From the IMG/VR virus record IMGVR_UViG_638341087_000016: a stretch of 33,462 nt of DNA, one strand, 5' to 3'. Origin of the DNA: a virus. Taxonomy: Duplodnaviria; Heunggongvirae; Uroviricota; Caudoviricetes. The position numbers and the translations under genes are program-made. The number at the start of each line of letters is the position of its first letter. Positions within the stretch are counted from its first letter, which is position 1. Shown one piece after another: positions 1 to 33,462 of this stretch. Under the pieces are notes generated by a model that did not search any database, was not told where the DNA came from, and worked only from the letters and a program-made list of their open reading frames with translations.

Positions 1-966
1 ATGAAGCTATACATCATCGGGAATGGGTTTGATCTGCATCACGAACTTGACACGAGCTATTTCTCATTTGGGGATTATCTTCGGAAGAAAGACCAAGACA
101 TTTACGATCACTTGGTTGATTTTATGGGATTTACTGACTTACCCCCTAAACTTTCCGCAGTTGATAAGTCAAAACATTTTCTTTGGTCTGATTTCGAAAA
201 CAGCTTAGCGGGTCTGGATACAGAGTCAGTGCTCGAAGAGTTTTGCTATCTTTTACCCCAAATTAGCAGCCCTGATTTTCGTGACAAGGACTGGGGCTCA
301 TTAAGCATTGAAATGGAACGTATACTAAAAAATTTAACCGAAGGGCTTTTAACACAATTCAAGTCATTTATATTGCAGGTTAACTACCCCGAACTTAATT
401 TAAATAAAAGATTGCGTATCGATTCTGACTCTATCTTTATCAGTTTTAATTATACTGAGACTCTTCAGAAATACTATGGTATTGATGATAGACAAATTTT
501 ATATATCCATGGAAAAGCATCATCAGATCAACAGTTGATTTTAGGTCATGGTATTGACCCTATCAACTTTGAAGAAAAGGAAGCAGTCCCGCCCGAAAAT
601 GCAACCGATGAAGAACTTGAAGAGTGGCGTCAGTGTATGGCTGATAATTACGATCACTCTTATGAAATGGGAAAGCAGACTATTAATAAATACTTCACTT
701 GTTCTTTTAAGAATACTGAAAAAGTCATTGCTGACAGCGCTAAATTTTTTAAAAATCTCAGCAACGTAGACGAAATCATCATCATCGGCCATTCGTTATC
801 ATCTGTAGATGTTCCCTACTTTTCTTTTATACATAGCATTGTTAGTGAAAATACGGAATGGATAGCCACCTATTATCAGGAAACTGAGCGTGAAGCACAT
901 CATACAACATTATGTGAGATTGGCATTAAATCTCCCAAACTGATTTCAGTAAGTAAACTTCTATAA
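1..966 (+). CDS. AbiH-like abortive infection protein
   Basis: 321-aa ORF beginning MKLYIIGNGFDLHHEL, the N-terminal signature I associate with the AbiH family; AT-rich relative to the phage core. Confidence 0.55.
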   Translation: MKLYIIGNGFDLHHELDTSYFSFGDYLRKKDQDIYDHLVDFMGFTDLPPKLSAVDKSKHFLWSDFENSLAGLDTESVLEEFCYLLPQISSPDFRDKDWGSLSIEMERILKNLTEGLLTQFKSFILQVNYPELNLNKRLRIDSDSIFISFNYTETLQKYYGIDDRQILYIHGKASSDQQLILGHGIDPINFEEKEAVPPENATDEELEEWRQCMADNYDHSYEMGKQTINKYFTCSFKNTEKVIADSAKFFKNLSNVDEIIIIGHSLSSVDVPYFSFIHSIVSENTEWIATYYQETEREAHHTTLCEIGIKSPKLISVSKLL

Positions 967-1550
967 ATAGAACAAAATATCACCCAGAGGGCGGGGGTTT
1001 TTATACGTTCCCCTCCCCCTTAGCTAGAGATCCTTTTATCAAAACTTCGTGCATCATTTTGCAAAACCCAAATCAAAGCAAACTAGCCGCCAGCCCTCAC
1101 CGCACAAGGCTTCACGATATCCGCCCCCGAAAACCATCGGATACCACCTAATCATTTTGATCGTCACGGAAACCAAAACGATCCTTTTAAAAACATCATG
1201 TTATCCAGTCAGTTAGTAGCTGGCGGCGCGATGACTTTTGCAAAGTGCTGCAAATCTTTGCGCAGAGTGCAACGCCCGCAGGATGCAAAAGCCCAGCAGC
1301 GGCGCAGGCTGGCGGGGTGCTTTGCACAAAATTTCTTTTGCAAAATTTTTATGATCCAAACTGCGCAGGCGGGTGCGGTGTAGCGCCGTTTCCGTCCTGG
1401 ATCCGCTTCCGTTTGCCTGCTGTCGCTTACGCTGTGGGCCGCTGTTGAACGAACGAAAGAAAGGCCGCACGGTGGCGACCTTTAATCTTTGCGCCTGCTG
1501 TGGCGCGTTCTGTGGTGTCTGGTGAGGTGTGCGGTTATGCCGCTTTTTTG

Positions 1551-3275
1551 TCAGGCTATCAGGGGGCCGTATTTGCTTTTCAATGTGCCGGTTTTATTGG
1601 CCGTTGCGGTGAACTGCGCCGCCTGCCCACTGGCCCCCGTATTGGGGTGAGTATGTGATGCGGCAGTCTCTGCCAGCTCCCTCACCACGTCCAGGGTGTC
1701 GGTGAGCAGTGTCAGGACGTTAATCTCTTCGCTTCCCAGCTTTACCACCGGGGCAATCAGTTGTTGCGCCTGGGCCACACTTCGGCGAATGCCGCTGATT
1801 TTTTCAGTCAGTGCGCCGCTGACGTTTGACGTGACATCCCCTTTCACGTCGTCTGTAACATTGCCCGCGACATCCCGTTTCACGTTCCGGCCAACACTGA
1901 CGGAATTGTCCTTGCTGCAGGTTACTGTCAGGTTGCCGGATGTGCCGACGCTGTAATCCCCCTCGCTGATATGAACGACCGCCCCGGCCAGAAGTGTGGC
2001 CGTGCCAAGCACGGTTGTTTTATCTGTTGCCTGGACCGTAGTTTCACGGGCAACCACTTTGCGGATCTCTTCGTCGGTGGTGACTTCGCGAGTCATGGAG
2101 TTTTCGCGGATTGTCTGATCCGTCTGGCGTTCCCAGTCTCCGGCAACCGTCACGCGCTGCGATACACCATCGCGCTGTTGCTGCAACTGCTCACCGGGTT
2201 TAACCGCTGGCAGGTTATGACCCTCCGCCATAATCTGACGCACAAAGGGCTTATCCTGCCGCCCCTCAGTGAACCCAACTTCAACCAGCGTGCCAGGGGG
2301 CGGAAACTGAAACATTCCTGACTCGCTGCCCGCCATTGGCACAGGTAGTGGAACGGCAGAATAGATCGGCGTATTTGCGGCTGGCTTGCCGTCTTCGTCA
2401 AGCAGCTGGAGATCCACGGCATAGCGTGGGCGGAATGGATCGGCAATATCCCCCCCTGAAACATCCTCGCTTGGCGCTTCCACCCTAGCGAATCTTGGAA
2501 GATGCAGGCCGCTTGCCAGCTCCGGGAATGCGTTTTCAATCTGCCGCTGAATGGGTGATTTTTGCAATGGCTGGCCGTTGGCTTTGTTGCGGGGCTGCCA
2601 GGTAATTGCCATGTCATCGTTATTTAGCCGGACCTGGTTCAGCCGCTGGCCGTTTACCTCCGCACCCGGGCGCAGGCTCTGAATCATTGGCACAACCATT
2701 GAATTTCCGCCTGCCGATTCCTGGCTAAATTCGTGCGGGATCTCCACTGGTTTTCCCGCAAAAAGACTATGCTCCGCAGCGCCGACGAAGACATCCCCGT
2801 CCGGCAACTGATACCAAAGATAATCCGTCACTGAAAATGCACGGCCCAGACTGGCAAAAAGCTGATAGCCCGTGCCGCTGTGCGTAAAGTGGGGGATCGG
2901 TTTATCTGCATAAGCAGCGCCGACCGGCGTTGTGACGGTCAGCCCGCTTTGCTCACTTATCCAGTCAGTAATCTGGCGCAACGTTGGATGCTGGAAAGAA
3001 CACGGCCACAATTTATCAAAGATGCCGACCAGCTCACGCACGAACAACCGGCATGTTCCATTATCAGCAGGCTGTGACCGTTCGACGTACCCGGTAAACC
3101 AGCGCAGGACCAGACCATCATAACCAACATCGATACGCACCATTTTGCCGGTGTAATCTGTCTCTGTCCCTGCCGTAATAAACCCCCGACCGCACGCGTT
3201 CAGCTCCAGCACGATATTGCAGTCAATCAGATGGACCGGATCAGAGGAAAGGTACAGGCGTTTAATTGGTTTCAT
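1551..3275 (-). CDS. D: Late control gene D-like baseplate hub protein with a C-terminal spike-like extension
   Basis: 574 aa; N-terminal region has the gpD-type VGYDG...FTGYVE pattern; C-terminal region has short repeats and an SHTHPNTG motif resembling spike apex HxH motifs; ATG start and TGA stop verified. Confidence 0.65.
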   Translation of the reverse strand: MKPIKRLYLSSDPVHLIDCNIVLELNACGRGFITAGTETDYTGKMVRIDVGYDGLVLRWFTGYVERSQPADNGTCRLFVRELVGIFDKLWPCSFQHPTLRQITDWISEQSGLTVTTPVGAAYADKPIPHFTHSGTGYQLFASLGRAFSVTDYLWYQLPDGDVFVGAAEHSLFAGKPVEIPHEFSQESAGGNSMVVPMIQSLRPGAEVNGQRLNQVRLNNDDMAITWQPRNKANGQPLQKSPIQRQIENAFPELASGLHLPRFARVEAPSEDVSGGDIADPFRPRYAVDLQLLDEDGKPAANTPIYSAVPLPVPMAGSESGMFQFPPPGTLVEVGFTEGRQDKPFVRQIMAEGHNLPAVKPGEQLQQQRDGVSQRVTVAGDWERQTDQTIRENSMTREVTTDEEIRKVVARETTVQATDKTTVLGTATLLAGAVVHISEGDYSVGTSGNLTVTCSKDNSVSVGRNVKRDVAGNVTDDVKGDVTSNVSGALTEKISGIRRSVAQAQQLIAPVVKLGSEEINVLTLLTDTLDVVRELAETAASHTHPNTGASGQAAQFTATANKTGTLKSKYGPLIA

Positions 3276-3282
3276 CGTTTAA

Positions 3283-3825
3283 TTACCCCAGCGCATCGTT
3301 GACCGGCTTTAAGACCTTTTCTTCAAACCAGCTCATTTTGTCGGCTGGCTCATCAGCTCCGGCAGCCGGACCCGCGCCCTTTGCCCCTGTTTGCTTGGTG
3401 CTGGCCGTCGCGTTGCCTTTTCGGGCCTGTCGTTTTTCCGGGACGCTGCCTTTTTCACGCAGGGTGAAACTTACCTGCCAGGCAAGGCGATCCTCCTGCG
3501 GTACGGCATCAATCTGACCGGTAAACGTGGCTTCACGAAGGTTGATAGCCGTCGCCGTCGCATTGGCGACGCGGTACTTTTTCAGTGCGCCGCTGGCTTC
3601 GGTCGCGGATGCCAGCTGGAAAAGCCGCTGTAAGACGGCTTCGTCGTCGAATGTCACCAGACCCGATACGCGCAGCTCTTTGGCCTTGATACCCTGTTCA
3701 GCATTGGCCGTGCTCGATGTCTGGCCCGACTGGTCCTTTTCCTGAAACTGCATGGAAGGTGAAACCAGCATGTTCTGCATGGCGATCCCTTCACCATCAA
3801 GCGCGAGTAATGCGGTCTGGCTCAT
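3283..3825 (-). CDS. Hypothetical phage tail/baseplate-associated protein
   Basis: 180-aa ORF in the tail operon, GC-rich like the phage core, Ala/Gly/Thr-rich; overlaps the upstream gene by 29 nt unless an internal Met is used. Confidence 0.4.
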   Translation of the reverse strand: MSQTALLALDGEGIAMQNMLVSPSMQFQEKDQSGQTSSTANAEQGIKAKELRVSGLVTFDDEAVLQRLFQLASATEASGALKKYRVANATATAINLREATFTGQIDAVPQEDRLAWQVSFTLREKGSVPEKRQARKGNATASTKQTGAKGAGPAAGADEPADKMSWFEEKVLKPVNDALG

Positions 3826-4531
3826 GTAGCATCTTCCCTAAGTCAGATAACGAATCCCCGATAAACATCATCGCGGCGGTATGCACTGCCGTTGTTTGCG
3901 GGATGCCTTTCAGCAATTCTGCGGCAGCAACGGCATAACTCCCGCTGTAACTGAATGCAAAAATATTCGCACTGGCGGCTTTCAGGTCGTCCAGTCCCTG
4001 GCTGAGCGAGGACAGCAAACCGGCCCGTTCCTGAATAAATCCCGTCACCTGGTTTTTTAGATCTGTTGTGGTGGTACTGACTGCGGCGGCCAGCTGCGCG
4101 GCGGCAACACGCTGGGCATTCAGCGCCAGCCGGTTGGTTGAGACTGATAACGGCGCACTGGCTGGCAATACATCGGCTTTAACCGGCAACTGCATTTTTA
4201 CCGTGCTGAGTTCTGCGGCGGCTGCGGCCATACGGCTTACCTGCGTAAATACCGGGGCCGGAAATACGGTGGACAGTTTATTCAGTCCCTGCATAAAAGC
4301 ATCGTGGGTATTCTCCGCCACCATCATGACGATGACATCACCGCTACCGCTACCGCTACCGCCACCGGATAACAGCTTTTTAGCAAGGTATCCCAGCGCA
4401 TTGGCCGGACTGAGATAACCGCCTGAATCGGTGTTCTGTCCCAGACCGTAAACCCAGGGATGCGCTGGCACAATTGAACAGGCCAGCGCCCCCATATCAT
4501 CAGCAATCTTTATAACCGACTCACGCCACAT
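3797..4531 (-). CDS. Hypothetical phage protein with a Gly/Ser linker
   Basis: ORF in the tail operon; start moved to the ATG at 4529-4531, which has a GGAGG about 9 nt upstream; contains SGGGSGSGSGD. Confidence 0.4.
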   Translation of the reverse strand: MWRESVIKIADDMGALACSIVPAHPWVYGLGQNTDSGGYLSPANALGYLAKKLLSGGGSGSGSGDVIVMMVAENTHDAFMQGLNKLSTVFPAPVFTQVSRMAAAAAELSTVKMQLPVKADVLPASAPLSVSTNRLALNAQRVAAAQLAAAVSTTTTDLKNQVTGFIQERAGLLSSLSQGLDDLKAASANIFAFSYSGSYAVAAAELLKGIPQTTAVHTAAMMFIGDSLSDLGKMLHEPDRITRA

Positions 4532-5108
4532 CGCCCGGAACCTCCGGCCAGTCAATATCTGGCGCATCTTCTGGCTTAATACGATTAATCAAAACCCTGT
4601 ATTTTTTCCACGCCAGCAAAAGCGCTGTTTCCTCTTCCGTTGCAATATCCAGATCAACAGCATCCTGTAATGGGGCAATTTTTGATGCAGCCAGCGCCAG
4701 AAGACTGTCTTTTTGCTGTGTAGCCTGTGTAATCTGTGCCGTTTTTTCTGCGTCAGCATCATGCACCCATTTTTTACCATTCCATTTAACAAAATGGCCT
4801 TCCGGCGCAACGGAAACAACGTCGTCAGGTAACTGACCTAATTCATCAATCGTGATGGATTTCCCGGTGAGAATGTCGTAAACAATTTTCCCGCGATGGT
4901 CTTCAACAAGTGACCATTTTTCTGACGCAGAATTAAATACAGCGACAAAACCGGCTTTCATCGGCGGTGGCGCAATATTGGTACTGTTAGCAGGCAAACC
5001 GGTATTAGCAGGGATAAACCCATCACTTTTCCCGATAAATTCATTTGTATCAGCACGCAGGTTATAGATGGTAATTGTCCGGTTTTCTCCGGTCATTTCA
5101 AAAGTCAT
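4521..5108 (-). CDS. Tail fibre assembly protein (Tfa / gpG-like)
   Basis: 195 aa beginning [48 protein letters not shown], a typical Tfa N-terminus; directly downstream of the fibre gene. Confidence 0.8.
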   Translation of the reverse strand: MTFEMTGENRTITIYNLRADTNEFIGKSDGFIPANTGLPANSTNIAPPPMKAGFVAVFNSASEKWSLVEDHRGKIVYDILTGKSITIDELGQLPDDVVSVAPEGHFVKWNGKKWVHDADAEKTAQITQATQQKDSLLALAASKIAPLQDAVDLDIATEEETALLLAWKKYRVLINRIKPEDAPDIDWPEVPGDVA

Positions 5109-7072
5109 CAGGCAAGCCTCACAATGTAGTTAAACGCAATATTTTTAACGGTATTTTCCGCATTTCCTGCGGCATGAACGGTCGCTGTATGTCCGTGATA
5201 GCCCATAACCACATAATGGTTATGCGCACCAATACCCACCCAGTGATCATGAGGGCCGATCCATGTCACATGAGCATGATTACCGCTTCCCTCAATGCGA
5301 TCTCCCGCCGCCCATGAAACATTAGACGAATGCATCCCCAGCCCCTGACCGGGGGTATCCCGGTATGCAGACGTTGCGCAATAACGAAAGTTATGTGCGT
5401 GCCACCCACCCTCAGTGGAGGATTTATTGCCGTAGTCAAAACTGGTTGTTGGTTTTGAACCATAATCAAAAGAGCTGGTGTATTTCGTCCCCAAATCGGT
5501 ATCGGAAATACTGGCTCCGTGGGTATGCGATATAACACCATCCTGTTCATACGAGAGTACCGCGCGACCGTTCGGTTTACCCTTAATCGTCTGGCCTCGC
5601 ATGTCCGGGATAATCCCCGCAGGATAGGCAATCGCTAGCAATGGATAGACCGCTTTATCAAAGGGCTGCCCCTGCATTAAGGCGTACCCTGTCGGGGTAA
5701 CATCCGATGGCCAGGGGATAGGTGCGCCGACAGGGTAAGAATCTTCTGGCATCCACGGCGTCCATGCCAGCGTTGAATACTTGCTGCGCGAATAACTGCG
5801 CGAGCTGTTGTACACACGATAAACCTGAGTGACTCCGGCACCTCTCAGTACCATCAGAGAACCCGCGCTATTCTCCGGGTAATTCATTGCTGCACTGGTA
5901 TTGTTGTTCGCTTCCTGAAAATAAAGCCCCGGTACCTGGTAATCATCCAGATTCTTATTTGCACCAATCGCTATAACCTGGCCGTCAAAAATATCCCGTG
6001 AAGTGACATTGATATCTCCATTCAGGGCATGGCCGTTCACTTTTCGTGATGCCGGAACGCGGCCATTTGCATTCTCATTCACCGCTTTTAATGCTTTTGG
6101 CGTGACGGCCATCGCTTCGGAATCACTGTTCGTTTCACTGCTTAACCGCACAAAACCCTTTTCACTGGTTGATGCATCAGGGTGATTTCGGGATTGTTCA
6201 TGCTTTTTCAGCGCATCGCTGGCCGCCTGGTCATTTAGCGTGCCTTTCGGGCGCAGGTCAGTGATATTTCCGGCAGCATCAATACTCGCCACCGCAAAGA
6301 CATAATGCTGCACACCGCCCAGCACATAATCGGCAAGATCTGCAGCAACAGTAATTTTGCTCTGTACAGCCCATTCGCTTGTTAACGTCCCGGTCCAGCT
6401 CACATCAAGCCAGATTTTTGTCGGTTTCGCGGATACTGTGATATTGAAGTTTGCGGGCAATTCGGCACGCAATCCGGCGACATATCCCGCCCCCTTTGTG
6501 ACAAAAAACTGATTGCCGGACTTTGCGACCAGATAGCCCGAATCAAAAAATGCCGCTGCGCCATACAGATCGATATTTTCCCGGCGCTGGCGTTCATCCA
6601 TTCCCACCAGTCGGGCAGTAAAATCAATCTGCCATGTCTCTGCCGGAGTGTTAATTTCGGTCGCTTCCCTGGCTCCGCTGTATTCCATCAGCATGGAACG
6701 AACAAGAACGTTTCCCTGCTGACCGTCTGCGTTTTTAATTTTTCGTTGGGTCGGGGCGTGAATAATCATCGCCAGTGTACCCGTTGCCTTATTTGCCAGC
6801 CCGATCCAGTTGAAATCAAAATCGCCCACATCCGCCCCCAGGGTAACGGAATAAACGACAGAGTTTTCATTCACAACACCGGCTTTATTCACCGCCTGAC
6901 GACAAACTATTTTATCTTCCGCTGGCGTTGTTTCAGTATTATTAATCGGCTTGTCAGCATCCAGCCCCGGAATATAAGCAAAAATAAACTCATCCAGCGT
7001 GACGGGCTGGTTATTAATTGCCTGCTGGGCTTTCCACTCTGCAAATGCTTTTGTAATGACGGCCTGTGACAT
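5108..7072 (-). CDS. Tail fibre protein (gpH-like N-terminus, His-rich C-terminal tip)
   Basis: 654 aa; conserved N-terminus and a C-terminal region with [30 protein letters not shown] histidine motifs typical of distal fibre tips. Confidence 0.8.
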
Positions 7073-7083
7073 TAATATTCCCT

Positions 7084-7683
7084 CTACTTCAAACTTGCGC
7101 TATATGTTGCTTCTGACTGGTTATTCACATCGCCCAGGGTGGCAGGCCAGCAAATATATTCCCCCTGATACCAGCCAATATTGATATTCAGTGGCAGGGT
7201 GTCGATTACTTCAAACTGGTAACGGCGGCATGTGCGCCCATATTTGCGAATGATTTCCAGCAGGAGATCGCCATTTTCCGCAACCTGGCTGCTTGTCACT
7301 CGAACGACAATCACGTCCCAGTCGAGTCCGTCCTGCCGTTCCAGTAATTCAACGTAACCAATCCCCAGTCGCTCAAAAATGGCAATAAAGCCCGCCACCT
7401 CTCCGGCCTGCTGCGCATTGATAAATGCGTAACTCACCCGCTTGCGGAAGATGTCGAGCGGCTCCCCCTTAAACCGATCGATGTCGCGCTCCCAGGCAAT
7501 CAGGTTCAACAGCGGCTCAGGGCAAACCAGCGGGTCAAACTGCTTTAACGGCCAGGTGATCCACCCGTACACCTGCGACCAGAACTTCACGCTGCCACGC
7601 AACAGCCTGGCGGGGTCGCCTTTGTTCAGCCACGACGGCAATTTCAGACCGGAAAGCAACTTCGAAAACTCAGTCATTTTCAA
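7084..7683 (-). CDS. Tail protein I-like (Mu gp48 / DUF2313-type)
   Basis: 199-aa ORF between the baseplate J-like gene and the fibre gene, the conserved position of this family. Confidence 0.6.
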
Positions 7684-8854
7684 TCTCCACCGTTAACCCT
7701 GACAGGCGCGGGACCGACAGTTCGCTGACAATATCCGTTAGTGAAAAATGCAGTGAATCGACAACCGGAAAAGCCTTGTGGATCTCGCGGCCCAGATTCG
7801 AAAAGGAATAGCGCGAATAGGGCTGCGTCTTTTTAACGTCGTAATTGGCGTTCTCGCGAAACGCGCAACGAATCAGGTCGGTAATACCGGTTTTTAACGC
7901 GCTCAGGTCTTCCGCTTCCATGTTTTCCACGCTTTTGACATAGACAGTAACCGCCAGGGTGTGACTGGTTTCCGGCATGGCATAACACTGCAGATCATCA
8001 CCGTGTCCGTGGTGGCCCTGGGTATTCACATAATCGTTAACCGCATCAATAAAGGGCTGTGATATTTCGCCGCTGTCCAGTAACAGATAAGCATTTGCCG
8101 TACCCGGCCCACGCGGGGCATCGTGCAAAAAGTAGATGCGATCAATGCTCAGGCCCAGCACGCTGGCAATCATGCTGCGGTAGATAGCGTCAGAGTGGTA
8201 ATTCCCCACCAGATTAAACTGGTTGCGGGTGCGGTCGCGCAGCTCGTCGTCGCTTTCCTCGTTAGCCCCTGGCGTAATCAGCCATTCGTCCTCATTGACC
8301 GCGCTGGCGATTCCAGCTACTGCAACAGGTAAGATCCGGTAATAGCCTGGCGCAAGGTTATAGCCGCTGCCGGTGCCGGTCGCCGTGACGGGAACCAGCC
8401 CGCTTTCAACCCCGGCAGGCAGTGTCACGTCTTCATTCACGGCCAGCACGTAAACCACGCCGTTAATGCGCTCTGTTTGCACCAGTGTTCCGGCAGGCAC
8501 GACGACCACATCCGCCGCATTCAGCTTGAAGAATCGCAGCACGCCAGCGGCAGCACTGGCCGGTTTAGGCTCGATATGAACCGCCCAGGCCAGCAGGCGC
8601 AGCATGGGACCGGTGGCAGTCGCAACAAACATATTGCGCAGAACCACATCGATCAGCGCCGCACGCAGCCATAACACCGGCGTGGTGACAATCTTCGAAA
8701 TCAGCCGCCAGAAAGGTGACATTCTCGACGTGTTTGTGACGAACCCTTCCGCCTGCACGGTGGCTTTAAATGCCGCCGTAATTTCGGCCTCTGTCGCGGG
8801 CATCCCGCTGTCATTCAGTACCTTTTCGAAATCAACGTCGGGTTTCTCAGTCAT
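7670..8854 (-). CDS. Baseplate J-like protein
   Basis: 394-aa ORF with a baseplate J-like sequence character; overlaps neighbours on both sides. Confidence 0.75.
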   Translation of the reverse strand: MTEKPDVDFEKVLNDSGMPATEAEITAAFKATVQAEGFVTNTSRMSPFWRLISKIVTTPVLWLRAALIDVVLRNMFVATATGPMLRLLAWAVHIEPKPASAAAGVLRFFKLNAADVVVVPAGTLVQTERINGVVYVLAVNEDVTLPAGVESGLVPVTATGTGSGYNLAPGYYRILPVAVAGIASAVNEDEWLITPGANEESDDELRDRTRNQFNLVGNYHSDAIYRSMIASVLGLSIDRIYFLHDAPRGPGTANAYLLLDSGEISQPFIDAVNDYVNTQGHHGHGDDLQCYAMPETSHTLAVTVYVKSVENMEAEDLSALKTGITDLIRCAFRENANYDVKKTQPYSRYSFSNLGREIHKAFPVVDSLHFSLTDIVSELSVPRLSGLTVEIEND

Positions 8855-9182
8855 AGTTAACCTCTGTACTGACAGGGCCGAAATCGTAGGTTTCCGCCGT
8901 GATATACAACCTCGAAAGGGTTTCTTCGGTGATCACTATGGTTCCTGGGACCAGACGTTCGTCGCTTTCCACCAGTAAGGACAGTTGCGTCAGCACGTCA
9001 CCGCGCATTGTCGGGCTGCGTTCACCGATCAGGCGGGTGGTGATACCGCTTTCCAGAATGCTGTGAATAATGTCCTGGGTGATGCTGTCGCGGTTATCGC
9101 AACGGCGCGGCTCGTTGCCGCTGTCCAGCGTGAAATCGCCGTCAGTGATCAAAAGGTCGATGTATAACGGTTCGGTACTCAT
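8847..9182 (-). CDS. Small baseplate protein (gpW/gp25-like or Mu gp46-like)
   Basis: 111-aa ORF immediately upstream of the J-like gene with start/stop overlaps. Confidence 0.5.
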   Translation of the reverse strand: MSTEPLYIDLLITDGDFTLDSGNEPRRCDNRDSITQDIIHSILESGITTRLIGERSPTMRGDVLTQLSLLVESDERLVPGTIVITEETLSRLYITAETYDFGPVSTEVNYD

Positions 9183-10570
9183 CCTGCGTTAAGCTCCTGC
9201 CATTCAGCCAGCTGGGCCGGGGTGATTCCATTGGGGGCGTTGATGTAGGTATCGCCCCACGTTTTACGGTTATCAACAGCGGTTTTGCTGTCGTTTTTAA
9301 CCTGACTCATCAGGCCGCCGCGTGGGATGCCTGCATTAATTCGGTTCCCCGTCAGCACGGACGGGCTGTTTAGCTTCGATGAACCTGCAGCACTGTCAGG
9401 AATGACCGCATTTGCCGGAACGGCAGCCGCTGCCGGTGGCGAAACGGTTTTCAGGTCGATGTTTACGCCGGGGATCTTGTTTAACTTCTCGACAATCCAG
9501 TTATAGGTAGACGCAAAGGTATTTTTGAGGACGTCAAAAAGTTTGCTGAATACCCCGCCGATGGTTTGTGCGAACCCTTCAAAGGTGGCAAGCGGGGAAA
9601 GACCGGCAAAGAAATCAACCACCACGGCCCAGCCGTCTGTGATGGACTGCCAGACCTGCGCAAACACCTGGCCTACCTGTTCAGCGACCGACATCACCCA
9701 GGCAAAAGCCGACGTATCCATGATTGCTGCCGCCAGTTCTTCCCAGTGGGTGATGACATACCAGACCCCCACGGCCAGAAGTGCCAGCCCGGCAACGATC
9801 AGAGTGATCGGACTCATCAGGAGTTGCATTGCCGCCCCGGCAAACATGGTCGCCGCACCGTAAACCCGCATGGCAATGGCTCCGGCCTTTAACGCGATAT
9901 TCCATGCAGCAAGCGCGATGCGGCAGACGCCCGTCCACAGCGCCAGTAATTTTGACTGGATCCACAATGCAGCCAGACCGATGCGCGTCGTCAGCAGGAA
10001 CGGACGCAACAGGTTGAGCGTCCATAACAGGAGTTTCCATGCCCCGCCCAGCACTTTTGCAATTGCGGCCAGCCCTGTCATGGTGAAGCCAAAGACCCCC
10101 ATCACGATATTGACCGCCGCCCCAGCCAACCCGAAGGACAGCACGCCCAGGGTGATGTAACCCAGCCAGCGGGCAATATTCGGGAACATATCCAGCCAGC
10201 GGGCAAATTTTGTCCCTACGTCGGCAATACGGTTCATCAGCGGCGACAGGATAGGGAACAGCGTGTTACCAATCGCCACGCGAATGGCAAAGAATGTCGC
10301 TTTGATACGTTCCCACGGCTCAGCCATTCGTTCGGCCATTTCCTGGGCGCGTTTCATCCCGTCATTTCGGCCCAGCTCGGTGATGCTGCGGTTTAATTTA
10401 TCCTGCTGGCCGTACAGCTTTTTGATAACGTCAGCACCACCACCGAACGCGGCATCCAGCGCCTGTTGTGCCTTGACGTTCCCTTCAATGCTCTGCCCGT
10501 ATTTGTTCTGGAGTTTTTGCAGAATGTCGCCCATCGGCAGCATTTTTCCGGTGGCATCGACAAAGCTCAT
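9179..10570 (-). CDS. Tail tape measure protein, C-terminal portion (downstream of the in-frame TAG)
   Basis: 463 aa with hydrophobic Gly/Ala-rich segments typical of tape measure proteins; the frame stays open upstream from 10570 to 10732. Confidence 0.7.
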   Translation of the reverse strand: MSFVDATGKMLPMGDILQKLQNKYGQSIEGNVKAQQALDAAFGGGADVIKKLYGQQDKLNRSITELGRNDGMKRAQEMAERMAEPWERIKATFFAIRVAIGNTLFPILSPLMNRIADVGTKFARWLDMFPNIARWLGYITLGVLSFGLAGAAVNIVMGVFGFTMTGLAAIAKVLGGAWKLLLWTLNLLRPFLLTTRIGLAALWIQSKLLALWTGVCRIALAAWNIALKAGAIAMRVYGAATMFAGAAMQLLMSPITLIVAGLALLAVGVWYVITHWEELAAAIMDTSAFAWVMSVAEQVGQVFAQVWQSITDGWAVVVDFFAGLSPLATFEGFAQTIGGVFSKLFDVLKNTFASTYNWIVEKLNKIPGVNIDLKTVSPPAAAAVPANAVIPDSAAGSSKLNSPSVLTGNRINAGIPRGGLMSQVKNDSKTAVDNRKTWGDTYINAPNGITPAQLAEWQELNAG

Positions 10571-10732
10571 ACCCAGCTTTTCAGCGGCAGCCGGGGCGCT
10601 GCGTAAAAACTGCTCGTAGATCCCGCTGGCCTCAGTACCCAGCGTGCGCGAAAGCGTACCCAGTACGGCGAACTGTTCATCCAGGCTGACGCCAAAGTCA
10701 GCACCGGCGCTTTTCGTCCCCTCGATAAGCTC

Positions 10733-11293
10733 CTACATGGTCTGCATTTTCACGCCGAAGTTTTGCACCATGTACGCCGTTTTTCCTGCCAGCTCTTCGG
10801 CAAAACGCACATGCCCCAGACTGGACAATTCCGCGTTGAAACGTGACGCCATCGCGCCGATGTATTCGCCTGCCTCTTCGCCGCTGGCCTTGACGCCTGC
10901 GGCCAGGGTATTGGCCGCGATGGTAACGCGGGGCAGGTCCAGATCGGACAGGCCCGCCATTGCGCCTTTCATCGCGTAGCTTGACCGGACCACATCAACG
11001 GCCCCTTTGCCGTAGCGCATACTGAATCGCATGGCTTCGCCGGACATACGCTTCAGCGCGTCCTCTGCTACGCCTTTGGAACCCACTTCTGCAAGCGCGG
11101 CGTTCATCTCATACGCCGGACCCACCACGCCCGCGATGGACTGCGCCACGCCCCAGACAGCCGCCGCACCAATCCCGATTTTTGTAAAAGACTCCTGCGA
11201 TTTTTCAGCAAAGCCAGACAGCGAAGACTGGGCCGTCTTTAATGGCCGCGTCAGCTTATCGATCAGGCTCAGGGTAAAATCCAGGTGGCTCAT
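10733..11293 (-). CDS. Tail tape measure protein, N-terminal portion ending at an in-frame TAG
   Basis: 186 aa in the same frame as 9179-10570; TAG at 10733-10735 verified from the sequence; ATG at 11291-11293. Confidence 0.7.
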   Translation of the reverse strand: MSHLDFTLSLIDKLTRPLKTAQSSLSGFAEKSQESFTKIGIGAAAVWGVAQSIAGVVGPAYEMNAALAEVGSKGVAEDALKRMSGEAMRFSMRYGKGAVDVVRSSYAMKGAMAGLSDLDLPRVTIAANTLAAGVKASGEEAGEYIGAMASRFNAELSSLGHVRFAEELAGKTAYMVQNFGVKMQTM

Positions 11294-11294
11294 A

Positions 11295-11492
11295 TCAGTT
11301 TCCGTTAAATGCGATTGCTATCCCTTCCGCCGTCTTACTGGCGCGGGTCTGGGCGAAATATTCATCCAGCCACAGGGCGCGGGCGATGCTTTCTTCGTCG
11401 TCGTCTTCGTGCGGGAGGTAATAGCGGCGCAAGGCAAGGTATTGCTCCAGGGCATTCGTGCGAATGGCCGCTACCCGCGCCGTCAGTTTTTT
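11295..11492 (-). other. Candidate -1 programmed frameshift extension of the tail assembly chaperone
   Basis: mRNA reads GUA AAA AAC UGA at the chaperone end (slippery A_AAA_AAC at 11486-11492); the -1 frame is open for 63 codons to a TGA at 11295-11297; the +1 frame is also open across this gap, so the direction rests on the slippery heptamer. Confidence 0.55.
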
Positions 11493-11752
11493 ACTTCGAT
11501 CTCAAGTTTTGGGGAGTAAATTTCGTTAACCTTCTCGACGATCTGCATTTCGCAGCCCGGATAATCTTCCATCAGCTTGTTGAGCGCCTCTTTACACTCG
11601 GCATCAACAATGCGGCCCAGATACGTCACCATTGGGGCAACTTTATTGGTCATGGTCATTTCGTTAAGCAGGTTGTTGAACGCGGTTTTATTCGGCTCAA
11701 AGCTCAGATTTACGCCCGCCACGGTCATGGCGATTTTTTTCGATTTGCTCAT
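11483..11752 (-). CDS. Tail assembly chaperone
   Basis: 89-aa ORF immediately upstream of the tape measure gene, ending in a slippery heptamer. Confidence 0.6.
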   Translation of the reverse strand: MSKSKKIAMTVAGVNLSFEPNKTAFNNLLNEMTMTNKVAPMVTYLGRIVDAECKEALNKLMEDYPGCEMQIVEKVNEIYSPKLEIEVKN

Positions 11753-12045
11753 TGTGCTAATTCCTTACGTTGTCGAATGATGCCCACCAGGGCGTTATGT
11801 CGGGCGGCGCAGTCGGTATACATCAGCCGGTAGGCTTTCAGCGCCGCGTCAAAGTCACTTCCGGTCGGTCCGGCCAGACGTGGCAACGTGACCGGGCAAA
11901 GTGCCAGCTGGTTTTCCTGATAATTTTCGTTCGGCTTGATCTGCACTTTCGTTGAACAACCGGACGTAATCATCAGAAGCACAAACATTGCTAAAAACCG
12001 ATTTAATGGTTTCCGTGCGGATAACCCGTTCCGTATGAATTTCAT
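11749..12045 (-). CDS. o-spanin (Rz1-like outer-membrane lipoprotein)
   Basis: 98 aa with a positively charged N-region, hydrophobic core and MITSGC lipobox; starts inside the i-spanin gene and extends past its end. Confidence 0.6.
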   Translation of the reverse strand: MKFIRNGLSARKPLNRFLAMFVLLMITSGCSTKVQIKPNENYQENQLALCPVTLPRLAGPTGSDFDAALKAYRLMYTDCAARHNALVGIIRQRKELAQ

Positions 12046-12238
12046 TGGCCCTCAGCTCCGCGAGTTTTGCTTCCAGCGCTTCACCAGACTGCTGTGTCAC
12101 CTCAACAACAATCTGGCGCGTTTGTTCTGCCGCTTCACTGGCAGCGAGTTTCAGCTTTGCGTCGTGCCAGTCATGCGCCTGCCAGCCCGCTGACATTGCA
12201 GCTGCCAGAATCAGCAAAAGACCCAGCAAATTGCGCAT
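11855..12238 (-). CDS. i-spanin (Rz-like)
   Basis: 127 aa with an N-terminal TM helix (LLGLLLILAAAMSAGW) and a charged helical periplasmic region; follows the endolysin gene. Confidence 0.6.
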   Translation of the reverse strand: MRNLLGLLLILAAAMSAGWQAHDWHDAKLKLAASEAAEQTRQIVVEVTQQSGEALEAKLAELRANEIHTERVIRTETIKSVFSNVCASDDYVRLFNESADQAERKLSGKPAGTLPGHVATSGRTDRK

Positions 12239-12576
12239 CAGCGAACCCCGTTATGCTCAAGACTGAAATGGTTCCCGTCCGGCTTACTGAAACGTCCACC
12301 CCACGATCCGCCGATAGATTCCCAGTATTCGCCCAGGGGGCGATATGCGGCGCTGTCGGTCTGGTATTCGCCGTTAATAAACAGGTTAAAATCCACCGCA
12401 AGGCGCTGGGTATGCAGGCTGTTAGTAATGCCGCTCCCTTTTTTTGCGTTAAGCGCGGCCTGTTCCGGCGTGCGGTACGCTTCGCCAAACGTCAGGCGAT
12501 AGCCTTTTTCCTGGGCAAAATGAATCAGGCTGGCGATCATCACCGTAAAAAGTTGCTGTTTTTCACTCAGTTTCAT
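12238..12576 (-). CDS. Endolysin, peptidase M15-type
   Basis: 112 aa with Zn-ligand spacing H-x6-D (SLHTQRLAVD) and a second His (DGNHFSLEH), characteristic of M15 peptidoglycan peptidases. Confidence 0.75.
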   Translation of the reverse strand: MKLSEKQQLFTVMIASLIHFAQEKGYRLTFGEAYRTPEQAALNAKKGSGITNSLHTQRLAVDFNLFINGEYQTDSAAYRPLGEYWESIGGSWGGRFSKPDGNHFSLEHNGVR

Positions 12577-12874
12577 TGCGCTTGCTCCCCCATCGCTTGA
12601 TATACATGTCCAGGCAGCGCTTTAGCCCCGCCTCAATAAACGCACTTCCCAGAATGCCCAGGGCGCAGGCCAGCCCAATGACGACCAGTTCCGGCATATC
12701 GGGGAATTTCAGCAGCGGGATTGCGGCCAGCGGTGCGACTGCAGATCCCAGAATCATCCGCCCGACCAGCAGACGGGTTGTGATTCGCTCATTGCTGACC
12801 ATCAGTTGCCCCAGGCCGATCACGGCCCCGATAAGCAACAGCTTTTCAAGCAGTGACGTTTCTCCGTTCATCAT
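12563..12874 (-). CDS. Holin (P2 gpY-like)
   Basis: 103-aa membrane protein resembling the P2 Y holin (TTRLLVGRM, LLKFPDMPEL); directly upstream of the endolysin. Confidence 0.65.
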   Translation of the reverse strand: MMNGETSLLEKLLLIGAVIGLGQLMVSNERITTRLLVGRMILGSAVAPLAAIPLLKFPDMPELVVIGLACALGILGSAFIEAGLKRCLDMYIKRWGSKRNETE

Positions 12875-12878
12875 CGTG

Positions 12879-13334
12879 TCAGCCTTTCAGATCTCGAGTG
12901 TCACGGGCTGACAGGTACGGCACGCCGTCAATCGCGACAAAGTCCGGGCTTGTCACCATGAATTTAATTTTTTTCGTGGTTTTGCTGGCCTCGTTGGGGT
13001 TGATGTTGACGATGTCGGACAGCGTCGGAACACAGCCAAACACCTCGATTTTTTCTTCGTCATCCCCCGCATTGGCATAGAACAAAAAGTCCTTTGCCGG
13101 AATGGCTCGCCAGGAACCTGCGGCACGGGCAACGGCGGTAAACTTTTTAAAGCTCTGGGAATCGACTTCGACTTCCACATCCGCCGAAACTGACCCTTTC
13201 GTGTGGCCGTTCGGGATGCCACGCGACTGCGCAACGGCGCTGTTATCCGTAATGGTGACGGTGGCGTTTTCGACGTGAATCATGATGCTGTCGTAGTTCA
13301 CATCGAACGATCCGCCGCTAATACGTTCAGTCAT
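12879..13334 (-). CDS. Tail tube protein
   Basis: 151-aa ORF immediately downstream of the sheath gene; size and position fit a contractile-tail tube. Confidence 0.65.
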   Translation of the reverse strand: MTERISGGSFDVNYDSIMIHVENATVTITDNSAVAQSRGIPNGHTKGSVSADVEVEVDSQSFKKFTAVARAAGSWRAIPAKDFLFYANAGDDEEKIEVFGCVPTLSDIVNINPNEASKTTKKIKFMVTSPDFVAIDGVPYLSARDTRDLKG

Positions 13335-13337
13335 TGA

Positions 13338-14480
13338 TTAGCTCTCCAGTGAGGTGTCCAGTTCGATGCTGACGCTGATTTCTTTCGCGCTCTCATACGG
13401 TCGAACCACAAGGTAAATCTGTACCGCTTCGCTACTGGTCCAGGTGATGGTGATGTCTCCGTCCTTTGGTGGCTTCACTTCGCCCGGAAATTCGACGCCA
13501 TTGATCTGGGTTGAAATCGCCATTTCACGCAGCGGCTTGCCGAAATAGGTTTCATGCGCGGCAATGCTGCCCGGTGTGCTGTTCAGTGAACGATCGGCAA
13601 TTTTGGGGATAGCACGCAGACGGACGCGTCGGGATGCTTTATCAACCACGCGCACGTTTTCAATGACCTGATAATCGCCGCCTTCAACGTCCAGGGTGCG
13701 ACCGTCAGCCCAGTAGATGCCGTCATAGTCGTGATACCACATCGGCACGCTGTAGCGGTTCACCTGCAGGGACTGCAACACGGACAGATCAATTTCGGCT
13801 CCCGTCCCGTCAACCGGCAGTTTGTCACGCCCCAGCGCGGTGACTGCGCCGGTTGCAACGCGGGCGGGGCTGTCTGCCACCGTCACCGAACGGTTACACA
13901 AGCGACCGGCCAGGACGCCGGGTTCATTGCCCCACAGACGCGGGACCAGTTGCACACCCGGTGACGCAATACCGTCCTGGAGTTGTGCCAGGCGCGTCAC
14001 ATAATCGGCCCATGCTTCGCCCTGTTTCGGCCCGCCTATCGCAAGGCCAAACCAGATAAATCGCCCATAATTAGCCTGCAAGGTGATACGCATTTCCGTT
14101 GCACGGTTGATGGTTGCCACTTCGTCGGTATCAAATACCAGGAAAACCCCTTCCACGGATGCCACGCTCTGGGCCATCTTGACCGCGTTCATCCAGTCTT
14201 CATCTGGTTTATAGCCCTCGGCTTCCTTGTCTGGTTCTGCCAGCACATGCACGTAAGCAAACCAGTTCTGACCGGCGTTATTGGCCGCTGCGGCCACCAT
14301 ATTTTTTAACGGGCTGTCTTTGTCGCCCAGGGCTTTATCCAGATCGCTGCCGGTATTCAGCGACTGGGTTTTCCCGATGTTAGTGTCGCCGTAACCCACA
14401 AAGAGGATGACGCGCTCGACGTCGTTCGTTGTGCCGTTGAAGCGGTTGTTCTGACTGACGTTGACATTCGGCCAGGTCAT
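13338..14480 (-). CDS. Tail sheath protein (non-P2 type)
   Basis: 380-aa ORF preceding the tube gene; does not resemble P2 FI as I recall it; assigned by position and size. Confidence 0.65.
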   Translation of the reverse strand: MTWPNVNVSQNNRFNGTTNDVERVILFVGYGDTNIGKTQSLNTGSDLDKALGDKDSPLKNMVAAAANNAGQNWFAYVHVLAEPDKEAEGYKPDEDWMNAVKMAQSVASVEGVFLVFDTDEVATINRATEMRITLQANYGRFIWFGLAIGGPKQGEAWADYVTRLAQLQDGIASPGVQLVPRLWGNEPGVLAGRLCNRSVTVADSPARVATGAVTALGRDKLPVDGTGAEIDLSVLQSLQVNRYSVPMWYHDYDGIYWADGRTLDVEGGDYQVIENVRVVDKASRRVRLRAIPKIADRSLNSTPGSIAAHETYFGKPLREMAISTQINGVEFPGEVKPPKDGDITITWTSSEAVQIYLVVRPYESAKEISVSIELDTSLES

Positions 14481-14482
14481 TT

Positions 14483-15178
14483 TTACCCCCTGATTTGCTG
14501 CGCGTTGACGTCCCAGCCGAAGCCGATTGCCTGCATTTGCCGCGCAATAATTTGGTTAAATTCGTCGTTGCTCACCCCCAGAAAAACGCGCCCAGGAATA
14601 TCAATGGTCCATGTGCGTTTTGAGGGTGTGCCTTTCAGTTTTCGAATCAGTAATCCCGCCTGGGCCATGCTCATGGTTTCCATGATTTGCTTGCTGGACG
14701 GCTTAACCCAGCGTTTGCCCTTGCGGGTTTTGTAACCCAGCGCCCGCAGACGCTTGGCCTGTCGCGGTAGCGCTGGCTTGTCAGCCTGCGGCTTACGCGG
14801 GGCGTTACTGGCTTTCATCTGGATCCGTGCGCCGTCCTGCTGGACCGCGCCGACCAGACCCGCCGCGATGGGCTTCGTCCCGTTCCGGTAGTTCCCGCCC
14901 TTGAGGTAAATTCTTACCCCCTGAATCTCCGGCATTTCGCGCACGGCCAACAGCTTGGGCAGCCCTTTTAACATCTTCCCTTTGCCACGCTTGCGCGGCT
15001 CCCACGGCGTACCGTCCGGGGCCGCCTGCTGGCGCTGGTGACGTTTTGCCGCTGCGACAATGCCCAGCTTTGCAATACGCCATAAAAGGCGCTGGCGCTT
15101 ACGCGGGGGAAGGTCAGCTTTTGCCAGCGTTTCCCGCATCTGCTTTAGCTGTTGCTGGTTCAGCTCCCCACGGATCAC
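14483..15178 (-). CDS. Virion morphogenesis protein (gpS-like)
   Basis: 231 aa; N-terminal RKRQRLLWRIAKLGIVAAAKRHQRQQAAPDGTPW resembles the P2 gpS pattern. Confidence 0.6.
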   Translation of the reverse strand: MIRGELNQQQLKQMRETLAKADLPPRKRQRLLWRIAKLGIVAAAKRHQRQQAAPDGTPWEPRKRGKGKMLKGLPKLLAVREMPEIQGVRIYLKGGNYRNGTKPIAAGLVGAVQQDGARIQMKASNAPRKPQADKPALPRQAKRLRALGYKTRKGKRWVKPSSKQIMETMSMAQAGLLIRKLKGTPSKRTWTIDIPGRVFLGVSNDEFNQIIARQMQAIGFGWDVNAQQIRG

Positions 15179-15651
15179 GACGCGTCACCACGCTGGACAA
15201 TAAATTCCAGTTGCGACGCCTCCCAGATTTCGGGGTTTACGATGTCCCATTTCTTGCCCTTGAAAGGGATCGGCCCTTTTTCCACTTCACGCAGGACCAG
15301 CGGATCAACCAGCGGGACAACCACATCCAGAATGCATGACCCTTCGTCGTCGAACTCCGGGTCCACGGTGGGATCGGCTAACTTCAGTTCGTCGCGCAGC
15401 TCGTTGGCGAACTCATCCACCCAGGCCAGCACCAGGGCATAAATCAGCCCCGGCGAATATTTGCGGTAGGGGAAGTCATCCCACGACAAACGGGCGGTGT
15501 AAGTCAGCACTCCGATCCGGCGCTGGTTGTTTCCCAGCGCTTTGGCGTTGCGTACCAGCTCGCAATCCTCCATTGAACTGGAAAACATCTGCATGGCATC
15601 AGGCGGCAGATTTGCCGTAATAAACGCCGTCAGGCTTTCAAGCTGGCTCAT
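15175..15651 (-). CDS. Tail completion protein (gpR-like)
   Basis: 158 aa containing a LVLAW motif as in P2 gpR; overlaps L and the S-like gene. Confidence 0.6.
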   Translation of the reverse strand: MSQLESLTAFITANLPPDAMQMFSSSMEDCELVRNAKALGNNQRRIGVLTYTARLSWDDFPYRKYSPGLIYALVLAWVDEFANELRDELKLADPTVDPEFDDEGSCILDVVVPLVDPLVLREVEKGPIPFKGKKWDIVNPEIWEASQLEFIVQRGDAS

Positions 15652-16121
15652 ATCAGATGCACCCCCACGCGTGGTTGCCGCAGCATGTTTCGCATCACGT
15701 TGGCCGCCTCGGCCAGCAGGCTGGCGCGGGTGTCCTGGCTTTCCTGCCCCGGATGCGATTCACGCCGCCCGATGGTGGCGAACTCCCCCAGCAAATCGGC
15801 CTTTGCGCGGGCGTAGACCGCTTTTTTGTACTGGGCTGTTAACTGGGTTTCGTCGCCCATCTTTGCACCCGGTACATCTGCAGCCCGCTCGCAGGCTTTC
15901 GCGTTCCAGTACGTCACCACGTCGGCCAGCGCGTCGTTTACTTCCGCAATAGCAGCCAGCAGGGCCACGCCTGCGGTTTCTGGCGGCAGATCGGCGGGTA
16001 GCGTGCGCACCTTCTGAAACTCGGCCAGATCGAGATCGGGCCAGAATGTCACGCCGTTGGTGATCGCTGTTGGCGTCACCGTCACCGGCTTGCCGCTGAT
16101 ACTGAAACTTGGGCCACTCAT
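15648..16121 (-). CDS. L: Head completion/stabilisation protein L
   Basis: Follows M as in P2; start set to the ATG at 16119-16121, which has GAGG 7 nt upstream, rather than the longer ORF start at 16181. Confidence 0.75.
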   Translation of the reverse strand: MSGPSFSISGKPVTVTPTAITNGVTFWPDLDLAEFQKVRTLPADLPPETAGVALLAAIAEVNDALADVVTYWNAKACERAADVPGAKMGDETQLTAQYKKAVYARAKADLLGEFATIGRRESHPGQESQDTRASLLAEAANVMRNMLRQPRVGVHLI

Positions 16122-16223
16122 TGGCGCACCTCGGTTTTGCAATAGAAATGGGCTAACGGGTTCCACGGCCAACAACCGCATGGTTGATGCCTCCCCCGCG
16201 CCCGTCCCGGCTTGCGGGAGTCG

Positions 16224-16925
16224 TTAAAGCTGGGTCAGGCCGTTAATCCGGGCGCGGATTTTTTCGCGCATGGTCTTAACTCCGGCGTTTTTGTTGTACG
16301 CCGCCGCCTGGGCCAAAAGGGCGTCGGCCTGCTCCAGCGTGTTCACATCATCCACGGCAGTGGCACGCGGCTGCCCCTTCTCGTCGCGCAGCAGGTAAAG
16401 ACCGGCGAACTTGAACCACTTCGCGTTAATGTCTTCGTGCAAACGCCACTTTTCGCGGATGTTTTCAAACGTGCGGCTGAAATAGGGTTCGATGCTGTGA
16501 CCGGCTTCCGCCTGCATGATCGCCCACTCCAGCACCGTGTCGGCCACAAAGGCAGGCAGGTTGCTTTTGAAGTTTTCCGGCGTGGCCTGGCTCTCACTGA
16601 TAGCCACGTCAGCCCAGTCCAGCGCCTTGCCCATTTCCCCCGTATCGAACAGCCAGATCACGCAGTAAACCAGGGCCGGATTGGCAAAGCGGGCATCACC
16701 GGCGAGATATGCCTCGACGGTCGGCATCCAGCGCGGCAAAAGAACGTCGCGCTTCATGTCCATGCGTTCTGCACGCGTCAGACTGCGAAGCCGTTCAACA
16801 TCCCTTTCCAGCTCCAGCATTTGAATGTGAAAGCTGACCGGCGATGCCGTCAGGGCTTCGCACTTATCCAGCGCCTTTGTGGCTTTCACGCGTGCTCGGT
16901 GTCGCTGACACGGGGTCATGGCCAT
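16224..16925 (-). CDS. M: Terminase small (endonuclease) subunit M
   Basis: 233 aa with the P2 gpM pattern; position between N and L. Confidence 0.8.
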   Translation of the reverse strand: MAMTPCQRHRARVKATKALDKCEALTASPVSFHIQMLELERDVERLRSLTRAERMDMKRDVLLPRWMPTVEAYLAGDARFANPALVYCVIWLFDTGEMGKALDWADVAISESQATPENFKSNLPAFVADTVLEWAIMQAEAGHSIEPYFSRTFENIREKWRLHEDINAKWFKFAGLYLLRDEKGQPRATAVDDVNTLEQADALLAQAAAYNKNAGVKTMREKIRARINGLTQL

Positions 16926-16927
16926 TT

Positions 16928-17950
16928 TTACGCGCCCCCTCCCGGTGCAACTTCGCCGGTCGCAAGGGTGATTTTGTCGAATGCCGCATACAGCTCGTCA
17001 TGCTCGACGCCGTAACCTTCCATGCGCAGATAGTTATTCTCGAAGCGCTTGCGGTCGTCGTTCCATTCCGCTTTACGCTTACGTGTGCCCTGCTGGGTAT
17101 AGATATGCAGGTTGTCCAGCGTGGTGACGATAAGGCGCCCCTCCGGCATAAACGGCGGGGTGTACACGGTACGGCCAGCAATCTGGCGGCCAATAAGCTG
17201 CGCGGCGACTTTCTCAGTCGGGCGATCAATCTTATTCATCATGGTGGTGGCGTCGTTGCCGATAAGGTCAGCGGAAGCCAGCACAACCAGGCGCGGGTCA
17301 TTGCGGAATGGCTCATAAATGCAGGTGTGCACCAGGTCAGTGACTGCCGCATCCAGACCAATAAAGTCAGCACCCGACGCGCCGATAGTGACGGCATCAG
17401 AAATAATCTGCTCAGATGAACGGTCTTTAACGATTTTGTGCCAGCCGATGTTGACGTCTTCGCCATTCGGGTTGGCTTCCGGGTCTGTATCTTCTGCAAC
17501 ACTCGTTCCGTTGAACGCCACGCGCAGCATATCCAGCGCGAAAGATTCGTTGCTGAATGCCTGAATACGCTGGAAGAACTCCTCTTCGCTGCCCGCGTTC
17601 GCCCAGACAACCAGCAGGGAGTAAGGCAGATACGAACCGGAATCCGTTTCTACCAGCTTGTACTCGTTACCGGACACGCCCAGGGCGCGGGAGAAACGAC
17701 CATCTTTTTTACGCCCGGTGTAAATACCCGGTTTACCGGTGCTGACCACCTGGCCGGTGATCTGGTCCACATCCAGCACATTGGGCAGCAGGCGCAGGAA
17801 CTCAGAACTTTGCAGCAGGGCATTGCGCAGCTGGGTTTCTTTCGGATTTGTCAGCGAGAAGTAGCGCGACGTGTCCACCTGGCCGTTAGCTTTCGCCAGG
17901 CCTGCGGCAAACTTACGCAGCATCTGCTCTGCTTTTGGGGTTAATTGCAT
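16928..17950 (-). CDS. N: Major capsid protein N
   Basis: 340 aa, P2 gpN-like; position between O and M. Confidence 0.85.
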   Translation of the reverse strand: MQLTPKAEQMLRKFAAGLAKANGQVDTSRYFSLTNPKETQLRNALLQSSEFLRLLPNVLDVDQITGQVVSTGKPGIYTGRKKDGRFSRALGVSGNEYKLVETDSGSYLPYSLLVVWANAGSEEEFFQRIQAFSNESFALDMLRVAFNGTSVAEDTDPEANPNGEDVNIGWHKIVKDRSSEQIISDAVTIGASGADFIGLDAAVTDLVHTCIYEPFRNDPRLVVLASADLIGNDATTMMNKIDRPTEKVAAQLIGRQIAGRTVYTPPFMPEGRLIVTTLDNLHIYTQQGTRKRKAEWNDDRKRFENNYLRMEGYGVEHDELYAAFDKITLATGEVAPGGGA

Positions 17951-17978
17951 AATCTTTTATTCCTGAAAAGAATGGCTG

Positions 17979-19040
17979 TTAAACAAACTCAAACGGTTCT
18001 TTGCTTCCGCCTGGCGCACTGCCAGGGCGGCGCGTATTGCCGTTTTCCATCGCTGACAACTTAGTCAGGACGGTAGTCAGCTGCGTGGTAAGGTTGTCCA
18101 TCTGGTTGCCAGCTGGCTGGCGACGGGCGGAAAAGTCACGGCGACGGCTGGCGCGTGGGCGCTTCGCTGGCGTCACATTGAATGACTTCATGACTTTTGC
18201 CAGGTTGGCTTTGGCGGCGCTGAATTCTTCCGCTTTGACTTCGTCTTCCGGGTTTTCGATAACGTCCTGCGCCAGCTCGGCCACCTCGTCGGCAGCATCA
18301 GCGATCTGGGCGGCAACATCTGCCACCACATCAGCGGCCTGTTCAGGGGTATCAACCGTGTCAGCATCACCCGTTGCGGCGTCTTTACCGCTTTTAAGCA
18401 GATCCAGCATTTGCTGAATGAGCGCTTTTAATTCTTCCATTTTTTCTCCGTCGCCCTCGGTGGGCTTGTCAGTGTTTGGCTCTGGGGTTGGCGTAAAATC
18501 TTTACTGGCCGAAAATAAACGCGACCAGAAAGAATTTTTTTTATCCGGTTTACTTGTCTGTAATTTTCCTAAACTGAATGTTTCCAGACTCCCGCGTTCG
18601 GCGTCCTTTTCTTCACCGGCTAAAACGAATTTAAGTTTTTCCGTTCCCAGACTTGCCGGAATATCCGTCACAGCCAGCCCAAAAAGATATTCACGACCAC
18701 TGCCTGCAAAATCAGTGACAAATTCTGCTGACGTAAATAACTTTTGCCCCTGCCGATTGGCATCAATTAAAAATTGATTTGGGATTAACTGGGCATATAA
18801 CTTCGTGACATCACCTTCCGTTTCCACTTTCAGCGCGTCCACTTCCCCCAGATTGCAGGTAAATTCACGTTCGCTGATATCGCATTGCGGATGGTGCGGC
18901 CAAATCATGGCCGTGTAGGTTTTGCGGGTGTAGGTTTCTGCCGCATCAATCAACCATTGCGGTTCAATGGTGCGACCGTCCACAGCCTTTCCAGATGTGG
19001 CAATACATAGCCAATCCGTGCGGTAATGAGATTGCGGCAT
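17979..19040 (-). CDS. O: Capsid scaffold protein O
   Basis: 353 aa; DGR.I...AET pattern and GLAVTD.PASLGTE motif as in P2 gpO; divergent from P. Confidence 0.8.
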   Translation of the reverse strand: MPQSHYRTDWLCIATSGKAVDGRTIEPQWLIDAAETYTRKTYTAMIWPHHPQCDISEREFTCNLGEVDALKVETEGDVTKLYAQLIPNQFLIDANRQGQKLFTSAEFVTDFAGSGREYLFGLAVTDIPASLGTEKLKFVLAGEEKDAERGSLETFSLGKLQTSKPDKKNSFWSRLFSASKDFTPTPEPNTDKPTEGDGEKMEELKALIQQMLDLLKSGKDAATGDADTVDTPEQAADVVADVAAQIADAADEVAELAQDVIENPEDEVKAEEFSAAKANLAKVMKSFNVTPAKRPRASRRRDFSARRQPAGNQMDNLTTQLTTVLTKLSAMENGNTRRPGSAPGGSKEPFEFV

Positions 19041-19216
19041 AACTGACCTTTAATAATGAATTTAATAACAATGATTCGTTTGTGGTGGTCAGTATTGCGA
19101 ATTGATTAAAACAGCGCGACCGCTTTATTTCTTATGTATTCGGTTATAAATACATAGCCACTTTTTACCGATATTTAATTATCAATTCTGCAAAATAATC
19201 CCGCCATAATAGCCGC
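19041..19216. promoter_or_regulatory. Divergent late promoter region between O and P with a dyad element
   Basis: 176-bp AT-rich gap between divergent head operons; dyad TTATGTAT...ATACATA at about 19133-19158 (TGT-N14-ACA). Confidence 0.4.
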
Positions 19217-21028
19217 ATGGCTAAATATTCCGATGAATTAAAAGAAGCGGCCCGCACGCTTTATATGAAAAGCTGGACGCCGAAAGATATTGCGCAGGAA
19301 CTGAATATTCCACCGCGTACAATTTACCACTGGGCTGATGTCGGGAAGTGGGCATCACTGCTGCCTGTTGAATCGGTGGAAAATGTCATCGCCCGCCGTA
19401 TCGACCAGCTCTCCCGCCGCGAGAAAAAAACAGCGCTGGAACTGGAAGAACTGCGCGATCTGATTGCTCACCATGTGAAACTCATGGCGCAGCGCAACAA
19501 ACACGCCGAAAAGCTGGCAGAAATTCAGGCCCAGAAAGCGGCTTATGATGGTGAAGGGTACTGCCTCAGCAGCGCAGGCGGGGAACCAGAGGAAAGAAAG
19601 CGCCGGTATAAGAAAAACGACGTTTCCGGTATTACACCGGAAATGCTCGACACCTGGGCGCGGGAACATCTCTTCGAGTACCAGCTGCACTGCCGCGAAC
19701 ATAAAGGCGAAGACTGGCGCTTCATTCTGAAAAGCCGACAGGTCGGCATGACCTATTATTTCGCCTGGGAGGCATTCGAAGATGCTGTCATTACCGGTGA
19801 TAACCAGGTCTTTTTCTCTGCAAGCCGCTCCCAGTCTGAAATCTTCCGTGAATACATCGTCCAGATCGCCCAGAACCATTTCGGCGTGACGCTGACGGGT
19901 AAAAATATCCGCCTCAGCAACGGCGCAATACTGCGCTTTTTGTCCACGAACGCCAGCACCGCGCAGGGCTTTAACGGCCACCTGTATGGCGATGAGGTTT
20001 TCTGGATCCCGAAATTCACGCGCCTGCACGAAGTTGCCAGCGCAATGGCAACGCATAACAAATACCGGACGACCTACTTTTCGACGCCCAGCGCGAAAAC
20101 GCACCAGGCTTACCCGGTATGGACTGGCGAAGCCTGGCGCGGGGACGACCCGAAACGCAAAGGTGTGGCGTTCCCGACAGAAAGCGAAATGCGCCAGGGT
20201 ATTCTCTGCCCGGACCAGATCTGGCGCTACATCATAACGATGGAAGACGCTATCGAAGGTGGCCTCGGTGCGCTTGTCGATATTGAACGGCTGCGCAACA
20301 AATACAGCCCGACCGCGTTCGCCATGCTCTACATGTGCCAGTTTGTTGACAGTAAGGACGCGGTGTTCAAGTTCTCCGCGCTTGTCGGCTGCGAAGTGGA
20401 CCGGGCCACATGGGGCGACTTTGATCTGACCGCTGCGCGGCCCTTCGGCAATCGCGAAGTATGGGCAGGCTTTGACCCGTCACGATCCGGCGACAACTCC
20501 ACCTTTGTGTTAATCGCGCCCCCCATAGAGGACGGCGAGCGCTTCCGCGTGCTGGCCGTCTGGCAATGGCAGGGCTTTAACTTCAGCTGGCAGGCCGACC
20601 AGATAAAGCAGCTTATGCGCCGCTTTAACATCACTTACATCGGGATCGATACAACCGGCATTGGTAAGGGCGTTTATGACCTGGTCAGCAAGTTTGCACC
20701 GCGCGAAGCCACACCCATTCTTTACAGCGTCGAAAGCAAAAACCGTCTGGTAATGAAGATGATCGACGTTGTCGAGCGTAAGCGCATCGAATGGGCAAAA
20801 GACGCCGTAGACGAAACGAACAAAGAGCGCGTCGAAATTCCGGCCAGCTTTATGGCTATCCGGCGCACGACAACCAACAGCGGCAACGCGCTGACGTTTG
20901 TTGCCGAACGTTCAGACGCGACCGGCCATGCAGATGTTTTCTTCGCTATCTCGCACGCCGTAATTAACGAACCTATCGATCACGAATATGACCGCCCATC
21001 GGGCTGGTACTTTGGGAAAGCAGCATGA
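19217..21028 (+). CDS. P: Terminase large (ATPase) subunit P
   Basis: 603 aa, P2 gpP-like; stop overlaps the Q start in ATGA. Confidence 0.85.
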   Translation: MAKYSDELKEAARTLYMKSWTPKDIAQELNIPPRTIYHWADVGKWASLLPVESVENVIARRIDQLSRREKKTALELEELRDLIAHHVKLMAQRNKHAEKLAEIQAQKAAYDGEGYCLSSAGGEPEERKRRYKKNDVSGITPEMLDTWAREHLFEYQLHCREHKGEDWRFILKSRQVGMTYYFAWEAFEDAVITGDNQVFFSASRSQSEIFREYIVQIAQNHFGVTLTGKNIRLSNGAILRFLSTNASTAQGFNGHLYGDEVFWIPKFTRLHEVASAMATHNKYRTTYFSTPSAKTHQAYPVWTGEAWRGDDPKRKGVAFPTESEMRQGILCPDQIWRYIITMEDAIEGGLGALVDIERLRNKYSPTAFAMLYMCQFVDSKDAVFKFSALVGCEVDRATWGDFDLTAARPFGNREVWAGFDPSRSGDNSTFVLIAPPIEDGERFRVLAVWQWQGFNFSWQADQIKQLMRRFNITYIGIDTTGIGKGVYDLVSKFAPREATPILYSVESKNRLVMKMIDVVERKRIEWAKDAVDETNKERVEIPASFMAIRRTTTNSGNALTFVAERSDATGHADVFFAISHAVINEPIDHEYDRPSGWYFGKAA

Positions 21029-22086
21029 CAAAGAAACAGCGTAATAATAAAAAATTCAGGTCCATGACCGGCAGCAAGGTTGAATCCTTCACGCCAGGGC
21101 GCGGAAGCGTGATCACATTTGGCGAACCCGAACCCATCCTGACGACCGGCACTGATTATCACAATATCTGGTATGACAATGAGTATGACCACTGGCGACT
21201 CCCGATTGATCGCCTGGCGCTGGCCCAGTTGCCGAACCTTAACGGCCAGCACGGTGGGGTACTGTATGCGCGGCGCAATATGGTTGCCGGTGGCTACATC
21301 GGCGGCGGCCTGACGCCTGACCAGGTCGAACAGGCTGTCTTTGATTACCTGCTGTTTGGTGACGTCGCTATCCTGAAAATTCGTAACGTATTCGGGGAAG
21401 TGATCGACCTGCTGCCGCTGCCGTCGCTGTATCTGCGCTGCCGAAAAGACGGGGCGTTTGCTGTTTTGCAGGAAGGGCCAGCACTTATCTATGAACCGGA
21501 AGACATCGTCTTTTTTAAAATGTACGACCCGCGCCAGCAGGTGTACGGCCTGCCTGACTATATCGGCGGCATCCATTCGGTGTTACTCAACAGTGAGGCA
21601 ACCATCTTCCGACGCCGTTACTACAATAATGGGGCACATATGGGCTTTATTCTCTATACCAGCGATCCGAATCTTACGCTGGAAATGGAAAATGAAATCA
21701 AAGAGAAGATCGCCCAGTCCAAAGGGCTGGGTAACTTCCGAAATATGTTTATCAACATCCCGAAGGGCGACCCGGAAGGGGTTAAAATCATGCCAGTGGG
21801 TGAAGTCAGCGCAAAGGATGAATTTGCCAACATCAAAGGGATAACCGCGCAGGATATCTTTACCGCCCACCGTTTCCCCGCTGGCCTGGCGGGTATCATC
21901 CCGACCAACGGCGCGGTAATGGGCAACCCTGAAACCGCCCGCACAACCTATCGCAAGGATGAAGTTATCCCCTTGCAGCGCAAGCTAATGAACGGCGTCA
22001 ATAATGACCCGGAGATCCCCGCACACTTGCACCTGGTTTTTGACGTGGATATCCCGGCAATTGCCACCGAAAAGGGCGAAAAATGA
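21025..22086 (+). CDS. Q: Portal protein Q
   Basis: 353 aa, P2 gpQ-like, downstream of P with an ATGA overlap. Confidence 0.85.
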   Translation: MTKKQRNNKKFRSMTGSKVESFTPGRGSVITFGEPEPILTTGTDYHNIWYDNEYDHWRLPIDRLALAQLPNLNGQHGGVLYARRNMVAGGYIGGGLTPDQVEQAVFDYLLFGDVAILKIRNVFGEVIDLLPLPSLYLRCRKDGAFAVLQEGPALIYEPEDIVFFKMYDPRQQVYGLPDYIGGIHSVLLNSEATIFRRRYYNNGAHMGFILYTSDPNLTLEMENEIKEKIAQSKGLGNFRNMFINIPKGDPEGVKIMPVGEVSAKDEFANIKGITAQDIFTAHRFPAGLAGIIPTNGAVMGNPETARTTYRKDEVIPLQRKLMNGVNNDPEIPAHLHLVFDVDIPAIATEKGEK

Positions 22087-22409
22087 GCGCAGTTAAGTTA
22101 AAATCCCCCCCATTATTAGCAATGGCGTGCGGGATGGTGAACATGCGAGTTTTTAAAATTAAATGTCCTGAATGCGGCTCACCGGCCATCATTCGCAAAT
22201 CTGACTGGAAAGATAAAAAACTGGCGTCTTTATACTGTGGCTGCACAGAAGTGGAATGTGGTCATACATTTGTTTATAGCGTTGAGTTTTCACATACCCT
22301 CAGCCCCAGCGGGCTGACCGGCAACAAGCTGGTTAAATTCCTGATTGACCGGCTCAAGCCGGAAGAACGTCAATTCGCGCTGGACCTGCTCAGTGGGCAA
22401 ACTACATAA
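22083..22409 (+). CDS. ogr: Ogr/Delta-family zinc-finger late transcription activator (candidate)
   Basis: KCPECG...YCGCTEVECGHTF Cys motif resembling P2 Ogr; start overlaps the Q stop in ATGA; the short form would start at ATG 22143. Confidence 0.6.
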   Translation: MSAVKLKSPPLLAMACGMVNMRVFKIKCPECGSPAIIRKSDWKDKKLASLYCGCTEVECGHTFVYSVEFSHTLSPSGLTGNKLVKFLIDRLKPEERQFALDLLSGQTT

Positions 22410-22480
22410 ATCCCACTGCTACACATAGATGTACGGCGCAAGCATCAATCCTTTGAACACCTAATGTACATTACATCCCT

Positions 22481-22509
22481 CCGCCGCACATTCAAATTGC
22501 GGCGGTTTT
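22481..22509 (+). terminator. Rho-independent terminator after the P-Q-ogr operon
   Basis: 8-bp GC stem ccgccgca/tgcggcgg with a 9-nt loop followed by TTTT. Confidence 0.6.
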
Positions 22510-22671
22510 CAAATAAGTAAAGGATTGCCCTATCCAGCCCATTGCCTACACATTATAAAATCATACTTTTACGCACTATCAATATCCTATATAAACAACA
22601 TAGAAACAATCCTTAGTGAATAAACGCGTTCAAACACTGTAAGAATAAATCTCTACAATGATACATTACAT

Positions 22672-25464
22672 TTAATCTGAAAGTTCACCAATATCATCCA
22701 TTGGTTTTTTATCATTAAAAGATAGACGAAGTTTTTGTTCATGTAATGCAGTGATTTTTTTACAACTATCTACAGAAATATAATAAAACGACAAGCCATC
22801 GTTATTAATAAATTCCAAATTAATCCTAATAGACATCAGCGCGTACATCAATGGATTTTCATCCTTGAAATTATACAACCCCTTAACTAAGGAAATATTC
22901 TCATCAGAAATACTTTCAATTTTCAAATCAAATAAATTAGTATTCCGCAGACAGGAAAATACGCTCAAAAAATCCATGTAGTAAAGACCAGGAGACCCCA
23001 AACCCAAAACTCCTTTTGAATCTGTTATTCTCATACCTTTTGAGTAACGGTAAACACTTGCCTCTCCTTTAACCATGTAATGAATTGTTATAAGCTTATC
23101 GGAAGGTAGTTCACTTACATCTTCGATCTCATTTACATCTTTATATTGGCCTTTAATTCCATCAAGCATTTTATGAAGCCAAGCATAGACAAACACTTCA
23201 GCATGATGTGAACTATTCATTGAATAATGCACTTTATCAATTGACTGCAAGACTTCTCTCTTATTAATCAATGAATAGAATGGATTGCAGACAACTGAAT
23301 TTGACACAGGAATAGAATCAATATCTACGAATTTATTAAAATACCCACCTAATGATATTGATACTTTATCTATGTATTTATTAACCAGAACCTTATCAAG
23401 GTCAGAAGAAACAATAGAATTTGCGATTAATTCATTTTTTACAGAAATTATACTTTCAAGATGCTCTGCAACCTCCATCCGATTTGTTTCTTGAGAAGAT
23501 CCTTCATTAATCAACTCTAATAAAGCTGAAAATTCATCACCTTTCAAATATGATATAAGTGATTGCAGTTCATGAGTTGTTATTTTTGTATTTTTAATAA
23601 ACTCTTTTTTATTACGTATAAAAATAGGATTGAGGTTGTTTTTATTAAATAATGTTTGAGTCATTAAAAGGGATACTGCTTTGAAAGCATCGTTATTTAT
23701 TGAAAAGGTTGCAACCTCATAATCAGGTATATCTCTTAAAGTTCTACTTGCATCAAAATCAGGTTCAGATGGGACTGTAAATATAACATCATACACGCCA
23801 CTCTTATAAAAAAGATCTTCTAGGAATGAAGGTGCTAACCATTTCATTAAATTCTGTTTTATTATTCTCAATTCCTCCTGATGCCCATCACTTTTTTCAG
23901 ATAAATAGCACAGCCTAATAATCAGTAAAGTTATAACCTGTCTTACACACGATACCATCTTGTTCTCAATGATACTAAGGGTTTCGCCATCATCAGATGA
24001 CTCTGGATAACGAAATTTCTCAGTCAAGAATCGAGTATTCAGGCTAAATGCCAAATAATTCTTTGACAAGATGTTGTCTCTCACCGTTGACATATATAAA
24101 TCAAAAAAACGATATTCTGGATCACCTAAACTATATTGAGCACGATGTTCCAATGACGGTGATATCAATTTATAAAATTCATCATATTGCTCATTATCAT
24201 AAATATACCTTCCCAAATCCATAATCGATCGAAGAGCATCACACACTATATTATAGTTTTTATACCCACTCACTTCAGAACTAACCTTCATATAAAAAGC
24301 AGCAAAAATTGAATACTCTATATTATTTTTTTTGTTAGTATAACCAAAAGAGTGATTGAGGTTATGTATTACTTTAACTAATTCAGTTTCACTAACTAAT
24401 GTGAAGATAGCTCTTATGCTAAAATCTAACGCTAACTCATTACCACTAAAAAGACTATTTCTTAAGCTAATAACTACTGCATCTTCATACTTACCGTAAT
24501 TCAAGAAGCTTTCAGGAGCTGAACTGAACACCAATCCTTTTTTCAATAGTTTTGTAACATTACTAATTAATAGCTCATCGATCGACGCTCCATCTTGCAC
24601 TTCAATATGAACCGATGAGGTTGATAGTGGATATATAAAGTTAAGATTCACGCGTAAATCAGTACGTACCACTTTCGAAAAACGCTCTAGCTCATTGTTA
24701 ATTTCTTTAAAGCAAATTGGACAAAAATCATTAATAATGACATTTTGATTATTTTGGAAAATATTTAACTTACGTTGTTCTTTATTGATAAAATCGGAAT
24801 CCCACCCATAATGAATATATTCAAAATCATTAATCATGTTTAAAAATTTATTTTCTATAGTTCTTCTACGTTCGTCAATCAATAAATAATCATTTTTAGC
24901 CTTATCAAGCTCAAAAAATAAACGATCAGTTATTATAGTTGGATTCTCAGTAACATTATATAATTTCAGATACATTGAACCATAATTAAAAATAAAGTAT
25001 AACGATACAAAAATGGATATAGCATAAGTAATCATGCCGCCACCACATGAAAGCAATACGATACCACTTAAAAGACTAAAAATAGAATTTAAACTAAACT
25101 TTAAAAAACTAGTTTTCCGCAACAACATCGACTTACAAATATTTTCAAAGCCATGTTCAGAATAATTAGAAACCTGACTAACAAACATTCCCATAAATGT
25201 AATTGATAGTGCAGCAATAGTTCCATGTATGCCTAAAACTCCCGCCCAAACACTAGTAGTCCAATTCAATGGGGAATTATTGAGAAAAGATGGTGTTACA
25301 AGTAAATACTTTACCCCTTCATCAACATATCTAGAGTAGATTACACCGGAAATACCCAACCCGACCAGAATAAAGTAGATCAAGAAGATAATTATAACTT
25401 CCCTATTTATACTTAAAAAACCATTATTAAAAATAATTTTTCTTTCCAAAATCAGACCCCACAT
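22672..25464 (-). CDS. Large membrane-anchored protein of unknown function; candidate single-gene anti-phage cargo
   Basis: 930-aa ORF with ATG start; about four N-terminal hydrophobic helices in residues 20-160 and a roughly 770-aa soluble region; very AT-rich coding sequence; no Walker A or other motif recognised by eye. Confidence 0.8.
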   Translation of the reverse strand: MWGLILERKIIFNNGFLSINREVIIIFLIYFILVGLGISGVIYSRYVDEGVKYLLVTPSFLNNSPLNWTTSVWAGVLGIHGTIAALSITFMGMFVSQVSNYSEHGFENICKSMLLRKTSFLKFSLNSIFSLLSGIVLLSCGGGMITYAISIFVSLYFIFNYGSMYLKLYNVTENPTIITDRLFFELDKAKNDYLLIDERRRTIENKFLNMINDFEYIHYGWDSDFINKEQRKLNIFQNNQNVIINDFCPICFKEINNELERFSKVVRTDLRVNLNFIYPLSTSSVHIEVQDGASIDELLISNVTKLLKKGLVFSSAPESFLNYGKYEDAVVISLRNSLFSGNELALDFSIRAIFTLVSETELVKVIHNLNHSFGYTNKKNNIEYSIFAAFYMKVSSEVSGYKNYNIVCDALRSIMDLGRYIYDNEQYDEFYKLISPSLEHRAQYSLGDPEYRFFDLYMSTVRDNILSKNYLAFSLNTRFLTEKFRYPESSDDGETLSIIENKMVSCVRQVITLLIIRLCYLSEKSDGHQEELRIIKQNLMKWLAPSFLEDLFYKSGVYDVIFTVPSEPDFDASRTLRDIPDYEVATFSINNDAFKAVSLLMTQTLFNKNNLNPIFIRNKKEFIKNTKITTHELQSLISYLKGDEFSALLELINEGSSQETNRMEVAEHLESIISVKNELIANSIVSSDLDKVLVNKYIDKVSISLGGYFNKFVDIDSIPVSNSVVCNPFYSLINKREVLQSIDKVHYSMNSSHHAEVFVYAWLHKMLDGIKGQYKDVNEIEDVSELPSDKLITIHYMVKGEASVYRYSKGMRITDSKGVLGLGSPGLYYMDFLSVFSCLRNTNLFDLKIESISDENISLVKGLYNFKDENPLMYALMSIRINLEFINNDGLSFYYISVDSCKKITALHEQKLRLSFNDKKPMDDIGELSD

Positions 25465-25756
25465 TTAATAAGACAACATGATTTATTAATTATCTAAAAA
25501 TCTCTGCAATGATATTGTATTACATAAATCTTCAAATAACATTAATCATTCTATCTTGAAACTTGTCTTAAACAAGATTACCTCTTTACTCTGCTGAGTC
25601 AAACAGCCTAGCCCACTCACTTGTATCACTCATCTTTAACATCGCAGCGTAGTTTCTAACTGGAGCATACCGAATATGACCGCTATTAACATTATGCCGT
25701 AACTGCATATTTAGATATTGGATTAGGGGCATCGCGCTGACAGAACTCAAATGCGG

Positions 25757-25778
25757 GCTCTTTGCCGCCCGCCCCCGC
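25757..25778. other. cos-like GC-rich element (candidate cohesive-end site)
   Basis: Minus strand reads GCGGGGGCGGGCGGCAAAGAGC, similar in composition and orientation to the P2 cos end as I recall it (GGCGAGGCGGGGAAAGCAC). Confidence 0.3.
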
Positions 25779-25828
25779 AGAATCACGCTATCCGACGCAA
25801 CCAGCTGCGACGGATAGCGTGATTTAAT

Positions 25829-28441
25829 TCATTCTTTAGGGTAGCGACCTTCCGCACCCGCCAGCATTTTTTGATATTCCCAGACCGGATCAAACCGCAG
25901 GTGCGTGGCATCAATGCCGTGGTTATCCCGTAAATGTTCCCATAATTTATTCACCGTCCGTGACTCATTAGGTAATTGACGCGTTATCAACTGGCCGCCA
26001 GCACTGGCTTGATAAAATTTCCCGCCAATCTCCAGACGGCTCCCCATTAACAGCGAAACGGCCTGAATCTCTGAAATCTCAACCAAACACAACGCCGCAT
26101 CAGCCAGCAGACTGGCAACCGCAGGGGCAAGCGCTGCCCGCCTGGCTTTATCAGCCACCGATCTGGCCTCGGTTTTTTCCACGGCAGAACGCCAGGCAAC
26201 ATCTAATTCGCTCCCTGGTTCATAAGGTGATCCGCTGTGCCGCCTTTTGAATGGTGCTTCACGTAGTCGCCGTATCAATTTGCGCCGCGTTGGCTGGTCC
26301 ATATTTTCAAAATCGACGATTTCCTCTTCTGATTCTTCTGTAATACCCTCCACACCAGGCGAAAAATCGGTGATTTTTTCGTCTTCCGTAGAGTTATTGA
26401 CAGAACTCCAAGCGTCGCCGGTTGGCGACGGCAAAAGGTCAACCCCCAAACCGGGGCCGCTTTTGGCCCCAGTGACGGTTTTGGATTTGGCTCGAATTTT
26501 CCACTTAACCAGACGGGTGCAAATACGGGAGGCATCCCCCAGACGCGGCGACCAGACCCCGAAAACCTTTTCGGGGATCTCACAATAAGCATTCATTTCA
26601 TCAGCGGGCTGATAGGCCAGACGGACGACATAGTTTTCTCGCGGGATCAAAACACCACCCTGGCGGATGATGTAAGTAGCAAAGCATCCGACATCGGCAG
26701 CGGCGCAAACCGCATCCATTGCAGGATCCACAAGCAATGGCGCACCACGTTTGAAGGTACTGTCAATTTTCTGTCGGGTCGTGATCTGATTACTAAGTTT
26801 GCGCAGCTCGCGGTAAACCGATATGGGCGGCTGTCCGATGGGCTGAAACTGGCGGATACGGTGAAGCGATGCCCAGGCCATTGCATATTTGGCGCTTTCA
26901 TTCAGCGGCTTGCCGCTTTCGTCGTCCAGTTCACCGGCCAGCGCGTGGCCGTCGATATTCTTCGAAATGTATTTAGCGATGTATGCCGTTGCTGACCCTT
27001 TCCGTGGGTCCATTTTTTTTGACTTGAAACGAGCGCCGGTATTGCGGCCCAGCTCGTCGCGGTCTTCCGCAATGAAGTAGGTGCGAAGGATCGCAACCGT
27101 GGCTTTGACTTGCTCTTGTGGCATAAACAGCAACGCGTGCCAGTGTGGTGTCCCATCGTGATGCGGCTCGGCGACACGGAAGCCATAAGGGCGCAAATCT
27201 TCGCGTTTCAGTTTGGCGGTTGCCCGGTTCCACACACGGCATAAATAGCACTGCGCCTGGGCGACGGTGGAATGATTCCATTTGGCGTTATGGTGGCCGG
27301 ATGCAATATTACTGTGATATTTCGACGGGCAAGTGATTGTCAGGAAGATGCCAACATCGCCGCGACTTTGGGCAACAAGCTCAACCCCAGCCATTCGGGC
27401 CATAAGCTCATGGCGACGAATAGCCGGGTTTGACGTGGATTTATTAATCATGTCCTCAAGTGAGGAAACGTTGCCGTCTTCGTCTACCAGTTCATGACTT
27501 TTGAAAAAATCCCGGTTTTTACGGCGCTGTTCCTGCCACTCGATCAGGCTGGAAGCGCTAACGTATGCGTGCGCTTTTTTATTTACCGCGCCAACGGCTC
27601 GCAGCTGGTTTTCGCGCCAGTCACAACGCAGGCGCCAGATTTTGCGCCCCCACCAGTCAGGCGAAGCCATACGCAAAATGGCCGTACATATCCGATCACG
27701 TTCCCACGGCGCATACCATGCAGGCGGCACAATGCGAAGCGCCAGCATTTCGCGGCCCAGATGACAATAAAGCCAGTCCAGTTCTTCGACGTTCATGTCG
27801 GAAACATTCTGTCCCAGGGCTTCGCATTCCGTCCCCAGCATTTCAGCCATGCGGCTGGCGATCTCATTAGCGGCGCTTAGTGCTTCCCGCTTTGTGAAAT
27901 CAGCCAGCCGTTGCCAGCGCCCGAACCAGTACGCGGCCAGTTCGCCGGTGATATCAGGCGAAACACCTTGCCTTGTGCGCACAACATCAAGACGCAGCAA
28001 TGATTTTTTCACTGTCCCCATAAGAAAATCATTGGTGTGTCTGGTTTCACGGTTGACCCGTAACCACTCAATTTTTTTACGCCAGACTTCACGAATGAAG
28101 AACGGCTCTGATAATAAACGTGCTTCGACACCTTCTGGCGTATTGGCCCAGGCTGCCGCCGTGGCTTTAGCGGCTTCCATTTCTTGCCGGATTATATTTT
28201 GATGGGCGGCCAGTGGCAGGCCGCATGGTTCGTACCTGTCCAGCGCCTGGATGAGCGCATCACGGTCACGAACTTCGGCGGGATTGTAACCGGCACGTTT
28301 GAAGATGTGATCGATATGTTTTTTTACGGCAGGATGATGCGCCACCGCCCCAGCAAGCGGGGCGATTTTTTTCGGTTCATAGATGTACGGGCCAACAGCT
28401 GGACGCGGTGCGTTCCAAGGCCATGCGAAAGCGTTAGTCAT
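25829..28441 (-). CDS. A: Replication initiation protein A (rolling-circle nickase)
   Basis: 870 aa containing ATAYIAKYISKNIDG, the active-site tyrosine motif of P2 gpA-type initiators. Confidence 0.85.
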   Translation of the reverse strand: MTNAFAWPWNAPRPAVGPYIYEPKKIAPLAGAVAHHPAVKKHIDHIFKRAGYNPAEVRDRDALIQALDRYEPCGLPLAAHQNIIRQEMEAAKATAAAWANTPEGVEARLLSEPFFIREVWRKKIEWLRVNRETRHTNDFLMGTVKKSLLRLDVVRTRQGVSPDITGELAAYWFGRWQRLADFTKREALSAANEIASRMAEMLGTECEALGQNVSDMNVEELDWLYCHLGREMLALRIVPPAWYAPWERDRICTAILRMASPDWWGRKIWRLRCDWRENQLRAVGAVNKKAHAYVSASSLIEWQEQRRKNRDFFKSHELVDEDGNVSSLEDMINKSTSNPAIRRHELMARMAGVELVAQSRGDVGIFLTITCPSKYHSNIASGHHNAKWNHSTVAQAQCYLCRVWNRATAKLKREDLRPYGFRVAEPHHDGTPHWHALLFMPQEQVKATVAILRTYFIAEDRDELGRNTGARFKSKKMDPRKGSATAYIAKYISKNIDGHALAGELDDESGKPLNESAKYAMAWASLHRIRQFQPIGQPPISVYRELRKLSNQITTRQKIDSTFKRGAPLLVDPAMDAVCAAADVGCFATYIIRQGGVLIPRENYVVRLAYQPADEMNAYCEIPEKVFGVWSPRLGDASRICTRLVKWKIRAKSKTVTGAKSGPGLGVDLLPSPTGDAWSSVNNSTEDEKITDFSPGVEGITEESEEEIVDFENMDQPTRRKLIRRLREAPFKRRHSGSPYEPGSELDVAWRSAVEKTEARSVADKARRAALAPAVASLLADAALCLVEISEIQAVSLLMGSRLEIGGKFYQASAGGQLITRQLPNESRTVNKLWEHLRDNHGIDATHLRFDPVWEYQKMLAGAEGRYPKE

Positions 28442-29328
28442 TCACATATGCCCGTAGAAGTCGCAACCTTGAGAATACCGATCACCTCACTGGCGGCCCC
28501 TCGGGTAATGGCGTTCGCGCTGACAGAACGGTTAACGCTAATTTCCTGGAAGTTGAAAGAGCGATAAATCTCGCAGGTGGCTGGGGTGTCGCTATTGGAC
28601 AGGATCACCGGCGAACCAGTAAGGCGGTTAATATCCAGCAGAGCGGCAGCTAACTGGCGATGCTCTTTAATCCCAAACGGGGCGGTGTGGTATTGGGTGA
28701 AATTAGCGGTTTCGCTTGTTGGCAGGTATGGCGGATCGCAATAGATAACCGCGTCACTACCAATCATGATTTTTAACGTGCTCTGGAAATCGCAGCACAC
28801 GAAAATAGCTTTCGTGTCGTTAGCTTTTTCAGAGAATAAACGGATTTGTTCTTCCGGGAAGTAAGGCGGGGTTTTGTGACGCCCAAAGGGAACGTTATAT
28901 CCACCCTGTTGGTTGTAGCGTACTACGCCGTTATATCCGTGACGGTTCAGGTAAAGAAATTGTGCTGCACGAAGAATCTTGCCCGCGTCCGGCCCATCTT
29001 CAAACACACTGCGCAATGACAGTAGGTCACGGGCGCGGGCGTTGAAATCATCGCGGATCCACTTATAGCCGTCTTTATCGCCGTACACTTTAAACAGTGG
29101 GCGAGCAGCGTCGATCACCGCATCAGGCCAGCGGGTTATCTGGCGATACAGGTTAATTAAATCTGGGTTGATATCACCCAGGATATAACGGCGATATTCA
29201 GTATTGAGGAAAACAGAAGCACCGCCGACAAACGGTTCCACCAGGCAATCGGCTTTCGGCAGAATCGGCAGCAAATCAGGCATAACGCGGCCTTTACCAC
29301 CGGGCCATTTAACGAGAGATCGAATCAT
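28438..29328 (-). CDS. dam: DNA adenine methyltransferase (Dam-like)
   Basis: 296 aa with KWPGGK near the N-terminus and a DPPY catalytic motif; stop overlaps the A start in ATGA. Confidence 0.85.
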   Translation of the reverse strand: MIRSLVKWPGGKGRVMPDLLPILPKADCLVEPFVGGASVFLNTEYRRYILGDINPDLINLYRQITRWPDAVIDAARPLFKVYGDKDGYKWIRDDFNARARDLLSLRSVFEDGPDAGKILRAAQFLYLNRHGYNGVVRYNQQGGYNVPFGRHKTPPYFPEEQIRLFSEKANDTKAIFVCCDFQSTLKIMIGSDAVIYCDPPYLPTSETANFTQYHTAPFGIKEHRQLAAALLDINRLTGSPVILSNSDTPATCEIYRSFNFQEISVNRSVSANAITRGAASEVIGILKVATSTGICE

Positions 29329-29398
29329 TTTTACTTTCTCCAGGGTGCAAGAAGCCCGACGCGTTAGCGCCTGTTTCTTTTTTGTGGGTAGTTAGTTG

Positions 29399-29788
29399 TT
29401 AATTTACTGCGTTATCTGGCGCGGGTGGTTTGTCGCGTATCGCCTGAATTTCGGCGCGTGGTGCGGCGTAGTCCTCAAATTCCCACGGCATTGATGCTGC
29501 AAATTCGGAAAGGCGCTTAATGCCCATCAAAAGGCACGTTTGCTCCTTTTCGGTTAGATTTTCGTAAGTACAACCCAGCTGTTTGGCGGTCAGCTTCGGC
29601 ATTCCGGCTATGTATCTGGACGCATCGTTTGCCAGGATGAAAATCACCTTTTTACAGGCATCATCCAGGCGGTTAAAACGGGTTGCAGTGTCGTTCACGC
29701 GTGAGACGTTCAAACTTGCTTGCAGTCGAGCCCGTTGCTCTAAGAACTGGCGACGGCCTGGCTGTTGTCCTGTCTTATCCATCAACAT
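29399..29788 (-). CDS. Hypothetical early-region protein
   Basis: ORF in the early operon; start placed at ATG 29786-29788, 5 nt downstream of GGGGAGG. Confidence 0.45.
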   Translation of the reverse strand: MLMDKTGQQPGRRQFLEQRARLQASLNVSRVNDTATRFNRLDDACKKVIFILANDASRYIAGMPKLTAKQLGCTYENLTEKEQTCLLMGIKRLSEFAASMPWEFEDYAAPRAEIQAIRDKPPAPDNAVN

Positions 29789-29803
29789 AACCACCTCCCC
29801 GAA

Positions 29804-30025
29804 CTACGCAAAGATGCCCATTAAGCGGGAAAACCAGCGGCGCTTATTACGCGGGCGCGACATAAACGGTACACGGCAGTTTTTAACAAATTGAACATCT
29901 GCCGCTTTAGGCTGGAAGAACCGCCCGTCCGGGGTTTCAATCCAGCCGCGTTGATGCTGACGGTGGGTGATCTGCTGGCCGTGGGTGAGCAGGCTGGCGA
30001 GTGAAGGGCACTGTGTTAAGTCCAT
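29804..30025 (-). CDS. Hypothetical small early-region protein
   Basis: Start placed at ATG 30023-30025 with GGAG 6 nt upstream; 73 aa. Confidence 0.35.
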   Translation of the reverse strand: MDLTQCPSLASLLTHGQQITHRQHQRGWIETPDGRFFQPKAADVQFVKNCRVPFMSRPRNKRRWFSRLMGIFA

Positions 30026-30163
30026 GTTGATCTCCGTCATATTGAAAAGATGCCGGGATATAACCCCACGCCCGGCACGTGTTTCCTGTGATAACATCGC
30101 TATGCCTGTGTAACTTTGAGCAGTGAATCAGGCATAACAATCACCAACACAGAAGGAGTTGTA

Positions 30164-30643
30164 ATGAAATTCAATGTGTTTTTTAAAAAAGACCACGGAT
30201 CACACTGGGTACTTTCCGATGGTTCCCCCCTCTTTGAAAGTCCACTATTTGAAACAAGACCTAAAGCCATTGATGACCTTGAGAACTTTGTAGGCCTTAT
30301 GGAATCGCCAATTTTTATTAAGGCTGGTGACGATATTAATTCTGGCGATACAGAAAACTGTCCATCTGTAGTTATTTCTTTAAAACAGCATGAATCGCTA
30401 TGGGGCTGGGAGTTATTTATCTCAAAAAATGGACAACTGTCTAAAGTTACCGAAAGTTCAGGTAATGGCTTTGACTCATTAGAATTAGCAAAGCAAAGTG
30501 CCCAGTTTTTTATTAATGCCATTATCGACGCTCCTATTCTGGATCAAGCCGATGTCGCTATCCCCGGTATGCACTTCTCAAAATCTTTCGAGGAAACGCA
30601 CCACATTGGTGACATTCACCCATCCAGTAAATGGTTCAAATAA
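30164..30643 (+). CDS. Tandem YegP-like (DUF1508-like) protein, AT-rich moron
   Basis: ATG at 30164 preceded by AGGAG; two repeats matching the YegP pattern as I recall it; opposite strand to the surrounding early operon. Confidence 0.45.
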   Translation: MKFNVFFKKDHGSHWVLSDGSPLFESPLFETRPKAIDDLENFVGLMESPIFIKAGDDINSGDTENCPSVVISLKQHESLWGWELFISKNGQLSKVTESSGNGFDSLELAKQSAQFFINAIIDAPILDQADVAIPGMHFSKSFEETHHIGDIHPSSKWFK

Positions 30644-30647
30644 TCCA

Positions 30648-30995
30648 TCACTGCGGCGTTATCGTTTTTCTTGTGCGAGGTGGAACATCTCGCACGGTTT
30701 CTTCATCAACCATCAACTCATAAATTCTGATGCTGTTATCACCGTTTGATACGTCATCAAATACCTGAAAAAGAAAACTCATGAACTGCTCATAAGTGAC
30801 GCTGGGTTCAACATACCCACCAGTAACCTCAATTAACGGTGTTAGCCCTGAATTATCTGCTAAAGAAACGCAGTCCAACTTATCCAAACGGAAAAAGTAA
30901 TTACCGCAAGGCGTTCTTTTGTCCTTAATCCGTATAAATACATTTGATAACGCTGTATGACTATCTGAGAGCTTAAAGATTTTTGCCGTGTCCAT
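30648..30995 (-). CDS. Hypothetical protein, AT-rich, immediately downstream of cox
   Basis: 115-aa ORF convergent with the YegP-like gene; no recognisable motif. Confidence 0.45.
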   Translation of the reverse strand: MDTAKIFKLSDSHTALSNVFIRIKDKRTPCGNYFFRLDKLDCVSLADNSGLTPLIEVTGGYVEPSVTYEQFMSFLFQVFDDVSNGDNSIRIYELMVDEETVRDVPPRTRKTITPQ

Positions 30996-31017
30996 TTTAT
31001 TCAGCCCTGTAAGTTGC

Positions 31018-31293
31018 TTATGATGGATTGCCCAGACCCAACCACATTAACCACCCTTCCCTAATTTCCTTGGGACGACTCTCATACGCCATTTTCATTC
31101 CGTTGTTCCAGGCTGGGAGGTAGACCCAGTACTCACCTGCCCGCCCTGAAGTTGATTGCGGATCAGTCATCTCAACTACGGGTAGCTTTCCTTTTTCAAT
31201 CATTCCCCTTACTGCTGCCGGTGTTTTGCCGATCAGTTTTGCAAACTCCTGGTACGGGACAGCATCACTAATACTGACAACTTGTTTGCTCAT
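31018..31293 (-). CDS. cox: Cox (excisionase / early repressor of Pc)
   Basis: 91 aa closely matching P2 Cox (MSKQV...PYQEFAKLIGK...GRAGEYWVYLPAWNNG...WLMWLGLG); GAGG upstream. Confidence 0.9.
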   Translation of the reverse strand: MSKQVVSISDAVPYQEFAKLIGKTPAAVRGMIEKGKLPVVEMTDPQSTSGRAGEYWVYLPAWNNGMKMAYESRPKEIREGWLMWLGLGNPS

Positions 31294-31416
31294 CTGCTAA
31301 CCTCGTATCTAGATCTAACCAATGGGTTTCAAAGTTCTTTAATGGGCTTTGATGCACATTGACAACATCTAAAACCACATTAGAGAGTTTCGATAATATT
31401 AGAGGATCTTGATAAC
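31294..31416. promoter_or_regulatory. C/cox lysogeny-lysis switch region with divergent promoters and direct-repeat operator candidates
   Basis: Direct repeats AATGGGYTT at 31321-31329 and 31341-31349; consensus TTGACA at 31359-31364 on the plus strand; AGATCT palindrome near 31309-31316. Confidence 0.6.
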
Positions 31417-31716
31417 ATGTCAACGCCCATAAGCGAAAAACTAGCGTTAGTTCGTGAGTCTGAGCGACTAAACCGGAAGCAATTCGCTGAAATAACAGGA
31501 GTTCCTTACAGTTCTCTAACTTATTATGAGAGCGGAAGAACTACGCCCCCCACTGACGTAACAATGAAAATTCTCCAGCACCCCAGATTTAGCAAATACA
31601 CGTTGTGGTTTATGACCGATCAGGTTGCTCCCGAAGCCGGTCAGATAGCACCGGCCCTCGCACACTTTGGGCAAGATGTAACAACATCGCAGCACTCAGA
31701 CCAAAAGATTGGTTAA
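31417..31716 (+). CDS. C: Immunity repressor C
   Basis: 99 aa closely matching P2 C (GVPY..L.YYESGR.TPPTDV...YTLWFMT.Q.APE.GQIAPALAHFGQ); AGAGGA upstream. Confidence 0.9.
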   Translation: MSTPISEKLALVRESERLNRKQFAEITGVPYSSLTYYESGRTTPPTDVTMKILQHPRFSKYTLWFMTDQVAPEAGQIAPALAHFGQDVTTSQHSDQKIG

Positions 31717-31861
31717 CCATTCACCAGGCGCATCTTTATTACAAAATTTGTTTACTTGTTGCCAAATACAACAAGCACAACAAGTTTGTGAAATCTAAGC
31801 GCAAGGGAAAATTAACAGCAGCAAAGAAAACACAACCTAGCACCATTCATTTGGGGGTCTT

Positions 31862-32875
31862 ATGACAATTAAGAAACTCGATGATGGTCGTTATGAAGTG
31901 GACATCAGACCTGCAGGGCGCAACGGAAAGCGCATCCGCAGGAAATTTGACAAGAAAAGTGAGGCTGTAGCTTTTGAGAAACACACTCAATACAACCATC
32001 ACGATAAAGAATGGTTGGCTAAACCGACAGATAAGCGGCATCTGTCTGAATTAACGAAAGTCTGGTGGGATCTGAAAGGCAAGCATGAAGAACACGGAAA
32101 ATCTAATTTGGGTAAGATTGAAATCTTTACCCGGATCACTGATGACCCTTGCGCGTTCCAGATAACCAAAGCGCTTATTAGCCAGTACAGCATGACTCGC
32201 AGAGGGCAAGGCATAAAACCGACCAGTATTAACCGCGATCTTACCTGCCTGAGTGGTATGTTTACTGCGCTAATTGATGCGGAATTGTTCTTTGGTGAAC
32301 ATCCTTTCAGAGGGATGAAAAAGCTCAAGGAGCAGAAACCAGAAACCGGCTATCTGACGCAGGAAGAAATAACATTGTTGCTTGCCAATCTTGACGGGGA
32401 CAACAAGAAAATCGCGATTCTCTGTTTAAGTACCGGCGCTCGATGGGGTGAGGCCGCGAAACTGAAAGCTGAGAACGTAATACAGAATCGGGTGACGTTC
32501 GTTAAAACAAAGACGAACAAACCGCGTACTGTCCCTATCTCTGAGGAAGTGGCTGTAATGATTGCGGGTAAAGGTTATCTGTTCCCTGATGCCTCATACC
32601 CGAAGTTCAGGCGAACAATGAAAGATGTAAAACCAGATCTACCGGACGGGCAAGCAACTCACGCATTGCGTCACAGTTTTGCTACCCACTTTATGATTAA
32701 CGGCGGGAGTATCATCACCTTGCAGAGAATACTGGGACATTCACGGATAGAGCAGACAATGGTTTATGCGCACTTTGCCCCGGAGTATCTTCAGGATGCT
32801 GTTTCACTCAATCCGCTACGTGGTGGTGTTGACTCCCAGAGTGTCCACACTGTGTCCACACTGTGTCCACAGTAG
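31862..32875 (+). CDS. int: Tyrosine integrase (P2 Int-like)
   Basis: 337 aa with near-identity to P2 Int over long stretches (KKLDDGRYEVDIRP.GRNGKRIRRKFDKKSEAVAFEK; HALRHSFATHFMINGGSIITLQRILGH.RIEQTMVYAHFAPEYLQDA). Confidence 0.95.
   Translation: MTIKKLDDGRYEVDIRPAGRNGKRIRRKFDKKSEAVAFEKHTQYNHHDKEWLAKPTDKRHLSELTKVWWDLKGKHEEHGKSNLGKIEIFTRITDDPCAFQITKALISQYSMTRRGQGIKPTSINRDLTCLSGMFTALIDAELFFGEHPFRGMKKLKEQKPETGYLTQEEITLLLANLDGDNKKIAILCLSTGARWGEAAKLKAENVIQNRVTFVKTKTNKPRTVPISEEVAVMIAGKGYLFPDASYPKFRRTMKDVKPDLPDGQATHALRHSFATHFMINGGSIITLQRILGHSRIEQTMVYAHFAPEYLQDAVSLNPLRGGVDSQSVHTVSTLCPQ
32841..32872 (+). repeat. 11-bp tandem direct repeat (gtgtccacact, about 2.9 copies) at the 3-prime end of int
   Basis: gtgtccacact gtgtccacact gtgtccacag, immediately before the int stop codon. 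Confidence 0.8.
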
Positions 32876-32964
32876 GGTAGTTTATTATGGCTTTCAGTGG
32901 TCTTGCGTGCCGCACAAACCCGCATTGCACCGCTGAAAGCCCATGTTACCTACCCTGAAAAACG

Positions 32965-32986
32965 CCCTTACACGGGCTTATTTTTT
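32965..32986 (+). other. Prophage attachment-site core (P2 locI / cyaR 3-prime terminator type)
   Basis: CCCTTACACGGGCTTATTTTTT matches the 3-prime end of the P2 att core / cyaR terminator as I recall it; lies about 90 bp downstream of int. Confidence 0.65.
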
Positions 32987-33144
32987 ATGCATAAGCCCTA
33001 TCCCTGGTCACCGTCTTCCATTGACCACATCGATAGAATCTCCCTTCATAGCACGATGCCTTTCACGTAACGGCATCGTGCTCGCACAGGTTCCGGCTAA
33101 GCACAACCAGAACGCGCATGTTTGACGCTTACCAAAAAATATTC

Positions 33145-33462
33145 TCACTCTCCACATTTGAATGTCAGACGAGCGACGCCATGTAATCCTGCACCTTCTG
33201 TCTTCAGGTCAACTATCTGCATTTTTTTGCCCTGAGTAACACAGAAATGGGCTGCATCATTTTTTACTATATTTTCTGCACCAGATATTCTGCCCCTGGC
33301 TAAAGAAGCTTCGGCTTCGGTGTAGTATTGGTTATCGAGTTTACGCTGAATATTACTTTTATATGCAAGACCAAATTTACCGATACTTGTCTCATCATTA
33401 TGCACAGCACAACCAGACATAATAAAAATACTAATTAATGATATAGCAGCTATCTTTTTCAT
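33145..33462 (-). CDS. yegR: Host lipoprotein of unknown function (probably yegR)
   Basis: 105 aa with a signal peptide and MSGC lipobox; outside the att core; size and locus context fit E. coli yegR next to the P2 locI site. Confidence 0.5.
   Translation of the reverse strand: MKKIAAISLISIFIMSGCAVHNDETSIGKFGLAYKSNIQRKLDNQYYTEAEASLARGRISGAENIVKNDAAHFCVTQGKKMQIVDLKTEGAGLHGVARLTFKCGE

Follow-up and report, generated by a model that had tools for sequence, protein, structure and literature searches.

An AbiH-family gene carried between the last tail gene and the attachment site of a Peduoviridae prophage in Escherichia coli

The gene at the left end of the prophage studied here encodes a genuine member of the AbiH family, and it is carried as prophage cargo in a discrete AT-rich insertion of about 1.07 kb, placed in a terminator hairpin that has attP on one side and the last tail gene on the other. 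The DNA analysed, referred to below as the window, is the whole stretch of 33,462 nucleotides in IMG/VR record IMGVR_UViG_638341087_000016, and it opens on the ATG of this gene. We consider, with a probability of roughly 0.7, that the product is a single-gene effector with a SIR2 fold, carried by the prophage, which would consume NAD+ upon infection. The features on which this account draws are collected in Table 1.

Table 1. Positions of the AbiH gene, its motifs, the insertion and the prophage features discussed in the text (window coordinates; negative numbers lie to the left of the window)
Feature	Position	Strand	Remarks
att core, left copy, CCCTTACACGGGCTTATTTTTT	-186..-165 (outside window)		cyaR 3' end/terminator, 165 bp before the AbiH ATG
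AbiH-family CDS	1..966	+	321 aa plus stop; Pfam PF14253 and PADLOC AbiH matches
AbiH motifs	residues 7-11, 149-152, 169-171, 182-184, 263-272		GNGFD, FNYT, IHG, GHG, GHSLSSVDVP, respectively
Inserted cassette, 3' tail	967..1002	+	right junction repeat 991-1002 GCGGGGGTTTTT at its end
Phage backbone spacer, cassette to last tail gene	1003..1550	.	common to AbiH-less relatives; SI7 from 1055 on
HP1 orf35-like baseplate protein, 574 aa	1551..3275	-	PHROG 2258 'baseplate protein', E 2.9e-276; last structural gene
ogr/Delta-like gene	22083-22409		beside portal gene
Tyrosine integrase	31862..32875	+	Pfam Int_N plus Phage_integrase; reads toward right core
att core, right copy, CCCTTACACGGGCTTATTTTTT	32965..32986	+	22-bp exact repeat; after integrase gene, before yegR

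The initial annotation had noted an AbiH signature in the N-terminus of the first open reading frame, and both the frame and its N-terminus, MKLYIIGNGFDLHHEL, were exactly as first described. The Pfam search that it asked for gave a strong full-length match to PF14253 (AbiH), with a score of 205.3 bits against a cut-off of 30.9 (E 2.4e-60), in which residues 3-291 of the protein aligned to positions 1-260 of the 260 profile positions. The PADLOC model for AbiH agreed (101.1 bits, E 2.1e-29), and no NCBIfam model matched the protein. The family membership is already annotated in public databases, where the identical protein WP_000780870.1 bears the RefSeq name 'bacteriophage abortive infection AbiH family protein'. 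An identical copy of the segment 1-3300 was present in 19 of 5,426 complete E. coli genomes, as a single copy and on the chromosome every time. AbiH is the sole open reading frame of the cassette, which fits a stand-alone single gene, and its neighbours were wholly different in three contexts, namely the E. coli/Salmonella prophage, a Klebsiella island, and a Yersinia TrbL/TrfA element.

The window starts at the ATG and the left boundary of the prophage lies beyond it, and the composition of AbiH is unlike that of the phage; both points would suit a gene of the host chromosome, or of a small separate island in tandem, instead of one of the prophage. The left flank was therefore read from genomes identical over 1-3300 (RM13322, locus L001) and from two IMG/VR loci with 100% identity to these over -349..1753 (L095 and L096). 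In the identical genomes, yegQ is followed by the sRNA gene cyaR (L001 11747-11832, Rfam 100.7 bits) and then by AbiH, and a left core at L001 11814-11835 exactly repeats the right core of the window. A search of the whole window for the core with up to three mismatches found no copy besides the right one, with none expected by chance, which bears out the initial statement that no att core separates the open reading frame from its neighbour gene. Because the left core lies upstream of the open reading frame and no core occurs between it and the tail genes, AbiH is inside the att repeats of the prophage, which is integrated at the 3' end of cyaR between yegQ and yegR. Moreover, the 63 bp that follow the left core represent the phage-side arm and are common to it and the unrelated P2-like prophage of strain T-HYM1, the cassette lies within this arm plus the hairpin, and the relatives with an empty site join both flanks seamlessly. 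A host or island gene is thus most unlikely, and the initial claim of cargo rather than host DNA holds, as the leftward extension placed the second core and cyaR upstream of the gene. A tandem island bounded by a degenerate third att core was also considered and is excluded by the core search and the empty-site alignment.

The 3' end of cyaR serves P2-family phages as an attachment site, which is consistent with the true P2-like prophage of T-HYM1; that prophage sits at the same core in the order D - ogr - att - cyaR, and its integrase gene shares 94% DNA identity with that of the window. Some further observations concern the att arm. The 13-mer CATTGACCACATC of the phage-side arm (L001 11884-11896) occurs again at 33019-33031 of the window, where the second copy lies on the host side, near yegR and 33 nt right of the right core. 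This second copy suggests that an older P2-family prophage has left its scar in the 'bacterial' site, as has happened in K-12. In about 1,480 E. coli genomes there is a copy, 77-90% identical, of the first 70-90 bp of the arm.

The prophage belongs to the Peduoviridae and combines an SI7/HP1-like tail with P2-like capsid, replication and integrase genes, and it resembles Salmonella phage SI7 (Irrigatiovirus, Peduoviridae). The gene next to AbiH, which is convergent with it, had been named P2 gene D in the initial annotation; this was mistaken, as it is a homologue of HP1 orf35 and a baseplate gene by its PHROG. In tblastn, its protein showed 97% identity to phages SI7/SW5/SW3 and 41% identity over the full length to orf35 of HP1/HP2, and the gene beyond it matched HP1_ORF34 in Pfam. 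The P2 layout of D followed by ogr was accordingly rejected for this end of the prophage, given the PHROG 2258/orf35 match of the neighbour and the position of the ogr-like gene (Table 1). No further gene separates orf35 from attP in HP1, HP2, the ESSI-2-like phages or SI7. The prophage copy in RM13322 carries an IS3-family insertion beside cox (L002 8899-10112) that is absent from the window; the window must then derive from another of the 19 strains, and because of this insertion the RM13322 prophage may be crippled. The early operon of the window holds a D12-class (Dam-like) adenine methyltransferase gene at 28438-29328 on the minus strand, directly upstream of the replication gene, and SI7 has two methyltransferase genes at the equivalent place.

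The AbiH gene is a discrete insertion, since nearly identical prophages at the same site are without it. Two such relatives, L105 and L099, have baseplate genes 97-98% identical to that of the window and the same yegQ/cyaR flank, and lack AbiH; they match the window over -349..-74 and then over 992..1753, the latter part with 92-94% identity in blastn. The 22-bp core is identical in L105, and an exact-match search for it in L099 found no copy. In a three-way alignment, the empty site corresponds to the left and right junctions fused through their common GCGGGG(G)TTTT, and the junction repeat flanking the cassette is about 10 bp long. Where AbiH is present, 1715 bp separate the baseplate stop codon from the core; where it is missing, the interval is 641 bp, and therefore the cassette measures about 1.07 kb. 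The similarity to SI7, 95% over 1055-3300, ends at 1055. Among IMG/VR relatives of the baseplate gene, 5 of 56 carried AbiH. The insertion target was a strong hairpin, AAACCCCGU...GCGGGGUUU, which separates the tail genes from the phage-side att arm (-14.5 kcal/mol, z -3.85); the junction repeat is the 3' half of this hairpin, and the insertion shortened its T-tract from TTTTTT to TTTTCTTC. The AT-richness noted initially is also real, with 35-39% GC over positions 1-1000 vs 55-60% in the tail genes that follow. Absence from otherwise collinear relatives and a base composition of its own are what is expected of a moron, and the initial reading of the gene as a moron and as a candidate defence gene stands with the AbiH match, the place inside the att repeats and the relatives that lack the gene.

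A classical moron has its own promoter and terminator. The AbiH ATG is preceded at 8 nt by a good Shine-Dalgarno sequence, GGAG. In the approximately 75 bp between the hairpin and the ATG, the best sigma-70 promoter candidates reached 7 of 12 matches, none of them convincing, and the only promoter-like site with 9 of 12 matches in the upstream 165 bp was in the att arm, upstream of the strong hairpin. No strong terminator was found on the plus strand 3' of the AbiH stop, and the fold of 960-1060 was no better than that of shuffled sequence. On the minus strand, a weak terminator-like hairpin lies at 993->981, which could shield AbiH from antisense late transcription. From the insertion into the hairpin, the shortened U-tract and the possible lack of a promoter, it may be that AbiH is transcribed by read-through only. 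Such read-through would come, in the integrated prophage, from the host cyaR promoter, which is CRP-cAMP dependent, or from the promoter-like site of the phage arm, and in the circular phage from the integrase gene. A promoterless cassette that depends solely on read-through from upstream, with expression tied to integration and possibly to the catabolite state of the host, is in our opinion very doubtful.

The poor promoter candidates and the terminator-like hairpin just upstream also speak for another explanation, namely that AbiH is passenger DNA with no current role, either silent (promoterless and perhaps AT-rich DNA silenced by H-NS) or serving the phage cycle and not defence; this phage type is viable without the gene, which SI7, L099 and L105 lack. 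The pattern of retention argues against it. E. coli, Salmonella and IMG/VR variants all keep the open reading frame intact, and with a dN/dS of about 0.35, AbiH is under purifying selection. All 19 E. coli genomes with the prophage keep the gene at >=99.9% identity, and every residue that is invariant in the family is present. AbiH was even kept in a remnant that has lost heads and tails: L150 1-7897 (Logan SRR28386961) is a decayed prophage at the same yegQ-yegS locus, in which most of the early region is gone, as is the segment equivalent to window 1694-21468, and in which AbiH (83% amino acid identity) is retained together with a portal fragment, ogr/Delta and a different hotspot gene of 570 aa. 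This remnant looks like a domestication of cargo genes. We therefore regard a gene without a present defensive role as improbable and keep to the reading of AbiH as a probable defence effector of the lysogen.

Homologues of the gene are mobile. Those with 56% identity occur in two settings: in Klebsiella, HNH/McrA-like genes flank the homologue on an integrative island, and in Yersinia it lies on an element with TrbL/TrfA conjugation/replication genes; together with the retention pattern, this fits a mobile defence gene. In the Klebsiella loci (L087-L091, 6581-10188), the homologue is bracketed by two HNH-domain genes, one of 388 aa upstream and, in 4 of the 5 loci, an HNH_2 gene of 352-370 aa downstream. 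These loci are the cargo region of a CP4-57-like island, and ScoMcrA-like genes adjoin in at least 4 of 5. The HNH/AbiH set may be a cluster of defence genes, or it may be a partnership not seen in the E. coli cassette. A tblastn search of a collection of 50,697 phage genomes returned no AbiH homologue, and so the gene has no precedent in an isolated phage. Scanning genome contigs for AbiH relatives with the single protein yielded nothing; an alignment-based scan of genome contigs yielded 489 distant relatives, mostly in Bacteroidota and Proteobacteria, which were uninformative for this locus.

As regards biochemistry, the AbiH protein is predicted to have a SIR2-like fold (a SIR2-type Rossmann fold), for which the Foldseek E-values are weak (best 8e-3, TM <= 0.38). 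The best structural matches were defence SIR2s, namely SIR2-HerA, PsSIR2 and ThsA. Across a set of 42 AbiH sequences with 41-92% identity to the query, residues G7, N8, G9, F10, D11, F149, N150, T152 and H170 were unchanged, as were G182, H183, G263, H264, S265 and D270. A comparison with E. coli CobB by eye paired the motifs GAGIS/GNGFD, TQNID/SFNYT, HMHG/YIHG and IGTSGHVYP/IGHSLSSVDVP in a shared order, and a predicted beta-strand precedes each of the four AbiH motifs. The relationship was not recovered by sequence methods: neither phmmer nor a profile HMM gave a SIR2 match among PDB sequences, the SIR2 Pfam families did not match even at E<=10, and hhalign of AbiH against CobB, as a single sequence or as a shallow profile, gave a probability below 1%. 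The last comparison is a weak test because the CobB profile was shallow, its homologues being >=83% identical among the matches listed; when loci totalling 1.8 Mb were searched for additional SIR2 sequences, CobB alone turned up. It follows from these sequence-profile results that N150 and H170 can only be proposed as a candidate catalytic Asn/His pair. H183 is an alternative candidate, and it was H183, not H170, that hhalign set opposite the catalytic His of CobB, at negligible confidence.

AbiH is most likely an infection-activated, NAD+-consuming effector. We propose that the protein, if expressed in the lysogen, would stay inactive until another phage infects the cell, and that it would then consume NAD+ through its SIR2 active site, with the candidate residues N150 and H170, while GNGFD and GHSLS..VP may serve as NAD-binding loops. 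The loss of NAD+ would stop phage production in the infected cell and thereby protect the lysogen population and the resident prophage. A defence protein with the same fold could also act without bulk depletion of NAD+, by ADP-ribosylation or deacylation of a phage or host target, or through an NAD-derived product. SirTM-type sirtuins use NAD+ to ADP-ribosylate specific targets, and target-specific ADP-ribosylation is the main rival to NAD+ depletion. The zinc-ribbon CxxC module is a feature of deacylating sirtuins, and direct reading of the AbiH sequence showed that it has no such module. The structural matches to SIR2-HerA, PsSIR2 and ThsA also run against target modification, and a phylogenetic study has grouped AbiH with the immune 'SIRim' subfamily of SIR2 (bioRxiv 10.1101/2024.09.18.613514). 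We consequently judge defence without bulk depletion to be unlikely, and NAD+ consumption remains our preferred reading. For lactococcal AbiH, a similarity to sirtuins has been reported with HHpred and NAD+ depletion has been proposed, with the mechanism listed as unknown in a 2026 review (PMC13064643). Data on abortive infection or resistance have been published only for AbiH proteins of Lactococcus and Vibrio (PMC13064643; bioRxiv 10.1101/2024.06.14.598830); a Vibrio AbiH conferred 5.7 logs of protection, and two small phage proteins, Tlaloc and Enki, block it (bioRxiv 10.1101/2024.06.14.598830). The copy described here may have an abortive-infection phenotype.

The AbiH of Lactococcus lactis, reportedly described by Prevots and colleagues in 1996, is the founder of PF14253 and of the DefenseFinder/PADLOC 'AbiH' system. 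The copy in the window resembles it in being a single gene for about 320-350 aa with a full-length match to the family HMM, in the predicted sirtuin-like fold, and in its carriage by a mobile element, the lactococcal gene being largely associated with ICEs (PMC13064643); it differs in residing in a Gram-negative host and in a Peduoviridae prophage rather than in an ICE or chromosome. Like the Vibrio AbiH (bioRxiv 10.1101/2024.06.14.598830), it is a gammaproteobacterial single gene with a SIR2-like domain, although the genomic context is different. Vibrio homologues in general are about 45% identical to the window protein. Compared with the defence SIR2 NADases (ThsA/Thoeris, DSR1/DSR2, SIR2-HerA/Nezha, SIR2-pAgo and Avs5), AbiH lacks the sensor, with no SLOG, HerA, pAgo or STAND module either fused or as a partner; no sequence-profile similarity to them was detected with the tools used, and the NADase activity of AbiH is putative.

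With regard to location, the cassette is of the same kind as the P2 old/tin locus (Rousset et al. 2022, PMC9122126), that is, AT-rich anti-phage cargo of a P2-family prophage in E. coli, but old/tin lies between the replication gene A and the portal gene, whereas AbiH lies between the last tail gene and attP. The slot equivalent to old/tin is occupied in the window prophage by a separate orphan gene. This open reading frame of 930 aa (22672-25464, minus strand, 28-32% GC) has the gpA-like replication gene (25829-28441) on one side and the ogr-like/portal genes on the other, a position that is the classic P2 old/tin defence hotspot. Searches of its product against Pfam, PADLOC, NCBIfam and PDB sequences gave no match, and its only PHROG matches were to families of unknown function. 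We regard it as an orphan candidate for a defence gene, probably of greater interest than AbiH. SI7/SW5/SW3 and HP1 share with the window prophage the order of tail fibre, assembly protein, two small genes, ORF34-like gene, orf35-like gene and attP, and differ in that orf35 leads straight to attP without AbiH; SI7 differs further in its integrase/att module, which is another one and is 68-81% identical only in patches.

Other cargo was observed in the slot between orf35 and attP in related loci. At L147 (downstream 510-1019), between the baseplate and integrase genes, there is a gene for a conserved protein of 169 aa, which has a zinc ribbon at its N-terminus and a single transmembrane helix. 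A hexapeptide acetyltransferase of 191 aa also occurs in the slot in relatives, and Yersinia phage vB_YenM_324 (L092 4706-6724) has there a YfbU-domain protein and three small open reading frames; further loci listed with cargo in this slot are L100, L124 and L115. A PADLOC scan of five slot-cargo proteins gave no match. The orf35-attP junction of HP1/SI7-like phages thus serves as a cargo slot, one that differs from the P2 old/tin hotspot already in the literature, and the study of P2-like hotspots by Rousset et al. (2022) mentions neither AbiH nor this slot (PMC9122126).

For the AbiH family as a whole, this copy leaves existing knowledge unchanged, and its slot, although different from old/tin, is of a familiar kind. 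The inventory of this prophage, which is found in O103:H2, O111:H2 and O45:H2 strains among others, gains one probable defence gene. Its background in E. coli is a tractable one, in which the pairs of prophages with and without the cassette provide a clean natural control for AbiH.

Follow-up and report, generated by a model that had tools for sequence, protein, structure and literature searches.

Organization of the locus and identity of the last tail gene

The last gene of the HP1-type tail operon of a P2-like prophage raises the question of whether its product is a baseplate hub, a spike, or both in one chain. The prophage lies in a stretch of 33,462 nucleotides (IMG/VR virus record IMGVR_UViG_638341087_000016), referred to here as the window, which carries the terminase, portal, capsid, gpA, integrase and ogr genes of a P2/HP1-type prophage and an HP1-type tail operon that is complete, with genes for sheath, tube, tape measure, DUF2590, gpJ, gpI and fibre and the ORF33/34 genes. 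By definition, a spike complex consists of a hub and a spike, to which a tip may be added (PMC12407873). Our analysis indicates that this single polypeptide very probably makes up the entire central spike complex of a contractile tail of the HP1 type, present as a trimer on the baseplate axis.

The coding sequence (positions 1551..3275, minus strand) runs from an ATG to a stop codon at 1551-1553 and encodes 574 amino acids, as given by the ORF list and its translation. A plus-strand reading of 1551..3275 contained only stops and was rejected. The protein matches phrog_2258 ('baseplate protein') over its full length (residues 1-574 on profile positions 1-544 of 544, E 2.9e-276). It is 97% identical to gp24 of Salmonella phage SI7 and, in a tblastn search, 41% identical to HP1 orf35 over 100% of the query, and it is an orthologue of both. 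HP1 orf35 (UniProt P51739) and its orthologues HP2 orf35, K139 orf39, Kappa kp45, phiO18P gp46, the ESSI-2 protein and SI7 gp24 (PHROG 2258) resemble the window protein in family, length class, last place in the tail operon, domain order and possession of an HxH motif; the sole difference is the number of beta-helix octapeptide turns. A fusion of gpD and gpV homologues was recorded for HP1 orf35 in 2023 (PMC10612066, Table S1 footnote d). The hub-spike fusion as such is therefore already known, and its finding here is useful context and no surprise. Our literature searches found no experimental work on HP1-type hubs or spikes.

The order of the genes at the end of the operon (fibre, fibre assembly, phrog_1677, HP1_ORF34, fusion gene) is the same in HP1, K139, phiO18P and SI7. 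The upstream neighbour (3283..3825, minus strand, 180 aa) belongs to the HP1_ORF34 family (Pfam PF25759, E 1e-53) and is an uncertain candidate for a gpU-like tube initiator seated on the hub; the annotators of ACA1 noted that the ORF34-type protein is like P2 gpU in size and syntenic position and termed the homology uncertain. Neither the ORF33-like nor the ORF34-like neighbour gave a sequence match in the PDB. About 70 nt past the stop codon, a consensus scan detected a terminator-like hairpin followed by a T-run (1460..1483, minus strand), a pattern match that likely marks the end of the tail operon. In the K139 record a rho-independent terminator is annotated directly 3' of the orthologous gene. 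The tape measure gene of the prophage contains an amber codon (window 10733-10735), so the fusion protein may not be in use in this particular prophage.

It had been noted in a preliminary description of the locus that no separate spike gene was evident in the tail module. This was borne out within the window: among 20 ORFs of the tail module scanned against Pfam and PHROG, no other one matched Phage_base_V, Gp5 or PAAR, and tblastn searches with P2 gpV, P2 gpD and both halves of the window protein found nothing else. No gpV gene can be found in HP1-type genomes because the spike is fused into the hub gene.

A minimal hub domain and the fusion junction

The protein had been described as a gpD-like part of about 390 aa, the length of P2 gpD, carrying an extension of about 180 aa. 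This partition had to be revised, as the actual layout is a minimal hub of about 230 aa followed by a whole spike of about 330 aa that begins at approximately residue 241. Residues 1-230 (2586..3275, minus strand) form a minimal baseplate hub domain of the gp27/gpD/Mu gp44 type, similar in length to stand-alone hub relatives (225-244 aa) and without the full gpD domain complement (~330-390 aa). The gpD character ascribed to the N-terminus stands at the level of the fold only. The gp27/gp44-type hub fold is present in the predicted model, and a fold comparison paired 219 of the 325 Mu gp44 residues with the hub part, whereas no Phage_GPD Pfam match was obtained for the window protein or for 56 family members at E <= 0.1. 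An hhalign comparison of the family profile (97 sequences) with P2 gpD and P2 gpV, each as one sequence, detected nothing (P2 gpD probability 0.4%); at about 10% identity, matching a profile to a lone sequence has too little power for this null result to count as evidence against homology. A search of the BFVD viral structures returned generic hub proteins only and no close family member.

The fusion junction, placed by alignments at residues 231-258 (2502..2585, minus strand), consists of a linker, QPRNKANGQPLQKSP, followed by an N-terminal helix and an FPELxxGxHLPxF motif. The helix and the motif are conserved and correspond to the start of stand-alone spikes; the 74 stand-alone spike representatives begin at query residue ~241.

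The C-terminal part has the domain order of a spike

Structural evidence on the window protein consists of one monomer prediction, for which the diversity of the alignment came from a homologue search seeded with HP1, K139 and phiO18P only. Residues 259-385 (2121..2501, minus strand) were assigned to a probable gp5/gpV/VgrG-type OB-fold domain from Pfam, TIGR01646 and PDB profile matches and from the model. On the window protein itself the Pfam Phage_base_V match (residues 310-345, E 0.004) scored 17.8 bits, below the gathering score of 23.8, and the VgrG model TIGR01646 matched residues 313-363 only, with 16.9 bits against a cut-off of 121.8. Across the family, the Phage_base_V OB domain was matched in 39 of the 56 members at E <= 0.1 (best E 9e-6). 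Searching the PDB with the family profile matched VgrG1 (4mtk) and EAEC VgrG (6sjl) at the OB region, and T4 gp5 and VgrG1 were matched colinearly (E 0.003-0.011). In the predicted model, beta strands occupy residues 260-383 and the fold of this region resembles Mu gp45 and P2 gpV.

The following segment, residues 386-515 (1731..2120, minus strand), is the predicted strand of a triple-stranded beta-helix. The short repeats that had been noticed in the C-terminal part are real: residues 384-515 show a period of 8 (z = 4.5 versus shuffles) and a weaker period of 16 (z = 2.6). The octapeptide-repeat core covers approximately residues 440-503 (window 1767-1958) and includes the repeat NVKRDVAGNVTDDVKGDVTSNVSG at residues 464-487 (window 1815-1886); no tandem repeat underlies the protein repeats at the DNA level. 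The T4 gp5 beta-helix matches the 386-515 region with E values of 0.003-0.1, and Gp5_trimer_C and Gp5_C were matched in 25 and 9 of the 56 family members, respectively. Orthologues fall into beta-helix length classes of 45, 53, 61, 69, 77 and 85 residues, i.e. in steps of 8 residues, and the window protein belongs to the longest class (84 residues between anchor positions versus 45 in HP1). The predicted model is extended over residues 386-515 (pLDDT 81-87). Period, profile matches and length steps together identify these octapeptides as probable gp5/VgrG-type beta-helix repeats, which are predicted to form a trimeric helix.

Taken as an ordinary long gpD hub, the protein could instead carry a decoration or fibre-like C-terminal extension that is not the central spike. 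Such a reading finds some ground in the sub-threshold spike-family matches of the window protein and in the presence of HxH cages in phage fibres and tailspikes (10.1101/2023.02.25.529910), but the order of OB-fold, beta-helix and C-terminal HxH in the model is that of gpV/gp5, the model matches Mu gp45, P2 gpV and the R2 pyocin spike, and proteins homologous to residues 241-574 that occur on their own are both detected and annotated as spikes. In addition, a contractile tail needs a spike gene, yet the window holds no other. We therefore consider a fibre-like extension very improbable.

A conserved HxH motif in the predicted apex

The apex region (residues 516-574; 1554..1730, minus strand) comprises, in the predicted model, a helix (522-540), the HxH motif, a second helix (552-572) and a conserved P-I/L-I end. 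Its secondary structure is predicted with pLDDT values of 81-91 and both helices have hydrophobic 3-4 spacing. The SHTHPNTG sequence, which had been singled out as reminiscent of metal-binding spike apices, occupies residues 540-547, with H541-T-H543 encoded at window 1647-1655 and the two histidines 32-34 residues from the C-terminal end. The HxH apex criterion for gpV/gp5-type spikes was taken from 10.1101/2023.02.25.529910. Of 97 relatives, 94 retain the motif, and so do 64 of the 74 stand-alone spike representatives. The placement of the motif is that of H197/H199 in P2 gpV, so that the earlier comparison with a spike apex holds for position and conservation; H541/H543 would be the counterpart of the histidines that cage Fe in P2 gpV and constitute a putative metal site. 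Phenotypes are mild in the P2 mutants that correspond to H541A/H543A. P2 gpV ends in ...LHTHKHPGDSGGTTGSPL and one family member has QHTHPGDSGGTTGKP. The Pfam 'GpV Apex motif' was matched in 3 of the 56 family members.

The apices differ in their surroundings, as the window protein has a predicted helix-HxH-helix arrangement, whereas the apex of P2 gpV is mostly beta and only 21 residues long. The P2 gpV apex presumably lacks flanking helices like those predicted here.

Relatives with separate hub and spike genes

Related prophages were examined for a separate spike gene, and split orthologues do exist. In Vibrio phage yong1 (gp46/gp47), Salinivibrio SMHB1 (gp48/gp49), Pseudoalteromonas ACA1 (gp48/gp49) and Pseudomonas phi3, hub and spike are encoded by separate genes, and the spike gene begins exactly at the fusion junction of the window protein. 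These split relatives share 29-38% identity with both halves, occupy the same genomic place and have the same hub of ~228 aa. Their hub and spike ORFs share 10-28 nt, and the spike is read in the -1 frame. As this frame was always -1, programmed frameshifting was considered; no slippery heptamer was seen, which makes ordinary overlapping, translationally coupled genes the simpler reading. The spikes of SMHB1, ACA1 and phi3 keep the HxH tip, whereas yong1-type spikes have a short Cys-rich end instead of the beta-helix and HxH tip.

A census of representative clusters counted 13 fused, 74 spike-only and 11 hub-only forms; in most relatives, hub and spike are encoded by two neighbouring genes that overlap. 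In the tree the fused forms are nearly monophyletic, and they make up one clade found in Enterobacteriaceae, Pasteurellaceae, Aeromonas and the Vibrio K139 group. The cluster nearest to the window protein has 594 member sequences, with 400 contigs recorded.

Given the -1 frame and the short overlap of the split genes, a single indel could merge both, and the long ORF might thus be a sequencing or assembly artefact. The databases, however, hold more than 1,000 proteins of 530-581 aa with the fused architecture from several bacterial families, and the fused forms have a dedicated linker of ~15 aa that is absent from split forms, which leaves an artefact scarcely credible.

The same junction bears on whether the fused chain persists in the virion. 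A fused precursor could be cut in the linker (~residues 228-245) during or after assembly, so that hub and spike would be distinct proteins in the virion, as they are in P2, and the spike might leave the hub upon penetration. It fits such processing that most relatives make two proteins split at precisely this point, that the linker is poorly conserved in family alignments, and that in P2 only the spike passes into the periplasm (PMC12407873). Against it, VgrG and the spikes of extracellular contractile injection systems (eCIS) function as uncleaved fusions, the linker region is not disordered in the model (pLDDT ~78-84), and neither a protease site nor a partner protease was found. We regard cleavage as unlikely and favour a hub and spike that stay in one chain.

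Comparison with VgrG and eCIS spikes

Comparison of the model with known structures by Foldseek gave VgrG (9jg9) as the best full-length match (E 1.6e-18), and Pvc8, Alg8, Afp8 and VgrG1 were found at E values of 1e-18 to 1e-13. The VgrG/eCIS hub-spike matches span 574-686 alignment columns, and the full-length alignments to VgrG structures 9jg9, 8gra, 4mtk and 9mlp place gp27-like and gp5-like modules in a single chain. The proposal of a hub-spike fusion of VgrG architecture is accordingly upheld by full-length fold matches, with which the OB and Gp5 profiles agree weakly. By both the domain and the structure comparisons the C-terminal region has a predicted spike fold and is not that of an ordinary extended gpD, and no separate spike gene accompanies it in the tail operon.

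Since VgrG and eCIS spikes rank first among the structural matches, and one family member carries the UniRef name 'Actin cross-linking toxin VgrG1', the protein might be a T6SS/eCIS VgrG-type cargo protein and not part of the phage's own tail. This is highly unlikely: the gene is the last of a syntenic tail operon kept in the isolated phages SI7, HP1, HP2, K139, phiO18P and ESSI-2, the NCBIfam VgrG score lies far below its cut-off, as given above, and the window contains no PAAR, T6SS or eCIS genes. The window protein also has an HxH apex of its own, in contrast to the blunt end of VgrG, which is capped by a separate PAAR protein; HxH spikes without a tip protein are described in the same work (PMC12407873). 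Further differences are a sequence identity of only 11-14% to T6SS VgrG and the eCIS spikes (Pvc8, Afp8, Alg8), a hub that is ~130 residues shorter than theirs, and residence in a phage tail that, unlike VgrG and eCIS, must also pass DNA.

Proposed role in the tail and relation to other phage spike complexes

The role proposed for this central spike complex draws on T4 gp27-gp5, P2 gpD/gpV, Mu gp44/gp45 and VgrG as known systems. The hub (residues 1-230) would dock below the tube initiator and the tape measure, and the gpJ/gpI wedges, which are encoded upstream, would form a ring around it. Residues ~241-385 would provide the N-terminal helix and OB-fold of a gpV/gp5-type spike, and residues ~386-515 one strand of an intertwined triple beta-helix of octapeptide repeats, so that three chains would make up the needle, probably with metal bound at the apex. 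Upon sheath contraction the tube would push this needle through the outer membrane.

As plug and hub are joined covalently, DNA could exit only once the entire hub-spike trimer had come off the end of the tube, in the way that VgrG leaves with Hcp, the alternative being cleavage of the linker. We tentatively suggest, as a possibility about which we remain doubtful, that this is the most condensed spike complex known, with the HxH cage at the turn of a helical hairpin and with DNA delivery by exit of the whole trimer or by linker cleavage. If true, the tip would be a variant not described before, with six helices bundled in the trimer as opposed to the short beta apex of P2 gpV. The fused and split sister lineages offer a natural experiment on spike detachment from the hub during DNA delivery and on the costs and benefits of the covalent link. 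For annotation, a protein labelled 'hypothetical' or 'baseplate' that is widespread in HP1-type prophages, whose hosts include Salmonella, Citrobacter, Enterobacter, Yersinia, Vibrio, Aeromonas and Pasteurellaceae, can be settled as central hub, predicted membrane-piercing spike and tip.

Both halves of the window protein match the folds of the hub and spike pairs P2 gpD/gpV, Mu gp44/gp45 and R2 pyocin, although no sequence similarity to P2 gpD or gpV is detectable. The P2 and Mu hubs are ~100-150 residues longer than the hub of the window protein. In P2 the hub gpD (387 aa) and the spike gpV (211 aa, with an Fe-loaded apex) are encoded by two genes ~12 kb apart in different operons, whereas they are fused here; the P2 baseplate structure contains 3 gpD, 3 gpV and 6 gpU, in the baseplate role that we propose for the window protein. 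Cyanophage Pam3, from an unrelated phage lineage, has a hub (gp19, 229 aa) and a spike (gp20) as separate proteins. Hub, spike and tip are thus partitioned differently among contractile systems: all three are separate in T4, spike and tip are fused in P2, hub and spike are fused in VgrG, and the HP1 group fuses hub, spike and tip.

Gene, Operon and Phage Background

The open reading frame at 1551..3275 (minus strand) runs from ATG to stop and encodes 574 aa, the size given in the preliminary description; P2 gpD has 387 aa. The plus-strand reading of this interval is full of stops. Within the P2-like phages (Peduoviridae), the window belongs to the HP1 type. Its 574-aa protein shares 97% identity with gp24 of Salmonella phage SI7 (genus Irrigatiovirus), 63-65% with proteins of the ESSI-2 group and Yersinia phage, 41% with HP1/HP2 orf35 and 34-40% with proteins of K139, Kappa, phiO18P and F108. 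The gene closes a minus-strand operon that begins with sheath (DUF2586) and tube (HP1 Orf24) and continues with holin, endolysin and spanin, tape measure and DUF2590, gpJ-like and gpI-like wedge proteins, tail fibre and fibre assembly protein, a phrog_1677 protein (HP1 orf33-like) and an HP1_ORF34 family protein. A terminator-like hairpin (1483..1460) lies beyond the gene end.

The tape measure gene (9179-11293, minus strand) carries an in-frame amber after codon 186 (stop at 10733-10735, …VKMQTM-TAG-ELIEG…). The equivalent codon of SI7 is CAG (Gln), in a tape measure of 704 codons that is gap-free otherwise and 96% identical, and the amber reflects either a defective prophage or a sequencing error. 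Just past the 3' end of the 574-aa protein's gene, and convergent to it, an ORF reaching the window start (1-966, plus strand) encodes an AbiH abortive-infection family protein (Pfam E 2e-60, PADLOC E 2e-29). As SI7 has no AbiH gene at the corresponding place, this gene resembles defence cargo placed at the tail operon's end. A 930-aa ORF (22672-25464, minus strand) between an ogr-like gene (22083-22409) and the gpA replication gene (25829-28441) had no match in Pfam and PADLOC searches, and no gene as large is found in the SI7 annotation; an accessory or defence gene, as yet uncharacterised, is one possibility.

Domain Architecture of the 574-aa Protein

The protein matches PHROG 2258 'baseplate protein' over its full length (E 3e-276), and PHROG 4011 'baseplate protein' (a 315-position profile) matches residues 240-571. 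Matches to named families are each weak and all colinear: a hub PHROG (residues 25-144), the Phage_base_V OB domain (310-345; E 0.004, under the gathering score), TIGR01646 VgrG (313-363), T4 gp5 beta-helix chains from the PDB (420-505), and Gp5_C and Gp5_trimer_C (451-498). Phage_base_V was found in 39 of 56 family members (best E 9e-6), Gp5_trimer_C in 25, Gp5_C in nine, the Pfam 'GpV Apex motif' in three and Phage_GPD in none. A 7-sequence family profile matched T4 gp5 (E 0.003) and P. aeruginosa VgrG1 (E 0.011, query 312-468 against VgrG 414-573); hhalign against a single P2 gpD or gpV sequence gave no signal. The protein belongs to neither the curated VgrG nor the curated Phage_GPD family. 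Profile searches are in weak agreement with the hub-spike reading, and the gpD character proposed for the N-terminus does not show in them.

An AlphaFold2 model was built from 97 sequences that are 33-97% identical to the query (mean pLDDT 85.2, pTM 0.60). It predicts, from the N-terminus, a beta-rich domain containing an alpha/beta insertion (residues 1-~230, pLDDT 90-96), a pair of short helices (241-254), a set of OB-type strands (261-384), a long extended stretch without intramolecular secondary structure (385-515, pLDDT 81-87) and, at the C-terminus, helix 522-540, HxH and helix 552-572. An extended course is what a single strand within an intertwined trimer should show. In Foldseek searches against the PDB, full-length fused spikes rank top (best T6SS VgrG 9jg9, E 1.6e-18; further Photorhabdus Pvc8, Algoriphagus Alg8, Anabaena and Streptomyces eCIS spikes, Afp8, VgrS and VgrG1), followed by the hub-only proteins of PhiTE, Mu gp44, MuSo2, Pa193, E217, P1 and pyocin R2, and then by the spike-only Mu gp45, P2 gpV 3qr8 (TM 0.77 normalised to the target) and R2 pyocin spike. 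This ranking indicates a hub joined to a complete spike. The model therefore favours the hub-spike fusion suggested previously, but the partition differs: instead of a gpD-sized hub with a spike-like end of about 180 aa, we find a minimal hub of ~230 aa and a full spike of ~330 aa with its own tip.

No second hub, spike or PAAR gene was detected among the tail-module ORFs in Pfam, PHROG and NCBIfam scans, nor did tblastn of P2 gpV, gpD, gpU, gpX and gpW and both halves of the protein find a further spike or hub in the window, in agreement with the earlier impression that a separate spike gene is lacking. The original observation is confirmed and the hub-spike interpretation is supported.

Repeats and Predicted Beta-Helix Length

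The short repeats described previously (NVKRDVAGNVTDDVKGDVTSNVSG) map to residues 464-487. Residues ~440-503 can be written as 8-mers (DYSVGTSG / NLTVTCSK / DNSVSVGR / NVKRDVAG / NVTDDVKG / DVTSNVSG / ALTEKISG / IRRSVAQA), and residue-class autocorrelation over residues 384-515 gave peaks against shuffles at period 8 (z = 4.5) and period 16 (z = 2.6). No tandem repeat was found in the gene at the DNA level. Counted over the columns equivalent to residues 431-514 in A3, one of the family alignments, orthologues fall into length classes eight residues apart (45, 53, 61, 69, 77 and 84/85), the longest of which includes the window protein, indicating that whole beta-helix turns are gained or lost between closely related prophages.

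The HxH Motif and Proposed Apex

The SHTHPNTG motif lies at residues 540-547 (HTH at window 1647-1655). H541 and H543 are conserved in 94 of 97 relatives, and the other three have a different, Cys-rich end instead. The C-terminal end of P2 gpV reads LHTHKHPGDSGGTTGSPL, its H197/H199 forming an Fe-binding histidine cage (10.1101/2023.02.25.529910), and one family member contains QHTHPGDSGGTTGKP. An HxH close to the C-terminus is accepted as marking spikes that bear an apex and work without a separate tip protein (10.1101/2023.02.25.529910; PMC12407873). Conservation and the resemblance to the gpV end argue for the spike-apex reading put forward earlier. Hydrophobic positions with conserved 3-4 spacing flank the motif in the first (520/521, 523/524, 527/528, 530/531, 534) and second apex helix (555, 562, 565, 569, 572/573), which would suit a helical-hairpin bundle with HxH at the turn, a reading derived from the monomer model.

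In some relatives, fused and split, a short Cys-rich end (…NGGxGVxxGxxICxFTGKPH…) replaces beta-helix and HxH tip; examples are Vibrio phage yong1 (6666-7536), family members P0317 and P0318 and three A3 rows. In yong1 an extra gene of 65 aa, annotated 'baseplate assembly protein V', comes after the Cys-rich spike; its product ends …HPII, resembling the conserved PII end of HxH-type proteins. These ends point to an exchanged tip module that might include a separate tip protein.

Fused and Split Relatives

Vibrio phage yong1, Salinivibrio SMHB1, Pseudoalteromonas ACA1 and Pseudomonas phi3 have two genes at this locus, for a hub of 228-234 aa and a spike of 223-323 aa. The split spikes start with a conserved helix and an FPELxGxxHLPxF motif, equivalent to residues ~243-262. 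The spike ORF of each of the four split relatives examined is in the -1 frame and overlaps the hub ORF by 10-28 nt (yong1, 6666-6675; locus L008, 3648-3657; locus L002, 6627-6654; phi3, 3684-3699). No slippery heptamer was seen at these four overlaps, so that translational coupling is a simpler explanation than frameshifting. The 232-aa hub ORF of phi3 (KT887559, 3001-3699), upstream of an annotated 'Gp5 domain-containing protein', is missing from the GenBank annotation, and the hub ORF of phage C5a is likewise unannotated according to the ACA1 authors.

When 1.84 billion cluster representatives were searched exhaustively, 683 scored as relatives (E <= 1e-3). The top 150 of them break down into 13 fused proteins, 74 spikes and 11 hubs that stand alone, and 52 fragments; the stand-alone spikes begin at query residue ~241, and 64 of them have a C-terminal HxH. 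A neighbour-joining tree built on the OB region (midpoint-rooted, without bootstrap support) places the fused forms in essentially a single clade, with at least two state changes. The fusion is therefore a stable, lineage-wide character rather than an assembly artefact. The 90% cluster nearest the window protein alone holds 594 member sequences, with 400 contigs recorded.

Proposed Role and Comparison With Known Systems

The P2 baseplate has a hub of three gpD, with a tube initiator of six gpU above it and a spike of three gpV below (10.64898/2026.09.14.750843). By analogy with P2, T4 gp27-gp5, Mu gp44/gp45 and VgrG, three copies of the 574-aa protein would form hub ring and needle in one piece, surrounded by gpJ/gpI wedges. 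A candidate for the gpU equivalent is the HP1_ORF34 protein; the gpU homology of this type was called uncertain by the ACA1 authors. On contraction the needle would be pushed through the outer membrane. With the plug covalently tied to the hub, DNA exit would first require either departure of the whole trimer from the tube tip or processing of the chain.

A search of the literature for experiments on, or structures of, fused members found none. The hub-spike fusion is already on record, having been remarked for HP1 orf35 (PMC10612066, Table S1 footnote d), and the feature is known. Family members carry the database names 'phage baseplate assembly protein V', 'Phage late control gene D protein' and 'Gp5/Type VI secretion system Vgr protein OB-fold domain-containing protein'. 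The protein shares the architecture of VgrG and eCIS spikes, to which it adds the fused apex of P2 gpV.

Follow-up and report, generated by a model that had tools for sequence, protein, structure and literature searches.

The fibre gene and its setting

The window analysed here, a stretch of 33,462 nucleotides of viral DNA (IMG/VR record IMGVR_UViG_638341087_000016), carries at the fibre locus exactly one intact open reading frame, which encodes 654 aa from an ATG start codon with a ribosome-binding site (GAGGG) 8 nt upstream (Table 1). The protein has Pfam matches to PF12571, PF03406 and PF07484, phrog_8239 ('tail fiber protein') spans its whole length, and identical E. coli copies are named 'phage tail-collar fiber domain-containing protein' in RefSeq. 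The initial annotation had described a tail fibre with a His-rich C-terminal region of repeated HxH motifs and a Tfa chaperone downstream. Both parts are borne out, since the intact frame contains six HxH motifs and the gene that follows it has a PF02413 domain. The ATG of this Tfa gene overlaps the fibre stop codon (TGATG), and the two genes are translationally coupled. An NCBIfam search of fibre, Tfa and orf33 gave no match.

The gpI- and gpJ-like genes upstream are ~90-97% identical in nucleotide sequence to those of Salmonella phage SI7 (Irrigatiovirus). The PF12571 domain, the position after gpJ and gpI, and the synteny with SI7 and HP1 are those of a Peduoviridae (HP1/P2-type) baseplate-fibre module. 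The family of SI7 gp20 and HP1 orf31 has the same backbone and the order DUF2590, J, I, fibre, Tfa, orf33, orf34, and P2-type gpH and gpG occupy the same gene position after gpI. The product is very probably the tail fibre of an HP1-like (Irrigatiovirus-related, Peduoviridae) E. coli prophage, encoded by a recombinant gene and ending in a tip of T4 gp37 / lambda Stf type; we found no evidence against this identification.

The distribution of the gene was taken from IMG/VR and an E. coli genome set, in which the identical fibre gene is annotated in 19 of 5,426 complete genomes. A search of genome contigs for the distal part of the fibre gave one odd 2.6-kb contig, the sole representative E. coli genome being without this prophage.

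The tape-measure gene of this prophage copy has an apparent private amber codon at 10733-10735, so that this particular strain may produce no virions bearing the fibre; strain 2011C-4251, for example, has an intact copy.

Table 1. Features of the fibre locus, with positions in the window
Feature	Position	Strand	Basis
gpI-like (7084-7683) and gpJ-like (7670-8854) upstream baseplate genes, backbone context	7084..8854	-	PF09684, PF04865
Tail-fibre gene, gpH / HP1 orf31 equivalent of an HP1-like Peduoviridae prophage	5108..7072	-	intact ORF, Pfam, phrog
N-terminal domain, aa 3-157, lineage-specific, putative baseplate attachment	6602..7066	-	PF12571 E=1.5e-32
'Phage tail fibre repeat', aa 301-340, conserved, common to many fibre lineages	6053..6172	-	PF03406 E=6.5e-15
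Proximal recombination junction, aa about 336-353	6013..6065	-	BLASTN ends, sliding identity
Knob-like beta domain, aa about 367-443, within the imported distal cassette	5744..5974	-	AF2, profile, Foldseek
Collar domain, aa 444-514, completed by returning aa 638-654 (5111-5161)	5531..5743	-	PF07484
Needle domain, aa 515-637, six HxH	5162..5530	-	phmmer to 2XGF
Tip ('head') loop, aa 561-598 (NFRYCATS...EGSGN), hypervariable, presumed receptor-contacting	5279..5392	-	T4 alignment
His-rich string, aa 599-628, descending strand of the needle, four HxH at 9-residue spacing	5189..5278	-	translation and positions
Tfa tail-fibre assembly chaperone, 195 aa, directly downstream of the fibre gene	4521..5108	-	PF02413 (Caudo_TAP) E=1.9e-41, phrog_105

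A needle of the T4 gp37 type

The 30-residue His-rich string quoted in the initial annotation is present on the descending strand of the needle. The HxH motifs start at aa 516, 558, 599, 608, 617 and 626, and 14 of the 19 histidines of the fibre fall within its last 150 residues. Raw histidine content of this kind, and nothing further, speaks for a chance or low-complexity stretch, or for a metal- or receptor-binding patch on the surface instead of a buried structural metal site. We regard such readings as scarcely credible. Six motifs were never reached in 20,000 shuffles of the full-length sequence (mean 0.52, maximum 5), and the 5 observed in the last 130 aa were reached in 18 of 20,000 shuffles of that segment. 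Nearly all HxH histidines are invariant or at least 90% conserved in an alignment of 11 fibre sequences, and in 41 homologues each of the twelve is conserved to 90% or more, so the motif is conserved and no accident of composition. Conservation of the histidines (90-100%) holds across divergent homologues in which the intervening sequence varies, and the histidines match the buried iron ligands of the T4 structure 2XGF residue for residue.

The match to T4 gp37 extends over collar and needle. Residues 444-654 align with the receptor-binding tip (2XGF chain 27-242; phmmer E=1.4e-68), and a profile of the homologues finds the same structure with E=1.1e-105. The collar (PF07484 E=1.4e-8, aa 449-496, ahead of the needle) corresponds to gp37 811-881 and 1010-1026, that is to domain D10, the needle corresponds to D11, and the C-terminal string of 15 residues is near-identical. 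All six motifs are in register with T4 H883, H929, H966, H980, H989 and H998, six of the seven gp37 sites. The seventh, H915, has no equivalent in this fibre or in its closest relatives, and a 5-residue insert of the T4 return strand is missing as well. The two proteins differ further in length (1026 aa in T4, 654 aa here), and their proximal parts are quite different. Together, the tip homology, the register of the motifs, the collar before the needle and the chaperone gene downstream characterize a tip of the T4 gp37 / lambda Stf type.

The gp37 needle is known to depend on HxH motifs that coordinate seven iron atoms and are essential (PMC6957217), and the octahedral His6 iron site built from HxH has been described as a general feature of trimeric fibres (PMC6116203). 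Because all six motifs of the present fibre align with iron-coordinating HxH of gp37, they are predicted to form the structural core of the needle, not to contact a receptor. An AF2 monomer model of aa 337-654 (mean pLDDT 58.9) gave pLDDT 36-57 for the needle, as expected of an intertwined trimer, so that the gp37-type fold we assign to it comes from sequence homology only.

In the trimer, each HxH would supply two histidines from every chain, and the six histidines so brought together would form an octahedral His6 metal site on the axis of three-fold symmetry. Six such sites, stacked and one fewer than in T4, would staple the needle. Formation of a homotrimer, like the identity of the metal, the receptor, the dependence on the chaperone and the attachment to the baseplate, is something that we infer. 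The metal in T4 gp37 is iron; sequence cannot decide between Fe and Zn for the predicted sites, and crystals of T4 gp12 show Zn.

A backbone of one lineage with a distal part of another

Compared separately, as the initial annotation had suggested, the N- and C-terminal halves of the protein reveal a clear recombination junction at aa ~336-353; uniform similarity to a single fibre lineage, named there as the refuting outcome, was not seen. Residues 1-285 match HP1-like fibres only (SI7 92-94%, ESSI2_ev129 66-79%, HP1 42-51%), and P2-like prophages are unrelated or less than 35% identical over this stretch. Within it, the N-terminal domain is 92% identical in SI7, 66% in ESSI2_ev129 and 51% in HP1; T4, lambda and the SC476 prophage gave no significant match to it, and some P2-like fibres gave weak, partial ones (27-33%). 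The HP1-like backbone can be followed to aa 335, with ~90% nucleotide identity to SI7 in sliding windows. Beyond the junction, aa 344-654 are 72-96% identical to P2-like E. coli prophages (SC476 and T-HYM1; 61-63% in STYP1 and Chuche), and collar and needle are ~70-80% identical to T4 gp37, lambda Stf and P2-type fibres. At the nucleotide level, the region encoding aa ~354-654 and the first half of the Tfa gene is absent or weak in SI7 and 86-90% identical to a P2-like E. coli prophage.

The change is abrupt. BLASTN aligns SI7 at 94.0% over 6065-10600 and at 92.8% over 1401-5167, the latter figure averaging in a less similar Tfa gene, and leaves a gap from 5167 to 6065. The SI7 match thus stops at 6065, that of the P2-like SC476 prophage starts at 6013, and the breaks of other relatives lie at 6041-6051. 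In sliding windows, SI7 identity drops at about 6070 from ~90% to ~40% as that of the P2-like prophage rises from ~40% to ~90%, a level that persists down to ~4840.

These comparisons indicate that the fibre is a chimera of a backbone (aa ~1-335) and an imported distal part of ~300 residues. The backbone comprises the N-terminal domain, the shaft and the conserved fibre repeat. The distal part is a receptor-binding cassette of T4 gp37 / lambda Stf type, made up of a knob-like domain, the collar and an extended beta needle whose chain goes out to a small tip and returns. In SI7 the distal 300 residues are different, and the knob has no counterpart. The fibre repeat just before the junction is 43-67% identical in most of ten comparison fibres (counted as 9/10), was undetected in ESSI2_ev129 and T4, and is also matched by Mu S in a phmmer search; it is likely to have served as a patch of homology for recombination.

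It might be argued that the fibre descended vertically within one lineage and that its mosaic appearance reflects faster distal divergence under host selection, since SI7 too has a collar and needle of gp37 type (65-81% aa identity there), the architecture is common, and the collar region is still ~70% identical to SI7 in nucleotide sequence. We consider this very improbable. SI7 identity falls from ~90% to unalignable inside ~50 nt at 6065, aa 344-443 have no SI7 counterpart, and the same 1.4 kb has 86-88% nucleotide identity to prophages with unrelated baseplate genes (P2_I at 40%, or lambda J). Gradual divergence cannot make foreign backbones closer than the sister phage.

Another reading would place the fibre in an invertible host-range switch of the Gin/Cin type with alternative C-terminal exons, such as Mu, P1 and the SC476 prophage have. 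The closest tip donors (L002/SC476, L017, L023 and L037) do carry an invertase gene near the fibre and a second tip plus Tfa in opposite orientation. At the locus studied here, Tfa is instead followed directly by baseplate genes of HP1 orf33/orf34 type. Positions 3500-7500 contain no recombinase, second Tfa or alternative tip, and a search of the same interval for inverted repeats gave chance-level pairs of 14-20 nt only, with none above 20 nt flanking. Within that interval the features of a Gin/Cin/Min switch, all present in SC476 with its invertible segment, are thus lacking, and membership of the present fibre in such a switch is next to inconceivable.

The knob-like domain has no Pfam match. 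It is the only stretch that the AF2 model predicts well (pLDDT about 85), with Foldseek matches to 6ct8, 6cl5 and 6cl6 (E 7e-5 to 7e-4), and a profile of 41 homologues finds R2/R1 pyocin fibre chains at positions equivalent to Knob2 (E=1.2e-5 to 4e-3). The homology to R-type pyocin fibres (6CL5, 6CL6, 6CT8; profile E about 1e-5) is accompanied by the same HxH/His6 iron principle, although in pyocin fibres there is just one iron site, and a lectin-like domain at the end takes the place of collar and needle (PMC6116203).

The chaperone and the units of exchange

According to North et al. (2019), as summarised in PMC9608196, the N-domain of Tfa binds the fibre and the conserved C-domain trimerises. 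The Tfa of this locus would be needed for folding and trimerisation of the tip. Its relatives include T4 gp38 (37% identical over the N-half) and lambda Tfa (59-62%). A fibre of T2/S16 type was rejected; in that type gp38 is an adhesin that remains attached to the end of the fibre and the gp37 C-terminus is without a needle, whereas here the needle is complete and the gene downstream encodes a Caudo_TAP / phrog_105 ('tail fiber assembly') protein.

The two halves of Tfa point to different relatives. The N-half is 87% identical to the tip donor lineage (P2-like prophage) and 72% to SI7, and the C-half is 64% identical to the donor lineage and 80% to SI7. By these identities the N-half has travelled with the tip cassette, and the C-half is nearer to the SI7 backbone. 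Identity of Tfa to either 'parent' reaches no more than 72-87%, so its history is not one clean exchange.

The initial annotation had regarded tip and Tfa together as the host-range cassette. In a strict form, in which both are exchanged as one indivisible unit, this idea draws on the translational coupling of the two genes and on the matches to SC476, L017 and L023, which continue without a break from 6041-6051 past the end of the fibre gene as far as 4582 in Tfa. Within these matches, however, identity is 84-96% over the fibre and the N-half of Tfa and declines to 62-80% over the C-half of Tfa, where SI7 is closer at the protein level. Moreover, the similarity of L028/29 extends to head, collar and Tfa and leaves out the knob, and that of L024-27 takes in knob, collar and the N-half of Tfa and leaves out the head. 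We therefore think a single indivisible cassette rather unlikely, and what stands of the original idea is the joint movement of the tip with the N-half of Tfa.

Since these loci share sub-parts only, the units of exchange are sub-genic domains: knob, collar, head and the Tfa halves are swapped separately, and breakpoints repeatedly fall at domain borders. The same head is found in IMG/VR at 87-98% identity on backbones of P2-like, invertase-linked and lambdoid (J + Stf) type, the lambdoid setting being confirmed by J-protein and PF08400 domains, in agreement with the exchange between unrelated phages that had been proposed. The lambdoid prophages L028/L029 have the same head type at 88-90%. 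Ur-lambda Stf itself has the same repeat, collar and needle (55-76% aa identity), but its N-terminal domain is PF08400 and not PF12571, and it is mounted on the tail tip of a siphovirus, beside J, whereas the present fibre belongs to a contractile-tail baseplate.

In a more general scheme, possible but in our view less likely than not, the exchange units would be knob, collar, distal needle plus head, Tfa N-half and Tfa C-half, not tip plus Tfa, and the six-site needle with a Cys-containing 38-residue head may define a distinct receptor class that circulates in Escherichia and Citrobacter prophages of HP1-like, P2-like, invertase-bearing and lambdoid kinds.

Host recognition and the match between chaperone and fibre

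The receptor-binding tip, described in the initial annotation as swappable, does belong to a recombined C-terminal module of T4 gp37 type, but the HxH motifs it was identified by are not the receptor-binding part. The better candidate is the variable loop. It comprises ~38 residues between the second and third HxH and equals the H929-H966 interval of T4 gp37, which contains residues essential for binding LPS/OmpC (PMC6957217). Host recognition is predicted to reside in this loop, and the knob possibly contributes. In a subset of prophages the loop is 87-98% identical at the amino acid level; in SI7 identity is 31%, and in T4 and lambda ~28-36%. As the loop is so different, the receptors of T4 and lambda are not transferable, and we rejected OmpC/LPS by homology to either (at most 36% identity); with ~28% identity to the gp37 loop, the OmpC/LPS specificity of T4 is not to be assumed here.

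The phenomenon as such is already known. Host-range swapping has been described for decades, and tip homology among gp37, Stf and gpH, HxH iron sites and co-transfer of Tfa are textbook matter. The locus thus has little import beyond annotation, but it is a clean, well-resolved case of modular tail-fibre evolution. Its domain borders and breakpoints, mapped behind the fibre repeat, between knob and collar and on both sides of the head, might help in re-engineering the host range of tailocins or of P2/HP1-type phages.

Across loci, which are phylogenetically non-independent, similarity of the Tfa N-domain correlates with similarity of the collar (Spearman rho 0.65), of the head (0.42) and of the adjacent return strand (0.30). 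This hints that the chaperone is matched to the collar and the C-terminal region rather than to the receptor-binding tip, which, if true, would be a useful rule for the engineering of chimeric fibres.

Mosaic structure of the tail fibre

The segment-by-segment comparison with ten other fibres shows that the tail fibre changes its closest relative along its length. The N-terminal part is nearest to Salmonella phage SI7 (Irrigatiovirus), and the distal part to SC476 and T-HYM1, two P2-like E. coli prophages (see table). Residues 1-285 have no significant match in T4 or lambda and at most weak partial matches (27-33%) in some P2-like fibres, and SI7 has no match to residues 344-443. At the nucleotide level, identity to SI7 is about 90% down to about position 6070 and then drops to about 35-50%, with an island of roughly 65-70% over the collar; it is 72-86% along the gene for the chaperone Tfa and at least 93% again below 4540. 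BLASTN matches to SI7 flank the distal fibre, at 92.8% and 94.0% identity. Identity to SC476 is noise above 6070, 84-96% from about 6010 to about 4840, and 62-80% in the C-terminal half of Tfa, and it is gone by about 4570, just inside the Tfa 3' end. The initial annotation had read the fibre as carrying a swappable host-range tip and proposed separate alignment of its two halves. As the similarity is not uniform to one lineage, this interpretation stands. A recombined host-range tip is thus supported, with two corrections, one to the role of the histidines and one to the unit of exchange.

The window is an E. coli prophage whose backbone is an HP1-like member of the Peduoviridae. Its gene order (tape measure, DUF2590, baseplate J, gpI-like, fibre, Tfa, HP1 orf33-like, HP1 ORF34 family, 574-aa baseplate protein) is collinear with those of SI7 and HP1. 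The fibre gene is exactly one intact ORF, with the same coordinates as in the initial annotation and a GAGGG ribosome-binding site 8 nt 5' of its ATG. This exact protein already has an annotated entry in RefSeq, one PHROG family spans its full length, and identical E. coli copies are labelled "phage tail-collar fiber domain-containing protein" or "phage tail protein". Of 5,426 E. coli genomes that are complete, 19 carry the surrounding 3.4 kb at 99.9-100% identity; among these are O45:H2, O103:H2 and O111:H2 strains as well as cattle, poultry and swine isolates.

Features of the fibre and of the window, with the families or relatives that they match
Feature	Fibre residues	Window position (strand)	Family, or amino acid identity to relatives
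AbiH-family abortive-infection gene		1-966 (+)	PF14253, E=2.4e-60; PADLOC AbiH
HP1 orf33-like ORF, from first ATG		3797-4567 (-)
Tfa, 195 aa		4521-5108 (-)	PF02413, phrog_105
Fibre, 654 aa	1-654	5108-7072 (-)
N-terminal segment	1-285		SI7 92-94%, ESSI2_ev129 66-79%, HP1 42-51%
N-terminal domain	3-157		PF12571, "tail-collar fibre protein N-terminal"
Segment with fibre repeat	286-343		43-67% in every comparison fibre except ESSI2_ev129 and T4
Fibre repeat	301-340		PF03406
Segment before collar	344-443		SC476 83%, T-HYM1 72%
Knob-like stretch	about 367-443
Collar, T4 gp37 register	444-514, 638-654		Collar and both needle strands: about 70-80% in T4 gp37, lambda Stf and P2-type fibres, 87-96% in SC476 and T-HYM1 (T-HYM1 collar outside this range, 79%)
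Collar, Pfam extent	449-496		PF07484
Needle, T4 gp37 register	515-637		As for collar
Segment holding tip loop	547-598		92-94% in SC476 and T-HYM1 only; others at most 36%
Tip loop (head), T4 gp37 register	561-598
His-rich peptide	599-628	5189-5278 (-)
Tape-measure gene, 705 codons		9179-11293 (-)
In-frame amber TAG, codon 187		10733-10735
930-aa ORF		22672-25464 (-)	phrog_10073, phrog_18005 (both of unknown function)

Histidine motifs and predicted metal sites

The His-rich tip with repeated HxH motifs is borne out. Six motifs start at residues 516, 558, 599, 608, 617 and 626, and 14 of the 19 histidines lie within the C-terminal 150 residues. Chance clustering is ruled out by 20,000 shuffles of the protein (mean 0.52 motifs, maximum 5, six reached in none) and by conservation, the histidines being unchanged, or kept in at least 90% of sequences, when 11 and when 41 homologues are aligned. 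The motifs are therefore real.

Residues 444-654 match the solved receptor-binding tip of T4 gp37 (2XGF; E=1.4e-68 in a search of solved structures, and E=1.1e-105 for a profile of fibre homologues). This match and the family of the downstream gene rule out a tip of the gp38-adhesin type. In T4 gp37, the collar (D10) comprises residues 811-881 and 1010-1026, and the needle (D11) holds seven iron atoms with HxH motifs as ligands (PMC6957217). The six motifs are in register with T4 H883, H929, H966, H980, H989 and H998, whereas the H915 site and a five-residue return-strand insert of T4 are absent from the window fibre and its closest relatives; we therefore predict six His6 sites rather than seven. 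Octahedral His6 iron sites made from HxH motifs are a general device in trimeric phage fibres and spikes, but since crystals of T4 gp12 showed Zn (PMC6116203), we can only infer which metal is bound here. Judging by this alignment, the HxH histidines would be buried metal ligands of the needle and not receptor contacts, which corrects the earlier reading.

The stretch between repeat and collar has no Pfam family and is the only confidently modelled block (pLDDT about 85; monomer AF2, mean 58.9). The homologue profile matches R2/R1 pyocin fibres at Knob2-equivalent chain positions (E=1.2e-5, 2.6e-5 and 4e-3), and pyocin fibres come directly after 2XGF in the Foldseek ranking. With moderate confidence, we take this stretch to be a knob-like domain.

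Domains as probable units of exchange

By the late 1980s and early 1990s, the fibre tips of T4, lambda, P2, Mu and P1 were known to be homologous and to be exchanged horizontally, and neither tip homology nor exchange is new for such fibres. This was reportedly described by Montag and Henning in 1987, Haggard-Ljungquist et al. in 1992 and Sandmeier in 1994. With the distal 318 residues, tblastn matched 657 of 50,697 phage records; those with collar and needle include T4-like Straboviridae, lambdoid siphoviruses, Peduovirus and ESSI2-like phages. At E<=1e-10, the protein database has 3,192 homologues, with Escherichia, Citrobacter, Salmonella, Hafnia and Enterobacter among the genera represented.

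The same head type (87-98% amino acid identity) occurs on four backbones in IMG/VR: the identical HP1-like prophage (loci L012-16), P2-like phages (L018-22, L035-36), myovirus-type loci with an invertase (L017, L023, L037) and lambdoid prophages (L028, L029). In L028, the gene 5' of the fibre carries all lambda J domains, and the fibre begins with PF08400, the "prophage tail fibre N-terminal" domain. Both lambdoid loci share Tfa, needle, head and collar with the window, the DNA match stopping at 5737, the knob/collar border. Loci L024-27 share knob, collar and the N-half of Tfa, but not the head (gap 5197-5460), and SI7 breaks off at 5167, 5453-5713 and 6065. Breakpoints therefore recur at domain borders. 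The units of exchange are probably domains and not one indivisible cassette of tip and Tfa, as the earlier reading, taken strictly, would have it.

Tfa overlaps the fibre stop codon (TGATG), and its N-terminal 100 residues are nearer to SC476 (87% identity) than to SI7 (72%), but the C-terminal 95 residues are nearer to SI7 (80%) than to SC476 (64%). By these identities, Tfa would itself be a mosaic. They fit the modular model in which Tfa attaches to the fibre through a variable N-domain and forms trimers through a conserved C-domain (North et al. 2019, as summarised in PMC9608196). Similarity of the Tfa N-half tracks the collar best (rho 0.65; head 0.42, return strand 0.30), which is only a hint, since the 45 non-redundant loci are not independent.

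An invertible host-range switch was sought in the window and rejected, as there is no invertase, no second Tfa and no meaningful inverted repeat between 3500 and 7500. Next to the fibre of SC476, the P2-like prophage nearest to the distal cassette, lie a recombinase, another Tfa and part of a tail-fibre gene in opposite orientation (3617-6527 in the SC476 locus). This arrangement is a Gin/Cin-type switch, present in the closest tip donors but absent from the window.

Both lambdoid side-tail-fibre genes with this head type are interrupted, in L028 by an in-frame stop within the head (6436-6438, W to stop) and in L029 by a stop just 5' of the collar (around 6001-6030), recalling the stf frameshift of laboratory lambda. 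The only match in a one-genome-per-species collection is a 2.6-kb contig (contig64) of the acidophilic Firmicute Sulfoacidibacillus thermotolerans Y002, with an enterobacterial-type collar and needle at 1889-2560 (collar 70% identical). Contamination of the assembly seems likelier than a true fibre of a Firmicute phage.

Other loci in the window

The HP1 orf33-like ORF overlaps Tfa by 47 nt; as the corresponding overlap in SI7 is 11 nt, the gene probably starts at an internal codon. Codon 187 of the tape-measure gene, an amber in the window, is CAG (Gln) in SI7 and in four otherwise identical IMG/VR copies, and the surrounding 301 nt differ from the window by a single base in 18 of 18 complete E. 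coli genomes with the region. The amber is either a sequencing error or a nonsense mutation private to this prophage copy; the copy may be unable to build tails despite its intact fibre gene.

The 930-aa ORF lies in an island of roughly 30% GC (about 22.5-25.5 kb), with the terminase/capsid module on one side and the replication gene gpA on the other, a position typical of cargo or defence hotspots in P2-like prophages. Pfam, PADLOC and PDB sequence searches gave no match for the ORF, which matches only PHROGs. The AbiH gene lies in a stretch of 37% GC and adjoins the baseplate end of the prophage.

Follow-up and report, generated by a model that had tools for sequence, protein, structure and literature searches.

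A premature amber codon in the tail tape measure gene of an Irrigatiovirus-like prophage of Escherichia coli

Two neighbouring open reading frames on the minus strand of the DNA studied here (33,462 nt, referred to as the window) share one frame and are separated by a single TAG codon. This raises the question whether the codon marks an inactivated tape measure gene, a stop that is read as an amino acid, or a mistake in the sequence. All three options had been put forward in an earlier note on this DNA, together with a comparison with relatives as one means to decide between them.

The reading frame and its interruption

The following features, all on the minus strand, describe the interrupted gene:

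9179..11293, minus strand: frame of the tape measure gene, disrupted (2115 nt; 704 codons plus TGA)
10733..10735, minus strand: premature amber TAG, codon 187 of the tape measure gene (CAG, Gln, in relatives)
10733..11293, minus strand: ORF of the N-terminal fragment, 186 aa, same sequence as NCBI WP_000018643.1 ('hypothetical protein [Escherichia coli]')
9179..10570, minus strand: ORF of the C-terminal remnant, 463 aa, starting at the first in-frame ATG

The N-terminal ORF runs from the ATG at 11293 to the TAG at 10735-10733 and encodes 186 aa. Past this TAG the same frame is free of stops until the TGA at 9181-9179, and translation of 9179-11293 as a whole yields 705 codons with a stop only at position 187 and at the end. 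The description of two ORFs in one frame with a lone TAG between them is thereby confirmed in its coordinates, and the estimate of about 704 aa for the read-through product agrees with the 704 sense positions plus terminator counted here. The ATG at 10570, where the 463-aa ORF begins, lies 55 codons beyond the TAG, and no in-frame ATG, GTG or TTG is found between the two. This remnant, which contains the hydrophobic middle region and the C-terminus, is a separate gene for gene callers, its expression being a prediction.

In complete E. coli genomes the intact allele is one uninterrupted CDS of 2115 nt annotated as 'phage tail tape measure protein' (WP_000018644.1/WP_000018645.1). The 2115-nt frame of the window matches 18 of 5,426 complete E. 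coli genomes with 99.8-99.9% nucleotide identity, and the 704 aa which the earlier note considered a normal tape measure length are the length of the annotated protein in these 18 genomes. The Salmonella phages SI7, SW3 and SW5 (Peduoviridae, Irrigatiovirus) share 96% nucleotide identity over the full tape measure gene, and their records likewise annotate the tail tape measure protein as a full-length CDS. The assignment as a tape measure gene made before is therefore upheld by annotated genes from both E. coli and Salmonella phages. Because the read-through with Gln187 equals the annotated 704-aa protein of relatives, the open frame is not a product of chance. Moreover, SI7, SW3 and SW5 are phages isolated on Salmonella (PMC6783827) which carry the full-length CDS, and the uninterrupted 704-aa form is therefore taken to be functional. 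Further support for the tape measure identity comes from the gene order, as a PF10963 chaperone gene lies directly upstream (chaperone, tape measure with ATG at 11293, DUF2590, baseplate J).

For profile searches we used the intact allele, which is the same as the window product except for Q187 and S432. The intact protein matches PF10145 (PhageMin_Tail) over residues 86-284 with 67.1 bits (cut-off 33.2) and TIGR01760 (tape_meas_TP901) over residues 49-385 with 63.5 bits (cut-off 28.8). The stop at codon 187 falls within both matches and bisects the conserved core domain. The 186-aa fragment alone has no match to Pfam or NCBIfam, and the 463-aa remnant retains a partial match to TIGR01760 (36 bits, profile positions 203-345). 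A single uninterrupted frame for the whole tape measure protein is thus missing from the window, where the internal TAG at codon 187 breaks it, and the gene in the window is a pseudogene, or amber allele, of the tape measure gene.

Codon 187 in related loci

Over the 71 nt around the codon the window differs from both E. coli 2011C-4251 and phage SI7 at a single position, which turns CAG into TAG. On the plus strand this is an A at 10735 in the window and a G in the relatives, a C to T change in the coding strand. The TAG-bearing 71-mer has 70 of 71 positions in common with each of the 18 complete E. coli genomes and is found exactly in none of them. Public collections were scanned with a 47-nt pattern in which the codon was left free, yielding 19 IMG/VR contigs and 8 metagenome contigs. 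CAG was found in every locus that was read directly, namely in these contigs, in five complete genomes and in phage SI7 (33 of 33 related loci), and besides the window the only loci with TAG are two Logan contigs identical to it. The same pattern gave no match among the GTDB representative genomes, in which E. coli is a single representative, so this result is uninformative. The comparison proposed earlier thus has a clear outcome, a single-base difference with CAG in all 33 loci. Because every relative that was read has CAG, the TAG is derived and arose by a lineage-specific C to T transition; the change of Gln187 to amber is a derived, lineage-specific change.

With only one base separating the window from every relative, an error of sequencing or assembly, with a true CAG codon and an intact gene, had to be considered. 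However, the same TAG is present in Logan assemblies of two separate SRA runs: identity to the window is 100% both for SRR9418141_154 (20,561 nt) and for SRR9418142_1061 (3,419 nt), the TAG included in both cases. The exact 186-aa product has its own NCBI accession (WP_000018643.1) and is found on at least five contigs of 3.4 kb to 220 kb. The site (CCATG-T-AGGAG on the coding strand) does not lie in a homopolymer. Because nine further SNPs and two indels of the window are absent from all relatives covering them, it represents a distinct lineage rather than a noisy copy. The five assemblies could all represent one strain, and random error would be excluded even so. A random sequencing or assembly error, one of the options of the earlier note, is therefore very unlikely.

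The prophage and its other changes

Judged by its genes, the element is an Irrigatiovirus-like, P2/HP1-like Peduoviridae prophage of E. coli. The assignment to Irrigatiovirus relies on the 96% identity to SI7, SW3 and SW5 over the tape measure gene and on the same flanking genes. Pfam families found in the element include Phage_GPO_N, Phage_cap_P2, Phage_term_smal, Phage_GPL, P2_Phage_GpR, HP1_Orf24, Baseplate_J and HP1_ORF34. The late region comprises, in this order, sheath (DUF2586), tube (HP1_Orf24), holin, M15 endolysin, spanins, the PF10963 chaperone, tape measure, DUF2590, baseplate J and tail fibre. In addition to P2-type capsid, scaffold, terminase and portal genes, the prophage carries ogr, cox, a repressor-like HTH gene and an integrase gene, and ogr, cox and integrase are annotated in the relatives as well. 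In complete E. coli genomes the integration site lies between yegQ/trhP and yegR, and the window covers the element from its left end, where an AbiH cargo gene lies, up to yegR.

This abortive-infection gene (1-966, plus strand; PF14253 with 205 bits, AbiH according to PADLOC) adjoins yegQ/trhP, and every complete E. coli relative that was examined has it. As defence cargo it could favour keeping the prophage even if the latter is tail-defective. An ORF of 925 aa (22672-25449, minus strand) between ogr and the replication endonuclease gene is annotated as 'hypothetical protein' in relatives and has no match in Pfam or PADLOC. The distal gene of the tail cluster (1551-3275, minus strand) encodes a protein of 574 aa, whose similarity to the OB domain of Phage_base_V is weak and below threshold (17.8 bits, cut-off 23.8); it may be the central spike or hub. 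The spanin pair (11749-12238, minus strand) consists of partly overlapping genes in different frames, a 127-aa Rz-like ORF (11855-12238) and a 98-aa ORF (11749-12045) with a lipoprotein-like signal ending in TSGC; the latter ORF is not annotated in the RefSeq relatives.

A second case of two ORFs that could belong to one product is found directly upstream of the tape measure gene:

11483..11752, minus strand: tail assembly chaperone, 89 aa, PF10963, upstream of the tape measure gene
11295..11492, minus strand: predicted -1 frameshift extension of the chaperone, from sequence and translation

The final codons of the chaperone gene form a canonical -1 slippery heptamer, A_AAA_AAC, at 11492-11486. 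The -1 frame is open for 63 codons, ends with a TGA at 11297-11295 and thus stops 1 nt short of the tape measure ATG at 11293. An ORF of 45 aa annotated by RefSeq as 'DUF6890 family protein' sits inside this frame. The P2 E/E+E' and lambda G/GT chaperones have the same type of -1 frameshift, and on this analogy 'DUF6890' is probably no gene of its own but the frameshift extension of the chaperone.

Compared with its closest relatives the window has 10 lineage-specific SNPs, counted as such when absent from all relatives covering the position, and two repeat-slippage indels in 33.5 kb. Besides the stop, the SNPs comprise four synonymous, one intergenic and four missense changes, the latter being S432F in the tape measure, K11N in the sheath, G854W in the replication endonuclease and A121T in the integrase. 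On the minus strand, 3' of the stop, the tape measure gene carries S432F (window position 9999) and the synonymous V359V (window position 10217). Three of the 10 SNPs (Q187*, V359V, S432F) therefore fall within the 2.1-kb tape measure gene, which makes up 6% of the window; this share may hint at relaxed constraint after the stop, the counts being too small to conclude.

One of the two indels concerns an 11-bp unit, GTGTCCACACT, at 32830-32862 (plus strand), which is present in three copies in the window and in two in all compared relatives. The extra copy changes the C-terminus of the integrase (31862-32875) from STVG to STLCPQ (337 versus 335 aa). The altered residues follow the conserved catalytic region, and the change is probably harmless. 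The other is a 6-bp ACCGCT expansion at 4340-4345 within the gene 3797-4531 (minus strand). It adds one Gly-Ser to a GGGSGSGSG linker of a tail-region protein, which has 244 aa in the window and 242 aa in relatives. None of the other 37 genes in the window has an internal stop, and the tape measure stop is the only disabling lesion in the window. From the sequence, the pattern looks like a recent, single-hit inactivation.

Lesions of other kinds are seen in sister copies of the element. The copy of RM13322 (L005, 40979-42192) has an IS3 insertion in the early region, in O103:H2 PV16-126 (L006, 35823-38434) a 1-bp deletion (window position 27013) splits the replication endonuclease gene, and in SW071610 (NZ_CM129858.1) about 40% of the element is missing, the tape measure gene included. 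Further truncated tape measure alleles, P0002, P0003 and P0011, are members of the 90% protein cluster that contains P0001. P0002, a Logan protein of 227 aa, stops immediately before Gln228 and is possibly a second nonsense allele; P0003 and P0011, from records of 5.3 Mb and 4.6 Mb, have divergent end residues consistent with frameshifts. These copies show that this prophage family decays in other lineages too, by independent lesions.

Consequences of the stop and alternative readings

The reading we favour, with a probability of roughly 0.8, is that a spontaneous C to T change in one prophage lineage turned the CAG (Gln) at codon 187 of the tape measure gene into TAG and disabled the gene, as ordinary decay, leaving a tail-defective prophage that is otherwise intact. 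In a suppressor-free host RF1 would end translation at the TAG, giving a 186-aa N-terminal fragment from which half of the core domain, the hydrophobic region and the C-terminus would be missing. Phages need the tape measure protein to start the polymerisation of the tail tube on the baseplate and to set its size. In the P2 tail this protein is seen as density in the tube lumen and as a three-helix bundle at the spike end (bioRxiv 10.64898/2026.09.14.750843), and in TP901-1 its length determines tail length (PMC5099701). The infectivity of TP901-1 requires the N-terminal 154 aa, the C-terminal 60 aa and the hydrophobic region of the tape measure in one protein (PMC5099701). From this we infer that neither fragment functions and that the phenotype is tail-less: filled heads with few or no tails would be formed, and the prophage would therefore be non-infectious or nearly so. 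Immunity, integrase, replication, lysis and head genes as well as the AbiH cargo remain intact. Among the options raised before, the tail-defective prophage is thus the best supported, as the change from CAG to TAG is derived, absent from relatives and halves the core domain, the phenotype itself being predicted.

Could the two fragments nevertheless build a tail together, possibly a shorter one, with the 463-aa part made by reinitiation at the ATG at 10570? Both ORFs are called by gene callers, and TP901-1 tolerates in-frame internal deletions of the tape measure, which shorten its tails (PMC5099701). However, the stop is followed by 55 codons without an in-frame start, no good Shine-Dalgarno match is seen by eye upstream of ATG 10570, the break lies inside the conserved core domain, and the two-gene arrangement occurs in no relative. 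Together with the need of TP901-1 for its N- and C-terminal regions in one chain (PMC5099701), this makes a split but functional tape measure highly improbable. Even less credible, to a degree that we regard it as practically dismissed, is programmed readthrough of the stop or a recoding of TAG as Gln. The window resembles TAG-to-Gln recoded phages and genes with readthrough signals in having an in-frame TAG at a Gln position of a late structural gene, but it differs from them in that the TAG is single and unconserved. A stop at codon 187 is absent from all 33 related loci that were read and from the 18 complete genomes. The other 37 genes of the window have no in-frame TAG, and TAG is the true terminator of three of its 38 genes. 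The sequence downstream of the stop is the same as in the CAG-bearing relatives, and no stimulatory RNA structure is apparent in the 101 nt from the stop, whose folding energy (-34.2 kcal/mol) is close to the mean of shuffled versions (-33.2 kcal/mol; z = -0.28). Programmed readthrough or recoding was rejected on the CAG in all relatives read, the plain RNA fold and the stop-free other genes. A suppressor tRNA encoded by the phage was rejected as well, ARAGORN having found no tRNA genes in the window.

Suppression by the host is unlikely too. Here the amber codon would be decoded by a supE-type glnV/glnX tRNA, or read by a near-cognate tRNA-Gln, and the prophage would be at least weakly productive. 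The ancestral CAG codes for Gln, so that insertion of Gln at the UAG would give back the unaltered wild-type protein, a point not made in the earlier note. Of the stop codons in E. coli UAG is the leakiest, and its near-cognate readthrough inserts Gln, basal readthrough typically staying well under 1%. As about three tape measure copies suffice per tail, the P2 tape measure being a three-helix bundle, a low yield of wild-type-like particles is possible because the codon is leaky, Gln is inserted and few copies are needed. The allele also persists in at least five assemblies with the remaining prophage genes intact, and a suppressor would disturb few genes of the window, since TAG ends only three of 38. 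On the other side, the window itself has no tRNA gene, and a recent mutation accounts for the intact state of the other genes just as well, given that 33.5 kb contain no more than 10 lineage-specific SNPs. There are reports of amber suppressors from natural coliform isolates; most natural E. coli are not known to carry a strong one. A literature search for natural amber suppressors in E. coli isolates gave nothing useful. There is only a slim chance that the element is a natural 'conditional' prophage in which Gln insertion at the UAG regenerates the wild-type tape measure and some infectious particles are still released. If it were, the prophage would be fully productive in a suppressor host or after a one-step reversion from TAG to CAG, and the host would retain AbiH defence and immunity functions from a prophage that does it almost no harm.

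The disabled tape measure gene of the favoured reading has close counterparts among known systems. Laboratory amber mutants, such as those of P2 gene T and lambda gene H, are alike in having a single CAG to TAG change in a tape measure gene of the P2 family, and the expected phenotype of such tail-gene ambers is alike as well: a sup0 host would make no tails and a supE host the wild-type protein. They differ in that they were obtained by mutagenesis and selection, whereas the allele described here is that of a natural prophage with a predicted phenotype. SI7, SW3, SW5 and the WP_000018644.1 allele share the gene, its 2115 nt and the gene order but have CAG at codon 187 where the window has TAG. 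Cryptic or defective E. coli prophages likewise combine an inactivated structural gene with intact immunity, integration and AbiH cargo; in contrast to such decayed elements, the present one is at a very early stage, with one disabling lesion in 33 kb that a single transition could reverse. Mechanistically there is nothing new in this, as it is the natural counterpart of a laboratory amber mutant and ordinary early prophage decay, and it has no bearing on open questions of decoding or tail assembly.

For annotation it follows that both ORFs, including WP_000018643.1, should be treated as one tape measure pseudogene or amber allele. For predictions of prophage activity it means that this prophage is probably non-infectious, though automated tools would call it intact. 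The element illustrates cleanly how prophage decay begins, with one reversible point mutation in an otherwise complete 33-kb element.

Follow-up and report, generated by a model that had tools for sequence, protein, structure and literature searches.

The locus described here raises a question that is easily put: how might a reading frame of 63 codons come to be translated when it follows immediately upon a tail assembly chaperone gene, lies in the -1 frame relative to that gene and ends just ahead of the tape measure gene? The window, by which we mean the whole stretch of 33,462 nucleotides that was analyzed, contains such a frame, and a heptamer, A_AAA_AAC, stands at the point where the two frames meet. 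Our comparison of related sequences makes it probable that the frame is entered by a programmed -1 ribosomal frameshift; this would yield a 152-aa chaperone-DUF6890 fusion, a functional analogue of gpGT of phage lambda and of gpE+E' of phage P2.

Geometry and gene content of the locus

The features on which the argument turns are the following:

12879..13334: tube gene, HP1_Orf24-type
11483..11752, minus strand: tail assembly chaperone gene, zero-frame product of 89 aa (ORF plus PF10963 and phrog_1214)
11513..11507, minus strand: second in-phase heptamer, C_CCA_AAA, non-productive and not conserved
11504..11502, minus strand: TGA that closes the -1 frame upstream
11492..11486, minus strand: slippery heptamer A_AAA_AAC in X_XXY_YYZ phase, made up of the wobble A of Val87, Lys88 (AAA) and Asn89 (AAC)
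11485..11483, minus strand: zero-frame stop UGA, directly 3' of the heptamer, a candidate pause element ("shifty stop")
11295..11486, minus strand: -1 frame extension, 63 sense codons (LTARVAAIR...AFNGN) and the stop TGA at 11297..11295
11301..11432, minus strand: DUF6890 domain, residues 108-151 of the fusion, coinciding with a PGAP stand-alone CDS from TTG 11432
9179..11293, minus strand: tape measure gene, 704 codons in relatives (phrog_28, phrog_19166)

The chaperone protein ends in ...LEIEVKN and the DNA there reads GTA AAA AAC TGA; the heptamer consists of the last two sense codons of the gene (Lys88 and Asn89) together with the preceding wobble A. Read in the -1 frame from the C at 11486, the message continues CUG ACG GCG for 63 sense codons (LTARVAAIRTNALEQYLALRRYYLPHEDDDEESIARALWLDEYFAQTRASKTAEGIAIAFNGN), and a single spacer base (T, 11294) separates the -1 stop from the tape-measure ATG (11293..11291). 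The long -1 ORF opens at 11501, 15 nt ahead of the last base of the heptamer. Because the TGA at 11504..11502 closes the -1 frame upstream and the zero frame stops at 11485, a productive shift could occur only within the 16-nt interval 11501..11486, and this interval is filled by the heptamer. The second in-phase heptamer, C_CCA_AAA (11513..11507), was rejected both as a productive site, a -1 shift there reading ACU and then the UGA at 11504..11502, and as a conserved one, being found in the closest relatives only. In the +1 frame a stop (11364..11362) follows upon 40 codons, and two further ones are met ahead of the tape-measure start.

The initial annotation of this DNA had read the end of the chaperone message as GUA AAA AAC UGA, with A_AAA_AAC as slippery site, and the -1 frame as open for 63 codons to a stop at 11295-11297; the former is confirmed at 11492..11486, in the correct phase, and the latter exactly. 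It had also placed this stop two nucleotides past the tape measure ATG, when in fact the stop is upstream of the ATG and one base apart from it, and it had described the +1 frame as open across the same gap, leaving the call to rest upon the heptamer. Since the +1 frame stops after 40 codons, the call does not rest on the heptamer alone. The two gene assignments that it proposed have held up well. The chaperone is borne out by its matches to Pfam PF10963 (Phage_TAC_10; 4.8e-30, 104 bits versus a cut-off of 25.7) and phrog_1214 (1.6e-35) and by its AlphaFold (AF2) model (pLDDT 84), of which the one significant PDB match is Rbstp2171 (3FGX; TM 0.71, E 9.6e-4), a solved spiral tail assembly chaperone (PMC9603447, citing Pell et al. 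2013). The tape measure assignment was right (phrog_28), though the gene is interrupted in this DNA by an amber codon (10735..10733, Gln187; CAG to TAG relative to NZ_CP027388); in relatives it is intact.

Residues 108-151 of the conceptual fusion match PF21830 (DUF6890; 2e-21, 75.9 bits versus a cut-off of 23.6) across the whole profile, positions 1-44 of 44, and the extension also matches phrog_7050 (8.2e-25); an NCBIfam search was without match and a PDB sequence search returned nothing meaningful. The gene order is tube, lysis cassette, chaperone, -1 ORF and tape measure, the genes upstream of the chaperone being those of the Rz and Rz1 spanins, an M15 endolysin, a holin, the HP1_Orf24-type tube and a DUF2586 sheath. 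A lysis cassette at this point, separating the tube gene from the chaperone, is an HP1-type variation. Elsewhere the window is that of a P2/HP1-like prophage, with genes for capsid, scaffold, terminase, portal, a GPA replication protein and an integrase. Prophages that share 99.9% identity with the region occur in 18 of 5,426 complete E. coli genomes, and the Salmonella phages SI7, SW3 and SW5 (Peduoviridae, Irrigatiovirus) share 96%.

Conservation of the site and coding in the -1 frame

Relatives were retrieved at approximately 90 loci, in which the identity of the chaperone ranges from 100% down to 51%; the Emticicia and Cytophagaceae loci (L013-L015), which are weak partial matches (41-44% over 34-37 residues) with no -1 ORF, were excluded because their relationship could not be demonstrated. 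All of the ~90 loci end in [G/A/T]TA AAA AAC, and the next codon is TGA, TAA or TAG. In 60 distinct contexts nothing varies from position -1 to position +7 (T AAAAAAC T), and the neighboring wobble sites are saturated. An internal control is provided by the invariant Asn76, whose wobble base is C in 37 and T in 23 cases, versus 60 and none for Asn89 in the heptamer, where a change from C to T would be synonymous in both frames. The residue that precedes the lysine varies among Val, Ile and Leu, its codon always ending in A, even if this is the rare ATA.

A tblastn search with the fusion, which was independent of the patterns used in the retrieval, matched 67 phage records; in 66 of these the match extends over 80% or more of the fusion, and in all 60 of the records listed its two halves lie in two frames. 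A_AAA_AAC followed by a stop is present in HP1, K139, F108, phiO18P and YenM_324, and A_AAA_AAA followed by TAG or TAA in seven marine phages of Vibrio, Salinivibrio and Pseudoalteromonas (PV94, SMHB1, yong1, C5a, PY3, 1.202.O and ValB1MD-2). In relatives the -1 frame opens 9-39 nt ahead of the base that ends the heptamer, a stop codon abuts the heptamer in every relative examined, and the site remains invariant in genera that range from Escherichia to Haemophilus and Pseudoalteromonas. The initial annotation would have counted a lack of such conservation, together with that of a fusion product, against its reading; in all the relatives examined the heptamer is there, in phase, as A_AAA_AAC or A_AAA_AAA.

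The -1 ORF has 63-64 codons in 78 enterobacterial loci and 60-63 codons in the phages named above. Across 66 distinct sequences no stop falls within the -1 frame, versus 2-6 per sequence in frame 0 and 1-9 in frame +1, and the median pN/pS is 0.38 in the -1 frame as against 1.08 in frame 0 and 1.65 in frame +1. Third-position variability dominates in the -1 frame, and does so in codons 1-18, upstream of any annotated start. By these measures the extension is evidently under purifying selection, in the -1 frame only and from its first codon. It is more conserved than the chaperone domain, with I97, R109, L113, P114, A126, W128 and L129 (fusion numbering) invariant. The predicted model of the extension is helical from residue 3 (pLDDT 82), and a fold search with this 63-aa model gave non-specific helical matches only, all with E above 4. 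No start codon within the -1 ORF is conserved among the relatives; the first ATG, GTG or TTG may come as early as codon 5 or as late as codon 58 of the 63, and in many of them it falls at codon 40-58. Nor was an in-frame fused homologue present among the 64 homologues listed, none of which exceeds 92 aa and which cover only 55-59% of the fusion.

Possible routes into the -1 frame

In the mechanism that we consider probable, most ribosomes would decode GUA AAA AAC, halt at the UGA (11485..11483) and release the 89-aa chaperone, while a small fraction would slip back by one base on A_AAA_AAC, continue with CUG ACG GCG in the -1 frame and end at the UGA at 11297..11295. The resulting 152-aa product would consist of the chaperone and a 63-aa helical DUF6890 domain, with ...EIEVKN-LTARV... 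as its junction. By analogy with lambda and P2, the N-terminal domain common to both products would coat the tape measure protein, the rare C-terminal domain would recruit the tail tube subunit, polymerization of the tube would start on the tape measure and neither product would remain in the virion. The same analogy suggests that it is the DUF6890 domain which binds the tube protein.

The efficiency that can be expected of this heptamer in E. coli is modest. A_AAA_AAC has published values of 0.163% unaided, 0.189% when the IS911 stimulators are present and 0.739% when the IS3 pseudoknot is; for A_AAA_AAG these last two contexts give 4.3% and 39%, respectively (PMC4066793, Table S3). The rates of A_AAA_AAC are far below the ~3% implied by the 30:1 ratio of lambda. 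The initial annotation had called the heptamer canonical, a word that makes too much of its strength, A_AAA_AAC being among the best heptamers for mammalian ribosomes and a weak one in E. coli (PMC4066793; PMC5009743).

Stimulators were looked for on both sides of the site. Folding of the 98 nt that begin with the heptamer gives an MFE no better than that of shuffles (z = -0.32), the RNAalifold consensus structure for 20 diverse relatives is empty, and among all 6-bp helices starting 2-13 nt past the heptamer none covaries, the best being 72% paired without compensatory changes; the downstream helix candidates were rejected as self-complementarity of GC-rich Ala/Arg codons. Upstream, no Shine-Dalgarno-like element is conserved 6-17 nt before the heptamer, positions -12 to -7 being occupied by a variable [G/T]GA[A/G]AT and GGAG occurring in few relatives only. 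Neither of the two stimulators of a dnaX or IS3/IS911-type stimulated -1 PRF cassette, a covarying hairpin or pseudoknot 5-9 nt past the heptamer and an SD-like element ahead of it, was found at this locus.

These data have to be weighed against other explanations, the most sceptical of which is that the heptamer and the open -1 frame coincide by accident and that the gap is non-coding. The heptamer by itself is not above chance in the window (14 copies of AAAAAAC versus 10.3 expected; 13 of 100 shuffles reach 14), and the chance of an open frame of 63 codons is about 0.05 on a rough estimate, such a frame being not rare at 59% GC. What is above chance is the phase, the position, the protein-family matches and the conservation. 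Domain matches at 2e-21 (DUF6890) and 8e-25 (phrog_7050), a pN/pS of 0.38 in the -1 frame only and the invariance of the site across genera speak against coincidence, and coincidence stands refuted by the comparative sequence data. Alternatively, the -1 ORF could be an independent small gene, translated from an internal start with no fusion being made. PGAP and phage records do call such a CDS (from TTG 11432, 45 aa; from a GTG at codon 5 in SI7), and both Pfam DUF6890 and phrog_7050 were built from stand-alone calls of this kind. Yet the start codon is not conserved, the DUF6890 proteins found in databases are all 45-63 aa long with ragged N-termini, codons 1-18, ahead of the TTG, show coding periodicity and conserved residues such as I97, and the predicted helix begins at residue 3. 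Moreover, the -1 ORF is skipped in the records of HP1, K139, YenM_324, PV94, SMHB1, C5a, PY3 and 1.202.O, in which a stretch of ~190 nt is left unannotated because no ORF call is possible there, as well as in that of ValB1MD-2; a separate gene is very unlikely. A coupled version, in which ribosomes stop at the chaperone UGA and restart in the -1 frame to make a free 63-aa protein, would suit a -1 ORF that starts right at the stop codon region, and stop-start overlaps are common in the operon (for example the ATGA at 11752..11749, where the chaperone ATG, 11752..11750, shares bases with the stop of the o-spanin ORF ahead of it). The first -1 codon, however, is CUG, CUA or AUA, most relatives have no AUG, GUG or UUG near the stop, and both the invariant heptamer and its phase would be left unexplained; we give this termination-reinitiation scarcely any credence.

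Transcriptional slippage would arrive at nearly the same product by another route, RNA polymerase adding one A within the A6 run (A7 in the marine phages) to give GUA AAA AAA CUG. The junction would then be ...VKK-LTARV, versus ...VKN-LTARV after a ribosomal shift, and the corresponding Glu-C peptides would be VKKLTARVAAIRTNALE and VKNLTARVAAIRTNALE, respectively. A homopolymeric A run does stand at the site in every relative and is longer in one clade (A7), ribosomes of E. coli shift only very rarely on A_AAA_AAC, no RNA stimulator of a ribosomal shift was found when one was looked for, and many IS elements as well as type III secretion genes rely on slippage by the polymerase (PMC5009743). 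But efficient bacterial slippage is documented for runs of ~9 A or T (PMC5009743) and the run here, with 6 A, is short, there being 7 in the marine relatives, although slippage at a low level is conceivable. The polymerase would, furthermore, need neither the strict X_XXY_YYZ phase, nor an unvarying A in third position of the Val, Ile or Leu codon, but for which the run would be of five A, nor the ever-present abutting stop; and the same heptamer in IS1 is a proven frameshifting case, in a paper on ribosomal -1 frameshifting (PMC4066793). Transcriptional slippage appears unlikely on these grounds, and we infer that the shift is ribosomal.

For the ribosomal frameshift that we prefer, slow termination at the adjoining stop may be of help, the abutting stop being the only conserved feature of the context; it may make a heptamer that is weak in itself efficient enough to be of use. 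That this stop is a functional stimulator in its own right, in a termination-coupled "shifty stop" -1 frameshift, is a suggestion that we make tentatively and hold to be rather doubtful. The ribosome would, in such a case, await the release factor with slippery codons in its E/P or P/A sites, and the chaperone:fusion ratio would be set by a competition between the release factor and the -1-frame Leu/Ile-tRNA and would respond to release-factor activity and to the context of the stop codon. A shifty stop would explain why, in about a dozen genera of the Peduoviridae, it is always the last two codons that the heptamer forms, why its wobble base is invariably C or A and never G or T, and why the same design is seen in an unrelated Acinetobacter siphophage. 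The combination of a weak heptamer with a stop is a mechanistic curiosity, and the clade offers a natural series (A_AAA_AAC plus stop, A_AAA_AAA plus stop) that bears on whether an adjoining stop codon might replace RNA stimulators in bacterial -1 frameshifting.

Annotation of the probable fusion and comparison with known systems

Slippage is annotated in none of the 14 records of HP1-type relatives that were inspected, including HP1, K139, F108, phiO18P and RefSeq E. coli prophages; the P2 record does annotate its E+E' fusion, which has the same layout. Where the -1 ORF is not skipped, it is called "hypothetical," "DUF6890 family" or "tail assembly chaperone," from whatever start is available. 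The literature that we searched, which did not cover the phage list of Xu et al. 2004, yielded no paper that mentions DUF6890, no account of a frameshift in HP1, K139 or Irrigatiovirus and no experimental paper on this clade. DUF6890 and phrog_7050 would gain a function from the present reading, as a frameshift-encoded C-terminal domain (T-like or E'-like) and not as a free-standing small protein, and an annotation fix across the HP1-type Peduoviridae would follow.

Among systems outside the tail genes, dnaX of E. coli resembles the present locus in that the ribosome slips by -1 on an A-rich heptamer which tRNA-Lys reads. It differs in having the strong A_AAA_AAG, an upstream SD-like element and a downstream hairpin, with ~50% of the ribosomes shifting, whereas the heptamer here is the weak AAC form and such stimulators were looked for and not found. 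Closer in sequence is insA-insB' of IS1, a transposase fusion and not a phage chaperone, whose heptamer is the identical A_AAA_AAC; the site has no established stimulator and a proven low-efficiency -1 shift in E. coli (PMC4066793). The Acinetobacter siphophage vB_AbaS_Loki, an unrelated virus, likewise has AAAAAAC abutting the stop of a chaperone gene (gp12/gp13; PMC5313236), a site that is predicted only.

The frameshift of lambda, which is widely conserved, produces gpG and gpGT in a ratio of 30:1, the G part binding the tape measure and the T part recruiting the tube subunit (PMC5009743). In lambda, as here, two overlapping ORFs directly precede the tape measure gene, a -1 shift late in the chaperone frame gives a rare fusion, the N-terminal domain has the TAC fold and the expected role is to connect tape measure and tail tube subunit (PMC5009743). 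Lambda, however, is a siphovirus and the phage considered here is an HP1-type phage with a contractile tail; the lambda heptamer, G_GGA_AAG, is much stronger in E. coli; the heptamer here is formed by the last two codons and abuts the stop; and the Pfam families here, Phage_TAC_10 and DUF6890, are different ones.

Phage P2, which belongs to the Peduoviridae too, offers the closest parallel in layout. Its chaperone gene has the same position, after the tube gene and before T; gpE and gpE+E' have 91 and 142 aa, compared with 89 and 152 aa here; and in both phages the fusion ends at the start of the tape measure gene, with an 8-nt overlap in P2 and a 1-nt gap in this DNA. Unlike the present site, that of P2 is T_TTT_TTG and lies ~20 nt before the E stop, its frameshift is experimentally confirmed and its fusion annotated, and the lysis cassette between the tube gene and the chaperone belongs to the HP1-type module. 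The initial annotation had proposed a comparison with the E/E-prime type, and it succeeds for the layout but not for the sequence, there being no detectable homology to P2 E+E' (hhalign probability 0.08%, E 0.65), although homology to gpE/E' is not a defining criterion of the class, TACs being highly diverged.

The class in question, that of the tail assembly chaperone -1 frameshifts, was reportedly set out by Xu, Hendrix and Duda in 2004, with 28 phages. The properties of its lambda G/GT and P2 E/E+E' types were each found at this locus, namely the position of the gene, the TAC family and fold, a coding -1 ORF and a conserved in-phase slippery sequence inside a frame overlap of 9-39 nt. The view of the initial annotation that this is the conserved chaperone frameshift arrangement of long-tailed phages is supported, every feature that a sequence allows one to check having been found. 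From membership in the class one would expect, by analogy, a low and fixed proportion of the fusion and a need for it in tail assembly. The evidence supports reading the locus as a trans-frame fusion of the lambda G/GT and P2 E/E+E' type that has gone unannotated in the HP1-type group and which would otherwise be expected phage biology.

The wobble base of the shift site and Emticicia loci

Position 11486 (minus strand) is both the last base of the slippery heptamer A_AAA_AAC and the wobble base of the chaperone's terminal Asn codon, and it is C in all 60 distinct heptamer contexts found among the chaperone relatives as well as in HP1, K139, F108 and phiO18P. A C-to-T change here would be synonymous in both reading frames, since AAT still encodes Asn and the −1 codon, TTG or TTA, still encodes Leu. 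The only other base that we encountered at this wobble position was A, confined to the marine clade of Vibrio, Salinivibrio and Pseudoalteromonas phages; neither G nor T was seen in the 60 contexts, the four named phages or this clade. Coding constraints do not account for this pattern. Base composition changes sharply at the shift site (11295..11752, minus strand), the GC content being 45.9% in the chaperone ORF and 59.4% in the −1 extension (window, 50.4%).

Two loci from our genome scan, L013 and L014, lie in Emticicia MAGs. Their chaperone-like ORF carries A_AAA_AAT 9 nt ahead of its stop and an ORF of tape measure size begins at its end; no 60-codon −1 ORF was found at either locus. The matches to the chaperone are weak and partial (44% over 34 residues). 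Phages of Bacteroidota possibly have their chaperone genes arranged differently, as at these loci.

The tape measure amber codon, an AbiH-family ORF and two large ORFs

Features discussed in this section:
10733..10735, minus: amber codon, codon 187 of the tape measure gene (9179..11293)
1..966, plus: AbiH-family abortive-infection ORF (Pfam, 2.4e-60)
22672..25464, minus: 930-aa ORF, with the portal/terminase block on one side and the GPA replication gene on the other
1551..3275, minus: 574-aa ORF

Codon 187 of the tape measure is TAG in the window versus CAG (Gln) in E. coli 2011C-4251, and this is the sole difference between the two across 10500..12300. The tape measure ORF is unbroken in all of the retrieved relatives with a complete locus, the closest of which encode 704 aa. 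Barring a Gln-inserting amber suppressor in the host, the window's prophage copy is probably tail-defective.

The AbiH-family ORF, at the window's edge and adjoining the tail fibre region, is likely a defence gene carried by the prophage. Neither the 930-aa nor the 574-aa ORF had a Pfam match.

The lysis cassette and the o-spanin gene

The cassette of holin, endolysin and Rz (11855..12874, minus strand) is placed between the tail tube and chaperone genes; the o-spanin gene is listed with it:
12563..12874, minus: holin
12238..12576, minus: M15 endolysin
11855..12238, minus: Rz
11749..11988, minus: o-spanin (Rz1-like) gene, inside ORF 11749..12045, matching phrog_2425 and phrog_456

The o-spanin carries the lipobox MFVLLMITSGC. 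Its gene overlaps Rz at that gene's 3' end, and its own end shares an ATGA overlap (11752..11749) with the chaperone start. RefSeq does not annotate the o-spanin gene in the identical E. coli region; it is annotated in Yersinia phage YenM_324. HP1 and K139 have the same arrangement as the window, with the lysis cassette between the tube and chaperone genes, whereas in P2 E directly follows FII.

Follow-up and report, generated by a model that had tools for sequence, protein, structure and literature searches.

Lysis genes flanked by tail tube and tail chaperone in an Escherichia coli prophage: very probably the normal cassette of an HP1-group peduovirus

Lysis genes that lie in the middle of a tail gene cluster raise the question of whether the phage is an unusual mosaic or whether such a layout is simply the rule in its group. 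The window, i.e., the whole stretch of 33,462 nucleotides that was analysed, carries four lysis genes (holin, endolysin, i-spanin, and o-spanin) on the minus strand at 11749-12874, with the tail tube gene on one side and the tail chaperone and tape-measure genes on the other. A preliminary description of the window had linked this location to a mosaic prophage with a P2 head and a non-P2 tail and had taken the M15 endolysin as pointing to modular exchange. It gave the P2 layout correctly: L/X and R/S flank Y, K, lysA, lysB, and lysC in the P2 record, with FI/FII a long way downstream. In the window, the cassette follows the tube gene. The features on which the present analysis is based are collected in Table 1.

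Table 1. Location and assignment of the features of the window.
Feature	Position	Strand	Assignment
Baseplate and fibre block	1551..9182	-	DUF2590, Baseplate_J, Tail_P2_I-like, fibre, fibre assembly, orf33-like, HP1_ORF34, orf35-like baseplate protein (Pfam)
Tape measure	9179..11293	-	interrupted by an in-frame amber
Chaperone -1 frame extension	ends 11295 (whole element 11295..11752)	-	63 aa
Tail assembly chaperone	11483-11752	-	Pfam Phage_TAC_10, E 1.2e-30
o-spanin (Rz1/LysC-like lipoprotein)	11749..12045	-	98 aa precursor; lipobox TSGC, Cys30
i-spanin (Rz-like)	11855..12238	-	127 aa; PHROG 1152 Rz-like spanin, E 2.5e-37
Endolysin	12238..12576	-	112 aa, M15 (putative LAS-type) zinc peptidase; Pfam Peptidase_M15_4
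Holin	12563..12874	-	103 aa, P2 gpY family; Pfam PF04550 Phage_holin_3_2, E 9.2e-21
Tail tube, HP1 Orf24 family	12879..13334	-	Pfam PF10772 Phage_HP1_Orf24, E 6.3e-51
Tail sheath, DUF2586 / HP1 Orf23 family	13338..14480	-	Pfam PF10758, E 8e-132
S-like tail completion protein	14483-15178	-	Pfam Phage_tail_S
R-like tail terminator	15175-15651	-	Pfam P2_Phage_GpR
Head completion L	15648-16181	-	Pfam Phage_GPL
P2-type head and packaging module	16224..22409	both	minus: terS, capsid, scaffold; plus: terL, portal, Ogr/Delta-like activator
cox-C-int module and att core	31031..32986	.	P2-like; att core 32965-32986 = right prophage end

The four genes display the sequence features of a canonical cassette of the lambda SRRzRz1 and P2 Y-K-lysB-lysC paradigm: a transmembrane holin with a charged C-terminus, a soluble enzyme, and an i-spanin with an overlapped o-spanin. 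The holin is also matched by PHROG 175 (holin, E 2.6e-34) and has three hydrophobic segments in a KD scan (residues 7-27, 35-55, and 57-84) and a charged C-terminal tail, KRCLDMYIKRWGSKRNETE. In tblastn searches, it is 38% identical to P2 Y and has no match to the HP2 and K139 holins. The endolysin scores 40.1 bits against Peptidase_M15_4 (gathering cut-off, 25) and contains the M15 motif SxHxxxxAxD with a C-terminal D/ExxH. The corresponding residues (S53, H55, A60, D62, D100, and H103) are invariant in 19/19 sequences, which is weak evidence by itself because the alignment is shallow (81-96% identity). Neither a signal nor a SAR segment was found in the endolysin, which is predicted to have no TM segment, since its maximum 15-residue hydropathy is only 1.35. 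A comparison of its sequence with the PDB gave chance matches only.

The i-spanin has an N-terminal membrane anchor (hydrophobic residues 4-18). The o-spanin gene starts within the i-spanin gene in another frame, with GAGG 5 nt 5' of its ATG, and ends 106 nt past it. The same overlapped architecture is found in SI7, ESSI-2, two other enterobacterial prophages, HP2, K139, and P2 lysB/lysC. The lipobox cysteine, Cys30, is kept in five enterobacterial homologues, and an analogous ORF is present in HP2, K139, and P2; PHROG 456 (Rz-like spanin) matches the protein with E 5.9e-06. Its score against the NCBIfam P2_Rz1 model is under the model's cut-off, so the o-spanin was assigned from these features and not from a family score. 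Gene identities, gene order, conservation, and motifs are shown by the sequence, and Pfam, PHROG, and the lipobox bear out the holin, M15 endolysin, and overlapped spanins named in the preliminary description. E. coli PV16-126 carries a cassette with 100% identity to the whole of this one.

Pfam matches of the flanking genes likewise agree with the order given earlier, i.e., L, R-like, S-like, sheath, tube, lysis genes, chaperone, and tape measure, followed by the baseplate genes. The tail module is of the HP1 type, with a DUF2586 sheath, an HP1_Orf24 tube, DUF2590 (E 3.5e-42), and HP1_ORF34 (E 1.1e-53). The sheath family, PF10758, is present in 76 phage records, every one of them HP1-like. 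The baseplate block is colinear with HP2 orf28-orf35, and the orf35-like assignment is supported by PHROG 2258 (baseplate protein). In the chaperone gene, there is a -1 frameshift heptamer, A_AAA_AAC, at 11492-11486. The heptamer and the extension are kept in SI7, HP2, K139, PV94, and E. coli L016; as a control, the same script finds the annotated P2 E/E' site. The head and packaging module is of the P2 type, with divergent portal/terminase and scaffold/capsid operons, and was assigned from the RefSeq annotation of the same prophage (GPO scaffold, P2-family capsid, gpM, terL, and portal) and from Pfam Ogr_Delta.

The cassette is tightly packed within the long late operon. The gap after the tube gene is 4 bp, the holin and endolysin genes overlap by 14 nt, and stop and start codons overlap at the endolysin/i-spanin (TGATG) and o-spanin/chaperone (ATGA) junctions. 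A search of 9000-19400 gave no sigma-70-like promoter (6.0 +/- 2.2 expected), the cassette showed no terminator on the minus strand, and neither Rfam nor tRNA scans produced a match in the window. With this packing and apparently no promoter or terminator of its own, the cassette would be co-transcribed with the tail genes. Transcription would proceed from the divergent late promoter region at 19041-19216, with the Ogr/Delta-like zinc-finger protein as the presumed activator. This region contains no TGT-N12-ACA, the P2 Ogr consensus, and the nine matches to the consensus against 6.6 expected are uninformative. The three-TMD gpY-type holin would build up in the inner membrane and then trigger, and triggering would free the cytoplasmic 112-aa M15 zinc peptidase, which would cut the peptide stems of peptidoglycan. 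The i-spanin/o-spanin pair would disrupt the outer membrane last. Lambda and P2 serve as the paradigms from which we infer this lysis timing, the co-transcription, and the enzymatic specificity.

The element is a prophage, as the preliminary description had it. It is bordered by a 22-bp att core repeat, and its insertion site in E. coli lies between trhP(yegQ) and yegR; in L005, the core direct repeat lies 192 bp before the window start. The cox-C-int module shows 71.6% DNA identity to P2 over 1977 bp, the P2 attP core is matched at 26/28 bases, and Int is 86% identical to P2 Int. Irrigatiovirus-like prophages occupy the P2 att site in ~19 of the 5426 complete E. coli genomes. AbiH is located at one prophage end, and the window also encodes an uncharacterised membrane protein of 930 aa, at the established P2 defence hotspot. 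Both represent cargo where P2-like phages carry anti-phage systems.

The gene order around the cassette is widespread. In the RefSeq record of SI7, the late genes are arranged as in the window (sheath, tube, holin, M15 endolysin, spanin, chaperone, and tape measure), and positions 9000-19100 of the window are 96.3% identical over 100% to SI7, SW3, and SW5. The same order occurs in eight Peduoviridae genera, represented by SI7, HP2, K139, ESSI-2, phiO18P, phi3, C5a, and PV94, with hosts that include Haemophilus, Vibrio, Aeromonas, Pseudomonas, Pseudoalteromonas, and enterobacteria. The order recurs, with the same holin and M15 pair, in additional prophages of E. coli and Serratia. The arrangement is therefore ordinary, because it is standard in the genus Irrigatiovirus and in the whole HP1-like branch of the P2 family, and the earlier view of an unusual mosaic, which was to fall if a described genus had exactly this order as its norm, has to be given up. 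In HP1, the hol and lys genes, characterised experimentally as encoding a pinholin and a SAR muramidase, were described as adjoining the tail tube gene ORF24 (PMC7312051). A 2023 paper divides Peduoviridae by tail proteins into an "HP1 group" and a "P2 subgroup" and lists Irrigatiovirus in the former (PMC10612066, Table 2). The layout is already known: it is the published HP1-group arrangement, re-discovered in an E. coli prophage. For the HP1 group, this place between tube and chaperone is the ancestral one, and only the content of the slot differs among genera. Judging from the sequence comparisons, the four genes are very probably the normal lysis cassette of an HP1-group Peduoviridae (Irrigatiovirus) prophage at the P2 attachment site in E. 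coli. The value of this result is small in itself; the practical gain is correct annotation, as the o-spanin is absent from the SI7 and E. coli RefSeq records.

Could a P2-type head have been joined recently to a foreign, Mu/SfV-like tail, with the cassette brought in at the junction? Such an event would explain why head proteins are 24-41% identical to P2 (33-52% to HP2), whereas the sheath, tube, chaperone, tape measure, DUF2590, and baseplate J proteins have no BLAST-detectable similarity to P2, and why the sheath and tube belong to Pfam families other than those of P2 FI and FII (Phage_sheath_1 and Phage_tube). However, head and tail proteins rank the relatives alike (SI7 > ESSI-2 > HP2/K139 > P2), so no recent head/tail recombination is visible, and the arrangement is common to eight genera across diverse hosts. 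P2-family R-like and S-like genes lie within the supposedly foreign tail block. A Mu-like tail was rejected in a comparison with Mu: in tblastn searches with the late proteins (E <= 0.01), matches were limited to short fibre and fibre-assembly segments, and the sheath, tube, chaperone, tape measure, and baseplate proteins had no match to Mu (L, M, gp42, and gp44-48). Moreover, the literature treats the tail difference as the ancient split between the HP1 group and the P2 subgroup and the head/tail discordance as a clade-wide feature of the former (PMC10612066). A recent recombinant is thus largely refuted and highly improbable. What stands of this head/tail reading is a P2-type head with several tail proteins that have no BLAST match to P2, a combination neither unusual nor recent. 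Modular exchange is seen not between head and tail but elsewhere, in the cassette content, which varies between genera, and in the P2-like cox-C-int-att region.

The normal-cassette explanation is compatible with, and refined by, the idea that the slot position is ancestral and its content was replaced in the enterobacterial lineage, where a gpY-type holin, a minimal M15 enzyme, and a two-component spanin would have taken the place of the HP1/K139 pinholin and SAR-lysozyme, with a P2-subgroup phage as a possible holin donor. We give this idea an even chance. At least three lysis systems occupy the slot (gpY-type holin with M15 and spanins, HP1 pinholin with SAR lysozyme, and the pesticin-like muramidase carried by C5a), together with occasional morons (a DksA-like zinc finger and DNA methyltransferases); in phiO18P and some E. 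coli prophages, a methyltransferase is inserted between holin and endolysin. HP2 and K139 have Phage_holin_2_3 and Phage_lysozyme, the endolysins of the window and ESSI-2 are Peptidase_M15_4, and the window holin belongs to the P2 Y family, with 45% identity to the ESSI-2 holin region. Endolysin identity to ESSI-2 reaches 84%, against 35-61% for neighbouring genes. Nevertheless, the holin shows no greater identity to P2 Y than the head proteins show to P2, so vertical descent, with the replacement on the HP1/K139 side instead, is just as possible. Slightly more tentative is the suggestion that the tube/chaperone junction is a conserved exchange point of HP1-group phages and that the enterobacterial lineage took its holin from the P2 subgroup. 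It is rather unlikely that the cassette is effectively a relic in a decaying, non-inducible prophage. The tape-measure gene has an amber TAG at 10735-10733 (codon 187 of 704 by translation), where SI7 has CAG and L005 has the C. In a 61-mer around this codon, 18/18 complete E. coli genomes with the stretch differ from the window by one base, and the amber is private to the window sequence. This suggests that the window copy may not make virions, and the cassette may therefore not be used productively in it; the sister copy, in PV16-126, is instead damaged by a frameshift in a replication gene. On the other hand, all other genes are intact, including the four lysis genes, only 12 substitutions and 3 indels separate the window from PV16-126 over 33.5 kb, and the one base in question may be miscalled or its effect suppressed by a supE host.

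A normal HP1-group cassette can finally be compared with the known systems. In both P2 and the window, the cassette is not standalone but lies inside a late structural operon, the spanin genes are overlapped, and the holins are of the same family. P2 has lysA, and no lysA-type gene is present in the window. As stated in the preliminary description, the endolysin is an M15 enzyme and not of the P2 type (Pfam and BLAST indicate no relation to P2 gpK), and the gene order is unlike that of P2, whose tail genes are divided between the V and F operons, the latter with FI/FII downstream of the baseplate genes.

The HP1 group has its prototype in the Haemophilus phages HP1/HP2 (Hpunavirus), whose late region is colinear with the window from the portal to orf35. 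In HP2, the cassette is flanked by orf24 (tube) and orf26 (chaperone), the same neighbours as in the window; the sheath and tube are 52% and 51% identical, respectively, and the chaperone has the same -1 frameshift site. The HP1 cassette consists of a pinholin (Phage_holin_2_3) and a SAR muramidase (Phage_lysozyme), whereas the window has a three-TMD gpY-type holin of another Pfam family and a cytoplasmic M15 peptidase without a hydrophobic N-terminus. Cronobacter phage ESSI-2 and the Escherichia ESSI2_ev phages (Seongnamvirus) have the window's order, similar holin and endolysin sequences (identities given above), and an overlapped spanin pair. ESSI-2 belongs to another genus, and most of its structural proteins are only 35-69% identical to those of the window.

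The closest relatives are the Salmonella phages SI7, SW3, and SW5 (Peduoviridae, Irrigatiovirus), with 92.6-96.7% nucleotide identity over ~74% of the prophage. Lysis proteins of SI7 and the window are 86-100% identical, and the tail fibre is 64% identical. The cox-C-int region, P2-like in the window, is different in SI7 (Int is only 51% identical), methyltransferases occupy the place of the 930-aa ORF, and AbiH is carried by the window in contrast to SI7, in which the tape-measure gene is intact. The alignment to SI7 covers 24,669 nt with a mean identity of 95.1%; the product of identity and aligned fraction comes to 0.71 when taken over the prophage and 0.78 when taken over SI7, a slim margin above 70%. 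By ICTV convention, a genus unites phages with at least ~70% identity across the length of the genome, and a species those with at least 95%. Because the similarity is above 70% and below 95%, the prophage falls in the genus of SI7 and not in its species, and it is probably a separate species within Irrigatiovirus.

The structural genes of the prophage lie on the minus strand, and window positions 11749-12874 hold four of these genes, which form a lysis cassette. The holin has a charged C-terminus and three hydrophobic segments, the endolysin has no hydrophobic segment, and the i-spanin carries an anchor at its N-terminal residues 4-18. Together with the lipobox of the o-spanin, these properties support the four assignments. 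The o-spanin ORF starts within the i-spanin gene in another frame and extends 106 nt past its end. An overlapped lipobox ORF of this kind is kept in SI7, ESSI-2, two more enterobacterial prophages, HP2, K139 and P2 (lysB/lysC). The ORF (positions 9849-10145 in the SI7 locus) is missing from the SI7 RefSeq and E. coli PGAP annotation. In HP2, a 90-aa lipobox ORF that overlaps the 3' part of orf25 at its end (about 20044-20316 in the HP2 locus) is likewise unannotated, and spanins were not recognisable in HP1 to the authors of PMC7312051. No lysA-type antiholin gene is present in the window.

Features of the prophage and their window coordinates
Feature	Position	Strand	Evidence or remark
AbiH-family abortive-infection gene	1-966	+	PADLOC E 2.1e-29; GC 37%
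Tape-measure gene	9179-11293	-	704 codons
In-frame amber, codon 187	10733-10735	-	CAG to TAG
Slippery heptamer A_AAA_AAC	11492-11486	-	9 nt ahead of chaperone stop
o-Spanin (lipoprotein ORF)	11749-12045	-	98 aa; lipobox TSG-C30
i-Spanin	11855-12238	-	127 aa; PHROG Rz-like spanin E 2.5e-37
Endolysin	12238-12576	-	112 aa; Pfam Peptidase_M15_4, 40.1 bits (cut-off 25)
Holin	12563-12874	-	103 aa; Pfam Phage_holin_3_2 E 9.2e-21; PHROG holin E 2.6e-34
Divergent region	19041-19216		putative late start
Ogr/Delta-like protein	22083-22409		Pfam E 3.5e-16
cox-C-int-att module	31031-32987		71.6% DNA identity to P2
att core	32965-32986		22 bp

Homologues of the endolysin fall into 3482 clusters. Among the best 120 listed, those with a name from their source are called either "M15 family metallopeptidase/peptidase" or "hypothetical protein", and every organism named belongs to the Enterobacterales. 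The residues S53-x-H55-x6-D62 and D100-x2-H103 are invariant in an alignment that is shallow (81-96% identity).

The cassette follows, in order, the L, R-like, S-like, sheath (DUF2586) and tube (Phage_HP1_Orf24) genes and is followed by the chaperone (Phage_TAC_10), tape measure, DUF2590, Baseplate_J, I-like, fibre, fibre assembly and HP1 orf33-35 homologues. The tube and holin genes are separated by 4 bp, the holin and endolysin genes overlap by 14 nt, and the endolysin/i-spanin and o-spanin/chaperone junctions read TGATG and ATGA. No sigma-70-like promoter was found in 9000-19400 (shuffles give 6.0 +/- 2.2), nor was a minus-strand terminator within the cassette. The slippery heptamer of the chaperone gene leads into a -1 frame ORF of 63 aa that ends 2 nt short of the tape-measure start. 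The heptamer and the extension are kept in SI7, HP2, K139, PV94 and one other E. coli prophage; in a control run, the frameshift script also recovered the E/E' site annotated in P2. In database records, the extension stands as a separate entry, named DUF6890 or hypothetical protein. The cassette is thus inserted between the tube gene and a genuine chaperone/tape-measure unit, and most likely shares the transcript of the late operon.

The preliminary description of these genes was accurate in every element. Its view that a lysis cassette inside the tail cluster is unusual does not stand, as exactly this order is the norm in a described genus, on the evidence of the SI7 record and of PMC7312051 and PMC10612066 on HP1 and its group. 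Window positions 9000-19100 match the Salmonella phages SI7, SW3 and SW5 at 96.3% identity over the full length. In the RefSeq record of SI7, the type of Irrigatiovirus (Peduoviridae), the order is tail sheath, tail protein, holin, endolysin, Rz-like spanin, chaperone, tape measure, DUF2590 and baseplate J. Overall, 24.7 kb align with SI7 at a mean identity of 95.1%, and the product of identity and aligned fraction (0.71-0.78) indicates one genus and separate species. Seven more phages are annotated with this order: HP2 (Hpunavirus), K139 (Longwoodvirus), ESSI-2 (Seongnamvirus), phiO18P (Bielevirus), phi3 (Phitrevirus), C5a (Catalunyavirus) and PV94 (Vulnificusvirus). It also occurs in E. coli and Serratia prophages located via more distant M15 endolysin copies, and all 76 phage records of the sheath family are HP1-like. 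In HP1 itself, hol and lys are flanked by ORF24, the tail tube gene, and by ORF25, and were shown by experiment to encode a pinholin and a SAR endolysin (PMC7312051). The arrangement is thus already known and is the norm of Irrigatiovirus and the HP1 group.

The idea of a mosaic with a P2 head and a non-P2 tail was compared protein by protein in a tblastn table. The head and packaging proteins share 24-41% identity with P2, 33-52% with HP2 and 35-63% with ESSI-2. The sheath, tube, chaperone, tape measure, DUF2590 and baseplate J proteins gave no tblastn match in P2 or Mu; their identity is 32-63% to HP2 and 43-69% to ESSI-2. Relatives are therefore ranked alike by both modules. Judged from these sequence identities, the head/tail discordance with P2 belongs to the whole clade and not to this prophage. 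Tail proteins split Peduoviridae into a P2 subgroup and an HP1 group that includes Irrigatiovirus and Seongnamvirus, and the tail module of one clade is a much older paralogue acquired in ancient times (PMC10612066). The mosaic reading is partly supported, but as the unremarkable norm of a named genus and of the HP1 group.

Both window ends are matched in 19 of 5426 complete E. coli genomes, where the prophage sits between trhP(yegQ) and yegR. The core CCCTTACACGGGCTTATTTTTT matches the P2 attP core, and a second copy lies 192 bp ahead of the window start in E. coli strain PV16-126, so the window lacks only about 170 bp of a prophage of roughly 33.2 kb. At its left end, inward of the att core and before the last baseplate gene, the prophage carries the AbiH gene, which SI7 lacks. 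A 930-aa ORF (30% GC) occupies the gpA-gpQ locus, a defence hotspot of P2-like phages (Rousset et al., PMC9122126). Hydrophobic segments, predicted to be transmembrane, lie within its first ~160 residues; no domain is recognisable in it, and its confident AF2 model (pLDDT 85) matches generic helical repeats only. Homologues are limited to Enterobacterales; a Serratia copy (33% identical) occupies the corresponding position in the remnant of a P2-like prophage. Where the tape-measure gene has an amber, which truncates its protein, SI7 and 18 of 18 complete E. coli genomes holding the stretch have a sense codon. The window copy may be tail-defective, or the amber may be a base-call error. The otherwise 99.9% identical sister prophage of E. 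coli O103:H2 PV16-126 has a 1-nt deletion splitting the replication endonuclease gene (position 29895 of its locus, window 27013), which is intact in the window. The copies differ in their inactivating lesion.

The observed identity, order and conservation of the genes can be read with the lambda and P2 paradigms. Late transcription would start in the divergent region, presumably via the Ogr/Delta-like activator; no P2 consensus activator site was found for this region. The holin would build up in the inner membrane and then trigger, the cytoplasmic M15 peptidase would be freed to cut the peptide stems of peptidoglycan, and the spanin pair would disrupt the outer membrane.

Real module exchange is seen at the cox-C-int-att module and in the content of the lysis slot. 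The integrase shares 86% identity with P2 Int but only 51% with that of SI7, and the window matches 26 of 28 bases of the P2 attP core. This is an HP1-group phage with a P2-subgroup integration/immunity module, using the yegQ/yegR site. In the lysis slot, a DNA methyltransferase gene lies between holin and endolysin in phiO18P and some E. coli prophages, and a DksA-like zinc-finger gene lies between tube and holin in several genera; the slot thus collects morons too (loci L016-L018, 4249-5001; L009, 6151-7227). The holin belongs to one family with P2 Y (Phage_holin_3_2, 38% identity), and the M15_4 endolysins of ESSI-2 and the window are 84% identical, well above the adjoining genes. Unlike the window, HP2 and K139 carry Phage_holin_2_3 and Phage_lysozyme in this slot, and C5a carries a pesticin-like muramidase.

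Follow-up and report, generated by a model that had tools for sequence, protein, structure and literature searches.

P2-like phages turn on their late genes by means of a zinc-finger activator that works through the C-terminal domain of the RNA polymerase alpha subunit, a textbook example of such control. To our knowledge, this control has been mapped only in the P2, 186 and P4 group, where the sites are of the form TGT-N12-ACA. Activator sites of this class serve P2 and also the 186 B, P4 Delta, PSP3 and phiR73 activators, and the P2 record gives one activator site (3057-3087) that is common to pO and pP and lies 55-56 bp from each start. We analyzed a stretch of viral DNA of 33,462 nucleotides (IMG/VR record IMGVR_UViG_638341087_000016; hereafter the window), the whole of which is a K139/HP1-type P2-like prophage with about 99% identity to Salmonella phage SI7. 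The stretch around the region studied here is 98.9% identical to the Salmonella phages SI7, SW3 and SW5 (Peduoviridae, genus Irrigatiovirus). A preliminary description of the window had placed a candidate activator site in the divergent O/P late-promoter region of a P2-like prophage, and this setting was borne out by the PHROG matches of the flanking genes and by the phage relatives that were found.

Immediately to the left of the region, on the minus strand, lies an O-like head scaffolding/protease gene (17979-19040; phrog_73), and beyond it on the same strand are genes identified by PHROG matches as N, the major capsid gene (16928-17950), M, the small terminase gene (16224-16925), and L (15648-16181). 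To the right, on the plus strand, are a P-like gene for the large (ATPase) subunit of terminase (19217-21028; terminase large subunit PHROGs), a Q-like portal gene (21025-22086; phrog_68, E = 4.6e-118) and an Ogr/Delta-family zinc-finger gene, the candidate activator (22083-22409; PF04606, E = 3.5e-16). The P protein is 99% identical to that of SI7, 48.5% identical to K139 P and about 40% identical to P proteins of the P2 type. The leftward late operon is about 17.6 kb long and begins with O, followed by tail, lysis and baseplate genes up to a D-like gene. Its genes from O to D are tightly packed with short gaps, a terminator-like hairpin follows it (1483-1460, minus strand), and no convincing internal promoter or terminator was found in the late operon of the window from gene packing or from promoter and terminator scans. 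The divergent rightward unit consists of P, Q and ogr. This gene order is like that of Vibrio phage K139 and unlike that of P2; together with the divergent O/P pair, it identifies the 176 bp between the scaffold gene and the terminase ATPase gene (19041-19216) as the divergent late-promoter spacer. Rfam gave no match for an RNA element at 18800-19500.

At the left end of the window, just past the D-like tail gene and the late-operon terminator, is an AbiH-family abortive-infection gene (1-966, plus strand; PF14253, E = 2.4e-60; PADLOC AbiH). An ORF of 930 aa (22672-25464, minus strand) separates the ogr/terminator region from the replication genes; in P2, we take this position to be that of the old and tin genes. 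The ORF matched PHROGs of unknown function alone (phrog_10073), with no match in Pfam or PADLOC, and may be a cargo or defence gene. In the integrase gene (31862-32875), close to its 3' end, the 11-bp unit TGTCCACACTG is repeated in tandem at 32842-32871, and these repeats could be arm-type Int binding sites or part of attP.

The element proposed in the preliminary description as the activator site was a TGT-N14-ACA dyad. This dyad is present, with TGT at 19135-19137, ACA at 19152-19154 and 14 nt between them, and it is contained (19135-19154) in a perfect 8-bp inverted repeat, TATGTATT-N8-AATACATA (19133-19156), the arms of which occupy 19133-19140 and 19149-19156 on either side of an 8-nt spacer. 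The bare TGT-N14-ACA pattern occurs 10 times in the window, with about 8 expected; TGT-N12-ACA has 9 matches, none of them intergenic, and the counts of TGT-N8..18-ACA in the window are all near chance expectation. Of 2000 dinucleotide shuffles of the 176-bp spacer, 12.7% yielded a perfect inverted repeat with arms of 8 bp or longer separated by no more than 20 nt. The preliminary description had suggested, as a check, a search for the same dyad at other late operons in the prophage; the sole other intergenic TGT-N14-ACA (22638) is found downstream of the gene for 930 aa, and its arms are dissimilar.

The terminase protein was used as a query against viral contigs, which yielded 80 loci, from 100% down to 54% protein identity, and the 200 bp upstream of the P start codon were aligned for 56 distinct sequences. 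Of these homologous upstream regions, 3 retained ACA, 18 retained TGT and 3 had complementary arms, and 52 kept the TTCGG beside the palindrome. The right arm is replaced by ACTGGATA, AATGGTTA or AATAGTTA even where the terminase is 98-99% identical. In the conservation profile, positions 19147-19153 are unconserved, and the right arm falls within the variable N8 of a conserved TTCGG dyad. An exact 12-nt direct repeat, AATACATAGCCA, was also noted, with one copy in the 5' coding region of O (19002-19013) and a second (19149-19160) made up of window-specific spacer sequence and the right half of the TTCGG dyad; of this second copy, only ATAGCCA is shared by close relatives. The flagged palindrome exists because this second copy creates it, and the repeat itself could be due to chance or to a small conversion event. 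From these comparisons, the palindrome was judged to be an incidental, lineage-specific feature that arose by chance. These data do not support its reading as a variant of the P2 TGT-N12-ACA site with altered spacing: the arms are lost even beside 98-99% identical terminases, and the conserved element is TTCGG-N14-CCGAA, which is offset by 6 bp and has another sequence and another geometry.

Conserved blocks in the alignment of the 56 relatives were CAGTATT (19090-19096), GCGCGACCGCTTTATTTC (19114-19131), ATTCGGTTATA (19138-19148), TAGCC (19155-19159), CCGATATTTAAT (19168-19179) and CATAATAGCCGCATG (19205-19219). In distant relatives, the blocks take the form of a clean palindrome, TTCGGWTA-N8-TAWCCGAA, and an extra TTCGG or CCGAA is often found 10-11 bp further out. 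The core conserved dyad of the window, TTCGGTTA-N8-TAGCCACT, was located from the conservation profile at 19139-19162, with its centre at 19150.5. It matches 11 of the 14 positions of the clade consensus TTCGGWTA-N8-TAWCCGAA, its right half being degenerate in the window lineage (CCACT), and it overlaps the flagged palindrome at an offset of 6 bp. The earlier proposal of a candidate activator dyad in the O/P spacer was correct in its location, which a strong candidate overlaps, and mistaken in its motif, which is TTCGG and not TGT/ACA.

A set of 46 representatives with pairwise identity of at most 80% was aligned on the dyad centre. The resulting half-site profile shows TTCGG at -21.5 to -17.5 and at -11.5 to -7.5, and CCGAA at +7.5 to +11.5 and at +17.5 to +21.5. 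The full array of four half-sites is mirror-symmetric about 19150.5 with tandem half-sites 10 bp apart, and in the window it extends over 19129-19172. It consists there of TTCTT (19129-19133, weak), TTCGG (19139-19143), CCACT (19158-19162, weak) and CCGAT (19168-19172), so two of the four half-sites, TTCTT and CCACT, are degenerate in this lineage.

The exact palindrome TTCGGWTA-N8-TAWCCGAA occurs at 120 loci or more in IMG/VR. Of the 120 matches listed, 88 adjoin O-like and/or P-like genes, mostly between a divergent pair, and the O-like and P-like proteins at these listed loci are 33-79% identical to those of the window; 3 of the 120 listed adjoin an Ogr-like gene. A further 29 of those listed are without homology to the window, which is approximately the chance number according to a rough estimate from the 16-position pattern and the size of the collection. 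At least 11 of the 14 consensus positions are present in 156 of 162 O/P spacers of related loci, including those of K139 and Cronobacter phage ESSI-2, and the TTCGG dyad is conserved in phages that infect Salmonella, Cronobacter and Vibrio. Within the window, no second copy was found with the consensus at up to 3 mismatches, and a position weight matrix search (core, half-site and full array) gave 26.2 for the O/P copy and 9.4 for the next best. With one copy in the window, there is no replicate inside this genome. The dyad does not recur at other late operons of the window because there is essentially one long late operon, and a single copy fits a two-promoter architecture.

Predicted -10 hexamers flank the dyad on both sides. 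That of the P-Q-ogr promoter is CATAAT (19205-19210, plus strand), which is near-invariant, and that of the O operon promoter is AATACT (19091-19096, minus strand), the complement of which is conserved as part of CAGTATT. The dyad centre is equidistant from the two hexamers, at exactly 57 bp from each. On the P side, a -10-like hexamer is centred at +57 in 37 of the 46 representatives and at +58 in 4 more; on the O side, one is centred 57 bp away in 26 of the 46, and no other offset was found in more than 12 of the 46. The 57-bp spacing does not depend on the distance between the dyad centre and the P start codon, being kept at 56 bp and at 121 bp alike. No conserved -35 was detected across the 46 representatives, and a promoter scan of 18900-19350 returned no sigma-70-type -35/-10 pair. 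Judged from the sequence only, the arrangement is that of an activator-dependent sigma-70 promoter with a -10 and without a -35. We define here a TTCGG dyad class, the putative O/P operator of K139/HP1-type peduoviruses, and the window has both its motif and its 57-bp -10 spacing.

On the basis of these positions, transcription of P-Q-ogr is predicted to start at about 19217 and that of the O operon at about 19083-19086, the latter with a leader of about 45 nt carrying an AAAGG Shine-Dalgarno sequence. Relative to these starts, each promoter would have the dyad centre near -66.5 and its proximal pair of half-sites near -52. Other candidate -10 elements were considered and rejected. The concentric repeat GAATTGAT/ATCAATTC (19099-19106/19181-19188), as a symmetric -10 pair, is weakly conserved, and the conserved -10 hexamers are elsewhere; TTTAAT (19174-19179), as the -10 of the P promoter, was passed over for CATAAT, which is near-invariant and has the fixed 57-bp spacing.

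In the window, CATAAT is located 6 nt before the P start codon (19205-19219), and this arrangement is near-invariant across relatives. CATAAT-N6/7-ATG was found in 23 of the 25 short-spacing representatives, in which P starts about 66.5-67.5 bp from the dyad centre, and a Shine-Dalgarno match of at least 4 nt is absent from all 25; GAGG- or GGAG-like motifs precede P in phages where the spacing is longer. The spacing of CATAAT and the absence of a Shine-Dalgarno sequence point to a P mRNA that, in the window lineage, is probably leaderless and starts at its own ATG. P2 pV, the start of which coincides with the V start codon in the annotation of the P2 record, is a precedent for a leaderless late mRNA.

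A divergent Ogr-like activator had been assumed in the preliminary description, and the product of 22083-22409 is indeed a divergent protein of the Ogr/Delta family. In BLASTP, it showed 32% identity to P2 Ogr over 38 aa (E = 3e-5), and it is 49% identical to K139 Orf13. Its motif is CX2CX22CX4C, seen as CPEC-X22-CTEVEC in the translation. The start of the long ORF, of 108 aa, overlaps the stop codon of Q (ATGA), and a short form of 88 aa could start at 22143. The 20-codon N-terminal extension (22083-22145) is conserved as protein in a relative (L038; KL.S.PLLA.ACG..N). The ATGA overlap and the conserved extension suggest that ogr is translationally coupled to the late P-Q operon, and such coupling would mean positive feedback. 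The order P-Q-ogr is kept in 112 of the 116 loci with enough flanking sequence. Another ORF, of 66 aa (25586-25786), was rejected as an Ogr/B-like gene, as it has no match in Pfam and the cysteine motif is absent.

The link between the Ogr-like protein and the dyad is correlative and is drawn from co-occurrence and covariation. In 8 loci (L063-L069 and L079), the half-sites are changed symmetrically to TTCGT..(G/A)CGAA, and DCNMRFS replaces ECGHTFV in the Ogr-like protein; in 3 loci (L061, L062 and L075), the half-sites are TTAGG..CTTAA, and the Ogr-like protein has HTYV and other substitutions. This covariation comes from two independent lineages only, and related sequences share ancestry. 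Two other relatives (L145 and L192) carry, in this order, an Ogr-like gene, genes for small membrane proteins, a four-site TTCGG array and a tail-only operon. The dyad, at 13961-13984 in L145 and at 1190-1213 in L192, precedes that operon, and AATAAT is found at +57. The operon contains R, FI, FII, E, T, W, J, I, H, G … D, which are tail, baseplate and fibre genes, with head genes absent, and its R-to-D proteins are 33-64% identical to those of the window. Their gene content suggests clusters of the tailocin type, or else phages in which the tail operon has a promoter of its own. The suggested check, recurrence of the dyad at another late operon, thus has a positive outcome for the TTCGG dyad in these relatives, and not for TGT-N14-ACA.

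The conservation and geometry of the array, and its co-occurrence and covariation with the Ogr-like gene, lead us to regard it as likely that the TTCGG array (19129-19172) is the shared operator of the Ogr-like activator and controls both divergent late promoters. In the mechanism that we infer, with its protein binding, activation and transcription starts, the Ogr-like protein (22083-22409) would bind the four-half-site array as a multimer and, from this single central site, would recruit RNA polymerase to two divergent promoters lacking a -35. One of them (CATAAT, 19205-19210) would drive P-Q-ogr, with the P transcript beginning at its own ATG, and the other (AATACT, minus strand, 19091-19096) would drive the operon from O to D (about 17.6 kb). 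The dyad centre is predicted near -66.5, as against -55 in P2, so the mechanism may not be strictly P2-like.

This position is among the points that favour a different reading, in which the array is a real operator bound by a host factor or by a different phage regulator, such as a late-gene repressor or a Cox/CII-type protein; another is that its tie to the Ogr-like protein is correlative. We consider this reading unlikely, although it deserves some weight. The array is conserved across Salmonella, Cronobacter and Vibrio phages and at many more diverged IMG/VR loci, changes in its half-sites accompany changes in the Ogr-like protein in two lineages, and the array and the Ogr-like gene occur together at a tail-only cluster with no P, Q or head genes between them. 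The promoters are also without a -35, as in activator-dependent promoters. Somewhat more doubtful is a version of our favoured model with two back-to-back units in place of one shared site, so that the proximal tandem pair alone would serve each promoter, CCACT + CCGAT for P and TTCTT + TTCGG for O. Such pairs would be centred near -52, close to the -55 of P2, their half-sites 10 bp apart would be on one helix face, and the half-sites that are degraded differ between lineages. However, the inner palindrome TTCGGWTA-N8-TAWCCGAA is the best conserved part and its N8 is fixed in length, all four sites are kept at the one-directional tail promoter of L192, and each proximal pair in the window includes one degenerate half-site.

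That the inverted repeat TATGTATT-N8-AATACATA, with its TGT-N14-ACA, is itself the site of the Ogr-like activator and a spacing variant of the P2 site seems to us very improbable. The repeat is perfect (8 + 8 bp) and is in the correct spacer, and the sites TGTTGT-N13-ACAACA of RSA1/RSY1, compared with the TGT-N12-ACA of P2-family sites, indicate that spacing variants exist in the family. Nevertheless, no more than 3 of the 56 distinct relatives keep its arms, which are lost despite 98-99% identical terminases and near-identical Ogr-like proteins. The right arm lies within the variable spacer of the conserved dyad, 12.7% of shuffles give such a repeat, and a similar dyad is absent elsewhere in the window. 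If the phages are viable, the natural variants L005, L010 and L013 are in effect mutants of the dyad spacer. A function of the conserved dyad in packaging (cos), replication or recombination is brought to mind by the adjoining terminase gene and is, in our view, hardly credible: in the P2 record, cos is beside Q and outside the O/P spacer, the -10 hexamers stand at a fixed distance on both sides of the dyad, and the same array is found before a tail-only operon.

If the TTCGG array is the Ogr operator of K139/HP1-type phages, the late switch would be defined for a large and widespread prophage group, apparently extending to related tail-only clusters. The promoter annotation would be corrected in records such as that of K139, and naturally diverged activator/operator pairs would become available for studying how a small zinc-finger fold reads DNA. 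The TTCGG element lies 6 bp from an incidental palindrome and was revealed only by comparison with relatives. A broader proposal, which we see as evenly poised between holding and failing, is that the K139-type Ogr homologues form a separate DNA-specificity class in the Ogr/Delta family, reading a four-half-site TTCGG palindrome that lies upstream of the P2 position by about one helical turn. According to this proposal, one copy would suffice to drive all of the late programme from a divergent pair of promoters without a -35, one of them with a leaderless terminase mRNA; the activator-plus-operator module would have been carried into tail-only, tailocin-like clusters; and the co-evolving TTCGT and TTAGG variants would be natural orthogonal activator/operator pairs. 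No description of a TTCGG-type late operator was found in the text-searched literature, the reach of which stopped short of the K139 genome and P4 Delta papers.

Among the described phages, K139 (Longwoodvirus) shares with the window a long O-to-baseplate operon, a divergent P-Q unit and then a zinc-finger regulator, and its O/P spacer (the P16/P17 region) contains TTCGGgtgaaTTCGGATATGGGGTTATATCCGAA. It differs from the window in an extra gene, orf14, between Q and orf13 and in the better preservation of all four half-sites. In the K139 record, only putative sigma-70 -35/-10 hexamers overlapping the dyad are given, and the activator site is unannotated. The annotated -35/-10 hexamers of promoter P16 lie inside the TTCGG dyad (L203 2418-2449; record 15488-15519), and a TATGAT located 6 nt before the P start codon is a better fit to the clade-wide -10 position. 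The Ralstonia phages RSA1/RSY1 and Stenotrophomonas phage Smp131 are similar to the window in having sequence-predicted dyads upstream of late operons and in carrying an Ogr homologue. Their motifs, however, are of the TGT type (TGTTGT-N13-ACAACA, TGT-N12-ACA) and are present at four late promoters, whereas that of the window is of unrelated sequence and occurs once per genome.

The P2 pO/pP region is alike in having a single dyad between the divergent O/P operons, equidistant from both promoters, with a -10 present and a -35 absent, and an activator with a CX2CX22CX4C zinc finger (Pfam Ogr_Delta). An activator of this kind is encoded in the window, and the candidate site is upstream of the late operons and common to the divergent O/P pair. 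The window differs from P2 in its motif (TTCGG…CCGAA vs TGT…ACA), in its four half-sites with tandem copies 10 bp apart, in the distance between the inner half-site centres (19 bp vs 15), and in the predicted dyad centre (about -66.5 vs -55). Its activator gene follows Q, whereas that of P2 is by att/int, and it has two late transcription units, whereas P2 has four. The likeness of TAGCCA to the TAAGCCA/TTAGCCA of P2, for which the pO/pP, pF and pV sites were compared, is superficial and was not taken as homology. An intergenic dyad of the P2 type, centred near -55, is not among the 9 TGT-N12-ACA matches of the window. In the best-supported model, the TTCGG operator would work like the P2 pO/pP site, yet through a dyad that stands outside the TGT-N12-ACA class in both its sequence and its position.

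Follow-up and report, generated by a model that had tools for sequence, protein, structure and literature searches.

An Ogr/Delta-family gene with two conserved start codons and a candidate embedded promoter behind the portal gene of an HP1/K139-type Escherichia coli prophage

Genomic context of the locus

The window, by which we mean the whole 33,462-nucleotide stretch of viral DNA analyzed here, carries genes for a large terminase subunit, a portal protein, Cox, an HTH repressor, an integrase and HP1-type baseplate proteins, as identified by an ORF map and domain searches. The Cox, HTH repressor and integrase genes lie at the right end of the window, and the tail module is of the HP1 type, with a match to the HP1_ORF34 domain. 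These sequence features identify the window as an E. coli prophage that belongs, among the P2-like phages (Peduoviridae), to the HP1/K139 branch and not to the P2 type proper. Its terminase-portal-ogr region is approximately 97% identical to that of the Salmonella phages SI7, SW3, and SW5 (Irrigatiovirus), and at least 12 complete E. coli genomes contain positions 21700 to 22420 with 100% identity. In these genomes, the prophage adjoins yegR/yegS. The last ORF of the window (33145-33462, 105 amino acids), located just past the integrase gene, matches host yegR in the annotated record in both position and size. The tape measure gene contains an amber codon in the window and is intact in the E. 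coli record NZ_CP027388.1.

The gene for the large terminase subunit (P2 gpP type) spans 19217-21028 (+ strand) and was recognized by the Pfam models Terminase_6N (E value, 9e-44), Terminase_6C (7e-34), and the gpP-like Terminase_5 (2e-13). To its left, a divergent intergenic region (19041-19216, delimited by the ORF map) separates it from the scaffold gene O on the minus strand. To its right follows the portal gene (P2 gpQ type; 21025-22086, + strand), which encodes 353 amino acids, ends in a TGA codon at 22084-22086, and matches the Pfam model Phage_portal (PF04860; E value, 2e-13). The orthologues of this gene Q are annotated as portal genes in the SW3, SI7, and E. coli records.

A single Ogr/Delta-like gene follows the portal gene

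Directly after Q lies an ORF of 108 amino acids (22083-22409, + strand). A sequence-only reading of this DNA had assigned it to the Ogr/Delta family and suggested a hidden Markov model search for the Ogr_Delta domain, and the result of that search bears the assignment out. The Pfam model Ogr_Delta (PF04606) is matched over its full length (model positions 1-47 of 47, residues 27-73) with an E value of 3.5e-16 and a score of 59.3 bits, against a curated cut-off of 26.3 bits. A short form of the protein, beginning at the internal methionine Met21, matches the same model with an E value of 2.4e-16, and PHROG 603 ("transcriptional regulator") matches the ORF with an E value of 6e-37. The protein carries the cysteine motif C28-X2-C31-X22-C54-X4-C59 (long-form numbering; nucleotides 22164-22259), with the residues C28-PE-C31 and C54-TEVE-C59, and these four zinc-ligand cysteines are invariant in a nine-sequence alignment. 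CX2CX22CX4C is the motif of the Ogr/Delta family (PMC3931495). In size and context, the product is likewise of the Ogr/Delta kind, being a small single-domain protein (88 amino acids, or 108 with its N-terminal extension) encoded in a Peduoviridae genome. The core coding sequence, delimited by the Pfam match and the conserved methionine of an MRV motif, spans 22143-22409 (+ strand) and comprises 88 codons from Met21 plus the stop. A sequence search of the PDB yielded no homologue of solved structure, the best hit being a TFIIB-type zinc ribbon (E value, 0.045). The gene is already annotated, as PGAP lists an "ogr/Delta-like zinc finger family protein" in the identical E. coli prophages.

The sequence-only reading had also asked whether a second ogr copy might remain near a gene D. 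Neither a motif scan nor a profile search over the six-frame translations revealed another Ogr-like gene in the window. Moreover, the P2 gpD domain was not found in the leftmost tail proteins of the window, nor was a slot "after D."

The gene order P, Q, ogr-like was encountered in nine phage records (SW3, K139, where the gene is orf13, ESSI-2, phiO18P, YenM_324, ev015, ev239, Pmp6, and HP1) and in most of 68 loci that were recovered from bacterial genomes with a six-sequence alignment as the query. In this HP1/K139-type order, P, Q, and the ogr-like gene are followed by a replication module on the opposite strand, which the ogr-like gene faces. The window has the same arrangement, with the ogr-like gene directly 3' of the portal gene and on the same strand. 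A post-portal site of the ogr homologue has been stated for K139 and Smhb1 (PMC8537503). The gene had initially been described as relocated next to Q; the adjacency is correct, but there is a relocation only relative to P2. On the evidence of the gene orders compared here, the post-portal position is normal for the HP1/K139 lineage and not a special relocation.

Downstream of the gene, an inverted repeat at 22481-22509 (+ strand) folds into an intrinsic-terminator-like hairpin followed by UUUU, which would mark the end of the P-Q-ogr unit. The GC-rich stem consists of 8 bp, all Watson-Crick (CCGCCGCA/TGCGGCGG, 22481-22488 and 22498-22505), and the hairpin, with an energy of -14.8 kcal/mol, forms in the MFE structure as well as in the centroid structure. 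The terminator previously proposed at this site therefore stands in substance. The hairpin escaped a simple terminator scan, because its loop has 9 nt and only four U residues follow it; on the reverse strand, the hairpin is without a U-run. No terminator was found between Q and the ogr-like gene, so that the latter must be co-transcribed with P-Q. This agrees with the earlier proposal of a late activator gene within a late operon, but the arrangement as such is not new, being usual in the HP1/K139 lineage and having a precedent in P2.

The portal-overlapping start codon is conserved among Enterobacterales

The ogr-like ORF opens with an ATG (22083-22085) that shares nucleotides with the portal stop codon TGA, giving ATGA (22083-22086). 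A weak Shine-Dalgarno-like AAGGG (22072-22076, + strand) precedes this ATG at a distance of 6 nt. Initiation at this ATG would add an N-terminal extension of 20 codons (22083-22142, + strand) to the core, as the next conserved methionine is M21 at nucleotide 22143. Both the overlap and the 20-residue extension had been read correctly from the sequence alone.

To judge these features, 58 distinct portal/ogr junctions from Enterobacterales were compared, representing 15 clusters at <80% nucleotide identity. The upstream ATG stands exactly 16 nt before a TAAAAT hexamer in 49 of the 58 junctions; most of the remaining ones use GTG or TTG or have their ATG shifted downstream by one codon, and at one locus (L045) the upstream ATG is lost. 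It is kept across different portal-stop contexts, including ATGA, TAATG, a portal stop far upstream (loci L019 and L060, where the ATG is free-standing and does not overlap the portal stop), and a portal stop downstream (L030-L034, L031, and L063, where the ATG lies within a longer portal ORF). The last portal codon is AAA, TTA, GCA, ATA, GAA, CAA, or GTA, with a third base that is always A. From the upstream ATG to the core, 55 of the 58 junctions have an uninterrupted ogr frame, giving extensions of 17 to 20 codons. Of an earlier set of 55 junctions, 2 contained a stop in the ogr frame, compared to 29 with a stop in another frame. In addition, the 15 junction clusters share a G-rich block (GGGTG or AGGGC) 5 to 9 nt before the upstream ATG. 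The anti-SD duplex energy for this start equals -4.4 kcal/mol in the window and -4.7 kcal/mol on average in the family, compared to a background of -2.0 kcal/mol (standard deviation, 2.5).

Because the start codon is fixed and the frame is open across the junctions, this comparison supports the portal-overlapping ATG as a selected, translationally coupled start, in line with the coupling to Q that had been put forward at the outset. As a protein, the extension is poorly conserved: its dN/dS equals 0.40, versus 0.06 for the core, meaning that it evolves about seven times faster. The long form may consequently have no function of its own. Conserved RNA structure is absent from the junction, as RNAalifold predicted 0 pairs for 15 diverse junctions. 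An RNA structure hiding the internal ribosome-binding site was rejected on the same result.

An internal start codon defines the conserved core

Met21 (nucleotide 22143) is located in an N-M-R-V motif and is conserved in all relatives compared. Its equivalent forms the N-terminus of the proteins of K139, phiO18P, and Pmp6, which are without an extension. In the window, it is preceded by the Shine-Dalgarno-like sequence GGGATGGTG (22131-22139, + strand), for which the anti-SD duplex energy amounts to -7.8 kcal/mol, compared to a family mean of -5.8 kcal/mol and a background of -2.0 kcal/mol. GGAG is found at the same position before the internal methionine in other clades.

Public annotations disagree on the start codon of this gene, giving proteins of 108, 91, or 88 to 89 amino acids. 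The long form is annotated in GenBank for SW3 (108 amino acids), in RefSeq for ESSI-2 (107 amino acids), and for YenM_324 (106 amino acids). The RefSeq record of SI7 and the E. coli PGAP annotation have 91 amino acids, and ev015 and ev239 have 89. The 91-residue PGAP protein, WP_000247826.1, begins at Met18 and so differs in its start from both the coupled ATG and the conserved Met21. The comparative data allow a reasoned choice here, namely that the homology-supported start of the core is Met21, with the portal-overlapping ATG as a second start that appears to be under selection.

These data also bear on the alternative that only the 88-amino-acid protein is made. The upstream ATG and its open frame would then be by-products, for example of restarting ribosomes being carried past the internal ribosome-binding site, or of shared ancestry, and the long isoform would be functionless. 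Such an account fits the Pfam coverage, which begins at residue 27, the K139 and phiO18P proteins, which start at the MRV methionine, and the short starts that RefSeq and PGAP chose for SI7, ev015, ev239, and E. coli. The high dN/dS of the extension and the stronger Shine-Dalgarno sequence of the internal start in the window (-7.8 versus -4.4 kcal/mol) fit it as well. It is harder to reconcile with a start codon that holds its position in 15 clusters at <80% identity and in several stop-codon contexts, and that persists as a free-standing ATG, without portal-stop overlap, in L019 and L060. Furthermore, stops are avoided specifically in the ogr frame (2 versus 29 of 55), and the upstream ATG, if used, necessarily gives an in-frame long protein. 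Taken together, we consider production of the 88-residue protein alone possible but doubtful.

A conserved hexamer inside the extension resembles a -10 element

The TAAAAT hexamer is located at 22099-22104 (+ strand), 44 nt before the ATG at 22143, and was singled out by nucleotide conservation as a candidate -10 element. It reads TAAAAT in 14 of the 15 clusters and TAGAAT in the 15th, with 2.0 bits of information at five of its six positions and 0.1 to 0.9 bits in its flanks (15 clusters, <80% identity). A G at -14 is present in 14 of the 15 clusters. TAAAAT matches TATAAT at five of six positions, and Pasteurella phage Pmp6 has TATAAT itself at a similar distance. Where the extension is open, the hexamer is always read as NTA-AAA-Tnn while the encoded amino acids vary (L/V/I, K, S/F/Y/L); in the core, NTA and AAA account for 22% and 71% of their codon classes, respectively. 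The hexamer is also kept, 33 to 42 nt before the start, where it is out of frame or where there is no extension (Providencia loci L022/L023 and Serratia locus L057). Since it is invariant in DNA, variable in its amino acids, and independent of the reading frame, the constraint acts on the DNA. The sequence-only reading had overlooked both this -10-like hexamer inside the extension and the internal Met21 with its own ribosome-binding site.

That reading had made the gene part of a late operon with Q. In the strictest version of this view, a coupled 108-residue protein would be the only product, encoded by the third gene of a late P-Q operon. The hexamer and the internal methionine would in that case be conserved as protein, that is, as hydrophobic-Lys-Ser/Phe/Tyr and as Met-Arg-Val. 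Although the ATGA overlap, the conserved coupled start, and the annotation of the long form in GenBank (SW3) and RefSeq (ESSI-2 and YenM_324) agree with this, conservation at the protein level does not account for codons that are always NTA-AAA-Tnn while the amino acids vary, given a background use of such codons of approximately 15% per lineage. Nor does it account for the persistence of the hexamer where the extension is closed or absent (L022/L023 and L057, and Pmp6 with TATAAT at a similar distance). The internal methionine, in turn, has a conserved Shine-Dalgarno sequence and is the sole start in K139, phiO18P, and Pmp6. Finally, positive feedback without an independent source of activator could not start. 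We therefore regard the 108-residue protein as the sole product to be very unlikely.

The simplest reading is that the hexamer looks like a -10 promoter element, and the promoter to which it would belong stays hypothetical. No -35 element with at least four of six matches was found 16 to 18 nt upstream of the hexamer, the best candidate being GCGAAA (three of six matches, 17-nt spacer), and a consensus promoter scan gave no plus-strand promoter near 22100. Accordingly, the hexamer could be another DNA or RNA signal, such as a back-up stop for the portal gene, a regulator-binding site, or an RNA processing site, with expression coming from upstream promoters only. The lack of an acceptable -35 element speaks for this, and so does the TAA of the hexamer, which is in frame with the portal gene and terminates it in L030-L034, L031, and L063. 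This role as a portal stop explains part of the hexamer conservation, namely the TAA, but not the AAT: a back-up stop leaves the invariant AAT and the conserved G at -14 unexplained. A role at the RNA level is at odds with the RNAalifold result, in which no conserved pairing was predicted (0 pairs). In addition, a distance of 33 to 44 nt to the start codon suits a -10 element with a short leader, and this distance is kept even in a locus without an upstream portal gene (L057). Hence, a signal other than a promoter element seems rather improbable to us. The conserved nested starts together with the embedded -10-like hexamer in related prophages are the only item reported here that may be undescribed.

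The presumed late promoter region lacks a P2-type activator site

By analogy with P2, the P-Q operon would be a late operon, and the divergent region between O and P (19041-19216) is presumed to be the site of the late promoters P_P and P_O. A scan of this region for a consensus sigma-70 promoter was negative on both strands. P2 late promoters carry the dyad TGT-N12-ACA (PMC3931495), which is expected near position -55 of the target promoters. In contrast to P2, the P/O intergenic region of the window is without this dyad. As a candidate site of the activator, TGT-N12-ACA was rejected, since its nine occurrences in the window are at chance frequency (6.6 expected) and the P/O and other late intergenic regions contain none of them. 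The binding site of the activator in the HP1-type lineage may differ from the P2 dyad.

The only dyad found in the P/O intergenic region is a perfect 8-nt inverted repeat at 19133-19156 (TGT-N14-ACA). It was considered as a shared late operator but could not be established as one, as three clustered positions of its right arm are changed in SW3, of which the P/O intergenic region is otherwise identical to that of the window. The candidate late intergenic regions and the region upstream of ogr were also searched for 10-mers in common, with no meaningful result.

Proposed expression of the ogr-like gene

We propose that the ORF encodes a small C4 zinc-ribbon protein of the Ogr/Delta family, a putative late-gene transcription activator of this HP1/K139-type prophage, and that the gene is expressed by two routes: from a promoter of its own, yielding 88 amino acids, and from the P-Q late transcript, yielding a coupled product of 108 amino acids. 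Built on comparative sequence data, this explanation as a whole is, in our judgment, probable with moderate confidence. The functional Ogr-type activator would be the 88-residue core, which, by analogy with P2 Ogr, would act with sigma-70 RNA polymerase at the late promoters.

In the first route, a weak promoter with its -10 element at 22099-22104, within the 60 nt that follow the portal stop, would produce a short mRNA. From this mRNA, only the 88-residue protein could be made, starting at the ATG at 22143 with its own Shine-Dalgarno sequence, and it would supply the first activator molecules. In the second route, the P-Q late transcript would necessarily read through the ogr-like gene to the hairpin at 22481-22509. 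Ribosomes that end Q at its UGA would restart at the AUG at 22083 and produce the 108-residue protein with a loosely constrained N-terminal tail, and internal initiation at 22143 would also be possible on this mRNA. The second route would close a positive feedback loop, paralleling the readthrough from the late F operon in P2. Birkeland et al. reportedly found in 1991 that P2 ogr has both its own promoter and such readthrough.

A further step would be to give the two nested isoforms distinct roles. The promoter inside the coding sequence of the long form would then deliver the 88-residue protein at an intermediate time, and the activator-dependent P-Q transcript would deliver the 108-residue protein by termination-reinitiation. 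The variable, mostly basic tail would alter activity or stability, such that the isoform acting in the feedback loop would change in the course of infection. We regard this extended version as speculative and unlikely.

In its present form, the finding amounts to the re-identification of an annotated late-activator gene at a known position and matters little. If real, the arrangement of nested starts and an embedded promoter would illustrate, in compact form, how a late-gene feedback loop is first primed and then locked in by a phage.

Comparison with known systems

The closest known counterpart is RefSeq protein WP_000247826.1 of the E. coli prophages located by yegR/yegS (e.g., NZ_CP027388.1), in which the DNA corresponding to 21700-22420 is 100% identical to the window. 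The prophage record also has the same neighbors, namely the terminase and portal genes, a hypothetical gene of approximately 925 amino acids, and a replication endonuclease gene. The "transcriptional regulator" of SI7, SW3, and SW5 shares 91.7% amino acid identity with the window protein, as well as the ATGA overlap, the hexamer, and the internal start. However, the similarity between SW3 and the window stops at the stop codon of the ogr-like gene, which is followed by a DNA methylase gene in SW3 and by the terminator and an AT-rich gene of 930 amino acids in the window.

In the K139 group, the homologues of K139 (orf13, a zinc-finger protein), Smhb1, phiO18P, and HP1 are flanked by the portal and replication genes and lie on the P-Q strand, as in the window, and are approximately 47 to 49% identical to the window protein over the core. 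They differ in having neither the N-terminal extension nor the overlap with Q: the ogr homologue and Q of K139 have orf14 and a predicted promoter, P13, between them, and phiO18P has a 65-nt gap. In addition, they do not have the enterobacterial TAAAAT hexamer and instead share an upstream CTGTAyAAAAA followed by TTGAyr.

P2 Ogr, the B protein of phage 186, PSP3 Pag, and the Delta proteins of P4 and phiR73 belong to the same Pfam family as the window protein and have the same CX2CX22CX4C motif. Ogr of the P2 type is a small activator of the late operons, encoded downstream of a late operon; P2 Ogr itself has 72 amino acids and is not known to have a coupled start. In P2, ogr follows the tail gene D by att, whereas the gene in the window follows the portal gene Q. 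Late gene expression in P2 is controlled through autoregulation by Ogr (PMC8537503).

More distantly, phiCTX orf34 and the Ogr/Delta proteins of P2-like Burkholderia phages belong to the same family, with approximately 38 to 42% identity over the N-terminal two thirds. The position of the family differs among lineages, since phiCTX orf34 precedes the primase gene in an early or regulatory region and does not follow the portal gene as in the window. Across the gene orders compared, each lineage thus has its own position for the ogr-family gene, and that seen in the window is as expected for the HP1/K139 branch.

Sequence surroundings of the ogr starts and the TAAAAT hexamer

The candidate -10 element TAAAAT (22099-22104, plus strand) lies inside the 20-codon extension that separates the portal-overlapping ATG of the ogr-like gene (22083) from its internal Met21 codon (22143). 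Its TAA (22099-22101) is in frame with portal gene Q, four codons past the portal TGA, and the same TAA of the hexamer serves as the portal stop in several prophages of Photorhabdus, Xenorhabdus, and Brenneria (L030-L034, L031, and L063) that have lost the TGA. There, the long ogr start and the portal gene share 19 nt. In the window, the hexamer is immediately followed by seven consecutive C residues (22105-22111), at the expected position of a promoter discriminator; the Salmonella phage SW3 has TCATCCCCA in its place. In the Siccibacter prophages L040 and L042, the internal ATG (MRV), invariant elsewhere, is replaced by GTG, and the portal-overlapping ATG (TAATG) is retained.

A perfect 8-nt inverted repeat, TATGTATT-N8-AATACATA, is located at 19133-19156, in the presumed divergent promoter region between scaffold gene O and terminase gene P. 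The window holds no other perfect copy. The right arm reads ACTGGATA in SW3, while the remainder of the intergenic region is identical.

Tape measure gene, AbiH-like gene, and a possible further cargo gene

The tail tape measure gene (9179-11293) contains an in-frame amber codon, TAG, at 10733-10735 (minus strand). In contrast, Salmonella phage SI7 has CAG at this codon, and the gene is intact (2,115 nt) in E. coli prophages of the identical type. Barring a sequencing error or suppression of the amber codon, the prophage copy in the window is probably tail defective.

At the far left end, past the tail genes, an ORF of 321 amino acids (1-966, plus strand; 37% GC) has matches to AbiH, an abortive-infection protein (Pfam E value, 2.4e-60; PADLOC E value, 2e-29), and represents defence cargo carried at the prophage edge. 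The ogr-like gene is separated from the replication gene by a 30% GC island with an ORF of 930 amino acids (22672-25464, minus strand), for which searches of Pfam and PADLOC returned no match; it matches only PHROGs 10073 and 18005, both of unknown function. SW3 has a DNA methylase in this slot, and its similarity to the window ends precisely at the ogr stop codon. The slot may be a variable hotspot, occupied here by an uncharacterised gene of cargo or defence type.

Ogr-like genes of K139, phiO18P, and HP1

In the HP1 record (U24159.1, locus L078), the portal gene (orf15) is directly followed by an Ogr-like gene without annotation (2424-2716). Its coding sequence is divided between two frames that overlap, MARTTDIYCTVCNS... 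and ...YYCACKNPLCGHRFV...; the split is due either to a frameshift carried by strain HP1c1 or to a sequencing error of long standing. Unlike the window, K139, phiO18P, and HP1 have neither the extension nor the TAAAAT hexamer. Upstream of their ogr-like genes, they have in common CTGTAyAAAAA followed by a -35-like TTGAyr (L002, 3440-3470; L004, 3425-3455; and L078, 2390-2420, respectively), which suggests that these lineages possess a conserved control region of their own, different from the hexamer type.

Follow-up and report, generated by a model that had tools for sequence, protein, structure and literature searches.

A single-gene membrane-protein cargo in the gpA–portal slot of P2-family prophages and its putative role in phage defence

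Introduction

In phage P2, the interval from gene A to the cos/portal end carries old and tin, lysogen-expressed accessory genes that exclude other phages (PMC9122126, citing Christie and Calendar 2016). The gpA–portal slot is an experimentally validated defence hotspot (PMC9122126), and new immune systems have demonstrably come from the hotspots of P2-type prophages. Non-defence cargo is also held there, including partition systems (~25% of P2-like phages) and cytolethal distending toxin (~2%) (PMC9122126). In a follow-up preprint, protection was obtained from 6 of 8 randomly picked hotspot loci of unknown function in the sister P4 elements.

Here we ask what occupies this slot in one P2-type prophage of E. 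coli, and what the occupant may do for the lysogen. The window is the whole stretch of 33,462 nucleotides that was analysed (IMG/VR record IMGVR_UViG_638341087_000016). An earlier note, made from its letters without database searches, had placed one AT-rich gene at the P2 tin/old-equivalent position and suggested that its membrane-anchored product acts in abortive infection or exclusion. The gene, hereafter the cargo, is among the commoner unexplained occupants of the hotspot.

Results

The locus and its boundaries

Open reading frame analysis of the window shows that a single frame of 930 codons fills the gpA–ogr interval on its own (Table 1). The RefSeq entry uses a TTG start at 25449, five codons inward, giving a protein of 925 aa (WP_000439988.1). 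GC content is 0.28-0.32 over 22501-25500 compared with 0.48-0.59 in the neighbouring phage genes; the cargo frame itself has a GC content of 0.31 and its flanks one of about 0.53. On a finer scale, the AT-rich core extends from about 22510 to 25590. Thus the reading frames, GC profile and flanks bear out the description of one AT-rich gene at the tin/old-equivalent position, and Pfam matches confirm gene A on one side and the ogr/portal genes on the other. Also encoded by this prophage is AbiH.

Table 1. Features of the cargo locus and its flanks, with positions in the window.
Feature	Position	Strand	Basis or remarks
Portal gene	21025..22086	+	flank of the Ogr/Delta-like gene
Ogr/Delta-like zinc-finger gene	22083..22409	+	PF04606, 3.5e-16; overlaps portal stop codon
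Intrinsic-terminator-like hairpin CCGCCGCA...TGCGGCGG + TTTT	22481..22509	+	read from sequence; GC step
Cargo ORF	22672..25464	-	930 aa, single-gene module; identical to P0001, cluster of 1192 sequences
C-terminal alpha/beta domain (residues 713-916)	22717..23328	-	invariant K735-R736-E737, G810, G826, Y828, N870
All-helical, alpha-solenoid-like domain (318-712), acidic	23329..24513	-	invariant E327, R517, E531, W542
Long stalk helix (176-211) and small alpha/beta domain (212-317)	24514..24939	-	AF2 and conservation
Four-helix TM domain (14-173)	24946..25425	-	hydropathy, AF2, K/R density
TM2 (68-99)	25168..25263	-	most conserved element of the cargo protein
AT-rich region 5' of cargo (20-24% GC)	25465..25600	-	presumed site of its own promoter
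Relic of a second gpA 3' end, 39 codons	25601..25717	-	56% identical to C-terminus of L007 gpA; tblastn E 8e-13
G+C-rich hairpin GCGGGCGGCAAAGAGCCCGC	25753..25772	-	between gpA and cargo
Hairpin, 14-bp stem	25781..25824	-	directly 3' of gpA stop; read from sequence
Replication endonuclease gpA, 870 aa	25829..28441	-	PF05840 Phage_GPA, E 3e-107

The 120 nt preceding the cargo ATG are only 20-24% GC. A promoter/terminator scan called no strong sigma-70 consensus in this upstream region; promoter-like sites were fewer than in shuffled controls and the scan gave no information. Downstream of the resident gpA stop, and just upstream of the cargo, lies the 3' relic of a second gpA. This relic forms a conserved block in the alignment of cargo upstream regions and is, as judged from sequence comparison, a scar of recombination that is carried along with the cargo. 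A conserved small partner ORF in the upstream region was considered and rejected, as the apparent ORF is the gpA relic.

Two hairpins separate gpA from the cargo. The one that abuts the gpA stop codon probably insulates the cargo from transcription of the early operon. The other is either terminator-like or the element by gene A that had been called cos-like in the earlier note; a G+C-rich hairpin is indeed present there, but no match to the P2 or 186 cos within 5 mismatches was found in the window. A P2-type cos-like motif occurs 140-250 nt downstream of the cargo in four other loci (L003, L007, L010 and L002). At the far end of the interval, the terminator-like hairpin follows the ogr-like gene and coincides with the other edge of the AT-rich island.

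Protein architecture and topology

The cargo protein consists of four N-terminal TM helices followed by a soluble part of about 760 aa. Helices in the AF2 model span residues 14-46, 68-99, 120-139 and 144-173; hydropathy agrees on four TM segments, and the number had been anticipated correctly. The model has a pLDDT of 85.4 over its full length and of 88.3 over the C-terminal domain. Based on K/R density across 49 homologs, the predicted topology is N-in, with loop 43-71 periplasmic, loop 95-119 cytoplasmic, a 5-residue GGG turn outside and the C-terminus in. Periplasmic exposure is therefore limited to about 29 residues and the 5-residue turn. The mean net charge of the cytoplasmic part is -23, and this acidity suits a protein ligand better than a nucleic acid one.

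Conservation is concentrated in the membrane. TM2 (LGIHGTIAALSITFMGMFV) is invariant on all helix faces, even in members that are only 25% identical overall; the invariant stretch covers positions 77-95 and includes a mid-membrane His80 together with Thr/Ser residues. TM3 and TM4 carry ladders of Ser, Tyr and Gly. Mean conservation is 0.87 for TM2 and 0.69 for TM3-4, compared with 0.42-0.57 in the soluble domains, of which the stalk and the small alpha/beta domain are the most variable (mean column conservation 0.42-0.45). The first periplasmic loop is also well conserved (P58, S59, W68, W73). The integral membrane domain is thus the conserved core of the cargo protein. A conserved TM domain joined to variable soluble domains matches what an effector held constant beside a diversifying sensor would look like. 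An intramembrane enzyme, a transporter or a docking site could explain the invariant TM helix just as well.

Searches for related sequences, motifs and folds

We did not identify a PADLOC family for the cargo protein even at E <= 10 (PADLOC-DB v2.0.0), and no NCBIfam family matches it. Pfam returned only noise, with no family recurring among the 49 members; the most distant members, retrieved in an exhaustive search, likewise have no true Pfam match, and an Ig-repeat match in one member (P0090) is spurious. A profile search of PDB sequences gave nothing below E = 1. The model has no significant PDB fold match and none to known defence proteins. Walker A/B, PD-(D/E)xK and GIY-YIG motifs and conserved HEPN/HNH motifs were not found, in line with the motif-free soluble region described from sequence inspection; nor were a signal peptide, secretion features or enzymatic features. 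The profile and structure searches that had been proposed as a check returned no significant match to a known family or fold.

The claim that the protein belongs to no recognisable family stands for the curated libraries (Pfam, NCBIfam, PADLOC) only: two PHROG families, with no function assigned, match it almost end to end, and the protein has an entry in a published hotspot catalogue.

By structure comparison, the modelled C-terminal domain resembles the HK97 capsid/encapsulin fold, weakly but consistently, a likeness that stands without support at the sequence level. An hhalign comparison of this domain with P2-family capsid proteins gave a probability of 0.7%, and capsid/encapsulin Pfam families are absent from all 49 members at E <= 1. 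Aligning the two alpha/beta domains of the cargo protein with each other by hhalign gave no signal.

Family range and prior cataloguing

The family comprises 46 matches among 1.84 billion representatives, almost all from Enterobacterales, and public data hold 1192 near-identical sequences of the cargo protein. The gene is at about 31% GC in every host. Carriers include several STEC strains (O103/O45/O111) as well as isolates from the environment, food and animals and members of at least nine non-pathogenic genera. Searches of 50,697 phage records (megablast and tblastn) and of 72,556 plasmids (tblastn) returned no match. The family is known from prophages and prophage remnants only.

The cargo protein itself is entered as P2 hotspot system #27 in Table S5B of Rousset et al. 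2022 (Cell Host Microbe; PMC9122126), an identity established by matching peptide strings in that table. System #27 is listed as a single gene with no Pfam domain, 131 occurrences in the P2-like hotspot and the annotation '3 TM'; system #169 is a 5'-truncated copy of it together with an Ogr-like gene (PMC9122126). It appears in neither the validated set (Table S2A) nor the tested-negative set (Table S2B) of that study. Neither the peptide nor the accession is in the DefensePredictor supplements, and the accession was not found in any searchable paper. The locus is therefore less novel than the earlier note assumed. New beyond the catalogue are the structure and topology, the pattern of conservation, the range of the family, the gpA relic, the copy in a lambdoid prophage and the persistence of the gene in decayed prophages.

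Genomic contexts and mobility

Comparison of the interval across related prophages, another of the proposed checks, placed the cargo between gpA and the portal gene, or in a deletion derivative of this arrangement, in 17 of 21 distinct loci; the gpA/cargo/portal order of the window recurs in 16 further loci. The backbones are clearly different members of the P2 family, with gpA proteins 44-100% identical and differing portal types. The remaining loci are two decayed prophages in which only the cargo is intact, one lambdoid prophage and one solitary copy. In the lambdoid prophage the cargo is flanked by replication gene P and RusA/Q and runs antisense to the lytic operon. Longer, stop-riddled relics of gpA accompany the intact cargo in L002 and L011. 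Such relics beside a lone intact cargo point to recombinational exchange and to selection on the cargo after prophage decay.

Toxin-antitoxin modules share the slot with the cargo in some loci. We found no conserved partner gene beside the cargo in the loci compared, and no tRNA integration sites adjoining solitary copies.

Among complete E. coli genomes, all copies (19 of 19) reside in one prophage lineage at >= 99.8% identity. Flank searches for a slot swap among near-identical E. coli prophages returned the same 19 genomes, all with the cargo. Because the cargo is fixed in this lineage, a swap is not visible among close relatives. Exchange at the slot, which had been expected from P2-like prophages generally, is seen in the differing P2-family backbones, the extra toxin-antitoxin cargo and the gpA relic, but not between close E. 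coli relatives. Taken together, these sequence comparisons strongly support a view of the interval as an accessory (moron) module that a P2-family prophage carries as a self-contained unit and that is exchanged horizontally.

Discussion

A proposed fusion of sensor and membrane effector

The cargo may quite plausibly be a self-contained anti-phage gene whose product uses a cytoplasmic sensor to gate an effector in the membrane, and this is the reading we tentatively favour. The defence function, the division into sensor and effector and a membrane-permeabilising output are inferred; a homology or fold tie between the protein and defence was not found. As enzymatic motifs and domains are lacking, the membrane domain is the only candidate for the effector. 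From the stalk to the capsid-fold-like C-terminal domain, with the small alpha/beta domain and the alpha-solenoid between them, the variable cytoplasmic part would serve as a receptor, and its ligand would be a protein made or delivered by the invading phage. Ligand binding, or oligomerisation upon binding, would open or rearrange the invariant TM2-TM4 bundle, lined by His80 and the Ser/Thr/Tyr ladders. Membrane potential would then be lost, and the infection would abort.

Comparison with known systems shows shared logic and clear differences. The cargo occupies the slot of old and tin, but P2 Old is a soluble ATPase-Toprim nuclease, whereas the cargo protein has no Walker A/B motif and no Pfam ATPase or Toprim match. 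Tin is small and soluble, unlike the cargo protein with its 930 aa and integral membrane domain, which is related to neither Old nor Tin in sequence or domains. The only part that could plausibly serve as effector is a TM module of several helices, as in lambda RexB, AbiZ, the TM effectors of CBASS/Pycsar, the TM partners of retrons and DRTs and the 4-TM KwaA of Kiwa. Like these membrane-acting Abi effectors, the cargo is encoded by a prophage or found within a defence hotspot, and its TM module is conserved while the rest varies. Those effectors use separate sensor or signal-generating proteins, however, whereas the putative sensor and effector of the cargo are fused in one chain, and homology to them was not detected. 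SNIPE, a membrane-bound nuclease that cuts phage DNA as it is injected and whose defence is organised at the inner membrane, likewise comes from a single gene and is an elongated protein, constitutively anchored in the membrane, most of which lies in the cytoplasm (bioRxiv 10.1101/2025.11.03.685801). Its architecture combines one N-terminal TM helix with DUF4041 and a GIY-YIG nuclease; both domains are absent from the cargo protein, which has four TM helices and an acidic surface.

A more specific version concerns the C-terminal domain, which may, in what we regard as a long shot, be a true, highly diverged HK97-type capsid fold captured as an immune receptor. It would sense capsid proteins of the invader by co-assembly, or would, upon triggering, self-assemble in capsomer-like fashion (5-/6-mers); either assembly would gather the invariant four-helix bundles into a membrane pore. 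If true, a capsid-mimic sensor wired to a membrane effector in one polypeptide would be a defence principle not yet described.

Alternative explanations

Exclusion proteins encoded by prophages are classically membrane proteins, and the cargo protein could act by direct, non-abortive exclusion at entry. Located in the inner membrane at or close to the path by which the phage genome is injected, it would block DNA translocation by contacting tape-measure or ejection proteins or the host channel that these use, with recognition by the conserved periplasmic loop and TM bundle, and the cell would survive. In logic this would be like superinfection-exclusion proteins or SNIPE, minus the nuclease. 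The predicted integral membrane character, the well-conserved first periplasmic loop and the lack of a toxic or enzymatic domain are consistent with such a role, and SNIPE, acting at injection, offers a precedent for a single-gene, membrane-anchored, elongated protein (bioRxiv 10.1101/2025.11.03.685801). A cytoplasmic part with three or four sub-domains is nevertheless far beyond what a plug needs, it is acidic and has no nuclease, and little of the protein is exposed to the periplasm. The most variable parts are cytoplasmic, which argues for a cytoplasmic ligand and against exclusion at entry. We consider exclusion at entry unlikely.

The hotspot's partition systems and cytolethal distending toxin raise another explanation, that the cargo is an accessory gene with no part in defence, serving lysogen fitness or virulence, envelope modification, maintenance or addiction, or interference with P4-type satellites. 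The STEC carriers and the missing defence homology fit this, and the capsid-remodelling proteins of satellites are what a capsid-fold-like domain might in principle interact with. Arguing the other way, the gene is also found in the environmental, food and animal isolates and non-pathogenic genera, the protein has no signal peptide, secretion or enzymatic features, its large domain is predicted to be cytoplasmic, and the genes that co-reside with the cargo are conflict systems. Addiction in particular is at odds with the lack of a two-gene toxin-antitoxin structure. On balance a non-defence role is improbable, to about the same degree as exclusion at entry. Much less credible still is a structural or morphogenetic phage protein related to capsids, as the HK97-like C-terminal fold might suggest; this reading is very improbable and close to refuted.

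Significance

The cargo has been adopted by two unrelated temperate-phage families and stays intact as the prophage around it decays. Although the structure of its product is predicted with confidence, no solved structure or known domain matches that model, and being a single gene, the cargo lends itself to cloning. Should it prove to be a defence gene, it would represent a new family in which a sensor is fused to a membrane effector, and the invariant TM helix with its mid-membrane histidine would provide a mechanistic handle; the possible capsid-fold domain would then be a new way to sense phages. If it is not, the cargo would still encode a membrane protein of enterobacterial prophages, those of STEC lineages among them, that is under selection and calls for an explanation.

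Genomic setting and distribution

A complete P2-family prophage makes up the window; its insertion point in E. coli is between yegQ and yegR. The interval 22410-25828 contains exactly one long ORF, the cargo gene, with a replication endonuclease gene (gpA) on one side and an Ogr/Delta zinc-finger gene and the portal gene on the other, the flanks that the earlier note had claimed. GC content over 22501-25500 is 0.28-0.32, compared with 0.48-0.59 in adjoining phage genes, so the description of a single AT-rich gene of lower GC than its surroundings holds. The AT-rich core extends from ~22510 to 25590 (80-nt resolution), and the 120 nt preceding the cargo ATG have 20-24% GC. The RefSeq entry (WP_000439988.1, "hypothetical protein") starts at a TTG five codons downstream. 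One of 19 E. coli genomes (NZ_CP157170.1) has a cargo match with 1 extra nt, annotated there as two CDSs; this copy is therefore probably frameshifted.

Features of the window and related loci (L numbers), and predicted domains of the cargo protein
Feature	Location	Strand	Details
AbiH-family gene	1-966	+	321 aa, GC 0.37; PF14253, E 2.4e-60
HP1-like tail/baseplate module	1551-4567		also in L001
Large terminase	19217-21028	+
Portal gene	21025-22086	+
Ogr/Delta zinc-finger gene	22083-22409	+	overlaps portal stop codon
Cargo gene	22672-25464	-	930 aa
gpA 3' relic	25601-25717	-	39 codons, 56% identical to L007 gpA end, E 8e-13
G+C-rich hairpin GCGGGCGGCAAAGAGCCCGC	25753-25772	-	after gpA stop
Hairpin	25781-25824	-	14-bp stem, after gpA stop
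Phage_GPA replication endonuclease	25829-28441	-	E 3e-107
DNA adenine methylase gene	28438-29328	-	overlaps gpA start
Pseudogenised gpA 3' end	L002, about 7370-7840		157 codons kept; stops and frameshifts
Pseudogenised gpA 3' end	L011, about 1003-2020		~345 codons kept; stops and frameshifts
Extra slot cargo, between gpA and cargo gene	L016, 3534-4373; L025, 3366-4135; L013, 3381-4150
Lambdoid-prophage cargo gene	L014, 5001-7796
IS3 element	L001, 28576-29789		between cox and fil
TM helices	residues 14-46, 68-99, 120-139, 144-173		AlphaFold2 model
Long stalk helix	residues 176-211		C-terminal to TM bundle; AlphaFold2 model
Small alpha/beta domain	residues ~212-317		AlphaFold2 model
Large all-helical domain	residues 318-712		AlphaFold2 model
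C-terminal alpha/beta domain	residues 713-916		AlphaFold2 model

We obtained 21 distinct loci encoding the cargo family. In 17 of these (the window, L003, L006, L007, L010, L013 and L016-L026) the cargo gene lies immediately downstream of an intact gpA in the same orientation. Next comes the portal gene, except in two deletion derivatives that have GPD/ogr there. These loci span very different backbones: their gpA shares 44-100% identity with the probes, and several portal types occur. Two further loci, both from Citrobacter (L002 and L011), are decayed P2 prophages, and in Morganella a lone cargo gene adjoins icd. The remaining locus (L014) is in a lambdoid prophage of Cronobacter turicensis, where a member at 36% identity lies antisense to the lytic operon, between a lambda-P-like replication gene P and RusA/antiterminator Q. 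Two unrelated temperate-phage families use the same cargo. Its GC content is 28.5-32.4% at every locus, regardless of host. No conserved partner gene was found across the loci. In some loci (L016, L025 and L013) the slot also houses toxin-antitoxin pairs, in which ParE is paired with an HTH protein and TumE with a MarR/HVO_A0114-like one.

Exchange and prophage decay

A conserved block ~100-250 nt upstream of the cargo gene is common to the window, L002, L008 and L011. When translated, it proved to be the gpA C-terminus. In the window this relic sits downstream of the stop codon of the intact resident gpA. The relics thus indicate that recombination, breaking at the end of gene A, carries the cargo from one P2-family genome to another. 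They likewise indicate that "solitary" chromosomal copies are leftovers of decayed P2-type prophages in which the cargo alone stayed intact; in L002 a P2-type cos-like motif is still present after it. That a 2.8-kb AT-rich ORF stays intact where its neighbours have become pseudogenes speaks for selection on the host.

Other features of the prophages

Also encoded, between yegQ and the baseplate genes and inside the prophage, is an AbiH-family abortive-infection protein, the product of the first ORF; the opposite end of the element therefore holds a second defence gene, this one recognisable. The Ogr/Delta-type late activator gene faces the hotspot; in P2 itself, ogr is at the opposite genome end, near att. 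The tail/baseplate module is HP1-like rather than P2-like (HP1_ORF34 baseplate protein, E 1e-53; DUF2586, DUF2590, baseplate J), and those for head, replication and lysogeny are of P2 type, making the backbone a mosaic. This may be the reason that the P2 cos was not found in the window. One of two hairpins following gpA, GCGGGCGGCAAAGAGCCCGC, loosely resembles the G-rich cos cores GCGCGCAGGTGACGGGGGG[A/C]AAGCCC, which canonical P2-like loci have downstream of the cargo. If this hairpin is cos, this lineage would differ from P2 in having the cargo on the portal side of cos. Most related loci likewise have the DNA adenine methylase gene (MethyltransfD12) upstream of gpA; it may serve this phage group in anti-restriction. 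An IS3 element breaks the early region of strain RM13322 (NZ_CP050498.1) and is missing from the window.

Protein architecture and conservation

Four TM segments were identified by hydropathy and again in an AlphaFold2 model built on the 49-sequence family alignment (mean pLDDT 85.4, pTM 0.67, a confident model), in agreement with the earlier count of about four N-terminal helices. Motif searches found no Walker A/B, PD-(D/E)xK, GIY-YIG or conserved HEPN/HNH, so the soluble region is, as first described, free of Walker A and nuclease motifs. Family-wide Lys/Arg density falls from 3.5 in the N-terminus (19 residues) to 1.6 in loop 1 (29 residues), rises to 3.1 in loop 2 (25 residues) and is 0 in the GGG turn. 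Under the positive-inside rule, these values predict an N-in/C-in topology with the bulk of the protein cytoplasmic. This part is acidic throughout the family (mean net charge -23).

The membrane domain rather than the soluble region forms the conserved core: column conservation averages 0.87 in TM2, 0.69 in TM3-4, 0.42-0.57 in the soluble domains and 0.37 in TM1. Positions 77-95 of TM2 (LGIHGTIAALSITFMGMFV) vary little or not at all on any helix face, even in a member with an overall identity of only 25%, and include a mid-membrane His80 as well as Thr82, Ser87 and Thr89. Invariant in TM3/4 are S124, G134, G141, G143, Y147, S150, S154, Y161 and Y169. Scattered invariant polar residues occur in the soluble part (E327, R517, E531, W542, K735-R736-E737, N870). 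An anchor helix would not show such constraint, which is in keeping with a membrane module that has a function, for example as a channel, a pore or a tightly packed oligomer interface.

Homology searches and prior knowledge

The cargo protein family is an orphan in sequence and essentially so in fold. The cargo protein had no match in Pfam, NCBIfam or PADLOC, and a PDB sequence profile search returned nothing; no Pfam family recurs among the 49 members scanned singly. The claim of no recognisable family thus stands for these libraries and requires amendment for PHROGs, the only matching library, where two function-unknown families are essentially the cargo protein itself. When 1.84 billion representative proteins were searched exhaustively with a profile, just 46 matched at E <= 1e-3. 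Those named are from Escherichia, Citrobacter, Klebsiella, Enterobacter, Serratia, Morganella, Cedecea, Cronobacter, Rahnella, Yersinia, Edwardsiella and Kluyvera, with one marginal match in Candidatus Thiodiazotropha. No known domain was found in the distant members.

Rousset et al. (2022; PMC9122126) defined the gpA-portal slot as an anti-phage hotspot, and Table S5B of that study includes the cargo protein under the number #27, with 131 occurrences, no Pfam and the note "3 TM". System #169 combines a truncated form with an Ogr gene similar to that of the window. The protein is in neither the validated nor the tested-negative tables of that study, nor in the DefensePredictor supplements, and its accession was found in no searchable paper. 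Thus, the locus is already catalogued yet uncharacterised in the literature. In a 2026 preprint, six of eight randomly chosen unknown-function P4 hotspot loci were phage-protective, and machine learning classed 15-32% of unknown P2 hotspot proteins as antiviral; the protection assays cover P4 loci and no P2 unknowns.

Possible functions

The analysis establishes where the cargo lies, that it moves and is retained, how the protein is built and predicted to be oriented, and how unevenly it is conserved; we infer its defence function and mechanism. On the best-supported reading, at somewhat under even odds, the cargo is a portable accessory module of one gene that most likely acts against phages, with a proposed fusion of sensor and effector in one chain and an abortive outcome. 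The variable, acidic cytoplasmic domains would bind a phage protein, and this binding would gate or assemble the invariant TM bundle, which would then dissipate the membrane potential and abort the infection. Direct exclusion at the DNA-entry step, in a SNIPE-like manner that involves no nuclease, we consider unlikely; an accessory role other than defence appears equally doubtful.

A structural, capsid-related role is highly improbable. Foldseek comparison of the model with the PDB gave nothing at E <= 1e-3, and exportin/importin solenoids headed its list, which also had a few entries for encapsulins or capsids. In a profile-profile comparison, the probability for P2-family capsid proteins was 0.7%. 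The HK97 resemblance is thus weak and fold-level only, a lead rather than a finding, and no confident match to a structural protein, the outcome named beforehand as counting against the earlier proposal, was found. A structural role is contradicted by the complete head module that the prophage already has, by the composition and TM helices of the cargo, by the early-region position of the lambdoid copy and by the absence of the family from sequenced phages (not found in 50,697 phage records, or in 72,556 plasmids).

The cargo belongs with the hotspot-borne single-gene prophage defence candidates and would in itself not surprise a specialist. It is a well-defined and cheap-to-test candidate, and its unusual features are an invariant TM helix, a possible capsid-fold domain and survival beyond the prophage.
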